Positions 1 to 64,000 of a DNA stretch of 64,000 bases are shown here, piece by piece. The first letter of the stretch is position 1, and each line of letters begins with the position of its first letter. The notes under the pieces are model-generated. The model saw nothing but the letters and a program-made list of their open reading frames with translations. It was not told the DNA's origin and did no database searches. Source of the stretch: Asterias rubens (taxonomy: Eukaryota). The position numbers were made by a program, and so were the translations under genes. The stretch covers positions 14,632,001-14,696,000 of the forward strand of contig NC_047070.1 in assembly GCF_902459465.1 (NCBI RefSeq). The letters run 5' to 3'.

Positions 1-355
1 ATTGTACACATGGCATACCAGTGGTTTTGCTGGTAACCCTATTTTGATAAGCATTATTTTAGTATGCTTAGCTACTTTTTGTGCTGAAATAGCTCTATGA
101 AATCGGGCCCAGGTTTTTACACAACTTATAAAAATCACCAATGCTTCAATTTACATGAAAACATAACACATTAAATCTTGCACCTCTAATCAGAAAACAG
201 TAAGCTTTGCTTCGAGGGGAGACACGCTGCAGTCAGACGAGCTTGTAGGTAATTATGTAATGAATCCAAGCAAAGAAGTTCACAGGAAACACAGCGATCA
301 TGCTGACAGGGAACAAATCAACAGCTCCAACCAACAGAAGTGACATCTTACTTAC

Positions 356-509
356 CGAGTACTCTGTCTTGGCACGTTCGGAGTTGATTAACGAGCAGCG
401 TGCATCTCTCCGGGTCTTGCCTGCCGTCAAAGCTGTCCAACTCCTGAGACACCGCGTTAAGCTCCTCATCGCTGAAGTAAAACTGGGCCAGTAGCTGGTT
501 GTCCGTTTT
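356..509 (-). CDS. ZFYVE28: ZFYVE28/lst-2 second coding exon
   Basis: Acceptor ctttcag|AAA at 510; donor G|GTAAGT at 355; LST2 N-terminal domain sequence. Confidence 0.93.
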
Positions 510-3500
510 CTGAAAGGTCACAAATTTATAACACAATTAATACACAATTCCGCTGTAATGAAGTTAGTTACAAGAAATCCCTTCGATCCACTAAGCAAAA
601 GCAGCAGTTCTGGCTTATTTCCAACCTTCCGCCCTAGTAGTACATGTACAAGTAGGTAAATAGCAGGACGGCTCTTTTTAGAACTGTGAAGTCTCCAGAA
701 TTTTGAAAATCTACTATTCCACAAATTAACTACATGTAAATCAATACCATTAACTTAAAAACAATACAACCAAGAAACATAGCACAATAGTAGGTACATG
801 TATGTGAAAAAATAAACATAACATCCAAGTCTGCAAGATGTTATAAATTTCACTCTAGGGTATAAATCATCAGTTAAAAACCCGTTACTTAGATTCCTTT
901 TTAAAAAGAAAACCAAATTGAAAGCATTTGAGTCGGGCTGTGTTTGTACATTTGTACAAAACCAATAACTTTCATCTGCAATTTTTAAATATTAACTTTT
1001 ATTGCTTTTATTGTTATCCGACAAGATGATGGATTGGAGATAAGAAACCCGATAACTAATTTTAAAGTTAACCATTTAGACTTGTTATAATCATAACAAG
1101 ATATTACATACAGTGCTGAAGTACACTGGAAGTGCTAGTCGGCAACAGATGGAGTTTTATTGAAAAAATTAAACCCCCAACTTTTTCTTGACTTTAATTA
1201 GCCCTTTTGAGATATGGGATAGGAGTGCACTGTTTGGCAGGGCTGATACTTTATGGAGGCAGCGATTGCCTCTGCTGGAGCGCCCTGGTCATATTGCCTT
1301 GGTGCCCTTGAAATGTTCCAGTAGAAATTTACAAATTCCTCATGCCCTTTACCGAGGAGCAAACGGGCCCTAGTTTGGTTTGTGTGTAGTAGGAAGACTA
1401 GACAAGTTCACCCAAACTGAATATGCCCGTACAAGACTAGCAAAAAAAAAGAACTGATTTTTGGACAGAGTGGTGTCTGTACTGTCCATGCCATGCGGAG
1501 TGTAAACGTGTGTTATTCCACACATTGACCTGGTCTGGCCATCCCTGCAAGACCACTTCATTCATAAACCACAGCTGCGTCCATTGATTGGACCATGGAC
1601 TATCAACTCATTAAAATAAAATCCCACCAGAAACAAGCTGACCGCAAACCACAACTGACCTCAGCGTTCCACTCTCATAATGAATTGAAACTCTGCTATA
1701 TATAACAATTGAACTTTGCGGTTCACAATTCTAATGAAAAGACGAAGAAGAAAAAATTACAAACCCCGTCAGCAATTGTTTGTAAACAAACAATCACAAC
1801 AATCATAGTTTCCTGGAAGCAGTAAATTCTGTAAAATGAAAAAAGGGCCAGGCACACTCCCGTCTTTTATTTACTACCGTTTCTTTTATTCACTGCCATT
1901 TCTTTTATGCACTGATCCTGCTTCTTAAAAATCCACTGCCGTTACTTTTATGCACTGACCATTTCTTAAAACCCGCAGTCCAGTTTCTTTTACACACAAA
2001 TAGTCTGACCTCCCTGTTCTGTGGTCCGGCCGGCCCGATGGTCAATAGAGGTGGACACAATACAAGGTAAACATCTCAGCACAAATGAATAGCTGGTGGC
2101 TCTTAGCATCTTACGGATGTCTTTAAATGAAATTTATGAACAAGTGCACCAGTAACGGGTACTGTAAACAACTGGACCCCTACATGTGCAAAGGTTGGAT
2201 AGTTCTAACATCTCTATCCTTACTCTATGGTTCTAATTGTACATAATAGGGCCCAGTGTAAATGTGCATAAAGTCAGGGTGTACTTTTGGTAACTATTCC
2301 AAAAGTTAATGACCATAAAATACTTATTTGGTATTGGTATAGCATTTGAGAGTTGTTGGTATTATAAATACATAATTAGAAAGGACCACCTTTAGAGTAC
2401 ATATTGTAATGAAGTTTTGAAGAATATTTTCAATCCAAAACTTAATATCTGAGAAAATCTTCCGGCAAGAAATACGGTTGATTTACAACTCGTACAGCCC
2501 TAGTTTGTCTACTAAGCACACTGCACTTTAAAGTATGTCATTGTCACACTTTTTTGGAACACGTAGCAGACGCACGAGCCATCCGGGGATCAGCAGCTAT
2601 ATTTTCAGTCATAAACTACCTTAATGATACGCCAGGGCTGCTGCCGTATGACCGACATTCACCCTGTGCTTCTCACTGCAATGCAGACTATGTACACACA
2701 GTCTGGTGACCCTTAATGTATGAATGCATATAACATTATGTCTGATATTCTACACTAGATGAAAGAAGTGGACTGTTCAAACTAAAGAAAGAAAACTGGG
2801 TGTGTTTTTTTGCAATGAAACATAAAAAAGGCAGATACTTGTATCCGCTGTTGAATAATAAATAAATAATCCAATTAATCAATTAAAACACACACGTATA
2901 AAACACAACATAATACTATAATTAAAATATCACTGTGTTAATATCTTTGGTTTTCAAGGTGTTTATTTAAAAATTTCCCATTATCATGTGAATGTTTGCA
3001 AATTGTTTGCATCATCTGGGTAACAACATTTTGTTTATTCTAAATCATTTTTCTATTTTTCAATAGTGCTTACAATACTGGCATTCAATGCTCACAATAC
3101 TGGCGCAGGCCTGATACTTCAAGAAGGCAACAGATGCCTTGATGCCCTAGAAATTTACTATTTACTCATAGGGTGCCCTTTGCCAAAGAGAAAATGCCTT
3201 GGTGCCCCTGCCCTTTCAAAAATGAAGCATACAGCCCTGCTGGCGTTTCAAAGCTCATCAACCTTTGTACAAAGAGATTTTATAGAGATATGAATGAGAT
3301 AGTAGAGGAAGCTTGATTGACATTGATATTGTTTTAATGTTTTCTCAAAAAGTAAAGCATTTCATGGATTAATATTTCAAGAGAAGTCTTTCACCATAAC
3401 CTTCTCTATTAACCCTTTAAGTTATTTGTAAATCTGTGAACTTTTAATTTTGTTTCTGTACCGAAAGTGTTCAATGGCTTTAACCATACATTGTACATTA

Positions 3501-6500
3501 CTAGTAACAACATAGTGTCTACACACGTTTTTATGTGCAGACCCTTTGCTACATGTCTGATCATTGCAAGTGTTTGCGGACTATGAACCGGAAATATTGT
3601 ACTCATGCCCCAAAAATGGGAACTCGTTCTGATATTTTCTATCTCTAATTGAGCTATCCATATGTGACGCTCGAACTCAAACATCTGTTACAGTCGTCAG
3701 GTGTGACCTTCCTTAAGTGCCATACCTTGAGGGGTCAAGGTGTGGATTTTCATGGGCCAGTACGTGAATCCAATCAAACCATATTGTTCATTAACACTGT
3801 GTACAGTTTAGACGATATTAGCCGTTCACAATCAGAGAACAATTCCAGGTTTTCAATTAATTAATATTGTTATAAGATCAGATTTTCTGCCGAGGACAGC
3901 TATATTAAGGTCATTCTGTGTATGCTACATGTATACAATGCATTGATGGTTGTGTATTATTTTTAAGAATCCACACGCATGGTTGCATACAAGTTCCATT
4001 TATTTTAAATACTTTTTTATTTTATTGTGAATTATTTATTCAAAGGTGACCTTAATAAAGCCTTAACAGGGAATCCAAGGTGGCAGGAGCCTTAGGTGCA
4101 TTAAAAATAGAGGGAACAAAATTGTTTAAATGCTTTGATCCATCTTTTTAATATCTTCACGTTTATTCTGAGATGGGTTTACCAAACTGGAAATCTTTTG
4201 AGTGAAAGTATTGGAAAGTCTCCAACATAGTGTTTTGATCACCTCCTGCAGTCGGTAACAGTACAATCATGGAGTGCACCAACAAAAATTTGAGCCATGT
4301 GCCCCCCCCCTCTCTATTTACTACACTTGTGGTGGAAGGAAAACAATATTTATGTTTCCGCCATAAGGTTAGGTACACTGTTTCAGTCATTGTCAAAGAC
4401 GAGTCTCCTCACTTGGTGTATCACAAAGATATTTTCCCTTTAAATAGCTTTAAGTTATTGAAGTTTCCTTTTTTTTAAACACAGCCACTCCCCTACCCCT
4501 AACCCAGGCCTGATACTTCATGTTGGCAACGGAGGCGATTGCCTCCGTACCCCTTGCTATTGCCTTGGTGCCCTTGAATGACAGTAGAAATTTACAAATT
4601 CCTAATAGGGTGCCCTTCACCAAAGAGAAAATGCCTTGGTGCCCTTGCCCTTTCAAAAACGAGGCATACAGGCCTGCGTAACCCCAACACACTTAATGAT
4701 GCCGAGTTCCCATTCTATTGGGAAGACCATCCCAACAAACAAATAAAAAAACACCAATCTAAAGGAACAAACCCCATCTTACAAATAGTCATGGCTTCCT
4801 TTACAGGGTACGCCCACACATTGGTTTTATGGTTGGTTGGGGGGGGGGGGGGGGTATTTAACGATAGTTTCTTTATCCATAACAGGTCTCTCACAGTGCG
4901 TAATTGTTAATCCTGATCATTGGGCACAGACCTTTTTGGAACCATCCGTACCTAATTTCATAGAGCTGCTTAAAAGCACAAAAAGCAGCTAAGCACAACA
5001 GAATTATGCTTACCAGAATACCTGCCAAAATACCATGTCACATAGCAGCCTACAACTTGTGACTGGTATCCTGCTCATTTCAGCTTAGCAGAAACGTGTC
5101 AAGCAATATATTTTCTGCTTAAGCAGCTCTATGAAATTGTGCCCGAGGATCGAGTACACAGGACCACACCACCTTATCACAACTTGAGAACGGTGCGCCT
5201 GGCCACGAAAAGCCACAACACTGTTATGGTATACTTTTCTACGAAAACAAAGTCACAATCGTATAATTCCCGATTCCTGATTTACATTGTAACCCTAACT
5301 CCTGGAAACTCTTTTAATCAGCAAACCATGATAACAAGATCCATTCATTCCAACTGCCCAATCCTGTTATCCATGGATGGGCTATATATTCCTTTTATGT
5401 TTGTTAGGGTGGTTATCTAACAGAGGTTCATTCACCTTTTTTCACTTTAATCAAACAAACCTTTTCCAAGGTCAGCTACATGTATCCATGGAGGCCTGCT
5501 ATGAGCTTTTTATCGAGTTAGTTTTAGGAGAGAAGTGAACAGTACACTATTTTTGTTGACAGTAGATTTAGCCAAACTTGTTTACATTAAATGAGGTGGG
5601 TTTGGAAATGTCTGTTAATTTCATTAAAAAGTTTACACAATGCATCAAACACTTTCCATCTTGGCTGTGCTGGCTGGCAGCCAAAGGCGCCCTTGCATGC
5701 CTGCTTCTCGAACACGTTGTAGCAGCATCCTTCGCAATTCAGCTCTCAGCTGCGAGTAAGGATGATTAGCCCCCCAAATTATTATCAAAATCATATAATA
5801 GCCTATTTTAAATGTCCTACTAGATGCATGATTCCTAATATTTTCACAATGCATTGTATACTTAAGGAAACAATAATGTTAATGTGTTACGCATAACTAC
5901 CAAATTTAACACAATTAGCATGACAGACTCCTAAAGACAGAAAGACTATAACATTTGGCTGAGAGTTGTGCATGGCGCGTATGCGATGGCATATTTCCAT
6001 CATTTGACCTCAGCGATGGCAACCAATGCAAGGGGTTTATTTAATATCTAAGTAAAAAACAACTGTCTTAGTACACTAAAAAAGATTGAAAACAAGGACA
6101 TTGTCAAATAACTTGCAAGCCTCATTCTAAATAAACATAAGAACATGAACAAATGTTGCTTCCGTGCCACAACATTGGAATCTTTCCAAGGCAAAACAAT
6201 GCCAAAGACAACACTATTTTTAGAAGGCCTTCAAGGCCATCTTACATTTCATTGATTACAGTTAAGTAATAAACCAAGCATGCTGGGCCCCAGTGGCCAT
6301 TGCGGTTTGTTTTGCAACTTGGATTGTTATTGTCATGTGACTGTGTGTGTGACTCAGACCCAGCAAGCTATTTTGAAAATTTTCCATTTGATTTTGGATA
6401 CTTTGCCCCTTTGGTACAGCGACTATTTAAATAAGACAATGTTATTTAATTTTAATCTTGGCAAGCAACATGTAAACAAGTTTAGCAGCGCCAATATTCG

Positions 6501-9500
6501 ATACAGCTTTTAGCAGGTAAAATGACCAGTCTGTTGACCAAGTGCCCTGTAATTCTCTTAGAAGGTCGTAGTTTTTAGGTGACCTGGGAATCGGAGGAAA
6601 ATGCCATGACAAAAGAATTGACTGGAATAATGCTTTCGATTGTAGCTACTGGAACGAACGTAATCTGTACATAGAATGTCCTTGCTATTCGCATTGCTGG
6701 TTAAACTGTGAATTACAACAAAACTGACAAACCTGGGAATAAACCCTTGAGGGATTATTATTATAATTGAGTTATCAAAATAAAACAGTTTTACACTATG
6801 TATGATGATTGGATGCTGCCTTAAATTTGACTCATGTAAGCTTATGTTGTGCAAATGAGACCAGGGGTGGATTTCACAAAGAGTTAGGACTAGTCTTATC
6901 TCGAGTTAGGACCAGTTACTCGTCCTAACTTAGGACTATCCATACAATTTGTATATCTCCTAGGCTAGTCCTAAGTTAGGACTAGTCCTAACTCTTTGTG
7001 AAATCGACCCCTGGGGTGGAATTCACAAAGGTAGTCCTAACTTAGGACTAGTCCTAGGCAATGCTAAGAGATAGGACCAGTCCTAAGTTAGGACCAGTAA
7101 CTCATCCTAACTTAGGACTGGTCCTATCTCTTAGCATTGCCTCGGACTAGTCCTAAGTTAGGACTACCTTTGTGAAATCCACCCCTGGCCCAATTTCATA
7201 CAGCTGGTTGTTAAGCACAGAAGTAGCTAAGCACAACAAAATTATACATTACACAATATGGTTACCAACCATACCATTACCAGTTCACAGTGACTGATAG
7301 TCAGATAGGGATACCCTCCTGAAATCTGCTAAGCAGAAAATACTGAAATTGATGAGCAGTATTTTCTGCTTTTACGCACCTATAAAGTTGGACCCTGGTC
7401 CTTTTCTGTTATTAAAAATAAACAAAGCTTGGCATTTTTTATCCTTTTTTGAACCTTGGAGAAAGCCAAGTTTTTTTTGTGGGCACCAGCTCTGATCATT
7501 TTTGTAAAATTGAAGTTCATGATATTAATTAGTGTCAATTTACATTCATTGAGTGTTGTTTTGAGTTTCATTTTGGTGGACTTGGTGGACAATTGTATTT
7601 ATAACGAAGCTTTGTAATCAAGTGTTTAAGTTTAGTGGTAATCGGCCTTGTAATGGCTTTACCGACCTAATTTGAAAAATGTGCCAAACCGAAGAGTTCC
7701 AGAACCAGAAGCTAACGTTCAACATCGATTTGTTCATTTCCCTTTCATCAGGTTATAGTTCCCTAAAATTCAAATCTATTAATAGAGTGTTATCATAATT
7801 TAATAGTCAAAGGGTGTCAACTGCTTTATAGGCCTAGTGTATGTAAATCAGGGAACAGTTTCTCCCACAAATTTTCCATTATAGCAAAATATTAAGACTT
7901 TGAATTTTAAGCCTGATATTGGGCTGTGTGAACAAATCCTGCCTGCAGGAAGTCCAGCCGTCCATTTCACCAAACTCTTTAAGTAAGGATGAGTTACTTG
8001 TCCTAACTCTAGATAAGACGAGTCCTAACTCTTTGAGAAATCAACCCCAGGCTCTTTTGTTAACATGTGATGTCACGGGTCACATGACCTGTACACATGC
8101 CTAAACCATCAGCAGACAAACTAAGCTATCCCAGGATTTAAACAGCTCAAGGTGGTAGATAGATTGAACAAGAACCCACCCCCCCCCCGACAAGGTTAAA
8201 CCCTCTCTCCAAAAAACAACTTGCTTTGCCAGCATTTATAAATAGAATTCTAACAATCTGCAAGTTTGTGATAAAGAAAAAATTGCTGAGTAGTCATTGT
8301 GAAATCTTATGACATCTTCCAAATTATTGTGCAATTGAGCATTTTTCTCAGTGTACACATAGTCCAGTAACTAGCCAGAAATAAGGGCAGTGTATGGGGG
8401 TCAATACGGCTTCCCTCATTTTTATCTTTAATGTGTCAACAAAAGCAAACATTGGCATTTATCGTTTCAAAAATGTAAACGCTGAAAAAAAAGTAGTAAC
8501 GCGATAACTGAAGGATTAAGGCAATTATCTTCAGAAGGAATGTAAGGTTTTGGTTTAACCCGATGACATCATCATCGCCCTATATCAGCAAAGCACACAA
8601 TTTCGGTTTGTTTACATGGATCCAGCCACAATGGCAGGTTATCGCGTGGATTGTGTTCCAATCTTGTTCGGACCTCTCATTGACTGGCAGGACAAACCTA
8701 TGGAGTGCTAACATTCCATTTAGTGTAACTCCCCGAAATTCTTGCATCATAAAAATCTCATGGTCATCACTAACAAATAAATTGCTCAACTGATTAAGAG
8801 GGGTGTCCTGTTGAATTTTCACTCCCTGCAAAATACTTATCTCTCTAAACTTTGGCTTGATGCCCTACATCATGGACAGGACATTATGTTGCAAGCAACT
8901 AAAGCTCGGACAGCACTTCTATTGAGAGACAGTACTAGCAGGTACTAAGCTAGTTTTGCTTTCACTTTCCCATTGCTGCGTGGGAAACAAGCACTGTATT
9001 ATAAATTGTGTGATTAGATCATATGAACATGAACTTTCTGTACATCATGTAATGTAGAGCCCTGAGTAGGCATGTACAAAAAAATGTACACCTTACTACG
9101 TACAGTAGACAGACAGTGTCAGTAGTGTCGTCTTTTAAAGTGTGAATAAACTACTTAAAAAACGCACAAGGCAAAACAGAAGCTGGCCAGGCACACACAG
9201 TATTCAGTATCCTATTTCAATGGTTTCTAAATTTCATACATGTACAAAGTAATATGTAGTCTGACGGAGTAGAAGTCAGGAAACCATTTGAATCATAGTA
9301 AACACTCAGTATAAATGCTATTTTTGATTTGACGTTTTAATACTTAGTACCTCCTAGGGATATGAATGATGTTACGTGCGCCTAATTCATTACAATGTCA
9401 AAAAGGAACTAAGGCACGACAGAGACATTTGACAAGGAAGAGTGAAACCTAACCAGCGATTATATTCACGATGATAATTTAATTTACTCAAACAACAATA

Positions 9501-11924
9501 TTTAAAGCAATAGAACCATTAATAATGCACATGGCAGATTTAATACAATTCAAATGAGAGACCCTAAGATTATAGCTACCGGAAGTTTGATGACTGGGTT
9601 CGATGTGCTGGTTACACGGTGCCTCTTCTAAACTGACGTCTGGCACTAGATTGGTACATCTAGGGAGAGCCTCAAACCTGGCATGGGTTTAGGCCATCTA
9701 GGAAGAGCCTCAAAACCGGGCGTGGGTTTTAGGCCATCTAGGAAGAGCCTCAAAACCGGGCGTGGGTTTTAGGCCATCGGAGCGCAAGAACCGGGTGGTT
9801 CAAGCCATCAACTTGAAGGAGAAAGAGCACAGTTTTGGCTGACTGTCTCTGTGCAAGAACCGGTTGGTTCAAGCCATCAACTTGAAGGAGAAAGAGCACA
9901 GTTGTGACTGACTGTCTCTGTAACTGGAATATGGCTGAAACACCAATACTGGACAATGGTGTGGCCGATGGTTGAAGTGGTGACACCCATCAATGTATGA
10001 GTTGGGCAGAGCCCCTGGCTGACTCAGTGGTGGCGGAGTGATGAGTGTAACCCAGCAAGAGGCATACCCAGTATTTTATAGGCTAGAAACATCACACAAT
10101 GCAGTGGGCAATTATACTAAACATTGTGTCCACTGCACATTAATAATAAGTTTGGAGTGTCAACACATTAAGGACACAATGTTACATTATGACCGTTGCA
10201 TAACATCTAACAATACACATTGTGAAACAGACTGACCTGTTTTGCCAAATACCACAGATGTTCTTAAAGACCAACAAATATGTCATAACAAAAGGAACAG
10301 GATAAGGGGGAGAGAAAGCCCATCTGTAACAATGAGTACTAGGTAGCTGTCTTCCTGTGTCAGACCATACATAGCAGGCCGGAACTGAAAACACACTTGT
10401 TCACTTAGACTTTCATTGGGTTTCATTATGTTTTGTTTATTCTTCATTTTCTATTGTATAATGTTTTCATTTTGTGTAGGCGCCTTGATCGGTTTTCTGG
10501 AAAAGTGCGCATTATAAATCCATATTATTATTATTTTTATTATTTGAGTTTATAATACATTTTATTTACAGGGCCTTTGTCATAACCAAACTAATACAGA
10601 CGCTCTAAATCAAGTATGTGTCCCCGCCCCCCATGGCTGTACACACAACATTATGACAGAGCTGTGTGTGAACATAAACATCTAAGGTTCCAGGATGTAA
10701 AATCCAATCACATGACTTACAATGAATGTGTATAACAAAATCAGGTTTTCCTCATTTCCTAAAAGACTTTGACGGAAAATGAAACTAAAAATCTGTCGAC
10801 CAAACTCCCTTTTTAGCCATACTTTGTGTCAATGTATGATGTATAAAAATGTGAAAAGGTGCTTGTTTTAGTTTTTCGTCAGCATTGGCATGGAAATTTG
10901 ACATTCATGAATAATTTTCATTCATATTTTAACAAAATGAGTCTATGAACATCACACACACAAAATGTAAAAGAAAAAAGACAATTGTCGCTGAACATTC
11001 ACAACGATTGTCTTAACCAATGACAATAGCGAGGTTTAGCTGCACGCTACACAAGCAAAAACGTCAACAAATTGTGTCATTTGTACCTGACGTGGAAAAT
11101 GGTAATTTCACAAATGCTCGCGTAACACGCAGCTAATAATAAACCTCCCTAAATACACGATATCTCAAAAACGCGACCACCAGTTGAAATTAAATTTTCT
11201 CAGGTTTATTTTATTGTACAACAATTCCTCCATGAAACAACTACATTTATAAAGGATTATAACAATTGAAAGGTTCCAAAGGAAAGGAATACATTTACAA
11301 TGTCTCAAAACTTCTAAACATGTCTAAAAAGAAATAATTATGCGACTGCACTCTGCATTATTTTTGGGATAACTTTCTGTATGGCACCACCACTTTTTCA
11401 CTAATTTTTACAAAAAGGGATATCTCATTGAGGTAGATTAGCTACTATAGTGGTGGCACAATACGGAAACTTTTCCTAGTTTTGTACAAACCGTATCAAC
11501 AATTATCAATGTTCAGTTTTTCAGTACACAGATTATCCTTCTGTCTGTCCTTGAATTGAAACCACACTATACATGCTATAAAAAAAAACAGTTAGTGACT
11601 TCCTGCAATGCTGAAAATTTATACAAATTCTAAATTATAACGGTAAGTTAGTAGTTGACTTTACCATATCCTTAGCTGCCAACACCCACGCAGCACCTGG
11701 CTAGCTAGGCCGGCTTGAAGCTCAAACAAACCGCAGTTATTCTGTGCTGTGTCTACTCGGTCTACTCATCCCATGACCCGATTCACACAGCACTAGTCAC
11801 GCGGAAATTTTATACACTGAAACATGCTGCTGGATCAGACAACATTTTCTCCGTTTTTTTATCCTAATTACACACACAAAATACTCACTTTTGGTTTGTA
11901 CAACCACTTGCGTATTGACATCAT
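356..11924 (-). CDS. ZFYVE28: Lateral signalling target protein 2 homolog (FYVE-finger protein), 5' part of gene: coding exons 11889-11924 and 356-509, ~11.4-kb first coding intron; continues beyond window start
   Basis: Spliced translation [12 protein letters not shown]|[51 protein letters not shown] closely matches the remembered human LST2 N-terminus ([64 protein letters not shown]); GT-AG sites, phase 0 junction. Confidence 0.93.
3106..3239. mobile_element. CAGG..CCTG MITE (hAT-like) with 6-bp TSD; relatives ~1237-1372, 4505-4676, 27262-27425, 50765-50880
   Basis: ctggcg on both flanks. Confidence 0.7.
6865..7394. mobile_element. Three abutting PIF/Harbinger-like MITEs (6865-7010, 7014-7184, 7188-7394)
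   Basis: TIRs gggtggatttcacaaag and (g)gcccaatttcata; CWG trinucleotide at every junction; internal aggactagtcct palindromes. Relatives at ~1-113, 4950-5143, 7962-8050, 30340-30690, 43357-43608, 47610-47755, 63111-63395. Confidence 0.8.
8540..8825 (-). pseudogene. Possible degenerate LINE APE-endonuclease fragment
   Basis: QGVK...QLSNLF...[10 protein letters not shown] resembles the APE N-terminal GL and DI..QE motifs; contains an in-frame stop; recognition is weak. Confidence 0.3.
9657..9921. repeat. Composite tandem repeat: 40-bp unit x3 (9657-9774) followed by 69-bp unit x2 (9784-9921)
   Basis: Units read directly from the sequence; each 40-mer holds an aaaacc/ggtttt hairpin. Confidence 0.9.
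11889..11924 (-). CDS. ZFYVE28: ZFYVE28/lst-2 first coding exon ([12 protein letters not shown])
   Basis: ATG at 11924; donor AAA|GTGAGT at 11888; RKWLYKPK motif. Confidence 0.9.
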
Positions 11925-14781
11925 CTTGAAGCCGAACAGCGCTAGTTAGTTGTCATAATTCCAAGAGAATAATGAGTGGTCGGTATGTGAAAATTCAGAC
12001 TTTGTGGGCGTTCGGTGCGAGTGTGAAGTCTTTTTCCAGTCAATGGAAATTTATGAAAACATTGCAATGCGTGCTTAAATATGACCCGTGACATTTGTAT
12101 TGTCTTACCGCTGGTAATCGCTCTAAACACAATAACGCTATGAGATAATACGGGGGACCAGTACCATCCGGTAAATACGGTGTCCGAAAAAGGCCATCGC
12201 TCAATTTCATGAACTGTTTAAATAACAATAAAACAAAAAGGATTGTTTGATAAACACACAGTAATGTTTAACAAACAGGGGAATCAGTTATAATAATCTA
12301 AATAACAAGATATTTTGGCTGATCACTTTTTTATGCGGAGGAATATTTGTTTTTCTGAGGTAAATAACTTACAAAAAGGCCCAACCCATCCCAGCCAGCT
12401 TCAAAAGCACTCCACTGTATGCCAATGTGGCAGAGGGCAACCCGCCCACCCCCCCCCCCCCTGTTTCCATTAATTCACACAATCTTGGCCTTGTGTACGG
12501 AATCAACTAACCAAATGATCGTAACCCAAACCCCCTATTGAAAGGCGAGCAACAATTTCCCATCGTACAAGTTCCAATGGGGGACAGGACAACATAAACA
12601 ACTTTAGTAAGCAATACAAATTGACAAATACAGACTGCATGTAATTGTTTTTATTTCAATTCAATAAATAATTTTATTTCATAACAAACTTGCTTACTCT
12701 GAGGGTAATGACCCTGATCCAAAATGCCTCTTTGTTAAAAAGATGATAATGGTTGTAGCTATGTACAAAGCTAAAATGTGTGTAATTATATCCCAAATCA
12801 CCCAAATTACTGTTTACACCAATTCCCATAATCAAACTCTTTCTTGCATAAATTATCGAAGAAAAACAAGCTCAATGCAACTCCTACATGGGCTTTGGGT
12901 TATAGGTGGAGTCAGTTTGTGTGAATTGGGCGGGGCTAACAGAAGAATTATGCCGCACTGTCCAACACATTCATTAAACAAAATTGTTGGATTTTTGTGT
13001 GTTACAAAAGTACCCTTTTTGTTCCTTTTCACAAATCTTGCAAAAAGATTTGACATTCAGTACATATGTAAAGTGAGAAAGATAGAGCTCGTAAAGCTCA
13101 TTTTAACTGGATTTTGGAAAGTTTATTCAACTTCTACTTCCTGGACAGACACCTAGTTATGTAATGAAGGACAGACCTGTTTCCTCAACTCAAGAGATTC
13201 AGTGAAACTTTATCATTATATACAGCCACACTGTCTCTGCATGTCAAATCTAAACCAAACTAAACCCAAGGACAATAGTCTGGCACCTAGGAAATCACTG
13301 TAATAAATCTAGTAACTGTTTATGGGGAAATTTTACAAAGCTCCACTGGTATGAAAACACCCTATATACAAAAAATTTTGTTTGCACAATAAAGTAATTG
13401 TCACTTATACCTTTATAGTTTTAACCTCTCTGCACAACATTATCTGCCTTCAAACTTTCTTGGTGACTGATTTGATGGTGTATGGGTACACAACAACATA
13501 AATTTTGTAGAGGTCACAAGGTCAAACTGAGTGTTTGAATCCAGTCATTTTTGAACAGATCCTTCATGAAAATGAGGAATTGCTCAGAAGTCTCTAATCT
13601 CCTGTTTAAAACAGTGTAACATTTTCCCAAGTAAGTGTGATACGGTACCCTTAAAAAATGGAACCACTCCGTTTTAACAAGCATGTAAACAAAGTAGTCA
13701 CTTTTGGAAGCCAATCAGCATTGTTTCTCAGTACATCCCTACCAGGGGTTAGTGACGACAGGTATATTTTGTATTTTTTGTATTTGCACACATTTATTTC
13801 ATTGCTGCCCTACATTTAAACTTACACATTTTACAAAGTTTTATAAGTATATTCAAATTATGAGTAGTTTACAGTATTACTTAGTATCTTAGGATATGAA
13901 AGTTTACAATGATTTAGATAGTTATATATTAGGAAGCTTTTTAAAGTATACGGCACGTTGTCCATGGTAAAGAGGCTGATGTCACTGGGTTTTTTAAAGA
14001 GCAAATTAATATCATCATCTAGTGATCACTGAATAAACCATGATACAAGACTAATGTTTTAGTCAAAACATCAGGAAAAATGTTTGGCCCTCTCAATTTT
14101 GGAAAGTTTGACCACAACTGTTAATGACACTCTCTGCTGGATTTTAACAGATGGCAATTGAAAAGTTACACATCTAGCCTGAACACCTGACATCATCTGA
14201 GGATTGTGAATTTTGCCAGAGATCTGCTGCTCAGCCCACGTGCATAATCACCTTTGACCTCCAATCATTTCACATGGCTTTCATGGTTCATGAGATTCGC
14301 AGTCAAATGTGACTTACATGTGTATACATATAAAGCCAACACCTGTCCTTATTTAAAGGGGACCATTCTATTATACATCTAGCTTACATAAAGGGCATAC
14401 TGTCTGGATGATTGATGCAAGACCATTCCACAAGAGTTGTAACTTGTATAAAGGTATCCTGAACATCTGACGTCACACTTCACGGCTCGTGAATTACATC
14501 AGAGAGTGGCCTCAAGCCAACGTCAGTTTTCTGAGGGTCACATGATATGAGCCAACTCGCATTCATTTCGCAATAAAATTCTACGTACACATGGATGTAC
14601 CCCGTACTCTATACATTGTCAGATGGTACGTTGTATCCAATGATATCGCTGGCTTTGTAAAACCAATACCTGTCTTTATCCTTGCAGATGAGGACAGGGG
14701 ATCGAGTCTAGCATTCCATGCTTAATGCAGATAGATCCATCGTGATATGACAATGACAACTGTGAACACTGGAAGTTACTG

Positions 14782-14858
14782 TCACGTGGACATGTCCATG
14801 TCAACGTGATGCTCAGCTGCCACTGGCACCTGCTGCTGGCTCTGCTCCCATCTCCGAG
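14782..14858 (-). CDS. SMIM19: SMIM19 coding exon 3 (stop TGA at 14782-14784)
   Basis: Acceptor ttgtccctttcag|CT; phase 1 restores S-R-R-W-E-Q (human SRKYDYQ). Confidence 0.85.
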
Positions 14859-16203
14859 CTGAAAGGGACAAGAAAAAGCTCTTGCTGAATAATTTGAACA
14901 CAAAGATGGGTTTTGAGTTTTCGAGATGGCAGTTTCAGATTGTATAAAAGTAATAAGGTTTTGGATGTAGAGCGAGAAAAGAAGCAATCATCAGTCTGCT
15001 ATAATATACAGAATTGGTGAGGATGAAAATATCTTAGTTTATAGGATTTGAAGCATTGCATGGTGAGGTATCAATATATATTTGGTTTGCATCGTTGTTT
15101 AATTCTTATCTGAAAGCTTACTGATAACTAGAAGGACTAGTACTTAAATAGTACTAGTACTCCAATAGTTAAATAATGTGAAGCGCTTTGGGACTCCCTC
15201 CGGGTGTGAAAAGCGCTGTATAAAAACGGGTTATTATTATTATTATCATGGCGCATTTCACAATACCGTCTCAGTGTGCTTATCATTTGAGCACTGGTCA
15301 TTAGGCTAATAACAATCCCTTAATCTTTCACAGCTAAAACTAGTTTTATCTGTGAAATATTTCCCTCTAAAATCAAGCCTGGAATTGCACGAAGGCCTTA
15401 GTCTCTCTCGCCCCGCCCCTGTTTGCAAACAGAAAATGGCCTTGCCCTCTCAAAGTTCAAGGCCTTTGAAATGAAGTCATGTTCGAGAAAATTGTACCTG
15501 AAAACCTACAACAGATTTTTGAGCATTTTTGAGTTGTACTTACAAACGTAATACAACTCCAGCTGTTGTCTGAGTCTGACTTTTTTTAGTTCTTCCCTGT
15601 AGCGTTGCGTTCTTTCCTCCATAGCAGCTGTCGGCCGGGTGAATAACCTGGCAAACATTCCAGTGTGTCTGAGTGGAACAAAGAGAGATTTTATGAGATG
15701 AGATTAGAAAGGATGAGATTAGGAGTTTTCAAGGAATATTAAAGAATTGGTTGTTGCTAACAAAACAGTTGCTGGCAGCGAGGGCACTTTATGTAATCCC
15801 CCATTCATAACCTGACCACCCTGAAGAAGTTTGAGATTTAACGGCCATCTGGGTCACAAGAAAATAGTGAAAAACTAGTTACACATTTTGCATGACATCG
15901 CTGCAAAAAGATTTTATGAATAAAATGCTCACTGAGCGATTAACTCCAAAAGCAATATTAGATAATTGTAATGTCCTAAAAGTCCCCATTGAGAAACAAT
16001 GTTTATCAATCAGCTTTTTATAATCATTTAAAAGCGAAACACTGTCATCCCAAAACACAACTTGCCATTGACTGATTGACTCACCTCTTTAAATAAACGA
16101 AGAACCATACAGACACCACAATGACGATCATGTAGATATTGGTGGCTTCATTCCAATGATCGATGTGCACCTCTGGTGGGAGACCGTGATTCTCACTCGC
16201 CAT
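14782..16203 (-). CDS. SMIM19: Small integral membrane protein 19, complete CDS (106 aa, 3 exons)
   Basis: Spliced product MASENHGLPPEVHIDHWNEATNIYMIVIVVSVWFFVYLKR|HTGMFARLFTRPTAAMEERTQRYREELKKVRLRQQLELYYVS|RRWEQSQQQVPVAAEHHVDMDMST*. It shares WNEATNxYxIVI and RLRQQLE with remembered human SMIM19 (107 aa); phases 2 and 1 are consistent. Confidence 0.92.
15544..15668 (-). CDS. SMIM19: SMIM19 coding exon 2
   Basis: Acceptor ccactcag|A, donor T|GTAAGT; encodes KKVRLRQQLELYYV. Confidence 0.9.
16085..16203 (-). CDS. SMIM19: SMIM19 coding exon 1 (TM helix)
   Basis: ATG 16203; donor AG|GTGAGT at 16084; acceptor at 16222 implies an upstream 5'UTR exon. Confidence 0.9.
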
Positions 16204-16689
16204 GTTGAATGCTGATGATACCTTTGGTATTAATCATTACTGGTTACATTGACATTGATGAGCTGTTGGGAGCTTTAGGGAAAATGAAAATAAAATACTT
16301 GTTTTCTTATAAATTACTAACTGGTAAATTTTCAGTGCAGTGCCTAGCCCACCTTGATGAGCTTTTAATGGCTCTCATCAGCCTCAGTCTGTAAAACAAA
16401 CAAAGAACCTGTAATGGCCAACTGTGATGAGACTGATGTAAATGAGAGCCATTAACAGCTGAATTTCAAGTAATTTTCCGTGTGGCGGCAACACTTTTTC
16501 ACTAATTTTTCGAAAAAGGATATCTCAATGAGGTAAATTAGATACTATATTATTTCATATCAAATGAAAAAGTGGTGGCGCCATACGGAAACTTTTCCAC
16601 TTGCTCTTCTTCTTTACAGGTTCGACTCCCGGTGTCATGACAAAAACTGTCCGCTGGCATTAAGTGTCTGCTCATTAGCATATTGTGTT

Positions 16690-16735
16690 CTGATTGGCCA
16701 AGCGTCTATGACGTCTGATTGTTTACGGAAGTTTG
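16690..16735. promoter_or_regulatory. Clustered CCAAT (tgattggc), CRE (tgacgtc) and ETS (acggaagt) motifs inside the Ginger-like element upstream of the SMIM19 ATG exon
   Basis: Motif strings only; function not shown. Confidence 0.3.
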
Positions 16736-17058
16736 CTAACTAGTGTTTGCAGTTAGCGTGCATCATCATCGCGTGTCTTGCTTCATTTTTGACATTTTAG
16801 TTTTACATTTTTGTGACGCTTTCCTTCTTGTATTTGATTATAAGTATTCGTATTATTTATCATTTATCACTTTCATTCGTATTTTTTAACCTGCACTTTT
16901 TAATTACAAAGTAAAACACTAATCTTGACATACTTTTGAGATTAAGAGTTCGTCTATTTTGTAACTTGACTTGTGTGCTTGAAAGCATTCTTGGTTGTAT
17001 GTTAATTTGTTTATATAATAAATAATTTGTAACCTTTAGTACATAGTACAATCCGTAC

Positions 17059-17126
17059 TAGTTGCGATAACATAACCCTCCTCCCGACGGCCAGCCGTCG
17101 GGAGGAGTGTTAGGTTATCGCAACTA
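17059..17126. mobile_element. 68-bp palindromic MITE with perfect 9-bp TSD, nested in the Ginger-like element
   Basis: aatccgtac at 17050-17058 and 17127-17135; TIR tagttgcgataac. Confidence 0.85.
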
Positions 17127-17877
17127 AATCCGTACTTGTTAAACCTGCACTGTTTTACCATAGTTAAATACTAATCTTGCATACTTTTGTTTTGAGAGAA
17201 AGTGTTCTGTTGCGTGTTGGTCTACTTTTTAACTTGGCTTGTATTTGAACGCTTGGTTATATTTGATTCTAAATAATCAGCACGGCGCAGCATGCATGGG
17301 CATGGCGCCCAGACACTATTTTTTGGGCGGACACTATTTGTCACGTAATCCGTGTCAAATAGTGTCTGGGGTCTACTGCGCATGCTCAGCGGACACTTAT
17401 TGCCAGCGGACAGTTTTGGTCATGACACCTGTACTGCATTGTATTATTTGATTGATTACAATACTAAATAACTAACTTCTATTTTCTATCCATTTCTTCC
17501 TAGAGCATAGATAACAGATAGATACATGGAGACTGGTGAGAGAGAAGGCAGGATCGAGGAGAGATATTTTAAATAATCTTTTTAGGTTTCAATTTTAGCA
17601 AAATAATAATTTTTTTAAACCGGTCGCCATAAAGATTAAAATTAAAAAACACTTAATTTTTTTTTTTTTAACAGGCAGAAATTGGTTGCGAGGTCGTGAA
17701 AGTTTTCCTCCAAGTCGACTGTCCACTTACCTTATTCGAAAAATCCAAACATTCTTGACTTTTGACAGCCAACTAAGCCAAAACAAGTAAAAGCAGGCAC
17801 ATAACAGACAGAAACACATGTGTTTTTCTACACAATATAGACTGGTGCCGTATTGCTTGGTACCCTGTGAGCGTCAC

Positions 17878-18043
17878 TAGTCTCGGTTCAAGACTCTATT
17901 GGATTTGTCACAAGAGGGCGCGCACCCCGAGGACCGCTCACTTCTCGGCTTTCTCGGGGTGTTAGCGATTCACGGTTGATAGCGCGTTGAGGTAATAGTG
18001 CGCCCTCTTGTGACAAACACAAGAGAGTCTTGAACCAAGACTA
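17878..18043. mobile_element. MITE with TAGTCT(C/T)GGTTCAAGAC TIRs
   Basis: Terminal and subterminal inverted repeats (ttgtcacaagagggcgc). Confidence 0.7.
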
Positions 18044-18360
18044 CCGCATCAGCCGCGTAGTCAAAAAATAGAACACAAACAATACAGGGAGGTTTCAAAA
18101 TGTCTCCTTACTCATTTTCTAAGGGTAAATTAGATTTCTCATTCACCTTCAGAAATTAGCGAATTGAGACACTCGTCATCTCCCTGTACTGTATGTGTTC
18201 TATTCTCTGAATATAGACTGGTTCCGTTGTAAGACTGTATGGAACCCTGTATACCGGTGACGTTTGTTTGTGTAGATCGCATGCAGTAACAAAAACAAAA
18301 ACAAAGCTAGCTATTTCTTTAGCAGAGGCAGAGCAAAAGGTCACAAAAGTTCGTTGATCA

Positions 18361-18554
18361 ATAAGCCTATTCGCTATTGCAACTGCGCATGTCCGTTACT
18401 GCTGACAACGCAATTTGTTTATCTCCCGTGACCTTTTAACCTTTTGACAATAAACCCGGGTATTGTCAAAAGTTGACAAAAGGTCACGGGAGATAAACAA
18501 ATTGCGTTGTCAGCAGTAACGGACATGCGCAGCTGCAATAGCGAATAGGCTTAT
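18361..18554. repeat. ~194-bp near-perfect palindrome (foldback MITE)
   Basis: ~77-bp arms with one mismatch plus inner hairpin cttttgacaata/tattgtcaaaag. Confidence 0.85.
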
Positions 18555-19184
18555 TTACCCATCATCGTTTGTTTACTTCAATTACCTCAATACTTGCTTA
18601 AATTAAATGTTTCCGGATATAAACAGTCACAGTTTTGGTGGTCAGCGGCCAAGGTTGAGTTGAGTGATGAATAGAGGTGAGACTGAAGATTCGGATAGGC
18701 TAGTTTAACTTTTATTTACTTTTGAATTGAATTTTGTTTTATACAAAAATATAGTAATAAATTTAATAATTTAATAGGCCTAGATTATAGATAATTTTTA
18801 GTACTTTTAGCTTTTGCTATTTATTTGTATTCTATAGTCAAGTTTTTACTTACGCAAAGAAGTGCTTGACTTTCTAAATTTGAGGTTAAAAAAAGTCAAA
18901 ATTGTGCGCATGATATTGAATTATTATTTATGATTTCATGAATGTTACGATTATAGTTCTATATCTAATCTACCTCCCTACCATCATTTGTCCATGGTTC
19001 TATAGAATAATCATGATATTTATCATTGTTTACATATTTGTTACATTTTTATTTTCCAAACAATAAATATTAAAATAACAATTTAAAATTTAATGGTTGT
19101 TGTAGTTGTTTGAAATTGATGAGCATCATCATATACTAGCATGGCTAGAGAGCAACTGTCCCTTATCTTATTGTTCTATGATTT

Positions 19185-19196
19185 TATTATTATTAC

Positions 19197-19236
<40 letters not shown>
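19185..19236. repeat. (ATT)n microsatellite
   Basis: Direct reading. Confidence 0.9.
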
Positions 19237-19240
<4 letters not shown>

Positions 19241-20465
19241 TTAATAATTTATTTTTGGTAGGGGGGGTGTGAAAGAAAATGCACACCAGCGCATTAATTA
19301 GTGTAGTACGTAGGCAAGAAATGGACAATCAAAAAAAATTATGATGGAAAATGTAGGTCCTCATTACCCACTCAGTTTAAAAAAAGAGCTATCAGAATTC
19401 TGCTATGTAGAATTAAAAGAATGGACACAAGTTCACACAAAAATATTCATTCCATTCTAATTTAATATCAATGAGTTCAACATTTTATTTAAAGCAATGC
19501 ACACAAAATTAAGTCTTTACATTTGCATCTCTAAAAAAATGTCTTAAAAATAGTGATGTCACTGCTTTAAAGGACACTTACTTTACTTGGTAACAGTAAG
19601 AAAAGATTGTGGGAAATGACTCTCTCTGAAGCAACAGAGTTTTTTTAGAAAGAGGTTTTTTTTTGCAACAAGGGTGTGCTCTTTCGTCATTTTCTTGCAT
19701 GTTTGAAGAGCCCAAATTATCACAGATTTGCTAACTATTTGGATGCATATGTTGGGATTCACCAAGTACGAATACTGGTCTTTGTCAATTACCAAAGGTG
19801 TCTAGTGCCTTTAACCAATCATCAAAACAACTTCAGTTTGCTTTCTTTGCCTTATTATCAAAACTTTGTCCTTTTGGAATGTTAACTTAAAATCTCAAAA
19901 ACAGAACAAATAAGTGGAAGGTCTGTAAATTTTTTTACTTTAAAGAAAGGAAAAAGTACAAAAACTGGAATAAAAATTGTTACAACTGAATTGAAAGACT
20001 TATTAACTCGGAATTTAACCATTGTAAAATTTGTTCAAATAAAACTGTTCATTTATTCCCATGCCTCATTTTTAAAATGAAAGAAAACAACAGTGCTCTA
20101 AAACTTCTTTGTTTTCAAACATCAACAATTTTCCACCTTTTTTCTCTCTCACATCATTATGTAAACTTACTTAAAAACTAAAAAGATTAATGTACAAGTC
20201 TTGATTCAGAGTTATTAAATAATTATGGTTTTTATGGACTAGTTCATAAGATTATGGACTAGTTCATAATATATATTGGGTGCATTCGATAAGTTTACAC
20301 GAGTTGTTCAATTAGCCATCACGTGATACTCGTGTCTTCGCCCGGTGTCAGCCACCACAGACCCAGGTACCAGCGGGGCTCTGGTGACTACCACGAGTGT
20401 TCCCCGGTACACCCGGGAAGCCAAACAACCACACCCAATATGGACCATTGGTAAATAGAGACATC

Positions 20466-20632
20466 TTATCTGTGGCCATCAACCGAGGCAACTACATGTA
20501 AAGAGTTTCGGCAGTTCATGCTGTGGTGGGCCCAATCAGCAGATTGGCACTTAGGGCTGCAGTAAGTTTGCTGAAGGCACAACGAGCACTCGAACTGACC
20601 TACCAGTCCGCAGGTGCACAGCTTTGAAGTGT
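20466..20632 (-). CDS. PKHD1L1: PKHD1L1-like last exon: MYND-type zinc finger + stop
   Basis: CTC-x7-CSLC-x5-C-x3-C-x7-H-x3-C with the YCS..CQ..DW..H signature; long poly-Y acceptor; phase 1. Confidence 0.85.
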
Positions 20633-23600
20633 CTGTAAGAAATAGGAGAAAAGAACAAAGAAAGTTTAAGTAATGATTGAAGATTTGCATGCGTGATGGA
20701 TAAGAATAAACTATAAATAATGGTTGCGAGTACAACCATGTGTAAATCTCTTTTAGGGGAGTGTTGGCTCGTCTTTAAAAAACAGAAAAAAGTTTCTTAC
20801 TTTTTTCTGAAGACTAGCAGAGTATACTGTTTCAAGCGTCGAGACCAACCCAGCTCTTTTCAGAGCCAATACTCCCTCTAAAGAGAATTATTACATGTTT
20901 GAACTCACAAGTTTACTTTAATTTATAGTATATTCTTAGAAAGTATAAGTTTTTAAGCTTTGCATGGTGTCTGGCCAAAATCTGCATCCAAAAGTCGTAT
21001 TATGTAACATGCAGTTGGTGAGAAAATGGGCCAATGCAAGCACACACCCCTTAACTTCAAAGAAACTTCAATCCTAGATTCTGAATGGTCAACCCATACC
21101 AACAAGAGGTGTTATAATTATAGGAATAGACCCCATGTATAACGCAAAACAGTTAAGGCTGATGAGGTCACATGCACGTTTCTACGCACAAAAATCAGCT
21201 ATCGTCCAATGATTTGCTTCCTTTGGCCTCAGTGAGAGTGCCTTTTGAAAGGGTGACGTCATATGCATATGAATGTTTATGAGTGCAATGGTGAGAATAT
21301 TTTTATGAGGTTAAGATTGAACATTTCATCTGTCAAAGAATGACAATTATTCTCTCCATTGCATGAATGCAAAACATGTATTACTTGAAACTTTGCATGG
21401 TGGAAATAAGATATAGAAGAGTTTGCGGTAACACCATGTAATAACAATCTCTAAATGAGTTGGGGTGACTGACCCTCAGTCACCTAGGCCCCACACCCTC
21501 ACCATCCCCTGTGCTTGTTCCTACTGACACAGTTCAGTGAGCACACACCCCCCAAGGCTCCACAGCAGGTTTCACCACGCATCATCGAGTTCACTTCCCG
21601 CCTATATTTCCCGCTTTCGTGCATCACCGCTGATCCGCCGCCCAGTACTTAAGCAGCATGCGGCATCAGAGTCCAGCATTCACCAGAAGACGATCAGAGC
21701 ATACTGATCGAAACGTCGAGTTAAACCAACGGTTCTTTTCAGAACCACCCCAACTCATTTAGTATACACATAATGAATGTTTATGAGTGCAATGGTGCGA
21801 ATATGTTCATGAGTTGAAAGAGGGAATGTTCTATTCAACGAGGCGGAGCCGAGTTGAATGGAACATTCCAGCTTTCAATGAATGAACATATTCGCACCAT
21901 TGCACGAATGAAAAACATTCATTATTTGTTTTATATAACATCCAAGTACATCTTTGTCATTTTGATTGAAAGATACAACTTTCAAAACAAACAATTTCAA
22001 CAGTAGAAGCCGAATGCTAGTAATTTTACTATGCCTTCTTGCAGTAACACCTGCTGCGTTACCAAAGACACGCGCACGCAGTGATGTTTTTACCGTGCTT
22101 TTTCGTTCCATCCGAAAAGTACCATTGCACGCTGCCAGCGTGCAATGGTACTTTTCGGATGGAACGAAAAAGCACGGTGAGTGACTCAGCGTGCAATGGT
22201 ACTTTTATTTGCTATCACGTGATGGACAATCCTCCAATCAAATGGCAAGGATCTGCTTGGGTGTTATATAAAGACTGTTATTACATGGTGTTACCGCAAA
22301 CTCTTCTATATCATGTATTACTTACTGACCACCGACAGACAGAACCAGGGTGTAATGTCAGTGTTCGGAACAAATACCTTGGTCCTTGACCCAGCGGATC
22401 AAGACACTATCAGCTTGGTAGACTTCAGAGAGGACTAAGTTTTTCTCCTTAGCCCCGTCAATGTCCTTTAGGGTCTCGTGCATCAAGATGAATTTCTTGT
22501 CCTGGAGTTTAGCGGGGAGGGCCCGCGTCACGTCATCTCGGAGGTCATGCATTGTGCCAACTTTGTTGGCCTCGACTGAGCCGAGCTTCTGGAATTTGCT
22601 GTACGAGTTCTTGGCCATGATGATCATTTGGACACGCTCTTCAAGAACTAAAATATGACACAGGCAAAAAGACTGTTTATCAGGTATACAAATTTGAAGG
22701 TGTTCTAAAAATTAATTAAGTATAAAAACATTTACTTGGGGACAAAGGGGAGTAGAATGAAGCCGCAGAAAGCCGAGCCATGCAATGAGCCCAGGGTTTG
22801 ACATTTTGAAGTAAGGTCAGGTCTGGAATCACAGAGACCACAAAGGCTATGGACTCCAATGCCATGGCGTCGATTCTACAAAGAGCTAAGATCGATCTTA
22901 ACTGTAAATCAATCGAAGTTGCTAAGTAAGGTGTGCTGTCACATTATAAACCACTATGGTAATACTGACAATTTGTCTTGCGATGCACTTTATTGCTTTG
23001 TGAAATCGGCCCCTGGTCTTGGACTTGCTGCCCATTTAAAAGTTTCAACTTAGAGTGCCCTTTGAAAGATGAAAATGGCCTGGCCCTCTCAAAGATGAAA
23101 TTCCAGGCCTGTAGAAGGTAGAAGTAAATACTGGACAGAGCAAAGATCGACCATCCTGGGTCTCTATTCTTACGTCGTTCTTGCTGTCCAGAGGTTTCAG
23201 TGAATCCTGGAGGCAGAGCGGTGACTTCAACCTCAGGGGTACGCCTTGCCGTGTTTGGAGTCGAGCGACCATTGAGGTTCGGGTCTTGGTATCTACAGGG
23301 TGAGAAAAAAGATTACAAAATCGTTGATCCAACAAGCTCCCCAAATGCACCCCTTAATAATAATAATTTGGGGGGCTAATCGTCCTTACTCGCAGCTAGA
23401 GCTGAATTGAGAAGGACGCGGCTACAACGTGTTCGAGAAGCAGGCATGCCAGGGCGCATTCAGCTGCCAGCCACATCAACCCATTATGACCACGGAGCAC
23501 AGCCAAGATCGAAAGTGTTTGATTTTTTCCCGAGGGAGGAAAACTGGAATGTCTGGAAAACCCTCGTGGCACAGCAGAGAACCAACGCACAACTCGACTC

Positions 23601-26600
23601 ACAATGGCCCCGACCAGGAATCGAACCGGGGTCACCGTGGTGAGAGGCGAACGCTTTACGCACAAGCCAACCGTGCCACCCAAATACTTCAAGGCATTAA
23701 GGTAAAATAGTACAGAGATTCGTTATTAATTGTATAATTTATTTGGTGTGACTACACATCTAACAGCACAATAAATGCCAACATCAGGACGAATAGGAAA
23801 TAAGAAGCAATGCTCAGTTTTAGATGTGGGAGGAAAACCCCAAATGGGGGAAACCCAAGCAATCACTTAGCGACTGAAAACCCAATCCACATCCAAGGCT
23901 CCGGTCAGAGGTGAAAGGCAGAAAAAGAAACCACTGAGCAAACCTGATCCCCAACTTGTAAATTGCTACGAGGAAAACAGAATGTTTTACAGGAAATAAC
24001 AAGATAAAAGTCAGTACATAAAATAACCCTCCTCAATTTACTTCTTCCCTTACCCCAAGTTCCTCCAAGTCTTTCCCCTACTTATCAATCTACTTACAGT
24101 GATCTCTCCTGACCTTCATCCTTAAAGTTGGGTTCAGTCAAGGGTACAGCCTCCACCCTGTTCCCCTTCATACCTGACCAAATCCAAAAGAAAACCATAA
24201 ACATTTCAACTTTGTGTATAATGTACGCCATGTTTTGGTGACCCTTTATCAGAAACAAGTCTCTGACATAGAACTCATTGACCAAAACAATTTCAGAGAG
24301 TTACGCGAAAACGGGTCTGTAAACAGAAACAGTTCAAGGCATAGGCAGTTATCTTGAAAAGTAATAACATTTCAGAGCTATTCAAAAATGGGTCTGTAAC
24401 CAGCAAAGTTCATGACACTTGAAAATTAATGTTCCAAAAAACACAATGCCTTTTTTTGTTTATAATTAATGGCACTTAGTCTTTAAAAAAGTTATATTCA
24501 CTTAAAGGCTCACCTCTACACTTGCAGAATTTCCATGCGGTCAACACGATGGTTAGTAAGATAACAGGGCCAAGAGAGACAATAATGATAATGACACAAT
24601 CGGGAAAAGGTGGCTGCAGACAAAACAAAAAGAAAAAAATAGTAATGATAATAATAGTTGCTTTTATATAACACCCAAGCAGATCCTTGCCATTTGATTG
24701 GAGGATTGTCCGTCACGTGATAGCAAATAAAAGTACCATTGCACGCTGAGTCACTCACCGTGCTTTTTCGTTCCATCCGAAAAGTACCATTGCACGCTGG
24801 CAGCGTGCAATGGTACTTTTCGGATGGAACGAAAAAGCTGAGTAAAAACATCACTGCGTGCGCGTGTCTTTGGTAACGCAGCAGGTGTTACTGCAAGAAG
24901 GCATAGTAAAATTACTAGCATTCGGCTTCTACAGTTGAAATTGTTTGTTTTGAAAGTTGTATCTTTCAATCAAAATTACAAAGTTCTACTTGGATGTTAT
25001 ATAAAACAAATAATGAATGTTTTTCATTCGTGCAATGGTGCGAATATGTTCATTCGTTGAAAGCTGGAATGTTCCATTCAACTCGGCTCTGCCTCGTTGA
25101 ATAGAACATTCCATCTTTCAACTCATGAACATATTCGCACCATTGCACTCATAAACATTCATTATGTGTATACTATAGTGCTCAAATCAATCGCTCAGTG
25201 ATGCTCCTTGGTGCTTTAGCATTCACTATTCTTACTGCAAGGTATATGCAGAGTTACTGTGTTAAAGTATGAGACCAATTTACAAAGCACCATGCAATGG
25301 TTTACAAGGTGCTGTGGCGCAATATGCAGCCAATCAAACAAGAAACATCGCAGCGACCCCCTTCTCTTTACGATAAATGCACTGGGTTTTATTACATGCA
25401 TTTAACAGCACATCCAACCTTAAAAATAATAAATTCAAGATTGTACGTTTTGAGATGTGTTTGAGTTCAACAGTCCCCAATTGCATAGAGCTGCTTATTA
25501 GCACAAAAAGGAGCTAAGCACAACAAGATAATGCTTACTAGAATAAGATTAAGATTACAAACCAAACTTTCATGTCACTTGTCCAATACCTGACTGGTAG
25601 CCTGCTAAGCAGTAAATTGCTAAGCAATCCTGCCTAAAGTACTGGTCTCAGCAATAAACTGACGGTGTCATACATTTACTTTAACGTTCACGTTAAATAA
25701 AGATTTAATTAGGACAGTGAATTGTGAACCTTACCGCTTTTTTTGCCTGTATTTCTGTTGTGGTAGCCTGGAAAAAAGGAAAAGAAATTGGATTGTCTGT
25801 GATAGGACTACAAAGGATGAAGTTTGTGATAATTTACATCAACTGTCAACTTTCTTGAAATTTTGGTTTTACCCTTACGCCGATGTGTGTTAGCACTGTA
25901 TATTCATTTCCCAAGTTTTGTGAAAAAAACACAGGCATATTACTCGGGTGAGATTTGAACCCACGACCTTTGCAATTCTAAAGCAGTGTCATACCAACTA
26001 GAACACCGGGAAAGTACTAAGTATACAGTGCTCACACACATCGGTGTCAGGGTTAAACCAAAATTAATATTCTTTATCAACAATGCAAGTTTTACATCTA
26101 ATAAATTGTTGCGGTACCCGCTGCCAAAACATAGGATAAATTTTCGGTAGTCTAGTTGGTAAGTCACTGCTCTAGAATTGCAAAGGTCTTGGGTTTCCAA
26201 TCCCACCCGAGTACTAAGCCTGTGATTAATAAGACCCATAAGTTACAAGACTTACCGCTGTCGTTTCAGATGGTTCTGTCGTCTTCATAGCATGGAGAGA
26301 AAAACATTTGAAAAGACTTCATTAACTGTATACATTGGATGGTATTTTGATGCTGCAAAGAATGCTGATGCTGCAAAGAATGCTTATTATTATTTGGAAT
26401 ATGACTGCTTTATGGTGAGTGACTGAAAGTCAATAAATGTGCAGTTTGTAATAATTATCAATATAAACCACGAGGGAAACTGACTGAGTAAATTTTCAAA
26501 TGATTTTTAGGGTTGAACAAAGAATTGACTAGAGTGGGGTTCGAACCAACGACCTCCGGATTAACGTGCCGACGCTCTACCAACTGAGCTATCTAGCCCT

Positions 26601-29600
26601 ATATTGGTGGTGTCCCTATTTTGTCAATGTCTAGTCAATTCTTTGTTCAACCCCGAAAATCATTTCAAAATTTACCCAGTCAGTTTCCTTTGTGGTTTAT
26701 ATTGATATCTGAAACAAAAAGTCGCATCCCCTTAAGGTGATCCCCTGGCTGCCGCTTCCCAGGTTGTATCGTAATTTGGGTGTGATCCCTGGCTACACGG
26801 CAGTTAACGGTTGTATGGCTTCTGACTGGCACCCTGAACAAAGATATTGACAAAATAGGGACACCACCAATCTATGGCTAGATAGCTCAGTTGGTAGAGC
26901 GCCGGCACGTTAATCCGGAGGTCGTTGGTTCGAATCCCACTCTAGTCAATTCTTTGTTCAACCCCAAAAATCGTTTGTAATAATTGTAAGACTCGTAAAT
27001 CTTACCACTGTTGTTGCTGTTATTTCAAGCATTTCCGTCGTTGTAGCCTGGAAAAAAAAAAATGAGAAAGACATCATTGAATAATTGTATAGTAGCCCGC
27101 TTTGCAAGAACGGCCCTTATGTTCCAAAATTGACTTTTGGAGATCAAACATAGAGGAAAAGGTCATACTCTAAGCTTTAATGTTGTGTCTGTTGGAGCTC
27201 TGCAGCATCTTGCACTCTGGAGACTGACAATATTATACATTGTAAAGATTTTAGTAAAGTACAGGCCTGTATGCTTCGTTTTTGAAAGGGCAAGGACACC
27301 AAGGCATTTTCTCTTTGGCAAAGGGCACCTTATGAGGAAATTGTAAATTTCTACTGGAGCATTTCAAGGGCACCAAGACAATGGCAAGGGGATTGCCTCC
27401 GTTGCCTCCGTGAAGTATCAGGCCTAGTACCCTAGCAACAAACACTTTCTTGCTAGAATTTGCTTCTGAAATTTAAAAAGACATAATGGGGGTGTCGTGG
27501 CCGAGCAAATAAGGGTACCGAACTCAAGCTCTGGTGTTTCTGTTTAGCAGAGTGTGGGTTCGAGTCCCGTTCGTGACACGTACTTGTGTCCCTGAGCAAG
27601 ACACTATACTTAAAACTATAATTGCTTCTCTCCACCCAGGGGTAAATGGGTACCTGTGAGGGCAGAGATAGTTCTTGTGATTAGTTTAATAGCTTAGTAG
27701 CGCATATTTGTTGCACAGGCTTCACACTCAGAAAGCTGAAATGGTTTAAGGAATGAATTAAATGGCCCAGTGACCAGAGGTAATAAAGTTGGAAGCGCTT
27801 TGAGACGCCCTTCGGATGTGTAAAGCGCTATATAAAAATCAATTATTACTATTGTAAAAGTTATCCTGCACAGGTAGAAAAATTACACAGCAATGTTCTT
27901 TTCAATTTATTCAAAATCTGTTAATGTGTAAACTTACCTCTTCGCCGTATGTTACCGCGCCCACCTGTAGGTATTGGACTGGGGTTAGAGTGTAGCCATT
28001 GAACGTCAGAGTAATGTCACCAGACTGAATGTCGCTCCAAATTTCCTCCTGGGTGGCATTCAAGTCTCCTTGGATGTCAAACGAGACAAGAATGGATCCT
28101 AGGATTGGAAGAGAAGACTTCATGAAGTTGTCCAAAGCAATAAAAAGGTAGAATTCTTAACAATAAAAACTTCCAACAAAATAACGAGGCAAAATGCAAA
28201 CAAATTTTACAAGTTGACGTTGAGTGTATAAATGTATCATTGGACGATAGCTGTTCTTTGTGGGTAAAAATGTTCCCGTGACCTCAGCATACTTGTAGCA
28301 TTTGGCGTTATGCAAGGGGATCTATTGGTTTCTATTGCCCCCTGCACAAAAGCAAAACGCACCTTCGAACAATGCACATCTTTTCCGGAGTAAAATCTCT
28401 TGTGCTTAATTTTGTGCATGATTTTTACTCCCAAAATAGTGTAAGGAAAAATGGCATTTGCTGCACGTTGTGCAATAGGTCTAAATGTATATATGCCAGT
28501 GGAGTGAGTGGTGCAAAAACACAAACTTAAATGTGAACAAACATGCATTATACCTCCAGCTAATGTTCTTGTTAGCAACTGAACCGTTTGTTTATGAAGT
28601 TACCTTAAACTCAAGCAAGTGTTTTAGCTGTAGCAAGCACAAAAATGACTTTTCAGTAAAATAGCTTCATGACATTGGGCTCTAAGTTTACTAGACTGGC
28701 AATGTCCTGTGCACAAAGTGCACAAAGGGGCTAAATTACCTCTCTCGACTGATACATTGCTGATCTTAACACCGCTATATCTGGCTCCAAAGTAATTCAG
28801 AACGTAAATCTCAAGCTGAGCCTCGAACCCGGCCGCCACCAGATCGTAATCTCCCGGTAACAGCAGTTTGAGCCGACGCACTGGCCCAGTGTAGTAAAGC
28901 TGCTGATTGGACACCACATCGAAGGAGTCGACCAATAGGGTCAGCTCGTAGACACTTGAAGGCACTGTCACCACGGCGACCTTTAGGACATAGCTGAAGC
29001 CGGTCGCGTCGATAGTCAGGTTGGTGAAATTAGCCTGGCCAGTGCTGAGGTCAAAGGTTGTTTCTAGTTGACCTCCTAGCTGACCTATGTAGTTGGTAGG
29101 CATGAAGAGGGCCATTGTGGCATGCCACTCAAGTCCCTGTAGATCATGGCAATAAAAAAAATATTAACTCTTGAAATTTGCCAGTTTAAAATTGTATTAC
29201 TTGTCCGTTCACTCTTTTGGTCACCATAAAATCACCTATTGACTGGCAGGTCTGAGGAGAGCCAGTTAATAGTATTGTCATCAAGGGTCATCAGCACTAT
29301 TTGGGGGTCCAAAGATTTTGCACTCCTTGATTAATAAGACTGGGTGGAGCTGCACAAACACAGATCAGAAGTAGCAGTGCAAATTTTGCAAGGATTCTGT
29401 TTGGTACGACTGTATCGTTGCAAATTTTGCACTGCTATTTTACTACTGATTCTTAGCTAAGACTGGTGCAAGTCTCGGGCATATTTTATTTTCTAGTGGG
29501 TTTTCAATAGAGTTATTATATACAAGAACTAGAGGGCGCACTGGTGATGCTTCTTGCACAAACGCGACGGGACCTCATGGAGACACGCGCACCATTATGC

Positions 29601-30881
29601 AGGCGCGTTGAATATGAAGAATACATTGGAGTTTGTGTTTATTGAACGCTGACGCAATGCTGTTTTGTCAACTTACAAAATGGCCGCACAAACACACGCT
29701 AAGCAATACCTGTTTGTTCAACTTAGAAAATGGCCGCCTGCGCACATACGGGGCGCGTATATAGTACGGGGCGCGTATATAGGTCAGTGCGCCCTCTAGT
29801 TCTTATATATAACTCTATGGTTTTGTGTGATCTCACCTTGGTCATGAGGTCTCTATAAGGAATCATCAGCGTAATCTCATCTCTCAGCTCAATGATCACC
29901 TCAAAGGTTGTGTTTTCATTCACCATGTCCGGTGCCCTCAACGCCGACAGGTAATACGGCCGCACGGCCACGTCGAAGGCATTGGAACTGACCGCAAGAC
30001 TGGATGTGTTGGGCTTGGTGACCGCAAAGTCTAAAATGACTCCTGATACAGTCAAGTTCATAGTCAGATCTGTGAAGTTGGCCCAGCCACTGATGAATGA
30101 CACGGTCAGGTTTCCTGAGAGCTGGCCGCTTGTACTTGATGGATTCATCGATGCCGTAACTTGCCAGGGATTTGAGGCAATTCCAAGTTGGGGGATCATA
30201 ATTCCCTGTAGGAAGGTAAAATCAGTTGTTTGATCAATGATGACAATAATTATGATACTTAAGTTAGCTTTTGACCCCAACGTTTCCTGCAGGAAAAAAA
30301 TCTGCACAAAGATACATAGACAAGTTTTATCAACGATCCTGGGCCAAGTTTCATAAAGCCAGTCTGTAAGCACAGAACAAATTTACTTAACAGAAACTGG
30401 ACACGAGCCAAAATTCTACAAAGTTAACCGAGTTGCAACTTGTGCCCCACAAAATGTTTGCTTGGCAAAGAAAATCGCTATTAAGCAGTATTTTCTGCTC
30501 AACAGCTTTATGAAATTGGGCCCTGCTGTTGATTTCACCAATTTCTTTCTAATTTAGGGTTAATCTTAGGACGAGTTAAGTTCTGTATTAATAGGCCTTA
30601 AGGAGCCGTTTGAACACATCCTAAGTTAGGACGAGTTACCTGTCCAAACTCGAGATTGGATTAATCCTAGCGTTTTGTGAAATCGGCTGCTGGACTCTTA
30701 CCAGTGCATCCACGGCATAAATTAAGGGCTGTTGAATGAAGGGAGCTCTCTCTCTGGCCTCATCAGGTTGTGTGTAGATGACTAGGGATTCTGCAGTGCG
30801 GTAGACAACCTCAACTACAAACTCAGCATACTGTTTCTCTTCGATCTTATGCTGTATCTCAGAAACCCTGACAGAAACAAA

Positions 30882-30914
<33 letters not shown>

Positions 30915-33900
30915 GAATATTTATAAGGCGCCAAAATCCACCATTAGGTGCTCAAGGCGCACAAGAGGGGAAACCACACACAGCAAAGGAAAGTTAAGCA
31001 TAAAAAGGATAAGTTTGGTGAGCAGAAAAGACAACGTGGAAACAAATGCAGACCAGTTTGAGCCGTGTGAAATACATCGCGTGGTGTGTCATGACCGAGC
31101 AGATAAGAGCACCGGACTCAAGCTTTGGTGTTTCTGATCAGCAGAGTCTGGGTTCGAGTCCCAGTTGTGACACTTGTGTCCTTAAGCAAGACACTTAACC
31201 ATTATTGCTGTGCCTTTAGATGGGACGTAAAGCCATAGGTCCTGGGTGTTGAATATTTCTCGTAAAAGAACAAAGTGCACTTATCGTAAAGAGAAGGGGT
31301 TCGCCCCTGTATTCCTGGTCTATGAAGGAATAGGTCTCATGCTTAAAAAATGTAGCTTCAAACAACAAAGCTTACAAAGGTCCACTTTTGTCTGGTGCTT
31401 TGATTGCTCAACACATCCTTTATGATTCCAAAGAAATATCCAACATGAAGAAGAGACTCTACTCACGTTTTGGTCCCGTTGGGTACATCACTGGACCCGC
31501 CTGTTTCATTGGTGGCATGCACACCTCCTGTGGGATCGACGGGTTCTGCAACTGGGTCGGTCATAGACATGGAGGTAATCGTGATGTTCAGTAAACCTCC
31601 GAGGCTTCCTGACTGTAAGTCGTCAACCAATAAAGACTGGACCTCAACCAATTGGTCAAAGTTTAGGGCGGTACCTGGTGCTGATGCTACAAAGTACAGA
31701 GAAAACATTTGCACAAAGTAATGGATAAAGTCTTTAACATGAATTCCATTTTCATTTCAAATTAATAACACAGAAAGAAAACAAAACTTCATAAAGACAA
31801 ATAGTTTTCAGAATGTTGCTTGGGGTCCATTTACTTCTATTTCATCTTACTAAGCTCGTCTTTGATACAAATTATGAATCAACTCATATTATTTTGTGTC
31901 TCTTCGTTTTTCTTTTGGGTTAATGAAATTTAGAACCAATGTTTGGGGACAAACATCTCAAGTTTACTGAAAACACTTTCAACCACCAGTTCTTTTTAGA
32001 ATCAACATACTCAAAAAAGATTTACACATGGTGTTACTCCAAACCTCACCAGATTATTAAAAATAAATACAAAATAAATACTCCCACCATGCCAAGTTTC
32101 CAATTCTATTTAGAAAACACTTTATTTAATTTGTTCAGTCAAATGAAAGACTGAATCTTCAGTCCTGAATACTCACTTGGGACATTTTGTGGGGCCGGTG
32201 TAGTTGCATTAACGCTCGTGTCATTCTGAGTTGTCTCTGAGCCAGGTGACTCAATTATTGGCACTGGCGGAGGCCCGATCTCAATCACCACCTCTGTTTC
32301 GCCGCCAACAGCACGGCGTCGTCGACGTCCACTCGCCTCGCTGACCACATCCACGATGCGGATCTGCGACTTATCCACGTTGAGCAGTCCGGCGAGATTC
32401 CGTATAAGATTCACCTCGAAGAAGTCGTCGACGGTCACGGCGGGGACACCGAAGGTGACCATGATGACGGCAGTGGTGCGGATCTCAATGGGCACTGGAC
32501 CCTTTATAAGCATCCACAGGGTCTGGGTTGTACGATCAAAGTAGTTCTCGCCATAAACACTAGAAGTGACGGAGGGATTGTATTGGTCGGCGGGTAGGTT
32601 AGGATCCTTGGCCTTCCAGGTGAAGTCGCCGGTGCTGAAGTCGGCATTGTTGGGGTTAACGTACCGATTCTGAAATACAAGTATCTGGGTTTTCTTATAC
32701 AATTTTTGAAGCGAGAAATACTTCTGGTTTAATAGATGGGTTGCACATGCTGTCATTGACCTACATCGTTGACAAAACGTGTTAGTGTGAAAGGATTTTA
32801 TTGGCTGAGAGTTGTGCGCAGTAATCCATCTATATAATGTAAGGGACAATACTTTAATATACAATCTTCAATAAACACACAATCAAACCAAACTGTGTAA
32901 GTTTCATCAAATTGGATGGTCAAACTTATTGAAAACAACAAATTAAAGTTCATATTTAGTTAAAAGTTTTTCTGTCAACTTGAAGAAACTGAAAGAAAGA
33001 TATAGGATTTGAGGCATTGCATGGTAAGGTATCAATATATATTTGGTTTGCTGCAACACCATGTGTGTATCTACTTGCCAGGTAGAGTTTGTTCATAGAG
33101 GACTGTCTTTCTTTATTCTACTACTGCGGAGTAGATTGTTCAGGTTTTCGGGAGACTTCTCAGTTCTGAAAAGAACTGTCCTGCTTTTTAACAATTACTC
33201 CGGCAGATGGTATAGAAAATAGGCTGGGACTACTACTTTAGCGTAAAGGATCGTAATTAACTGTACTACCGCGCAGTCAGTTCTTAAATTGGTCTCAACG
33301 TTTTGACTAGCTTGCTTTAGTCATCGTCAGGAGACTGAAAGAAAGATATTGTACAAGGAAATGTTACCCGATAATAAACATCCAATCGTTGGGGATTGGC
33401 GTACCAGATTCCAATCACAACTGCTTGGCTATCAAGAGAGTTTATCAGATGGAAACGAAGAGTCTGGGGATTGGTGCTGGTGAAGTACACCTCATACTCC
33501 TTCCCAGTGGCTATCAAGGTATAGAACGTACTGATACGCTCCTGGCATGTGTACCTGTAGAAGAGAGTACAAGGTTGAGAAATTTGAGATTTAGGAAAAC
33601 TGATTTTTGCCAGTCTCGGGTCACGTTGAGTCCCATGGTCCGAGTCCAAGTAAGGGTGCTTCAATAATAATAATAATAATAACCATATTTATAACGCGCC
33701 TTTTGCCAAAGGATACAAAGCGCCAGGTATTATTACTGCAAGGAGTGGGCATAGTTTGAGATATAAGATCTAATCCTTAGCACCATGTAATGGTTTACAA
33801 GGTGCTGTGGCGCAATATGCTGCCAATCCGGCCAGGAACACTGGGGCAAACCCCTTCTCTTTACTATAAGTGCACTGGGTTCTTTTAAATGTGTTTACAC

Positions 33901-36900
33901 ACCACATGGGACCAAAGGCTTTACGTCCCATCCGAAGGAAGAAGCAATGGTTAAATGTCTTGCTTAAGGACACAAGTGTCATGGCTGGGGATTCGAACCC
34001 ACACTCTGCTGATCAGAAACACCAGAGTTTGAATTCGGTGCTTCAAGACCGATTCGAAGTCCGAGACCACAACAAATGGACTCGAGAACCCTTCTCGAGT
34101 CTGTGACTGGATTTGTGACCTCCAGCATAAGAATACAAGGTTGAGAAATTAAAGATTTGGAATTGGTACTTAACATTTCTAAGCATTTTCAACATACTAG
34201 GCTTGTGCAAATAGTTGTCGCTAACCTGAGAGCAGCGACTGATAACAATAAGCATAGAAGGCGCATGGTAAGATGCTCCTTGAAAGGGTCTCTAAGTAGT
34301 AGTCCAAGACAATATAAATTATAAAAATATCAAATTCTTTGATAGCAAATTTTGAAATCGCCGTATTAATTGCTTTTCCTTTAGTCTTTCTCAGCTCCCT
34401 AGGGAGTATACAACGCGAGCAACTGCAGCGCTCAGGTGGCGCTTTATCATACACAATATCAACCTCTACCCTCGCAGGTACCCAATTATACCCCTGGGTG
34501 AAGAGAGGCAATTATGGTTAAGTATCATGCTCAAGTACACAAGTGTCAAGAGCAGGACCTGAACACACACTTTAACCACCAGAACTTGAATTCAATACTC
34601 TAAACCAATCGGCCATGATACCCGAAGTTAGGCCAACTTACCCATTACACCATCCCGCATCCTGTGGACCGTTGATTAGGTCCACATAGCCGTCGGTGTA
34701 CATGGCCAATGGTGAAAGACGTCTGATTTCAGTGTCTGCATCCATACTCTCTATAATCAACATCATATGGTCGATACCGTGGCATTTATAGGCCTGCCAG
34801 TAACCAATCCATTCACACTCGTTGTTTTTTCCTCGGTAAATACCTACAATTAGGGGTGAAACCACACAATAAATAGTTATGTCCGAGTGTTGTCTATCCA
34901 ACTAGAAGGTAAAAAGAGGGGTGTCGGATGTTTCTTTTGACACAAGCGGTTACACGAGTTGCATTTATCAATCGGAGAGGGAAATAAATTGTAGAACTTT
35001 AATGACCCATAAGTAATAAATAAATATCTGTATTTATAAGCTTTCATAGCAACTACTTCATCAGAGGTAACGAGGGTTCATATCGGTTTTCATTTTGCAA
35101 AGAGCACTTCCATTGGAAAATTCAAGGGACATTTTTTGAAGGGCACCTAGGGCAAAACCAGGGGCAACAAAGGCCATTGCCTCCATGCAATTCCAAAGCC
35201 TGACTTTCATCATCAGTTAGCACCATGCATTTCTGCACCGGCTTCCAGACTGGTGAGAAGCTTTCAAATAGACCCATCTTGAGCTGCCACTTCTACCTCC
35301 TCCACGGACCACCCAGTGTCCACTATGGAGGGGTCCCTCTGGATTACATTTTCACTTACCCTTATTTGGTGCAATATCGTCCACTGGAATTCGCGACCCA
35401 TCCGGTCTGGTCAGCATGACCTTTGGGATACGGTAATCACCGAGACCCCGCCTGGGATCGCCGTTCCACTTGTACGCCGAGTCGGGGATGATTGTTCCCG
35501 CTGAGCCAAGTAGGGAACCATCAGAATCCCGGAGTAAAACTTTCTTCAGACCGTCACAGTCCATGTCCACACAGTCGGATGGGTTCACAGCGCTGAAAAT
35601 AATCATTTTAGTTTGGTCGAAGACTGGTCACGTAGGTGTGTATTAAAGGAACACGTTGTCTTGGATCAGTCGAGTTGGTCTTTGAAAAGCGTTTGTTATA
35701 AAATGCATATGTGATGGGTAGAAAGATGCTGTAAAAGTAGAATACAATGACCCACACAAACATGCCTCGAAATTGCACGGTTTTCCTTTTATCTCGTCGA
35801 CTAACACAGTCGGCCATTTATGGGAGTCAAATTTTTGACTCCCATAAATGGCCAACCGTGTTAGTTCGCACAGTAAAAGGAAAACCACGCAATTTCGAGG
35901 CAAACTTGTGTGGATCATTGTATTCTACTTTTAAAATATCTTTCCAACCGTATGCATTTTATAACAACTGGTTACAAACGCTTTTTTATAGACCAACTCG
36001 TCCGATCCAAGGCAGTGTGTTCCTTTAACATGTGATGTAAAGACCGACTGTGTAAACTAGAAAATATGGAACCCCTAGACAAGCACTTTGTTGTGTTGAA
36101 AGTAATGTTTGCACATGTGCTTGTTGTGCAGAAATAGCGCTTATAACTTTCACTCAACATTGAGTACTTTTTCTGCAAGGTAGCGCAGAGTTATAATTGT
36201 AATAGACCGATCCAGTAGGCTCCGCCCAAGACGCACGTGTGAGCAAGAACACATGGGGCTCTCCAATGCGTTTCTGCACAACTCTTCCCCGCGCGCCAAG
36301 ATACGCGCACGCATGTCGGACCTTATTTGTCGGACCTTCGTTGCGATGTGATTGGTCAATACGCAATGGGGCGGAGCTTAATGGATCGGTCTCTTGCTTC
36401 GCATCACAAAAAGATAAACGGGTACTTGTAAGGGCAGAGATAGTTCATGTGATTGTTGTAGCTTGGTACACTACAAACTAGGCAGCTCGGTCTGTATACT
36501 CCCCAGGGAGCCGAGATGATTTAAGGAAACAAATCACAGTGACCATGGGCTAATAATGTTGGAGCGCCATGATCATCACATAATTGAGCACTTTAGAAGA
36601 AGCCACTATTATTAGGTGTTTGGGCTCAGCCATTGGAAGCCGTTGGGAAGTATTGAAAACTATTGAAAGTTGCTTCATACTATTTTAGAGAAAGGAAGCA
36701 GAAACTGCTCTTACCGTAGGTTCGGTGTGTGAATGTATAATTTACGCCTCTCCTCCACATCTTCAAATGTCAAGCCCCTCGTAAGCATAGGGTGCATTGC
36801 GTCTTCACTCAATCTATTGGTCATGATCGCAACATCTGGCCGTCCACAATACGTACCAAATCTTCGAAACACTACATCTGTTTTGTTTGAATAAAAGGGA

Positions 36901-39900
36901 AGGTATTACGCTGGGAATCACTCTCAAAATTAATTATAACCAAAAATATTGGTTTTATTATTCATGGTTTATTTATTAAAACACTGCAGTACAGCGGCTA
37001 AAAAGCCGAAATGCACAGTTTACAAAAAAGTCATTGAAAAACATTACTATTAAAAAATATTAATGTATAAACTTAAAAAGAGCACAAAAACAACTTGATA
37101 AGATTAGAAAACCAACCATCGCTCACTTAGAAAAACCAATATAATTGTCATTAAAGTTACAGCAATGATTACTTATGAGACTAGGAGTCGCTACATGGCA
37201 AAAAATAAAGAAATGGCAAATCACAGTTGGCAAGAACACATTTGGTAATAACAATTAAAAAAAAAAGGCAATTTACAATTAAACCATCTATTACTATAAA
37301 AAAAGAAGATAGATATTTTTAAGCTGAGGGGATTTGGCCAGAAGTTCACAAAATGCGGGCAAGAGCAGGAATAGTGGATCGTTTGTACCTTTCAGTACGA
37401 CACTTGGGAATGTGAAGCCCGGTTACTGTGCTGGCTCGAAGTACCCTATCACGTGTAGTAGTTTTTTCCGGGGGGAGCATGTTCCTAAACTTAGAGGATC
37501 CAAGTAAGTTCTTACCAAACTTTATAAAAAGGTCTTCTCTTCTAGACTTGAGTGATGAGATGCCCAGTAATTCAAGTGCCATGGTATAGGATTGATATTG
37601 GAGGCCAAGAATAATGCGGGCGGCACGTTTCTGAACATTTTCAACAGCAATAACCTGGCGCTCAGTAATAGAGCTGTGCCAAACTTGACTAGCGTATTCC
37701 AGAACAGGTCTAATATAACAAGTATAAACTGCCACCATGTCTGTAGTAGGTACTTTGGATTTACGTAGTACGCACAAAGTGTACAACCTACGGGATGCCT
37801 TAGAAACAACTTCCGCAATGTGTATGTCCCATTTTAAGTTGTTTTGAACAGTCACACCAAGCAATTTAATTGAAGTTGCACACCTGAGATTTATCGAATT
37901 GAGAAAAACCAAAGTTTGAGGTACATCGCGCTTCAAAAAAGATATCGTCATTGTGCAACATTTCTCAGGTTTTGGGAGCACATCATTACTTTTACACCAG
38001 GTAGATAAGTTATCAAGGTGATCTTGTATAGAGGATTGTTGATCGTACTTAACAACTTCACCTAAAGTAAGATCATCCACATACTTCCACCGCCCACAAC
38101 CTCCAACTGATGCATCATTAACTAACACAAGAAACAAAATGGGTCCCAGCTTTGTTCCTTGGGGTACACCACAGGAAATATCCCGAGTGGTAGAAACCAC
38201 ACCATGAAGTTTAGTGTTCTGAGTACGGTCAGTGAGGAAGCTGCAGACAGTGGGGATAATGGATCTTCTTACACCTAATTTAATAAGTTTATTAATTACA
38301 ATATTATGGTTAACCCTGTCAAAAGCTTTCGTAAAGTCCACAGTACAGAGTTTGGCATAATAGTTTGGCATGTCAATTCCCCGATGAACATAATTGAGCA
38401 TGTCCACAAGGTAGTAAACAGTGGAACTGCCCTTGATATTACCGTATTGCTTGGGATCAAGTTTGGTTGAAATTTCCTCTAGCAGCCATCTAGCAATGAA
38501 GGTTTCAAAAACTCGAGCGAAAATTGGAGTGAGTGAAATTGGCCTCAGCTGGTCGAAAGAGGAAATGTTTCTTTCCTTTGGGATTGGTACAACAGTCGCT
38601 GTTTTCCACATATTTGGGAAAATTCCTTCCGAAGCCTCAGTGTTTTACACTAGTATAGAAAGCATTTTGAGAAACATTTCACTTCGAAGTATTATGGTTG
38701 TGTCCACAAAGTTATTGTACGCGCAAGCCCTCACTCTGTAGATGGAGAGAGTGCGCGCATGCAGTAACTGGGTGAGAGTTCATTATTCCATTTTACAGCT
38801 ATAGGCCTGCCATGATCACGATGACAAAGCCACTTTAATTGAAAGAGGATTTTCTGATTTTGTTCAGAAGTGTTTTTCTTTTCTTTTGCAAAGTGAAATT
38901 TCTTTATTGGTACTTTATTGCACTGGATTCTTTTACATGGGTTGCACAATATAGGGATCAACGGCTTTACGTCCCATCTGAAGGACAAATCAATGGTTAT
39001 GTCTCTTGCTTATGGACACAAGTGTCATGGCTGGGTATCAAAATTATCATCAAAATCATGAAATGTTAAATTTGCATCGGGGAAAAAAAATATTAATTTT
39101 GGTTTTTACCCATACACCTATGTGTGATAGCACTGTATACTCAGTACTTCCCCGAATCAAGTGAAAAAATATCACAGGCATTACTCGGGTGGGATTTGAA
39201 CCCACAACCCTTGCAATTCTAGAGCAGTGTCTTACCAACTAGACTACCGAGATTGCCGTAGCTAGGTAGCTAGAGATTTCCCGGTAGCTAGAGGCAGTGT
39301 CAAATGATGACAGTTTAAACAAACTTACCTTCGAGCATGCTTACACCATTGAGGGTCGGGTAACTCGTGACTGGATGAAACCCAAAGAATGGCGCCAAGT
39401 TTTGTAAGGACATAAAGCTGGGCCACACAATGCCAGTGTACCCTCCACCAGGGGAGTAGGGCGCCCTCTGTATGCTGCTGTGGCCAAAGTTCTCTGGTGG
39501 CACCATCTGGTTTTGTCATGTAAAGGAGGGACAGAGATGAAGCAAGATCAATAGAGTACACAGAGAAATCACAACATCAAATAGTTTTACAAAAAACATA
39601 TTCAATGCATGTTATACTCATACTAATATTCATACTAATTTGCCTTTGACCTATTGCTGGACTTCACGTGAAAATAATAACCAGTTTTATATAGCGCTTT
39701 CCTCACCCGAAGGGCTTCTCAAAGTGCTTCCAACATTATTATCACGTGGCCTTAATTCATTCCTTAAACCATCTCAGCTGCCTGGGGAGTACACAGCCTG
39801 TGCAACAATTATATGCGCCACTATGCTAAACCAATCACAAGAACCATCTCTGCCCTAACAGGTACCCATTTACCCCTAGGTGGAGAGAAGCAATTAAGTG

Positions 39901-42900
39901 TCTTGCTCAGGGACACAAGTGTCACAACCAGGATTTGAACCCACACTCTGCTGAATGGAAGCACCAGAGCTTGAGTTTGATGCTCTTATCCGCTCGGCCA
40001 CGACACCCTATGTTACTTGTTATGTGTATTTATTTGTTTTTTCATGACAGCTATTTTGTCCTGTCTCTGTTTATCTGTCAATAGGTTAGGGTCATAGAGC
40101 TATACATTGACTAGAGCACTAACTTGCTTTGCGTTTTGTAGCCAACCTGGGTGCAGACATGTTTGATGTGTTGCGTGACTACACAACGATTTAAATTTTA
40201 AGAGAACATTGCCGCGTTTTTTGTTTACATTCGGCGTGTGCGCTTACAAACGCGACTGCCCATTCATGTACGTCCGCGCTACAAAACCGTAAGTTAGACT
40301 TGATTGACGTATTAAAAAAAGTCATTGTGTCTTTTGAACATTACGCACATGACGCACATGACACTCGCAGTTTGTACGTTCATCAGCAGATTGTGCGTTC
40401 ACATTTGCTGCATTTTTTGGTTTGATGACACATAGAATAGAACAAACGCACTATCATGCAAATAGCCGTACAATTGGCGTACAAAGTTTCAAGCTTTTGT
40501 ATTGGTTTGTACACAAACATGGATGCGCCCACACGGCTTCAAAACCTTAGTGTGTGTATAACAGGGTGTTAAAACGCTCTAGTCAATATAAATAGCTTTA
40601 TGGTTAGGGTACACAAGCAGCAGTGCTTCACCCAAACCTAAATGTTGTCATGCTGTATCTTATACTCAAACTTTGTTTCACACTACCTCTTTATGAAACT
40701 CTAGTCTGTTTTGTTATGACAAATAATGTTATGAAGTAACATGCTATTTTGTACCTAAATGAGAACATTGAAATAAAGGTACAATGAAGTAAATAATCGC
40801 AAGTAAGCAGGAGTTAGAGTAAAGACAAAAATAGCAAGATTATAAAAACAACAAGTTTGAGATGTAATATACCCCAACTGAACAAAGATGGATAAAATTA
40901 GTTGAATCAGTGAGGTGTCGTGGCCGAGCATTTAAGAGCACCGGACTCAAGCTCTGGTATTTCTGATCAGCAGAGTGTGAGTTTGAATCCCGGTCATGAC
41001 ACTTTTGTCCTTAAGCAAGCAAGGCACTTGACCATTATTGCTTTGTCCTTCGAAAGCGATGTAAGCTGTGCTGTGTAGTGCACATAAAAGAACCCAGTTA
41101 CACTTATGGCTATTAAGAGAAGGGATTTTGTGCAGCATGCGTTTACTCAAAGCCCAATTTTCTAAAGCTGCTTAAGCACAAAATGTAGCTAAGCATAACA
41201 AAATTACGCTTATCAGAAAAAGATTACCAGACAAACCACTGTGTCACAAGTACAATTTGTGACTGGTATCCTGCTCATTTAGCAGAACATATTTACGGAA
41301 AATATTTCAGCAGTTCTATGCTGTTCGGCCCTGGTGGTTATTACAGAATACATGATCTCAGCTGGCTTATGGGTTTTTACTTACTTTATCTGCTATGCAA
41401 TCGAATGACTCACTGACACCAACGATGAGTGACTTCTCGATGATGACGAACTTGTCAGATGTCCTGTGGGACACGGCAAGTGGAGAGAACACCAATGGAA
41501 AGATGGCAATGTTGTTGTCGACGAGCGTCATGCCTGTTATAAGAATACTTGAATACACCTAAAGAGTTCAACAACAAAAAACTTAAGTTGTGACGAGGCC
41601 TATTGTTGATTTGGTTTGATGTTTAGAATTTAAATTTAAAGAGGGGCGGCAAGGTCAAATTCAGTTTTGCGATGCGGAGAAGAAACAAATAACATGTCTC
41701 TAATTTCAAAATCAAAATCACAGGCATCATTATTACTTGGTTGGGATTCAAGCCCAAGACCTTTGCCAATCTAGAGCAGATGCCTTACAAACCGGAACAC
41801 CGAGATTGCCCACCGAGATTGCCCACCAAGATTGCCCAAATCATATATTTTAGCAACGGGTATCACATCGATTTAATAGATGTTAAATTTGGATCGGAAT
41901 CAAGAATATTTTCTAGTTATAGTGGTATACTCTGGATGAAAAATTATTGGTCTTTCTGTTTTTGTTTTTGTTTTTAATGTCGCCAATAAATAAACATACA
42001 AATAGTCACACCTGGGCGTAGATGCCATAGTCCCAACACTTGTAGATCAAGAACTTGGAGACCTTTGAACATCTTGGTTCGCTGATTCTAAACATGTGAA
42101 TACCGTGGAGAGTAGAATGCCCGACGTTACCGTACCAATCCGTCAGCGAGTTGGGTCGATAAGAACACCTCTCTCCTTTGATCTTGTAGGCCACCCTCTC
42201 AGAGCCGGCCACAGTGTTGTTGATGAGGACCACCTGGTCCGCTGACAACACATCGATGCCGGCAGTCCACATCAGGTTCTCTTTTTCATAGCGGTCTTGG
42301 TAGGTTCCCGGGAAAATGACCAGGGTCACCAAGTTATGGATGATTCTGTTGTTGATTTCCTCCACGATTATACCTGGTTGAAATTTGGCTTATGAATATA
42401 CATGTACATCTACTCAAAATAGTCAAACCCTTTGGACTTACCATAAACACTGGTAGGATTTGAAACTTTGCATGATGGAAGAGAGGTTTGCAGTAACCCC
42501 ATGTAAATATCTCTATAAAGTAGTATTGGTTGTCCTGAAGATGTCGAGTCGTTAACCATCCCTTCTTTTCAGAACCAACATTAACACGACACCCAAATTG
42601 TGCTACCGCAAACCTTTCTAAGAAAAAAACTGGTGTTAAATAACTTCCCATCACTCTCTTTATCCTGCTTGCTCATTTTCGTATGTTCTATAAATATAGT
42701 ACTTTAAACAACCGATCCACTGCTATATTTTCATCCTTCGAAGATCGGCCTGTCGGTAGCCTAATCGTTCTCCACTTGTTTTACCAACCACAGGTTCCTC
42801 TGCCTATTTTGCATTTCTTAAATATAAATTTTTCATGAGAAATTCAATATTTACGCATGGATGACTAAAGTCTGCATACATGCTTGGATGAACAAACCTG

Positions 42901-45900
42901 GTCCGACGGTGTGATGCAACACGTTATCTTGTAGAAGGACTCCCTCAGTGCCGTATACTCCGATGGCCGGACTAAAGCCGTTGTGGAAGCTGCAACCTTT
43001 GACGAAGGATGGGTGAAGCTTATCCTTCTCCCCTATATCCAAGAAAGCCAGTGAGTAGCGTGGATCGTAGAATTCACGAAAACCCTCCTGCCCGGTGTGG
43101 AAGAACTGAACGTTGGAGATGCGGGCATATCCTAATTTGATACAACAAAATTTTAAAGATGGAATTGGCATTAATTGGAATTGATAAGATGAACACTTTC
43201 GCTAAATTATCTCATACAAAACGGAATTTAAACAGACATATTCAAAATGGTAGAGAAATGTCAGTGATGAAATGCAATTGTGGGACATCACCCCCAATCT
43301 ATGCCACACCTTCTACGATGCCCAGCTCTTGAGGAGCAGTGCTGCCTTGAAGACCTGGGCCCAATTTCATAAGGCCTGTAAGCACAACAAAATTTGCTTA
43401 GCATGAAATTTCTTCCTTGGTAAAAACAGAATTACCAACCAAATTTCCACATGATTTTCAGGATTTAGCAAACAATAGCTGAATACCAGTATCAAGCATT
43501 ATGCAACAAATGAAAATTTAGTTAGTAATCCTGTTTTTACCAAGGAAGAAATTTCATGCTAAGCAACTTCAAATTTTTGTGCTTACAGGCTTTGTGAAAT
43601 TGGGCCCTGATGGCAGCAAACGAGAAGGCTGTGAGATGCATTTGAAGAGTAGATGATGAACTCGAAAGAAGAAGCAGCCGTCTCGAGTGTGGGGAGGAAA
43701 ATTGTTGCAGGGTACCTATGGCCAAACCTTCCTGGCAAAGCTTACCTTTGTATTGAGTTCCAGACTGGAAGAATCGTCCGACCAGAACACGAGCCCCGTA
43801 GGACTCGTCAAAGAGAAGGTCGTAGTCATTTCCTTCTATCTTGATGTTACGGGTCAAGAGGCCGACCTCTGCTGCCAAGATGTAATCATCCTTGAACTCG
43901 GCTAATTGATAAAGAATAAAAAGATCAAAGTATGAGAAGCTAGTTTTAATGATAATATATAATGGACATGTTGTGGCTGAGCGGACACTATTGGTAATTA
44001 CTAAAAACTAATATTAGCATGAAACCTAACTTGGTCACGGAGTATTGGGGAGAGGTTGATAGTATAAAACATTGTCAGAAACGGCTCCCTCTGATGTTAC
44101 GCAGTTTTTGAGAAAGAAGTATTTTCCAGGGGTTTGATTTTGAGACCTCAGATTTACAATTTGAGTTCTTGAAACCAAGCAACTGAAAGCACGTGCAACT
44201 CCGTTGACAAGGGTGATTTTTTTCTTCATTATTATTTCAAAACGACCAACTGGGATCCAATTTTCACAGGTTTGTTACTTTATACATATATTGAGATACA
44301 CCAATTGAGAAGACTGGTCTTTGACAATTACCAATAGTGTCCAGTTTCTTCAAGAGCACCGGACTCATACTTTGGTGTTTCTTATCAGCAGGGTATAGGT
44401 TCGGGTTCTTGTCATGAAACTTTAAAACTGTTGTTGTCTTGTCTTTTGGATGGGACGTAAAGCTTTTTGGTCCTGTGTTTTGTGTTATGCATATAAAAGG
44501 ACCAAGTTACACTTTATCGCAAAGAGAAAGCCTTTGCCTCAGTGTGTCTGGCAGTGGCTGCTGAATGCTCCGCAGCACCATATAAATATGGTCTCACTCA
44601 TAATTAGGAAAATTCAACAACCTGTCTAAGTTCTGTCTGTTGAAGCATCTTGAGTACCTAATAGGTAGATCATGTAGATAGGTGCGCTTTAATAAGACTA
44701 TTTATTTATGTTATTTTAATACTATACAGATCTCTCACTCAATGGTACAACAATTTTTTTGATGTGCCACAGAGAGTTCTTTATCAAGTCTGGAAACAAC
44801 ATTGTGATGAAGATAATGTGTTTTTATTCTATTTTCCACTAACAGTGGAAACCGCGCGCAGCCAGCGCTGTACAAAACGTTCTCCTCTTTAAAAACAACT
44901 CCTTACAGAATGGTGTCTTGTGAACAACTGACTTAAGATTATGAAAAAGACCCAAAGGAAACAGTGTACTGCATTCATGGGCTATGACTAAGCTAATGAA
45001 TAAACATGAAACAACGAACAATACAAAGGAATATGCAAATGAGACTAGTGCCATAACAAAACCAAACGAGTTTCACCTGTCACATTGACAAAACACATCC
45101 CGCTCTTACCAGAGTGTTTGAATTCAAATGTTCCATTAATCTTGAAGGTTGAAGAATTTATGACAGCTACAATGGTAAACGTCTCCGTCTGCCAGGATAC
45201 GAAAGACGAAGTAGCCACAACGATCTCATCACCAACGACCCAGTCAGTCTTAGCTACCACGGTCAGATTGTTCTGTCCTGGGTAGACAGTTGCTGATAAC
45301 TGGGTCCAGTAGACAGAGTGGTTCTTGCCATGAAGGTCCAGACCACCAAAGACACCTGAACGGGGAACAAAGATCAAATTAACTTGTTCACTTGAGATAG
45401 TTGACCTGGGCCCCAACTTCATGGCACTGCTTACTGCCAAGTTCTGCACTTACGATCACCATTCTCCGCTTTGTGCAAGTGCCAAGTTGCTGCGCTAACT
45501 GTGTAAGGAAAGATTGCCCGGTGACGTAGAGAAGGCAAGTGCATAAGCAAGAATTCCATGTTAACCTGTGAAACACTTTTGGCATGAGCGCTGAATTCCC
45601 TGCTTCCGTAAGCACCAATTCTTTGCTTATGGTATGTTGAGCCATAAAATTGGGCCCAGTTGCACCTCTATTGACCGTCTTACAAGCCATTAATAACAAC
45701 TTTCAGACTGTTAAAGGTATTTCTTTTGTGGTTGTTTTTTATTATTTACGTAACAAAAGGGTGAAAACAATGTTTTGCTCAAAATGGGCCGACCATTGTA
45801 CCTAGTTGTAACCGTGTTCTCGCTACTACCGTGCTCGTATAATCCATATTTAAATGCATTGAAACATGCACGGGACAGTTGGGATCAGCAAAACAACTTA

Positions 45901-48900
45901 CCAATTTTAGCGTATATTACTTACCAAGAGCTTTAGAGCCAAGGTTAGGCCCGCTCGGCAGTAGCTGGTCCGGTGTGTAATGATTCCCATTCAATAAGAT
46001 CTTGATTTCGTGTTCGAAGGGATCAGACTCGCTGAATCCGATAATGAGACGTCCACCATGGATCAAGATGTAGGTGGCTTCAATCGTGTTGTCCATACTG
46101 TCTTCAATCTCTAGGTTGCCGTAGATGAACAGCTTGTGCATAACGGGAAGCATTACGTCAGCCACCATCCATTTATCTAAATCAGTGAGAGCAATAGTTA
46201 CTTTACAACTCCAACCACAGTCTCCTGACGGTGACTAAAGCAAGCTAAACAATGCCACGGTAGTGAAGCTGTTACAACTATTAGTAAAATCATAATTTGA
46301 GGAAGCTAATAGACCGTCATCGTTGATGGAACATGCAAGCATGAGGCTATCATTGGTTGTGAGTTGTGCGCAGCTTGTGCATGTTTTGCATTGTTTGTCA
46401 TCAAAGGTAGATGTTAAGGCCGTCATTTGAAATCCATTAATCAATGAAGATGATTGCAAACGTATAAAACAAAAACACCATAGAACACCGACTTCGTTCG
46501 ACCAAACTTTGTGTCCAGCTTCTCAACGAATCATCTTCAAGCTGATGCTCATTGTCCACAAAGCACTTAATGGCAAGGCTCCCCACTATATTTCTGAACT
46601 TCTTCAAGTTTACACTCCATCAAGAAATCTTCGATCAAGCTCTATGCTTCTTCTCATTGAACCCAAGTCTCGACACTCATGGGGAGACAGGTCTTTTTCT
46701 TCAGCTGCGCCACACATCTGGAACTCTCTACCACTTAATCTTAGATCTTGTCTTTGTACCACAACATTCAAATCTCTTCTCAAAACTTATCTTATGTCAC
46801 AGGTTTTTAAAGACTAATTTTGTTGTGTCTGTTTTTCTTTGTTTTGTTTTGTTTTGTTTTGTTTTGTTTGTTGTTGGTTTTTACTGCGCCTTGAACACCC
46901 AGCAGGGTGGATACGTGCGCGTTACAAGTCTTATTATTATTATTATTATTATTATTAATGGACAAAAACATTTGCTTGAATGGTTAAACTGGTGAAGTGG
47001 ATTGTTTGGTGTCACGGCCAAGTGGTTCAGAGCATCAGGATTAAGTCAACAGAGTGTGGGTCGAACCCCATTTAGGACACTTATGCCCTTTAGCAAGATG
47101 CTAGAGGTTGATATTGTGTAGGAAACCACTGGCGAACCACTGCAGCTCAGGGCTGTACAGTATACTCCCCAGGGAGCTGAGATATTAATTTTATTGGCCC
47201 AATGACCAGGGCACTAATGTAAGAACTAGTTATTATTAAATATCCCAACCCTACTTTAGATAAACACAATAAGAAAGCACAAACACCACTGAGCTGACCA
47301 CATGAACAAACAATCATGGTAAATAACCTCCTAGGATCTGGACATTGTCACCATCTTTAGGAAGGTTTCCATCCCTTCCACCGAATCCATCTTCCACGCC
47401 TTCCCAGGAGGCCGCTCGAGACCACAGGACGGACTCCCCGGGTCGTCCTACCGGTGGCGGCCTGGGAATAGGTCGCACACAATTCTTGAAAAAGCACTGG
47501 TAGACTTCCAAGTTGACCTTGCGATCGAACGGACTGAAGTTCTCTTTGCCGGAAACTAAAGTAAAAGAAAAACATATGGGGATGAACAAAAAGAAATTCA
47601 CTAGAGCAGGGTTGGATTTCACAAAGCGTTAAGAGTAGTCTTATCTTGAGTTAGGACGGGATACTCATCCTAACTTAAGACTAGACATACGTTTTTGTAT
47701 CTCCTAGGACTTTAGTTAGGACTAGTCCTAACTCTTTGTGAAATCGACCTCGGGACTTCTATGCAACAAAATAGAGAAAATGGCAAAAGCGGGGACACCA
47801 AGCTCCTCATGTGTTTTTCAAGTTATATTTTTGTTCACACTCCAACTAATATCTCAAAAGAATCCAGCTGATCAGTTGAGTGCCTGATGTTCCTAGACAA
47901 TTTTGTTTAGTAATAAATCCCAAGGCATAAGGGAAGCTGGCTTTGTAGTTTTGTTTGTTCTTTTTAATATGTTTGGGTTTGAACAAAGACAAATTGACTG
48001 GAGTGGGAACTGAACAACGACCTTCGGATTAATGTACGAACGCTCTACCAACTGAGCTATCTAGCCCTATGTTGGCAGTCTCCCTATACTAGTAAATAAC
48101 CTTTCTTTCTGAAAAAAAATCATACACTAAGGGCCTTGAGTACCTTGTTAGTAGATAGTATAAGACTGATATTATTATTACTGTTATTATTTTCTTTATA
48201 TATTTGGTTTGCGGTAATACCATGTGTGTATCTACTTGTCAGGTAGAGTTAGTTCTTTAGAGAACTATTTTGCTATGTTATGTTATACTACCGCGAAGTA
48301 GAGCTATCAGGTTTATTGATTGATACCTTACCTCGCAATGCCTCAAATCATATTTTAATATCTTTGTTCGGGGTGCCAGTCAGAAGCCATTTTGTTTACA
48401 TACAAAGACAGCTAGTGTTATAGCTATAAGTAATGTGACTTACCGATGTAGGTAAATGTTCTGGTGACATTGTTAAAGTGCCAATCGCCATTCTCATCAT
48501 TGGTGTACGTTGGCACCTCTTCAGTGCTATCCTTGATCACCCTGATCGTTGCAAATTTATCCGGTCGCTGGGTGAAGACATGGTTTATCAGCGAGAAGTC
48601 CCCATCCCTGTATTCATCGAAGCGGGCCTGGTAGGAAATGTTGGTGACATGCTCTGCATCCTCGAAGACAAGGTTATAGTTGTCTCCGTTGATGAGAGTA
48701 ATCATCCAACCTTCTGGATGAGAGATACGCTTCTTGCGGAACGGTATCCGGCTGGTCCCGTAAGCATTGGTGAAGAGGGTGTACTTGAACTTAAGTGAGG
48801 TCGGGTAGGGGTCATTGAAAGCCATGCGGTGGAGACGGATGGTGGTGTCACAACTAGTGCCGTTTATTGAGCCGACACTAAAGCCAGCGTCCACCGCACA

Positions 48901-51900
48901 ATGGTCAGGGTGGAGGTTGGGGTTGTTGGGGAGAACGATGTAGTTTGCGTTCCCTGACAGCGTGCCATCAATGTCCTCAATCCAGCACTCGTGCGGCCAC
49001 TTGAAGGCCACCTTGTTCGGAGAGTTGAGAAACTCCAGACGCTGTGTGCGAAGTGAGAAACCTCCTTGGTTCTGCTTGCAAAGGGCGCATGCTCGGATGC
49101 TGGCGCAGCGATCCTGGTCGAAGTTGATCAGCTTGGCTCCATCCACTGTGAAACCGTTCGTCATGGGAGCCTGGATGCCAGTCACTGTGCACTCTTTTGA
49201 TATGTCACTATAAGCAATGACAGTTAGATCTCTAACTAAGGCGCCATTTTTGAGCAATGAGGGCTCCAAGCTGTGGTATTCAACCCCCGCCTTTTCAGCG
49301 TTCAAGATCACGAAGCTGTGGAACTGAACGAAACCGACGGAAACAGCCTCGGCCCCGCGCTCTACCTGCCAAGCGTAGAGGGAGTGAAACTTAGCCGGTT
49401 CATTCCTCCAGGAGTCACATCTTCCGCCGGTCTTTGGGGTGTAAACTGGGAAAATCCACAGGCCATACTGGCCAAAGGCATGAGCAGAGTTATTTCGGAA
49501 TTCCCCGAGGGGAACCATACGGGGACAGATTGACCTCGTATACGAAGGCCCGCCAGGGTTTTCGGGCATGTTGTACCAATAACCGAAATGGGATCCGCCG
49601 GCCGCCGCATTATGACGGAGAGTGTTATTGGGATTGGTAACCCAAAAAGTAGCCGGAGTGATGTCCACATTCAACAGACTACTGCTCGGACGAACGAACA
49701 CCCCAAGATTATACTGGATGATGTTCCCGGTCTCGATACCATCTTCCAAGAAAAAGGCGTGTCCCATGACGCTGTAGGCAACGTTGTGTTCTACGAGGAG
49801 GTTGTGAACAGCATGAATAGTGACGGCACGGTTGAAAGTGTGATGGATACTGCAGCCACGTACGTAAGAGCCCGCCACATCCCCGTTAAGATGGAAATGA
49901 ATCGGGTAGCGACCCAGCCGGAAGGCTTGACCTGCGTGAGTGACCTCTATGTAACTGATACGACCTTTGACAAGCTGTTTGTCTTGGTACTTTGCAAACA
50001 ACATTATCTGTGCACCAAACTGATCGCTTCCGGTTTCTTCTCCAAAACGACCAAGGAAGCAGGTCTGAGTGGCATATGGGTCTGTAAAATTAAGGGAACA
50101 ATTAAATCTTACTTTCATTTTAACCTGCCGACAGGGATAAAATAACAGTCCTGCATAATCAAAGCATGAACCAAATTAAGAATACTTGTTGCCCTTCGAC
50201 AACATATTTAATTCAGTCATGATTTGGCCGTTCGAAAAAAGTAGGAAAATGTTATGGGCACACAGGCTGAAGTACTTGTGCATATGGTGTTGACTTTGCT
50301 AGACTTTTTTAAAAACTATTTCATCAAAGTTTTCTGTTTTTTCTAAGGGGAAATAAATCGGGAATCAGACTTAAGTAGGAAGAATACCATCTATGTTGCA
50401 CTGTAAGCAAAACAAAACCTAAAATTTTTTGTCAAGATTCCCCCCCCCCTAAAAAAAAGGTGATGTTCTTTTTACATGTTTTTAACCACTTCATCTTGAT
50501 ATTTTTACAAAAAATTCTGGGCCCATCAGTGGTATTTTTTGTAAGAAGCTTCTTGAGAAAAAATTTTTCTGTGAAATTATTATTAAAGACAATGAAACCC
50601 CGACTTGACACAGGAAAGAAAGGGTTCTCATGAATAGTTTGGGGATCTGTTGTCGTCATTCAAGACAATGAAGTAGGTATTCATTGTGAATCGGACACGA
50701 GTCAAAGCCGAAAATCCGCCATGGTATGCTGGAATCTTTGAATCCTCGGACTTGCCTTCCATTGCAGGCCTGGAATTACATGCAGGCCACAGAGGCCATG
50801 GCCTTGGTGCCCCTTCAAAAGCTGCCCTTTGCAAAATGAAAATGGCCTTGCCCTTTGAAAAAAATGAAATTACAGGCCTGCATTGAGCCAAATACAACGC
50901 CAAATAATGGTGGCAGTCTCTTTATTCCATTATGGCACATTTGGTGAAGATCTGGAACCAGGGGTTATACAGAAACAACCAGAAAGGGATTTTACAGAGC
51001 AAGTTTTCCAGAACCTGTTGTCCCTCTTTATTCTAGACAGAAATGATGGAAAGGTTTCTTTTTTCTTTAGATTTAGTACTTACTGCTGTCAAATTCTGCC
51101 CGACATGCTGTGATCGTCTCCGTCCACTCTTCCTGCACTGACCCTCGGAACTTGACGTTGTGCGTCAGCAGCCCGACTTCTGCGCGCATTTCCACAACAA
51201 CGCCCTCTATTGTCTGAGAGATGCCAAGATGCTCGTACTCAAGTGCTGGTTCGAATGTCAGTACAGTACCGTTCGCAGAAACAGCTGAAGGATATTAAAA
51301 ATAAAACATTGAAACTACCACAAATCAAACACCAAGCTGGCATCAGCCAATCTCTCTCACACATACCTGACTGAGAAGTCGGCTTAATCTCAAATATTAG
51401 CCTTTTATCTGAGGTTATCATTTCTTACTCTCTGGCTGGAACAATTTGTTGAAGATTTTAAATGTCTCAATATTTTGGTTTTGTGTTTTTTAAGTTGTTA
51501 TACCCATTCTTTGTGTAAGTTTATGATTTAAAAAAAAGATACCATTGTTTTTTCAATGTATGTATTTTTCGGCTGCAGGCCACCATGTTTGCATTTTTTG
51601 ATAAACTAATAATATATTATTATATTAATTGACAGACCTGTGATGAACACGTCTTCATTTTGCCTCTGGCTGTGTCGATGTCCAGTGGTTGCGATTACGA
51701 TTTGATCGCCAGCCTTCCAGGTTACAGCTAGTTGAAGAGCCAGTTGGGTGGCACCAGCCTCGGCCGTCTGGGCCAAACGTGTCCAGGTCACTGGGACATG
51801 CATTCCTGAAAACATTATCAGCAAAATGTACATTGACTACAATGTTCATTCAGTTGTTTACATTGATTTGAATGGAAGAAAAGGGACATGACACCAGGTT

Positions 51901-54900
51901 TAAAGACACTGGAAACTTTTGGTACATGTCAAAGACCAGTCTTCTCACTTCTCATGTGCATAAAATCACAAACCTGTAAAAATTTGAGCGCAATAATTAC
52001 CAATAGTGTCCACTGCCTTTAATAAAAACTCCCTAGTTTGAGAATATAAAATAGCCCCTTTTGGCTGATATTTGGAGATAACTCCATTCTTAGGTCGAGA
52101 AAATTATTTCCTTTATCAAATTTCCCTCATGTAGAAATACAAGAATAAAACAAAAGAAAAAACAAAACAAATGCTCGACTTGCATAATATTAAAAAAAAG
52201 TGAAAGGAAGCCTTCATAATCATGGCACGCTCTAAAGAGTGCACTGCATCTGTCATGCAATAAAGAAAACTTTCAGTCAGAAAAAAAGGAAGTAATTGCA
52301 AATTCTTTTACATTCGATGTAATGTTTGTTTGAGGAGGAGTTAAACTTGTCCATCCTTTGATAAACTGGACCCAATTTCATGGCTCTGCCTCCCTGCTTG
52401 GCGTTAGCAGGGAATTCTGGGCTTACGTCAAGCAGGGAATTTTTGCTTGTGCGCATGCTTAATTATTCAGCCATTTCAACAATACATGACAATACAAAAA
52501 TACTTCCAGATGGGCTAGGAGAAACAAAAGCAAAATAATTAATGTGGTCCATAGACCTGCCTCCCCACATCTGGTTGTAACACAAGTAATAAAACGAGTA
52601 ATACAATATGTATAAGACAATTTAGGTACAAAAAGGTAGGAAAGTTAACTAAAAAAATAAAACATTTCTATGTACATCAAAAGTTGGCAACTAAAACAAC
52701 AGATTATATGTGAGAGTAAAACCAGTTTTAGGAGTGTAAAATTTGAAGAAAGTTTGCACAGTGTAAAAAACAAAATAACAACAAACAAAAACTGAAAAAA
52801 TCCTAAACACTTGAGTAATGTAAAAGATAATCCAAGCAGAATGCAATCTTGATAAATTTAAGTGACAAAATCTATAATGAAAAAAAAATCAACAGTATAC
52901 TAGGTATTATTCTCTAATAGCTAGTGCAGAAATTCGGGGTTGCACAGTAAGCAGAGAATAGTGACAGTAAGCGCAGAATTCGGTGGTAAGCAGAGCAACG
53001 AAGTCGAGCTTCGACTCACCATGAAGGTCAAGAGTGCCGTTCCTGACAGCCAGTGTCTTGGCTCCAAACAGCGGCAGTTCCTGAGAGCGTACATGGCCAT
53101 GCATCATAATGGTAGCCTCATGCTGGAAGGGTTCCTCCTCCGTACCGACTTGGAGGGTACCTCCATCAACGATGAGGATGTTCTCAGCATGCAGTTCAAT
53201 GTCTGCCTCGTCAAACATCAGTGTACCCCCTGAAAGATACAACAACAACATCCCATCATCACTTAAAGCCACTAGACACTATTGGTAATTGTCAAAGACT
53301 ACCCTCCACAGTTGGTGTATCTCAACATACGCATAAAATAACAAACCTGTGAAAATTTGAGCTCAATCGGTCATCGAACTTGCGAGATAATAATGAAAGA
53401 AAAATACACCCTTGTCACACGAAGTTGTGTGCGTTTAGATGCTTGATTTCGAGACCTCAAGTTCTAAATCTGAGGTCTCGAAATCAAATTTTTGGAAAAA
53501 TACTTCTTTCTCGAAAACTATGGCACTTCAGAGGGAGCCGTTTCTCACAATGTTTTATACCATCAACCTCTCCCCATTACTCGTCACCAAGAAAGGTTTT
53601 ATGCTAATAATTATTTTGAGTAATTACCAATAGTGTCCACTGCCTTTAAAACAAGAGCATTTATTTTACATTACCCTGAGGATGATTTCAAATCTCGCTT
53701 CACCGGACTCAAGATACTACCTTTATCTTACAGATGCGAAATCCACGACCTATTCTACCTTTTTAGTTGTAGAATCGGTCAAAATAGTGGTTAATTCTTA
53801 TAAAGCGCTCATATCCATCACTCACACTCAAGGCGCTTTAACATTCAGTATTTACCTGCATGGTAGGGTTTACAAGGTACAGCCAATCAAACCAGAAACA
53901 CGGGGGAAAACCCCTTCACTTTTCGATAAGAGCACTGGGTTCTTTCATGTACATTATTACACATCACGGAACCAAAGTGTAAAGTTCTATTTGTAGGACA
54001 AAGCAATAATAGTTAAGTGTTTTACTTAAGGACACAAGTGTCACCACTGGGATTCGAACCCACACTCTTCTGATCAGAACAACAGAGTTTGAAACTTGTG
54101 CTCTCATTTAGGCCATGTACAACACGCCATCAGAGATGAAACATATTGATAATGTCCAACTGAATACTAGCCAAGGCCTACCTTGGATAAGAAGCATCTT
54201 CAGGGTTGGGGTGGAGACGTCAAGAAGTAACAGCTGTCCCGCTGGGACTATGACAAATTGGCCCTCTGTTGGTGGGTCTTGGTTACCCCAGGTGTATCTG
54301 GAGGACCACACATCGATGTAGTAGAAGTCTGCATTGTCCTGCGGTTAACACAAAATTCCATGTTTAGTGAAAAAGTTTCAACATTATGAGAAAAAAAAAC
54401 ATTAAAGAAATTCTGAGTTTGGCCACAAAAGCTTTGAAAGAATAAAACATCAATTTTATTGAGTACGTTTACATTGAATTACTTGGGATGTTCAACTTTA
54501 TAGATTAGCATTTAATCTGCATAGGGCAGTCAGCAGCACTACTGTATCGTGCATGATCGAATTAAGTCCACTGAAAAAATTGAGATAACAGGTGCGAGTT
54601 GCCAGACGAAAAGGGTGTTGTTGTCTAGCCCCTTTCTTTACTCTTTCTTGTAATAAAAAAGAATGAAATGTTTGACAAAATGAAGATGCAACCCTGCTTT
54701 AACATCCCACCATCACTTTAGCCATGAGTGGTCCCACCTTCCAGTCACCTGGAAACGGGGCTCTACAAAGCTGCCCAAGCCACAAAAAGGCCTTGACAAA
54801 AGGCTATAACCAACTCTCAGCTTACCTGTGTAGCGATTCCATTATTGCCGCCTTCAACTCTGACTTTGAGCCTCTCCGGTGGGCTACGGATTCCTGTCTG

Positions 54901-57900
54901 ACAGATAATCTCTGTTGTTGATTCAGACTGAATGGTGCATTCTGATCCACCGATGGATACATTGTTCCCAGATGACCTGAGACACACAACAATGGACATT
55001 GAGAAATATTTTCAATACATTTGAGCTCTTTTCACACTACTCTATTGCGTGGGGTTGCCCCATTTAACTTTCTGAATTTTGAAGCTGTTCTTGTACAAAA
55101 ATTCAGGTCCAGTAAACACTTTGAGCCATGGCCGTTTGGTTAAGAGCATTGAATTTAAAGATGCTATGTCAGATTTTTGGCTCCAAATATTAAAAAATAT
55201 ATTTTTTTAGTGAATGGCATTTCAAAGAGTATCACCCGCTCTAACGAAAACAAGTTTAACTTTTACTTTTAATGGTCAGGAACCATGACAAAAATTTAAA
55301 ATGTTTCTTATAAAACACATAAGAATTGGTCACGTGATATATTGTCGGGATCCCGACAAAAACTAATTTTGAGCACTTAATTTCACTGCTACAAATAATT
55401 GGCAGACTTTTTCGAGCAATAGCTCAAATGAAAGCTTGTAACTTTCTCGACCCCCATCAAAATACCTATTGAATTATAAATCAAAATCTTTTGGTCAAAT
55501 CGGCCAAAAATCATACATAGCATCTTTAAGTTCTTCTGGCTGAGTCATCAGGGTATGGGTTCCAATTCCTGTCATGACACTTGTGTCCCTGAGCAAGACA
55601 CGTAACTAATTCTGCTTCTCATCACCCAGGGGTAAATGGGTACCTAGTGAGGGCACCCAGGTGTCAATGGGTACCTAGCGAGGGCACCCAGGTGTCAATG
55701 GGTACCTAGTGAGGGCACCCAGGTGTCAATGGGTACCTGTGAGAGCAGAGATGGTTTTTGTGTTTGTTAGCTTAGTGCACTACCTACTTGGCAGCACAGG
55801 CTGTATAATCACCAGGGAGCCGAGATGGTTTGGGGAACGAAATAAAATGGCCCAACGACCAGGGGTAATAATAATGTTGAAGTGCAATGAGCATCACTGA
55901 GTGATGGACCTGAGCGCTATTAGAAGCCACTAATATTATTATAATTACAAGCCCTGGGGTCTTGTGAATTTCCCCCCCCCCCCCCCCCCCCCAAATTCAA
56001 TCCCTGTGTTTCTAAGCTTGTTTTTGACTGGATGTTTTCTCCATATTTCATTTAAAGCTTACTGAAAACCGTATCCAGTGATACGAAGCGTCGTCCCTCC
56101 AGCTGTACCACCACGACGTGGCTCAACGGAGTCAATGACGGGTGTAAGGCTTGTCTTGTAGATGAAGGCATCTGACTGGGTGACCATTGCACCACTGGAT
56201 AGAGTGGTAACCACGTCACAGAAAACATCACCGCTACCCGAGTTGGATGGTACCTCGCACTCGATGAATGCGGACGAGAAATCACTGATTGGACAGGTGT
56301 TATTGCAGACCAGGACCACTGCTGTCTCGTCATAGCCAGCGCCATCTATTCTCAGAACTCTCCCACCACCAAAACTCCCTGGATAAAAGTTTTATTCAAG
56401 TCATAAATGTTCTAATTTATTGGACAAAATCTATGTATACATAACGCCCCCAAAAAACCTTGTCATTTGATTTGAGGATTTGTGGTTATGCAGCATTCAT
56501 AAATCGAATCATTAAATGGCGTACGCCATAAATCATTCACTTTGGTTCTATTCCTGGTGCATTTTCATCTCATCATTTTTACTATTGCAAACTTGACACA
56601 CTATGTGCATTTTCATCTCATCATTTTTACTATTGCAAACTTGACACACTATGTGCATTTTCATCTCATCATTTTTACTGATAAACTTGGGTGTGATATC
56701 TGGTTATACGGCAGTTCTAGGTTCAATGGCTTCTGATGACTAGCATCCTAGAACAAACTTTGTCTCTGATAAACACTTTAACCGGTATAAAGTCAACTAT
56801 CTTCATTGTCAAGCTTTGAGACAAACAAGCCCCTATAAGCAATTCTTTAAAGAATATTCCTGCCTCATTTTGTCAGATCTCACCCTTTCTCGGGGCATTG
56901 GCTCCACCTCAAATAAAAACCCACCAACTCACCTTCGATTGGCGAAACCGAGTCAACTCTCAACTCATACTCAAACTCGGTGCCATTACCAGATAGCCCT
57001 TTGTCTACGATGTAAACCACCACTGCATAGGTTCCGGCCGAGTGGGCACCTACATCACATACAATCGAGTCTATGGCTGTGCTGGTGACTGTACAAGCCA
57101 CGTTGTCGATCGAGACGGAGACGTCGGCTACGTTGGTGCTGAAGCTAGAGCCACTGATGGTTATGCTTTGGTCAGTTGTACCTGCAATGAAGAGTGAGAG
57201 TAAACCTTAGAGTAAGGCCATGTCGCACGAGACAATTTACAGGAAACCAGTTCCAAGCAATCTCAATGAAAACAAATAAAACATTTGAATGTTCACATAT
57301 TTCATTGGTTGAAAAACTATGACATTTGACAAAGCTGAGAGTGTGTGGACTTACCATTAGCTGGTGTGACTATAGTGATTGTGGGTGTAACCACAGAAGA
57401 ATAATTATAACTTTCAGTTGGGTACTCTTCCCCGTTGGAGGACACGACAAGATCGACCGTTCCAGCAGAATGGGCTGGCGTCACGCAAACAATCTCAAAG
57501 AATGTCACTCTCTGGATGATGCATGCAGCTCCACCAATCGTGACAGTCGTGTCCCCATCAACGAAGCCATTACCAAGGGTACTGATGACCTGGCCTCCTT
57601 CTGTGCTGCCAGTACTTGGGGTCACACTGTCAATGTCCTTTGAGCTGAAGAGAGTATTGTTGGTAGTAAAGAAAGCATTACCACTACCGCGAATATTGAC
57701 GATTACGATCTGCTCGCCGACCGGAACATAACTGACATCGCATTCGATCACATCCTCCGAGGCGGAAGTGACTTCACATTTGATAACGCCAACAGTAACA
57801 CTGATCATCATCGTGTCATTAACGAATCCTGACCCGAGAATGACGAGTGAGGTGCTGGGTCCGGAGACCGTGTCCGGAGAGACGTCATTGACCTGCGGGG

Positions 57901-60900
57901 TCAAGCCATCCGAGAAGCTGAAGCTACAGTTGCCCTTGCAGTCTGCCGATACTGAGTTAATCTGCAGGGTAAGCTCTGCGTATGCTGGATTGGAAGCCGT
58001 CGTACTACATACCAACTCTTTATAAGATACCAACTGGACGAGGCATCCGCTGTTCCCGATCCACACAGATACTTCCTCCGGTGAGCTGGCTGCAAAACCA
58101 TCCCCAGTGATGGTGATTTCAGTCCCACCGCTCAGTGATCCCTCATGAGTAGACAGGGCGTCAATCTGTGGTTTGAGGGTAAACACAAGCTTGGATGGCA
58201 CCGAGATCTCATTCAAGGCAAGCCCTAAGTTCTTGACGACCACGGAGACAACCTGAGGAACTCTGACCAACATGGTGTCTTCCGTGTCAATGAGACACGT
58301 CAGGGAGACGTTGCTGCTCGTCTGAGTGACGCAGGAGTACTCTCCAATGCTAATCTGATTCTCACATGGTACATCACTGAATCCTGATCCTGTGATACTG
58401 ATAACTTGGTTTGGTGTACCCCTGTAAAGATAAAACCATCAATTACACTCACTAATAACAATAATAAATAATAACTATGTTCTTATATTGACCCATTTCA
58501 GAATAATGTTGGATGTGCCATTTTGGTGGTAAATGTCAGCGTGTGTTATTCAGTGAAGTGCGCATTTTTAGGTTGCGCAGCGTTTACAAGTAAGCCTTTT
58601 GACCACCAACATGGTAAGCGTGGCATCAATCGCCGCTTGTGACGCGCATGCAAGGGATCAATAGCGCATTTCACAATAACCGTATCAATACGTTTTACAT
58701 TAGTGCCCTGGTCATTGGGCCAATTATAATAACATTCCTTTAATCTTTCTCAGCTCCCTGGGGAGTATACAGCCCTGAGCTGCCGTCTGGCGCTAGTGTG
58801 TTTTTACACAATATGAAAGCTCAGATAGCTTAGTTGGTAGAGAGCCGGCACGCTCATCCAGATGTCACAGGTTCATGTCAAGTTAAAGTAAATTTGTCTT
58901 TGTTCAACCGAAAATTATTTACAAATGATCCAGTCGTTTTCCCTTGGTTTATTACTTGGTAATAATTTTGGTTTAACCTTCCACAGATGTGTGAGCACTG
59001 TACTTGTATACTTGTACATCTTTATCTTTGTTCCGTCTTTTTTTCCCTCTTCATTCCTTCTCAGCGCCTTGTATCCTTTGGCAATTTGGCGCTTTATAAA
59101 AATAAATTATAAATACTGTTATTATTATTACTGAGTACTTTCCTGAATGCTGTGAAATCACAGGCATAGCATTACTCGAGTGGGATTTGAACCTGCGACC
59201 TTTGCATTTCTAGAGCAGTGTCTTACCAACTGTCATTGGCTCCCATAGCAAACTTATCAAGAGGCAGGACATATGTTTTTGAGAGAACGCTATCTTACAT
59301 ATTGGGGCTGATATCTGTGATAAATGGGGTGCTGCAAGTCCAGAAGGTGTAGTAGAAACTGGATTCATCCTTTCGGGCAGGCTTTGGAGAGGTGCATGTT
59401 GGGTGAACTGAAGCCGTGCCAGGACAACTTCCCGATGCTTCTGGCTCTGAAGCACCTGTTATTAAAATATCAACAATATATTTTTTTTTTGCAAATTTAA
59501 CATCTATTAAATATAGTTTGTGAGATCGTGATTGGAAACAGTTTTCATAATCAAATTACTTTTTCAAATTTGCTCAACAAAACATGGACAGATTGGTTTA
59601 TTTTCAAGAAAACTTTCTGAAGAATCAGGGAGACATCAGACCAGACTTTGTAACTGCCAACAAATAGGAAGAACATCCTTTTCATCTGACAACTGTTACC
59701 TGTTATCTTTATGTAATTCCTTTTCCAACAGTATTCTTTACTTAAGTATACACAAAACAGTAGGGCTGCTGACTGCCCCAGGCAGATAACCGGCTCATCC
59801 ATTAATTATAATGACCCAAGTTATTCAATATATACAAATACTAGGTAAAAAGGACGTATACTTTCCCAATTTTTGTGGCCAAACTTGAGAACTTTTTCAT
59901 GAAGCTTTCCTGTAATTCAGAGCTTTGTTTAGTGGTTTTTAATTTTTTTTGTGCCATTATCATAAAAGGAAGAAATTGAAATCAGCTGAACAAATTCATG
60001 CCTGTAAGACAAATCACATTCCTACCTGACATGATGACATGCAGAGCTTCGAATCCAGCGACAGTAACAACGAGTTTGTGGTTGGTTGACTTCGACTCTT
60101 TGACCTCGATGGATCCCTTCATATAGATCCGACTATTATCATCGACAGGTCCACTAGAGTAGTAGTAGGTACCCAGGGCAGAGAACTTAAATGCAAATAC
60201 ACCTTCAAGATCATAAGGAAAATGTTAAGGAGAGTTAAAACAAGCATACCTTAAAATAAATTTGACAGGCCACTCTAAGAAGTACTCATGCTACATTGAG
60301 CATGATACACAGTGTTAGCCCTGTCCTTTTTCAGGTTCTGTACCAGTAGCATTGTGAGGTGTCATGGCCTATCGGTTTAGAGCCATGACTTGTGGTTTAG
60401 TCACTGGGGTATGGGTTTGACATTCGTGTCCTGTAACACGCTGTACTAAAACTGCTTCTCTTCAGCCGGGAGTATAAATGGGTACCTGCAAGGAAAAAGG
60501 TTGATAATGTATTTGAAAAAGCGTTTTGCGCGCCACAGCAGCCCAGGGCTGCATACTTCCCAGGAAGCTGAGACAAAATTACAGGAATGTTATTGGCCCA
60601 ATGACAAGGGCACTAATGTACATTGATATGTCATTGCTAAAAGCGCTATGTAACAACTAGATATTATTATTATTTTAATTTTATTTTTATTATTATTTTT
60701 ATTATTATAACCCCCCCCCCAAAGAACTCGCCTTTTTTGCTCCGTTTTCCACTGATGAATCCCTGGCCGTCGTAGTTCACAGCATTGCTGTTGGCTGTCT
60801 GCATGACGGCGTATCCGATACCAGTCACATACTGATCCACAATCCACTGCCAGACCACCACGTCACCCGCCGTCACGCTCAAGAAGTTTGGGGTCCACCG

Positions 60901-63654
60901 ATAACCAATACCATAAACTAAAAAGAAAGCAAAATATTTTTACATTATAGGAAAGCTCCATAAAGAAAGAGGCTAGAATAAAATTCATCTGACAACTAAC
61001 ACCTGTTATATTCATGTAATTGGAATTCCTTTTCCAAACAGTCGACTATTTGATTGGTCCTAAGTTGGACATGTCAGCCAATGAGAGCACAATGTTTGCA
61101 AGGCGTTTGTTACCTTTTTGGAGGGAATCTTTCTTGCTGAGTTTCTCTTTTTTTTTTTTTTTTTTTGGCACCTTTTCATCTGTGTAAAAGGGCCTTGTCA
61201 CACGAGACAATTTACAGGCAACCAGTTCCAGGCAATCACATTTCAATGTTCACAGTGTTTTTCTTTGGGACTGGAATACATTGTTTGAAGAATGACTCAT
61301 GTGCTACGAAATTGATACTGAAGGAAGCATTGCAGTTAGTTGCCTCCAAGTTGCCCCGTGTGACAAGGCCCTGTGTTCATTATACAGGCATGCAACTGCC
61401 CGTAAAAAAAAAAAGACGCAAGTGCGGAGCGAGGCAGCCGAAACACCACGGGACATGATACCCACAATTGTACCCTAGAAAGTGTTGAGGTTTATTATGC
61501 TCTTACGTGCATTGTTAGCATGTTGTACACTGTTGTTGCCAGGCATATATTAGGCTTTTAAAAAAAATCAAAAAACACAAAAGCAAAAAGCGGAATTCCG
61601 CGGAAACGCGGAAGAGTTGCATGCCTGATTATACATCATATGATAGCAGTAAGGTAGAAATTAGTTCATATAAGAATTATTATATTTGACTATAGTTGCT
61701 GATAGAATACTATTTCGGAAAACTTACTCTCATGCTTGCCAAAATTATTCACATGATGAACCCGCCCTGAGGTAGTCATTACACATTTGATCTCGTCGTC
61801 TGCCACTGAGGTGATAACGCATGCGTAGTCATCCATGCTGACGGTGACATCGCTGGCATTGGAGCCAAAGCCGGCCCCAGTCAGGGTGACCATCGTGCCC
61901 CCTTGGAATGAGCCTTGGTCCGGGAACATTCCGGTCACTTCAAGCTCGTATTTGAATTGGATTCCGCTGATTTGTAGAATCAAATACAAGAGAGAAAATG
62001 TCTCAACGGAACGTTTGGTTGTTTGGAACCGATCACTTTTAATATTAAATAAATGTAGACATGTACAATAAAACTAACCTGTGAAAGTTAAACAGATTTT
62101 AAAGAAAATCCTGAGCATTTTATGTTCCCGGCAAGAATTATACTCCGTTATTGGAATACACAATCTGAGAAACGTTTCTGACAGTAACATTTCTCAGATT
62201 ACAATTTTGGGGGACAAAAACTTATAGTTTTTCCATAACCACAAAACTTTGAGGTAAAATTATTCTCTGAATGTTTTATACTACCAAAAGCTGCTGTACT
62301 CTAATGTACTCTAATGAGGTAAGTTTGTATTGCTAAGTGCACAAGATTCAAGCTCTTGTAGCTGAGACAATAGAGTATGCGTTCAAATCTCATATGAATT
62401 TCCTTAATCATGTTTGCTATTACAGGATTTGAGGCATTGCATGGTGAGGTATCAATATATATTTGGTTTGTGGTAACACAATGTGTGTATCTACTTGCCG
62501 GGTAGAGTTTGTTCTTAGTGAACTGTCTTGCTTTATTCTCCTACCGCAGAGTAGATGTTCAGGGGTTCGGGAGACTTCTCAGTTCTGAAAAAAACTGTCC
62601 TGCTTTTTAACTATTACCCGGGCGGATGGTATATAGCAAATAGGCTTGGACTACTAATTTAGCTTATAGGATTGTGATTAACTGTACTACCGCGAAGTCG
62701 GTTCTTAAATTGGTCTCAACGTTTCGACTAGCTTGCTCAAGCCATCGTCAGAAGACTGTTTGTTATTTATGCATTTGTTAAAACTAAATTTGTTACAGAG
62801 AAAGATTTACGTACACAGCAGCAAAGCCCTGGTCGGTAACCGTCAACTCAATGTAGTAGACACCTGGAAAATTGGCCGGTATGGTGCACTTGATCTCAGT
62901 GTCTGTTTGAACTTCAACCTCACACTTTGCGCTCCCGATTTTGATCTCTGCACCACTGACTCCAAAACCATGGCCAGAGATAACAAGGAGGTCTCCACCT
63001 GAAAAAGAGTCAAGTGGGTGGGGAAGAATTGTTGTCTTAAAAGAGAGATTTGAGATGGTAGGTGAAAGCAGACATATCAGGTAAACTTTCAGGCTGGAAG
63101 AAAACAAGAGGGCCCAATTTCATAGCACTGCTTAACATTTTCGTGCTTATTGTAGCAGAAACATTTGCTAAGGTGCAAGCCTTTTTCACAGGTTTTCGCA
63201 AGAAAATTAGGCGGCCATCTTGCGCCTTCACCATTTATTTCCATTGTCAGATTGTGATGTCATTTATTTTCATGCAGTAAGCACCGGAAGTTAAGCATGC
63301 CTTTTCGTGTGCTTTCGGTTAGCATCATCGCTATGAAATGGAAATCATACAGTAGCACAAAATCAGCCATTACGCAACTCTATGAAACTGGGTCCTGTTT
63401 ATAAGTTCACTTGACAGACACAAATTAAAATGCTTTTAAAAATATCAGTTCAATGTCTCATAACACTCTATACATTCTGATAAAAGCAACCTCAAATTAC
63501 CACGAACGCTGGAGACATCTTGACTGATTGCAGTGATTGCTGGGGTCAGCGAGGTGTCAAAACTGAAGAAGTCCTCCTTTGTGATTGAGTAATCATTCAC
63601 CACGATGACCAGGTCTACAGTGTGGATTGAACGTCTCCTGCGACGTGATGAAAC
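20466..63654 (-). CDS. PKHD1L1: Fibrocystin-L-like protein, 3' portion (41 exons, 3,502 aa in window): IPT/TIG repeats, cupredoxin-like insert, G8 x2, PbH1 beta-helix regions, SEA-like module, TM, cytoplasmic beta-grasp-like + MYND finger
   Basis: Many blocks match remembered human PKHD1L1 (e.g. DNADFYYIDVWSS, AGQAFRLGRYPIHFH, LEDGIETGNIIQYNL, VNPSDCVDMDCD, RRLSPLAM..GYVDLINGPQD). Every exon junction is phase-compatible and the exons sum to 10,509 nt, ending in TAA at 20466-20468. Confidence 0.95.
20722..20925 (+). mobile_element. Related degenerate hammerhead element with inverted 5' arm
   Basis: ctgaaga-c-tagcag agtata ctgtt..cgtcgag at 20807-20845; 20726-20770 is inverted to ~20862-20910. 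Confidence 0.55.
21385..22312 (+). mobile_element. Penelope-type element with degenerate hammerhead (21684-21720) and inverted 5' arm, interrupted by a nested element at 21763-22271
   Basis: Left arm 21410-21467 is the reverse complement of 21746-21762 + 22272-22312; cagaaga-c-gatcag..ctgatc-gaaacgtc core. Confidence 0.7.
21763..22271 (+). mobile_element. ~510-bp hairpin-rich non-autonomous element (Crypton-like), copy 1
   Basis: Internal 43+1+43 palindrome 22092-22178 and hairpin around gaggcggagccgag; inserted without a TSD; family name from recall only. Confidence 0.65.
22378..22647 (-). CDS. PKHD1L1: PKHD1L1-like exon 40 (predicted beta-grasp/ubiquitin-like domain)
   Basis: 270-nt open exon, phase 1/1; the fold call is an inference from the strand-strand-helix-strand pattern. 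Confidence 0.8.
23174..23292 (-). CDS. PKHD1L1: PKHD1L1-like exon 39 (cytoplasmic, low complexity)
   Basis: YQDPNLNGRSTPNTARRTPEVEVTALPPGFTETSGQQER; phase 2/1. Confidence 0.8.
23355..23681 (-). mobile_element. Full-length tRNA-derived V-SINE-like element; 3' half also at ~5645-5790 (+)
   Basis: Box A/B head (ggttcgattcc), V-domain-like gagggtttt..ccagttttcctccc, tail aattcagct..ctgcgagt + (att)n. Confidence 0.8.
24098..24173 (-). CDS. PKHD1L1: PKHD1L1-like exon 38 (cytoplasmic)
   Basis: GMKGNRVEAVPLTEPNFKDEGQERSL; donor CT|GTAAGT; phase 1/2. Confidence 0.8.
24514..24613 (-). CDS. PKHD1L1: PKHD1L1-like exon 37: transmembrane helix (PPFPDCVIIIIVSLGPVILLTIVLTAWKFCKCR)
   Basis: ~22 hydrophobic residues then KFCKCR (positive-inside); strong acceptor and G|GTGAG donor; phase 0/1. 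Confidence 0.88.
24662..25175 (-). mobile_element. Same ~510-bp element, copy 2, inverted relative to copy 1
   Basis: About 97% identical to 21763-22271 by eye. Confidence 0.8.
25735..25767 (-). CDS. PKHD1L1: PKHD1L1-like micro-exon 36 (ATTTEIQAKKA)
   Basis: 33 nt; ttttccag acceptor, GCG|GTAAG donor; phase 0/0. Confidence 0.75.
25860..26225. mobile_element. Second tRNA-headed family with the same inverted + partial tandem layout; other copies ~39060-39300, 41710-41920, 59135-59232
   Basis: tRNA-like (-) ~25950-26010 and (+) ~26140-26215; arm 25860-25905 recurs inverted at ~26010-26070. Confidence 0.65.
26256..26282 (-). CDS. PKHD1L1: PKHD1L1-like micro-exon 35 (TTEPSETTA)
   Basis: 27 nt; GCG|GTAAGT donor; phase 0/0. 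Confidence 0.65.
26457..26972. mobile_element. tRNA-headed element with 5' inversion and partial tandem unit, flanked by a 13-bp TSD
   Basis: gtttgtaataatt at 26444-26456 and 26973-26985; two inverted 73-nt tRNA-like cloverleaves. Confidence 0.8.
26876..26948 (+). tRNA. tRNA-Asn(GTT)-like sequence, probably a SINE head/pseudo-tRNA (inverted copy 26526-26598)
   Basis: 7-bp acceptor ggctaga/tctagtc, D-arm gctc/gagc, T-loop ttcgaat; but C at position 33, C31-T39 and T-stem mismatches; embedded in a repeat. Confidence 0.45.
27006..27047 (-). CDS. PKHD1L1: PKHD1L1-like micro-exon 34 (ATTTEMLEITATTV)
   Basis: 42 nt; long poly-Y acceptor, GTG|GTAAG donor; phase 0/0. Confidence 0.75.
27488..27853 (+). 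mobile_element. tRNA-derived CORE-type SINE, near full length; other copies ~34345-34622(-), 36420-36612(+), 39675-40010(-), 47005-47235(+), 58680-58800(-), 60352-60672(+)
   Basis: Head gtgtcgtggccgag..gggttcgagtccc, core ctctccacccaggggtaaatgggtacc, L2-like tail aagcgctttgag..aagcgctatataaa(att)n. Confidence 0.85.
27938..28098 (-). CDS. PKHD1L1: PKHD1L1-like exon 33 (SEA-like C-half, GSILV)
   Basis: Acceptor ccaatcctag|GA, donor GAG|GTAAGT; phase 1/0. Confidence 0.85.
28740..29136 (-). CDS. PKHD1L1: PKHD1L1-like exon 32 (beta-sandwich repeat 2 + SEA-like N-half)
   Basis: LGGQLETTFDLSTGQANFTNL; phase 0/1. Confidence 0.88.
29507..29818. mobile_element. MITE with atagagttat..aactagagggcgcactg TIRs
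   Basis: ~35-bp inverted termini; internal aaaatggccgc x2. Confidence 0.65.
29837..30205 (-). CDS. PKHD1L1: PKHD1L1-like exon 31 (beta-sandwich repeat 1)
   Basis: LSGNLTVSFISGWANFTDL; phase 0/0. Confidence 0.9.
30702..30867 (-). CDS. PKHD1L1: PKHD1L1-like exon 30
   Basis: SLVIYTQP...PFIQQP; phase 2/0. Confidence 0.88.
31081..31320 (+). mobile_element. Second tRNA-headed SINE family (same head, different body); copies ~25205-25400(-), 33663-34065(-), 38900-39035(-), 40912-41135(+), 44352-44585(+), 53790-54115(-), 63700-63792(-, head)
   Basis: Shared head, then gatgggacgtaaagcc..gtgcacttatcgtaaagagaaggggttcgccc. Confidence 0.8.
31467..31686 (-). CDS. PKHD1L1: PKHD1L1-like exon 29
   Basis: LLNITITSMSMTDPV; phase 1/2. 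Confidence 0.88.
32177..32669 (-). CDS. PKHD1L1: PKHD1L1-like exon 28 (polybasic RRRRR site)
   Basis: GENYFDRTTQTLWMLIKG...GRRRRRAV...IEIGPPP; phase 0/1. Confidence 0.93.
33292..33335 (-). ncRNA. Hammerhead motif copy with G12>A core mutation
   Basis: GUCUC-CUGACGA-u-GACUA..UAGUC-AAAA-CGUU-GAGAC. Confidence 0.6.
33368..33554 (-). CDS. PKHD1L1: PKHD1L1-like exon 27
   Basis: YTCQERISTF...PQRLDVY; phase 2/0. Confidence 0.93.
33663..34065 (-). mobile_element. Full-length copy of the second SINE family with (ATT)n tail
   Basis: Head at ~34060, tail at 33663-33682. Confidence 0.78.
34642..34843 (-). CDS. PKHD1L1: PKHD1L1-like exon 26
   Basis: DTEIRRLSPLA...GPQDAGWC; phase 1/2. Confidence 0.95.
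35360..35592 (-). CDS. PKHD1L1: PKHD1L1-like exon 25
   Basis: VNPSDCVDMDCDG...GLGDYRIPK; phase 2/1. Confidence 0.95.
35643..36028. mobile_element. Kolobok-like palindromic MITE (TTAA-AGG...CCT-TTAA); related TTAA elements at ~53265-53650, 43980-44350, 55145-55530
   Basis: ttaaaggaacac...gtgttcctttaa termini; long internal inverted repeat centred on gggagtcaaatttttgactccc. Confidence 0.75.
36715..36877 (-). CDS. PKHD1L1: PKHD1L1-like exon 24
   Basis: IMTNRLSEDAMHP...KLYIHTP; phase 1/2. Confidence 0.9.
36965..38640 (-). mobile_element. 5'-truncated non-LTR retrotransposon (CR1/L2, Jockey-group-like) in intron 23
   Basis: RT ORF begins mid-protein (..EASEGIFPNMWKT); T-rich 3'UTR, terminal stem-loop (ttcggctttttagccg) and aataaa-rich tail. 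Confidence 0.9.
37346..38611 (-). CDS. LINE ORF2 reverse transcriptase domain + C-terminus (421 aa, uninterrupted)
   Basis: LRPISLT, QYG, VDFTKAFDRVNH, GVPQGTKLGP, YVDD motifs. Confidence 0.95.
   Translation of the reverse strand: MWKTATVVPIPKERNISSFDQLRPISLTPIFARVFETFIARWLLEEISTKLDPKQYGNIKGSSTVYYLVDMLNYVHRGIDMPNYYAKLCTVDFTKAFDRVNHNIVINKLIKLGVRRSIIPTVCSFLTDRTQNTKLHGVVSTTRDISCGVPQGTKLGPILFLVLVNDASVGGCGRWKYVDDLTLGEVVKYDQQSSIQDHLDNLSTWCKSNDVLPKPEKCCTMTISFLKRDVPQTLVFLNSINLRCATSIKLLGVTVQNNLKWDIHIAEVVSKASRRLYTLCVLRKSKVPTTDMVAVYTCYIRPVLEYASQVWHSSITERQVIAVENVQKRAARIILGLQYQSYTMALELLGISSLKSRREDLFIKFGKNLLGSSKFRNMLPPEKTTTRDRVLRASTVTGLHIPKCRTERYKRSTIPALARIL
39329..39506 (-). CDS. PKHD1L1: PKHD1L1-like exon 23
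   Basis: GGGYTGIVWPSF...NLAP; phase 0/1. Confidence 0.9.
39675..40010 (-). mobile_element. CORE-type SINE copy
   Basis: Reverse complement of the 27488 family, head to tail. Confidence 0.8.
41385..41558 (-). CDS. PKHD1L1: PKHD1L1-like exon 22
   Basis: TLVDNNIAIFP...SLIVG; phase 0/0. Confidence 0.9.
42012..42373 (-). CDS. PKHD1L1: PKHD1L1-like exon 21 (PbH1)
   Basis: FPGTYQDR...CWDYGIYAQ; phase 1/0. Confidence 0.93.
42898..43131 (-). CDS. PKHD1L1: PKHD1L1-like exon 20 (PbH1)
   Basis: ARISNVQFFHTGQEGF...FSPAIGVYGT; phase 1/1. Confidence 0.93.
43746..43901 (-). CDS. PKHD1L1: PKHD1L1-like exon 19
   Basis: LAAEVGLLTRNIKIEG...GARVLVG; phase 1/1. Confidence 0.92.
45110..45355 (-). CDS. PKHD1L1: PKHD1L1-like exon 18
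   Basis: GVFGGLDLHG...DWVVGDEIVVATSS; phase 1/1. Confidence 0.92.
45925..46176 (-). CDS. PKHD1L1: PKHD1L1-like exon 17 (G8 domain 2)
   Basis: KWMVADVMLP...GPNLGSKALG; phase 1/1. Confidence 0.93.
46512..46957 (+). mobile_element. L2-like LINE 3' fragment (ORF2 C-terminus, 3'UTR, (ATT)n tail)
   Basis: QRIIFK..KALNGKAP.Y.SELL..YTPSRNLRSS..GDRSFS.AAP..WNSLP typical of the L2/CR1 ORF2 end; ends in gcgccttga...gcgcgttacaa(att)n. Confidence 0.88.
47328..47555 (-). CDS. PKHD1L1: PKHD1L1-like exon 16 (G8 domain 2 start)
   Basis: YQCFFKNCVRP...LWSRAASW; weak donor G|GTTATT; phase 1/1. Confidence 0.85.
48444..50081 (-). CDS. PKHD1L1: PKHD1L1-like exon 15 (PbH1 beta-helix region)
   Basis: 1,638-nt open exon; GRYPIHFH, NPNNTLRHNAAAGG; phase 1/1. 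Confidence 0.97.
51084..51284 (-). CDS. PKHD1L1: PKHD1L1-like exon 14
   Basis: EMRAEVGLLTHNVKFRG; phase 1/1. Confidence 0.92.
51638..51805 (-). CDS. PKHD1L1: PKHD1L1-like exon 13
   Basis: VPVTWTRLAQTA...IATTGHRHSQ; phase 1/1. Confidence 0.92.
53020..53229 (-). CDS. PKHD1L1: PKHD1L1-like exon 12 (G8 domain 1)
   Basis: GTLMFDEADIELHAENILI...GAKTLAVRNGTLDLHG; phase 1/1. Confidence 0.95.
54182..54338 (-). CDS. PKHD1L1: PKHD1L1-like exon 11 (G8 domain 1 start)
   Basis: DNADFYYIDVWSSRYTWG; phase 0/1. Confidence 0.93.
54826..54976 (-). CDS. PKHD1L1: PKHD1L1-like exon 10 (last TIG)
   Basis: VSIGGSECTIQSESTTEIICQT; phase 2/0. Confidence 0.9.
55505..55945 (+). mobile_element. CORE-type SINE copy with internal 31-bp tandem amplification
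   Basis: aatgggtacctagtgagggcacccaggtgtc x3 plus a partial copy at ~55635-55745. Confidence 0.8.
56063..56378 (-). CDS. PKHD1L1: PKHD1L1-like exon 9 (IPT/TIG)
   Basis: GSFGGGRVLRIDG...GGTAGGTTLRITGYGF; phase 1/2. Confidence 0.9.
56557..56687. repeat. 48-bp tandem repeat, ~2.7 copies
   Basis: gtgcattttcatctcatcatttttactattgcaaacttgacacactat. Confidence 0.9.
56933..57181 (-). CDS. PKHD1L1: PKHD1L1-like exon 8 (IPT/TIG)
   Basis: GTTDQSITISGSSF; phase 1/1. Confidence 0.9.
57355..58421 (-). CDS. PKHD1L1: PKHD1L1-like exon 7 (several IPT/TIG repeats)
   Basis: 1,067-nt open exon with repeated P..GS..GG..ITI.G.GF motifs; phase 2/1. Confidence 0.95.
59299..59455 (-). CDS. PKHD1L1: PKHD1L1-like exon 6
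   Basis: Cys-containing linker ending FWTCSTPFITDISPN; phase 1/2. Confidence 0.85.
60026..60202 (-). CDS. PKHD1L1: PKHD1L1-like exon 5
   Basis: GVFAFKFSALGTYYYSSGPVDD; phase 1/1. Confidence 0.9.
60732..60917 (-). CDS. PKHD1L1: PKHD1L1-like exon 4 (cupredoxin-like segment; GC donor)
   Basis: YGIGYRWTPNFLSVTAGDVVVWQW; donor AAG|GCGAGT; phase 1/1. Confidence 0.85.
61189..61370. mobile_element. MITE with agggccttgtcacacg TIRs (partial copy ~57213-57290)
   Basis: 16-bp perfect inverted termini. Confidence 0.7.
61385..61627. mobile_element. hAT-like MITE with caggcatgcaact TIRs and 6-bp TSD
   Basis: attata at 61379-61384 and 61628-61633. Confidence 0.8.
61728..61966 (-). CDS. PKHD1L1: PKHD1L1-like exon 3 (IPT/TIG)
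   Basis: YELEVTGMFPDQGSFQGGT; phase 2/1. Confidence 0.9.
62422..62758 (-). mobile_element. Penelope-type non-autonomous element carrying a minimal hammerhead ribozyme; sister copy 33002-33338; fragments ~15040-15080, 46222-46250, 48190-48345
   Basis: The two copies are colinear over ~335 bp; hammerhead core at the 5' end. Confidence 0.75.
62713..62756 (-). ncRNA. Minimal type I hammerhead ribozyme motif (PLE-type)
   Basis: GUCUU-CUGACGA-u-GGCUUG agcaag CUAGUC-GAAA-CGU-U-GAGAC: stem I, core, stem II, palindromic ACGU stem III, GUU cleavage triplet. Confidence 0.75.
62815..62998 (-). CDS. PKHD1L1: PKHD1L1-like exon 2 (IPT/TIG)
   Basis: GGDLLVISGHGF; donor GT|GTACGT chosen because the next exon needs phase 2. 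Confidence 0.8.
63501..63654 (-). CDS. PKHD1L1: PKHD1L1-like window exon 1 (TIG linker, VSSRRRRS)
   Basis: Acceptor tttgaag|GTT, donor G|GTAATT; phase 0/1. Confidence 0.85.
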
Positions 63655-64000
63655 CTTCAAAGATAATGAAGAAAAAGACGCAGCAATAATGCGCAGGTGT
63701 CATGGTTTTAAGAACACAAGTTTCAAGGCTGGGACTCGAACCCACACTCTGCTGATCAAAACCACCAGAGCTTGAGCTTGGTGTTCTATCCGTTTTTTAT
63801 ATAAGCAAAATAATAATTCCACTAATAATGAATAACATTCACATCTTTTCTAAAAATAAAAATAAATAAAAAAACACACAAACAACCTCACAGACGAAAC
63901 ACCAACCTGAGTATCTAATGAAATGACGCACTTAATCAGGTCATATGATGATTCCTTTATGAGGCATGGCAAACTCCCAACGGTGACATTGACATTGGAA

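What the first reader, a model, noticed from the sequence alone, without database searches (positions are those of the whole stretch)
20466..24613. Fibrocystin-L carrying a signalling-type cytoplasmic tail that ends in a MYND zinc finger
Seen: after the TM exon, four exons splice in frame (phases 1-2-1-1) into a ~215-aa tail ending in CTC-x7-CSLC-x5-C-x3-C-x7-H-x3-C with the YCS..CQ..DW..H MYND signature. Established: vertebrate PKHD1L1 has only a few cytoplasmic residues. PKHD1/fibrocystin has a domainless ~190-aa tail released by Notch-like proteolysis. MYND fingers (ETO/MTG8, BS69, EGLN1) bind short proline/leucine motifs in co-repressors and chaperone cofactors. Inference: this lineage may use fibrocystin-L as a receptor whose released tail carries a MYND adaptor, possibly into the nucleus. 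I do not know this architecture from described fibrocystin-family members. The first ligand pair is CxC rather than CxxC.
Basis: partly seen in the sequence, partly recalled or inferred. Interest (0 to 1): 0.85.

Follow-up and report, generated by a model that had tools for sequence, protein, structure and literature searches.

The report
Fibrocystin-L with ubiquitin-like–MYND cytoplasmic tail
A sea-star relative of the hearing and kidney-disease protein fibrocystin-L really does carry a ~215-residue intracellular tail with a ubiquitin-like domain and a MYND zinc finger; the tail is an ancient feature shared with sea anemones and acorn worms that vertebrates lost, not a novelty of this lineage.

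Summary
On the minus strand, five exons with canonical AG/GT sites (24613-24514, 24173-24098, 23292-23174, 22647-22378, 20632-20466) join in phases 1-2-1-1. They encode a 243-aa segment made of a TM helix, a linker, a conserved TP…LPPGF motif, a ~90-aa domain and a Pfam zf-MYND (E 1.1e-7, above the gathering score). Spliced transcript contigs join these exons. One 3.3-kb contig from a sister species runs from the 3'UTR through the MYND exon to the TM exon and 1.5 kb further into the gene body.

The body has fibrocystin-L-type domains (TIG, G8, two CEMIP beta-helices). AlphaFold2 and Foldseek show that the ~90-aa exon encodes a ubiquitin-like beta-grasp.

The same UBL plus MYND tail, always with the odd CxC first ligand pair, ends 'fibrocystin-L-like' gene models in several groups:
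- all five echinoderm classes;
- three hemichordates;
- cnidarians (Nematostella).

Amphioxus keeps only the UBL. The sampled vertebrates, tunicates, molluscs and one annelid have neither domain.

The architecture is therefore ancestral. It sits in RefSeq models, but no paper I could search describes it. Proteolytic release and a nuclear role remain untested, and no conserved NLS was found.

The scan had not noted this tail on other DNA.

The parts
24514..24613 (-). TM exon: six extracellular residues, the transmembrane helix and a basic/Cys juxtamembrane stretch (KFCKCRG); leaves in phase 1
   Evidence: splice sites, frame; X3 record 15 laid on 24512-24614; P0022 residues 4041-4073
24098..24173 (-). 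Tail exon 2: acidic, poorly conserved linker (76 nt, phase 1 to 2)
   Evidence: P0022 4074-4099, 85% identity; a 74-nt unlaid stretch of the X3 contig at this position
23174..23292 (-). Tail exon 3: conserved motif N-T-x-R-R-T-P-E-V-x-V-T-A-L-P-P-G-F (two Thr-Pro sites plus LPPGF)
   Evidence: junctions 22647|23174 in X2 and X3; motif conserved across Ambulacraria
22378..22647 (-). Tail exon 4: a single symmetric (phase 1-1) exon encoding a ubiquitin-like beta-grasp domain
   Evidence: 17 true homologues, one of them at residues 4484-4566 of a 4619-aa hemichordate fibrocystin-L-like protein; AF2 pLDDT about 90, beta-beta-alpha-beta...beta; Foldseek hits to ubiquitin, UBL and UBX
20466..20632 (-). 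Terminal coding exon: MYND zinc finger (CxC-x7-CxxC-x5-C-x3-C-x7-H-x3-C), a 15-residue C-terminus and the TAA stop
   Evidence: PF01753 E 1.1e-7; PDB MYNDs of DEAF1, SMYD2, ETO, ZMYND10; junction 20632|22378 in X1 and X3
19405..20465 (-). 3' UTR, at least about 1.06 kb
   Evidence: X3 record 15 is continuous over 19405-20632; X1 record 3 is continuous over 19788-20632
25726..28099 (-). Last ectodomain exon (27932-28099) and three mini-exons for a Thr-rich stalk (about 26985-27050, 26250-26282, 25726-25767)
   Evidence: tblastn of P0022; the mini-exon matches are short and weak
28732..63999 (-). Body of the gene: exons collinear with residues ~751-3955 of P0022 (IPT/TIG repeats, G8, two CEMIP-type beta-helix regions)

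Best explanation
The region holds the last five coding exons of a sea-star fibrocystin-L (PKHD1L1-like) gene on the minus strand. They are spliced onto the giant ectodomain to give a single-pass membrane protein. Its ~215-residue cytoplasmic tail has four parts: a disordered linker, a conserved Thr-Pro/LPPGF motif, a ubiquitin-like beta-grasp domain (one symmetric exon) and a C-terminal MYND zinc finger whose first ligand pair is CxC. These steps are shown by sequence, transcripts, homology and structure prediction.

The tail is the ancestral state of the family. Cnidarians and ambulacrarians have UBL plus MYND, amphioxus has UBL only, and the vertebrates, tunicates, molluscs and annelid sampled have neither.

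The mechanism is inferred. The UBL-MYND pair acts as a membrane-tethered docking module. The MYND binds short Pro/Leu motifs of cytosolic partners, and the UBL offers a second interaction surface. Together they couple the surface-coat/adhesion ectodomain to intracellular machinery. In vertebrates that coupling was given up when the protein was reduced to an 8-residue tail or a GPI anchor.
For: Exon structure and frame. zf-MYND above the Pfam cut-off. PDB MYND matches. Spliced contigs joining the MYND, UBL, motif and TM exons and 1.5 kb of the body. Body domains (TIG, CEMIP beta-helix, hyaluronidase-like). Collinearity with the 4283-aa model P0022. The same tail in 21 ambulacrarian full-length models, in separate C-terminal fragment models from Amphiura and Antedon, and in 3-4 cnidarian models, with CxC invariant. 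UBL HMM hits in amphioxus and cnidarian tails only. The B. belcheri gene stops right after the UBL, with no MYND ORF in its locus or 10 kb downstream. AF2 mean pLDDT 83.5, about 90 over both domains. Foldseek hits to ubiquitin, UBL and UBX (probability about 1, TM by target 0.55-0.64) and to the USP19 UBL+MYND insert as top Swiss-Prot hit. In the ectodomain-only tree the tail state lies on both sides of the cnidarian/bilaterian split. Vertebrate tail of 8 aa: PMC6707252. GPI anchoring in platelets: PMC13566292.
Against: The runs are labelled 'RNA?' (kind guessed) and are assembler contigs. In contigs matching the window almost exactly, only two of the four tail junctions were among the rows shown; the complete chain comes from a ~4%-diverged relative. 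The first zinc-ligand pair is CxC, not CxxC, so zinc site 1 geometry is unverified. Precomputed Pfam did not flag PF01753 in several sea-star orthologues. The Foldseek E-values for the UBL are modest (1.6e-3 and above) and no Pfam ubiquitin family matches the exon. No partner, localisation or binding data exist, so the docking-module mechanism is inference from what MYND and UBL domains do elsewhere. No PKHD1 outgroup was in the tree, so PKHD1L1-versus-PKHD1 orthology rests on best-hit names.
Confidence: 0.8

Rival explanations
1. One reading: fibrocystin-L here is a Notch-like signalling receptor. Regulated proteolysis releases the tail, and the freed UBL-MYND fragment carries a signal to the nucleus or to co-repressor complexes.
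For: By established knowledge, the paralogue PKHD1 undergoes regulated cleavage with release of its tail, and several MYND proteins (ETO, BS69, DEAF1) act with co-repressors; these MYNDs are the nearest PDB matches. The folded module sits at the far C-terminus behind a ~70-residue disordered linker, an arrangement compatible with release.
Against: Nothing in the sequence tests cleavage. No conserved K-K/R-x-K/R cluster exists in 24 tails outside the juxtamembrane stop-transfer residues. MYND domains are equally common in cytoplasmic proteins (SMYD2, ZMYND10, USP19).
Confidence: 0.12
2. The UBL and MYND exons belong to a separate downstream gene, or the join is a gene-model or assembly artefact.
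For: A 1.7-kb repeat-rich intron separates the last two exons. NCBI models Amphiura and Antedon C-terminal fragments as separate 'uncharacterized proteins' (P0014, P0016).
Against: A single contig crosses all the exon junctions at the exact GT/AG borders and continues into the body. The reading frame is kept across four introns. Twenty-one independent ambulacrarian full-length models and three to four cnidarian ones show the same order, TM - motif - UBL - MYND. P0016 itself contains ectodomain end, TM, motif and UBL in one piece.
Confidence: 0.02
3. The tail serves the protein's own trafficking or turnover rather than signalling. The UBL would engage ubiquitin receptors or the proteasome/p97 pathway, as UBX and UBL shuttle domains do. 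The CxC 'MYND' would be mainly a structural cap, controlling delivery of a >4000-residue protein to ciliary or microvillar membranes or its removal.
For: The Foldseek neighbours of the beta-grasp are UBL and UBX domains of USP7, Dsk2, p47, UBXN1 and NPL4. The closest two-domain match is the UBL+MYND insert of USP19, an ER-anchored deubiquitinase. Amphioxus keeps the UBL without the MYND, so the UBL can work alone.
Against: The MYND is the most conserved part of the tail (CVCGLVGQFxCSLC is nearly invariant across echinoderms). It keeps the Q..DW..H residues that, by my recollection of the ETO-SMRT complex, line the peptide groove. That argues for a ligand-binding role.
Confidence: 0.15

Closest known systems
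Vertebrate fibrocystin-L (PKHD1L1)
   Same: A giant ectodomain with IPT/TIG repeats, PA14, two G8 domains and two beta-helix regions. It is 42-44% identical over the membrane-proximal region and nests inside the bilaterian clade of the ectodomain tree.
   Different: Vertebrates have an 8-residue intracellular end (PMC6707252) or a GPI anchor (PMC13566292). The models end in a hydrophobic stretch with no UBL and no MYND.
RefSeq 'fibrocystin-L-like' models of Ambulacraria and Cnidaria (for example Glandiceps talaboti XP_077992871.1, and models of Ptychodera flava, Saccoglossus, Lytechinus, Patiria, Acanthaster, Asterias amurensis and Nematostella)
   Same: The same tail order, TM - TP/LPPG motif - UBL - CxC MYND; 40-72% identity in the tail.
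   Different: Nothing essential: the window's gene is one more member. The cnidarian members have longer tails (340-400 aa) and some carry cadherin repeats in the ectodomain.
PKHD1 / fibrocystin
   Same: The same family of ectodomain; a cytoplasmic tail of comparable length.
   Different: By established knowledge its tail has a ciliary targeting sequence and an NLS but no folded domain.
USP19 UBL + MYND insert
   Same: It is the top Swiss-Prot structural match and covers both domains in the same order (query 33-159, E 1.9e-4). The architecture is confirmed in PMC9133600.
   Different: It is inserted in a deubiquitinase catalytic domain. Identity is 15-17% and rmsd about 15 A, so the relative domain orientation is not shared. 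The MYND has a canonical CxxC. Common descent was not tested.
MYND fingers of DEAF1, SMYD2, ETO/CBFA2T1 and ZMYND10
   Same: Sequence matches over ligands 2-8 and the YC..CQ..DW..H core (E 9e-4 to 0.3).
   Different: The first pair is CxC instead of CxxC. The context is membrane-tethered rather than a nuclear or cytosolic soluble protein.

Membership tests
zf-MYND (PF01753) | Score above Pfam's gathering threshold | tested here: met
   32.3 bits against 22.7, E 1.1e-7, profile positions 4-39 of 39
zf-MYND (PF01753) | Eight zinc ligands C4-C2HC with spacing CxxC-x7-CxxC-x5-C-x3-C-x7-H-x3-C | tested here: inconclusive
   All eight ligands are present and seven are in canonical register. The first pair is CxC, one residue short, and is left unaligned by the HMM. 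CxC is invariant in the 26 intact homologous MYNDs from cnidarians to hemichordates, so it is a conserved family trait and not a lesion.
zf-MYND (PF01753) | Binds two zinc ions and a Pro/Leu peptide | not testable with these tools
   Only the Q..DW..H core is seen to be conserved. AF2 gives pLDDT about 90 for the finger.
Fibrocystin-L / PKHD1L1 | Ectodomain with IPT/TIG array, G8 and two CEMIP/PbH1 beta-helix regions | tested here: met
   (TIG E 2.5e-34; CEMIP_beta-hel E 4.7e-59 and 8e-12); the Pfam lists of P0022 (collinear exons)
Fibrocystin-L / PKHD1L1 | Single C-terminal membrane anchor | tested here: met
   a 21-residue hydrophobic helix in exon 24613-24514
Fibrocystin-L / PKHD1L1 | Orthology to vertebrate PKHD1L1 rather than PKHD1 | tested here: inconclusive
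   Every named protein among the best 120 hits is called fibrocystin-L, PKHD1L1 or an equivalent, and vertebrate fibrocystin-L nests within the bilaterian clade. No PKHD1 outgroup was available.
Fibrocystin-L / PKHD1L1 | Minimal cytoplasmic part (the vertebrate hallmark, 8 aa) | tested here: not met
   About 216 cytoplasmic residues. This difference is the finding itself; it is a vertebrate-derived trait, not a family-defining one.
Ubiquitin-like beta-grasp | beta-beta-alpha-beta...beta topology with structural similarity to ubiquitin, UBL or UBX | tested here: met
   strands 33-41, 47-56, 81-84 and 109-114, helix 61-71, pLDDT about 90; USP7 UBLs, SUMO, ISG15, ubiquitin, Dsk2 UBL; probability 0.98-1.0, E from 1.6e-3, TM by target up to 0.64
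Ubiquitin-like beta-grasp | Sequence match to a Pfam ubiquitin-family model | tested here: not met
   no family at E below 0.1 for the 89-aa exon. The assignment is by fold only; RA, RBD or PB1-type beta-grasps are not excluded (PI3K RBD also appears).
Notch-like regulated-proteolysis receptor | Cleavage that releases the tail; nuclear targeting signal | tested here: inconclusive
   Cleavage cannot be tested here. A regex scan found no conserved K-K/R-x-K/R cluster in 24 tails, which is a weak negative.

The most novel reading that the evidence does not exclude
Ancestral fibrocystin-L was a signalling receptor. Ligand- or force-dependent proteolysis frees a UBL-MYND fragment that recruits co-repressor or chaperone-type partners, possibly in the nucleus. 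Chordates dismantled this pathway stepwise: the MYND was lost in amphioxus, and the whole tail was lost or replaced by a GPI anchor in vertebrates.
Probability: 0.12. Interest if true: 0.8.

Novelty: new variant of a known kind. Interest (0 to 1): 0.5.

Why it matters
PKHD1L1 is studied as a stereocilia coat protein and deafness gene. It is viewed as an almost purely extracellular molecule, so how the fibrocystin family talks to the cell interior is an open question.

This finding shows that the family's ancestral form carried a folded UBL-MYND module inside the cell. The module has been conserved since before the cnidarian-bilaterian split and was lost stepwise in chordates. That gives a concrete handle on the question: a small, expressible domain pair whose partners can be fished out in sea urchin, sea star or Nematostella.

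It also reframes the vertebrate protein as a derived, decoupled form. In addition, it documents a conserved MYND subtype with a CxC first ligand pair.

Tried and rejected
- My first exon-2 donor (24097) broke the frame. Moving it one base to the GT at 24097-24096, so that the exon ends at 24098, restored it.
- Pfam on the linker, motif and UBL exons gave nothing significant.
- An exhaustive phmmer search with the 89-aa UBL exon found only 17 true hits, mostly ~100-aa read-through ORF fragments. This was useful only because one hit was a full-length hemichordate protein.
- The protein-atlas search on the tail gave scores of 0.74 or less (ubiquitin plus zinc-finger clusters). These are leads only and were not used.
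- The PDB sequence search of the whole protein found only CEMIP2, plexin and MET IPT domains and no PKHD1L1 entry.
- I considered juxtamembrane Cys palmitoylation resembling the ciliary targeting sequence of PKHD1. The cysteines are not conserved outside sea stars and a few others, so I dropped the idea.
- I considered the LPPGF motif as an in-cis MYND ligand. This could not be tested without model coordinates or a complex prediction.
- Literature searches for PKHD1L1 or fibrocystin together with MYND returned only gene lists.
- I checked whether amphioxus merely lacks the last exon in its models. The B. belcheri locus has an in-frame stop right after the UBL and no MYND-like ORF in 64 kb.


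Full report
**What is in the sequence.** I read the minus strand of 20300-24800 and built the splice in a script.
- The five exons are 24613-24514, 24173-24098, 23292-23174, 22647-22378 and 20632-20466.
- All are bordered by AG and GT.
- They join in phases 1-2-1-1 into an open frame of 243 codons ending at TAA 20468-20466.
- My first attempt set the exon-2 donor one base off and broke the frame.
- The product has six extracellular residues, a 21-residue hydrophobic helix and about 216 cytoplasmic residues.

**MYND.** The peptide of the last exon matches Pfam zf-MYND at E 1.1e-7, 32.3 bits against a gathering score of 22.7.
- The match covers profile positions 4-39 of 39. The first cysteine is left out because the first pair is C-T-C rather than CxxC; the other seven ligands are in canonical register.
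- Against PDB sequences the nearest fingers are DEAF1, SMYD2, ETO/CBFA2T1 and ZMYND10.

**Is it one transcript?** The look-up of sequencing runs gave runs of three coded organisms. I laid Logan contigs of four runs on 19400-25300.
- Record 15 of run X3 (3325 nt, about 4% diverged, so a sister species) lies on 19405-20632, 22378-22647 and 23174-23292. It then lies on 24512-24614 and runs 1524 nt further upstream.
- Record 3 of X1 (0-5 differences) joins 20632 to 22378.
- Record 12 of X2 (no differences) joins 22647 to 23174.
- Contigs that skip introns exactly at GT/AG borders can only come from spliced RNA, whatever the guessed library label. The MYND exon is therefore the 3' end of the same mRNA as the TM exon and the body, with a 3' UTR of at least 1.06 kb.
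- The caveat is that the complete chain of junctions is seen in the relative. In the near-identical contigs only two junctions were among the rows shown.

**The gene.**
- Upstream exons on the same strand carry IPT/TIG repeats (E 2.5e-34) and two CEMIP-type beta-helix regions (E 4.7e-59 and 8e-12). They match the hyaluronidase CEMIP2 structure.
- tblastn of the 4283-aa protein P0022 places its residues ~751-4283 collinearly on 63999-20469 at 85-98% identity for most exons; the lower tblastn figures come from alignments that overrun short exons or cross low-complexity stretches. The five tail exons are included. P0022 is shown with hidden source, meaning the window's own protein or a near copy.
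- P0022 shares its contig length with an Asterias amurensis paralogue (P0025). The window is therefore from an asteriid sea star or a close relative.
- A Thr-rich stalk between the last ectodomain exon and the TM exon is coded by three mini-exons.

**How widespread is the tail?**
- An exhaustive phmmer search of 1.84 billion representatives with the 89-aa exon-4 peptide found only 17 true hits. One of them lies at residues 4484-4566 of a 4619-aa protein, NCBI 'fibrocystin-L-like [Glandiceps talaboti]'.
- Word-indexed searches with the tails of that protein and of P0022, and with a membrane-proximal ectodomain region of the Ptychodera protein, brought in 139 proteins. I scanned them for MYND patterns, last hydrophobic segment and tail length, and with an HMM of the motif-plus-exon-4 region.
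- The order TM - linker - [N]TPxR[ST]PE..V..LPPG[FV] - ~90-aa domain - CxC MYND ends full-length models from these groups:
  - asteroids (Asterias, Patiria ×2, Acanthaster ×2);
  - echinoids (Lytechinus ×2, Diadema ×2);
  - holothurians (Holothuria ×2, Apostichopus);
  - an ophiuroid (Amphiura);
  - crinoids (Antedon ×2, Anneissia ×2);
  - three hemichordates (Glandiceps, Ptychodera, Saccoglossus).
- Two Nematostella proteins (6423 and 4770 aa) and one EukProt protein also end in the domain plus a CxC MYND. The Clytia protein has a degenerate version.
- Eight amphioxus models have the ~90-aa domain but end right after it. I fetched the B. belcheri locus. It has an in-frame stop immediately after the domain and no MYND-like ORF in any frame of the 64-kb locus, including 10 kb downstream.
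- Vertebrate, tunicate, mollusc and annelid proteins have neither element. Vertebrate models end in a hydrophobic stretch.
- The CxC first pair is invariant in every intact MYND found. It is therefore a conserved signature of this sub-family and an argument for a single origin.

**Tree.**
- I built a maximum-likelihood tree of 62 proteins from ectodomain columns only, so that the tail could not influence it (quick IQ-TREE, LG+G4, SH-aLRT support).
- It separates cnidarians from bilaterians (100). Hemichordates and echinoderms form starred clades. Vertebrate fibrocystin-L falls inside a clade with amphioxus, tunicates and protostomes.
- The UBL+MYND state lies on both sides of the cnidarian/bilaterian split, so loss in chordates and protostomes is the simplest reading.
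- The root is at the midpoint only and no PKHD1 outgroup was available. Ancient paralogy with differential loss is therefore not formally excluded.
- The window-like protein is sister to the second Asterias paralogue (100), which indicates a recent duplication.

**The ~90-aa domain.**
- I aligned 35 tails (A1) and ran AlphaFold2 on the P0022 tail. Mean pLDDT was 83.5, about 90 from residue 30 to 160 and low in the N-terminal motif.
- The domain has strands 33-41 and 47-56, helix 61-71 and strands 81-84 and 109-114, which is a beta-grasp.
- Foldseek against the PDB returns USP7 UBL domains, SUMO, ISG15, ubiquitin, Dsk2 UBL and UBX domains. Probability is 0.98-1.0, E starts at 1.6e-3 and TM by target reaches 0.64.
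- Against Swiss-Prot models the top hits are USP19 residues ~720-875. They align to both the beta-grasp and the MYND (E 1.9e-4). USP19 is known to carry a UBL and a MYND inside its catalytic domain (PMC9133600).
- No Pfam ubiquitin model matches. 'Ubiquitin-like' is thus a fold assignment, and Ras-binding-type beta-grasps are not excluded.
- The domain is one symmetric phase-1/1 exon and the MYND is its own terminal exon, the layout expected of shuffled modules.

**Mechanism.**
- Shown: a type-I membrane protein with a huge adhesion/coat-type ectodomain and a conserved, folded UBL-MYND pair at the end of a partly disordered cytoplasmic tail.
- Inferred from what these domains do elsewhere: the MYND docks short Pro/Leu motifs of cytosolic partners. 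The Q..DW..H core that I recall as lining the peptide groove of ETO is conserved. The UBL supplies a second binding surface. The TP…LPPGF motif is a likely phosphorylation or docking site. I put about 0.6 on this docking-module reading, within an overall 0.8 for the structural and evolutionary statement.
Cleavage cannot be read from sequence, and a scan of 24 tails found no conserved K-K/R-x-K/R cluster beyond the stop-transfer residues.
- A trafficking or turnover role through the UBL is a reasonable rival, given the UBX, UBL and USP19 neighbours and the UBL-only tails in amphioxus.

**Comparison with what is known, and novelty.**
- Mouse PKHD1L1 has an 8-residue intracellular end (PMC6707252). 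In human platelets it is reported as GPI-anchored (PMC13566292).
- Searches of the paper library for PKHD1L1 or fibrocystin together with MYND, and for fibrocystin-L with Nematostella, sea urchin or amphioxus, found no paper that mentions this tail.
- The architecture is nevertheless present in many automated RefSeq models, and PF01753 is in the precomputed Pfam lists of several. It is therefore new to the literature I could search but not to the databases.
- The window's gene is an ordinary member of an ambulacrarian norm. It stays above ordinary because an ancient intracellular module in a disease-relevant family, lost stepwise in chordates, appears to be undescribed and is directly testable.

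Noticed in passing
window 21760-22283 and 24652-25175: Two copies of a 524-nt repeat in inverted orientation, 97% complementary, bracket the four exons from the TM exon to the UBL exon. The upstream copy ends 39 nt before the TM-exon acceptor. Each copy contains an internal perfect 43-nt palindrome. Both have very high depth in the transcript contigs, so they are a high-copy element. Such a pair could favour back-splicing or exon skipping; no back-splice joint was among the rows listed.
   Followed up: partly
window 26526-26598 (-) and 26875-26949 (+): Two tRNA-Asn(GTT)-like sequences in opposite orientation inside the stalk intron. They coincide with the tRNA-headed retroelement noted as s1-150906.
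   Followed up: no
window 37346-38611 (-): A 421-aa ORF with a YVDD-type reverse-transcriptase motif inside an intron of the fibrocystin-L gene, probably a non-LTR or Penelope-like retroelement remnant.
   Followed up: no
window ~25726-27050 (-): The Thr-rich stalk between the ectodomain and the TM helix appears to be coded by three mini-exons of about 33-66 nt. The matches are short, so the borders are approximate.
   Followed up: partly
P0078, P0102, P0113 (mollusc fibrocystin-L tails): Bivalve tails lack the UBL and MYND but carry 'SPLPPVG', reminiscent of the ambulacrarian 'LPPGF/V' motif. This may be a remnant of the ancestral tail.
   Followed up: no
P0039 (Amphiura filiformis) and P0124 (Clytia hemisphaerica): These C-termini look like MYND fingers that have lost cysteines, so they are decaying copies in paralogues.
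   Followed up: no
L001 (Branchiostoma belcheri KV411586.1) 10001-54197: The amphioxus gene ends with an in-frame stop directly after the UBL-like domain. No MYND-like ORF exists in the locus or in 10 kb downstream.
   Followed up: yes
P0022 and P0025: Two fibrocystin-L paralogues (4283 and 4679 aa; 83% identical in the membrane-proximal ectodomain, 72% in the tail) appear to sit on the same 24.4-Mb Asterias amurensis contig and are sisters in the tree. This points to a recent duplication in asteriids, separate from the older Patiria/Acanthaster paralogue pair.
   Followed up: partly
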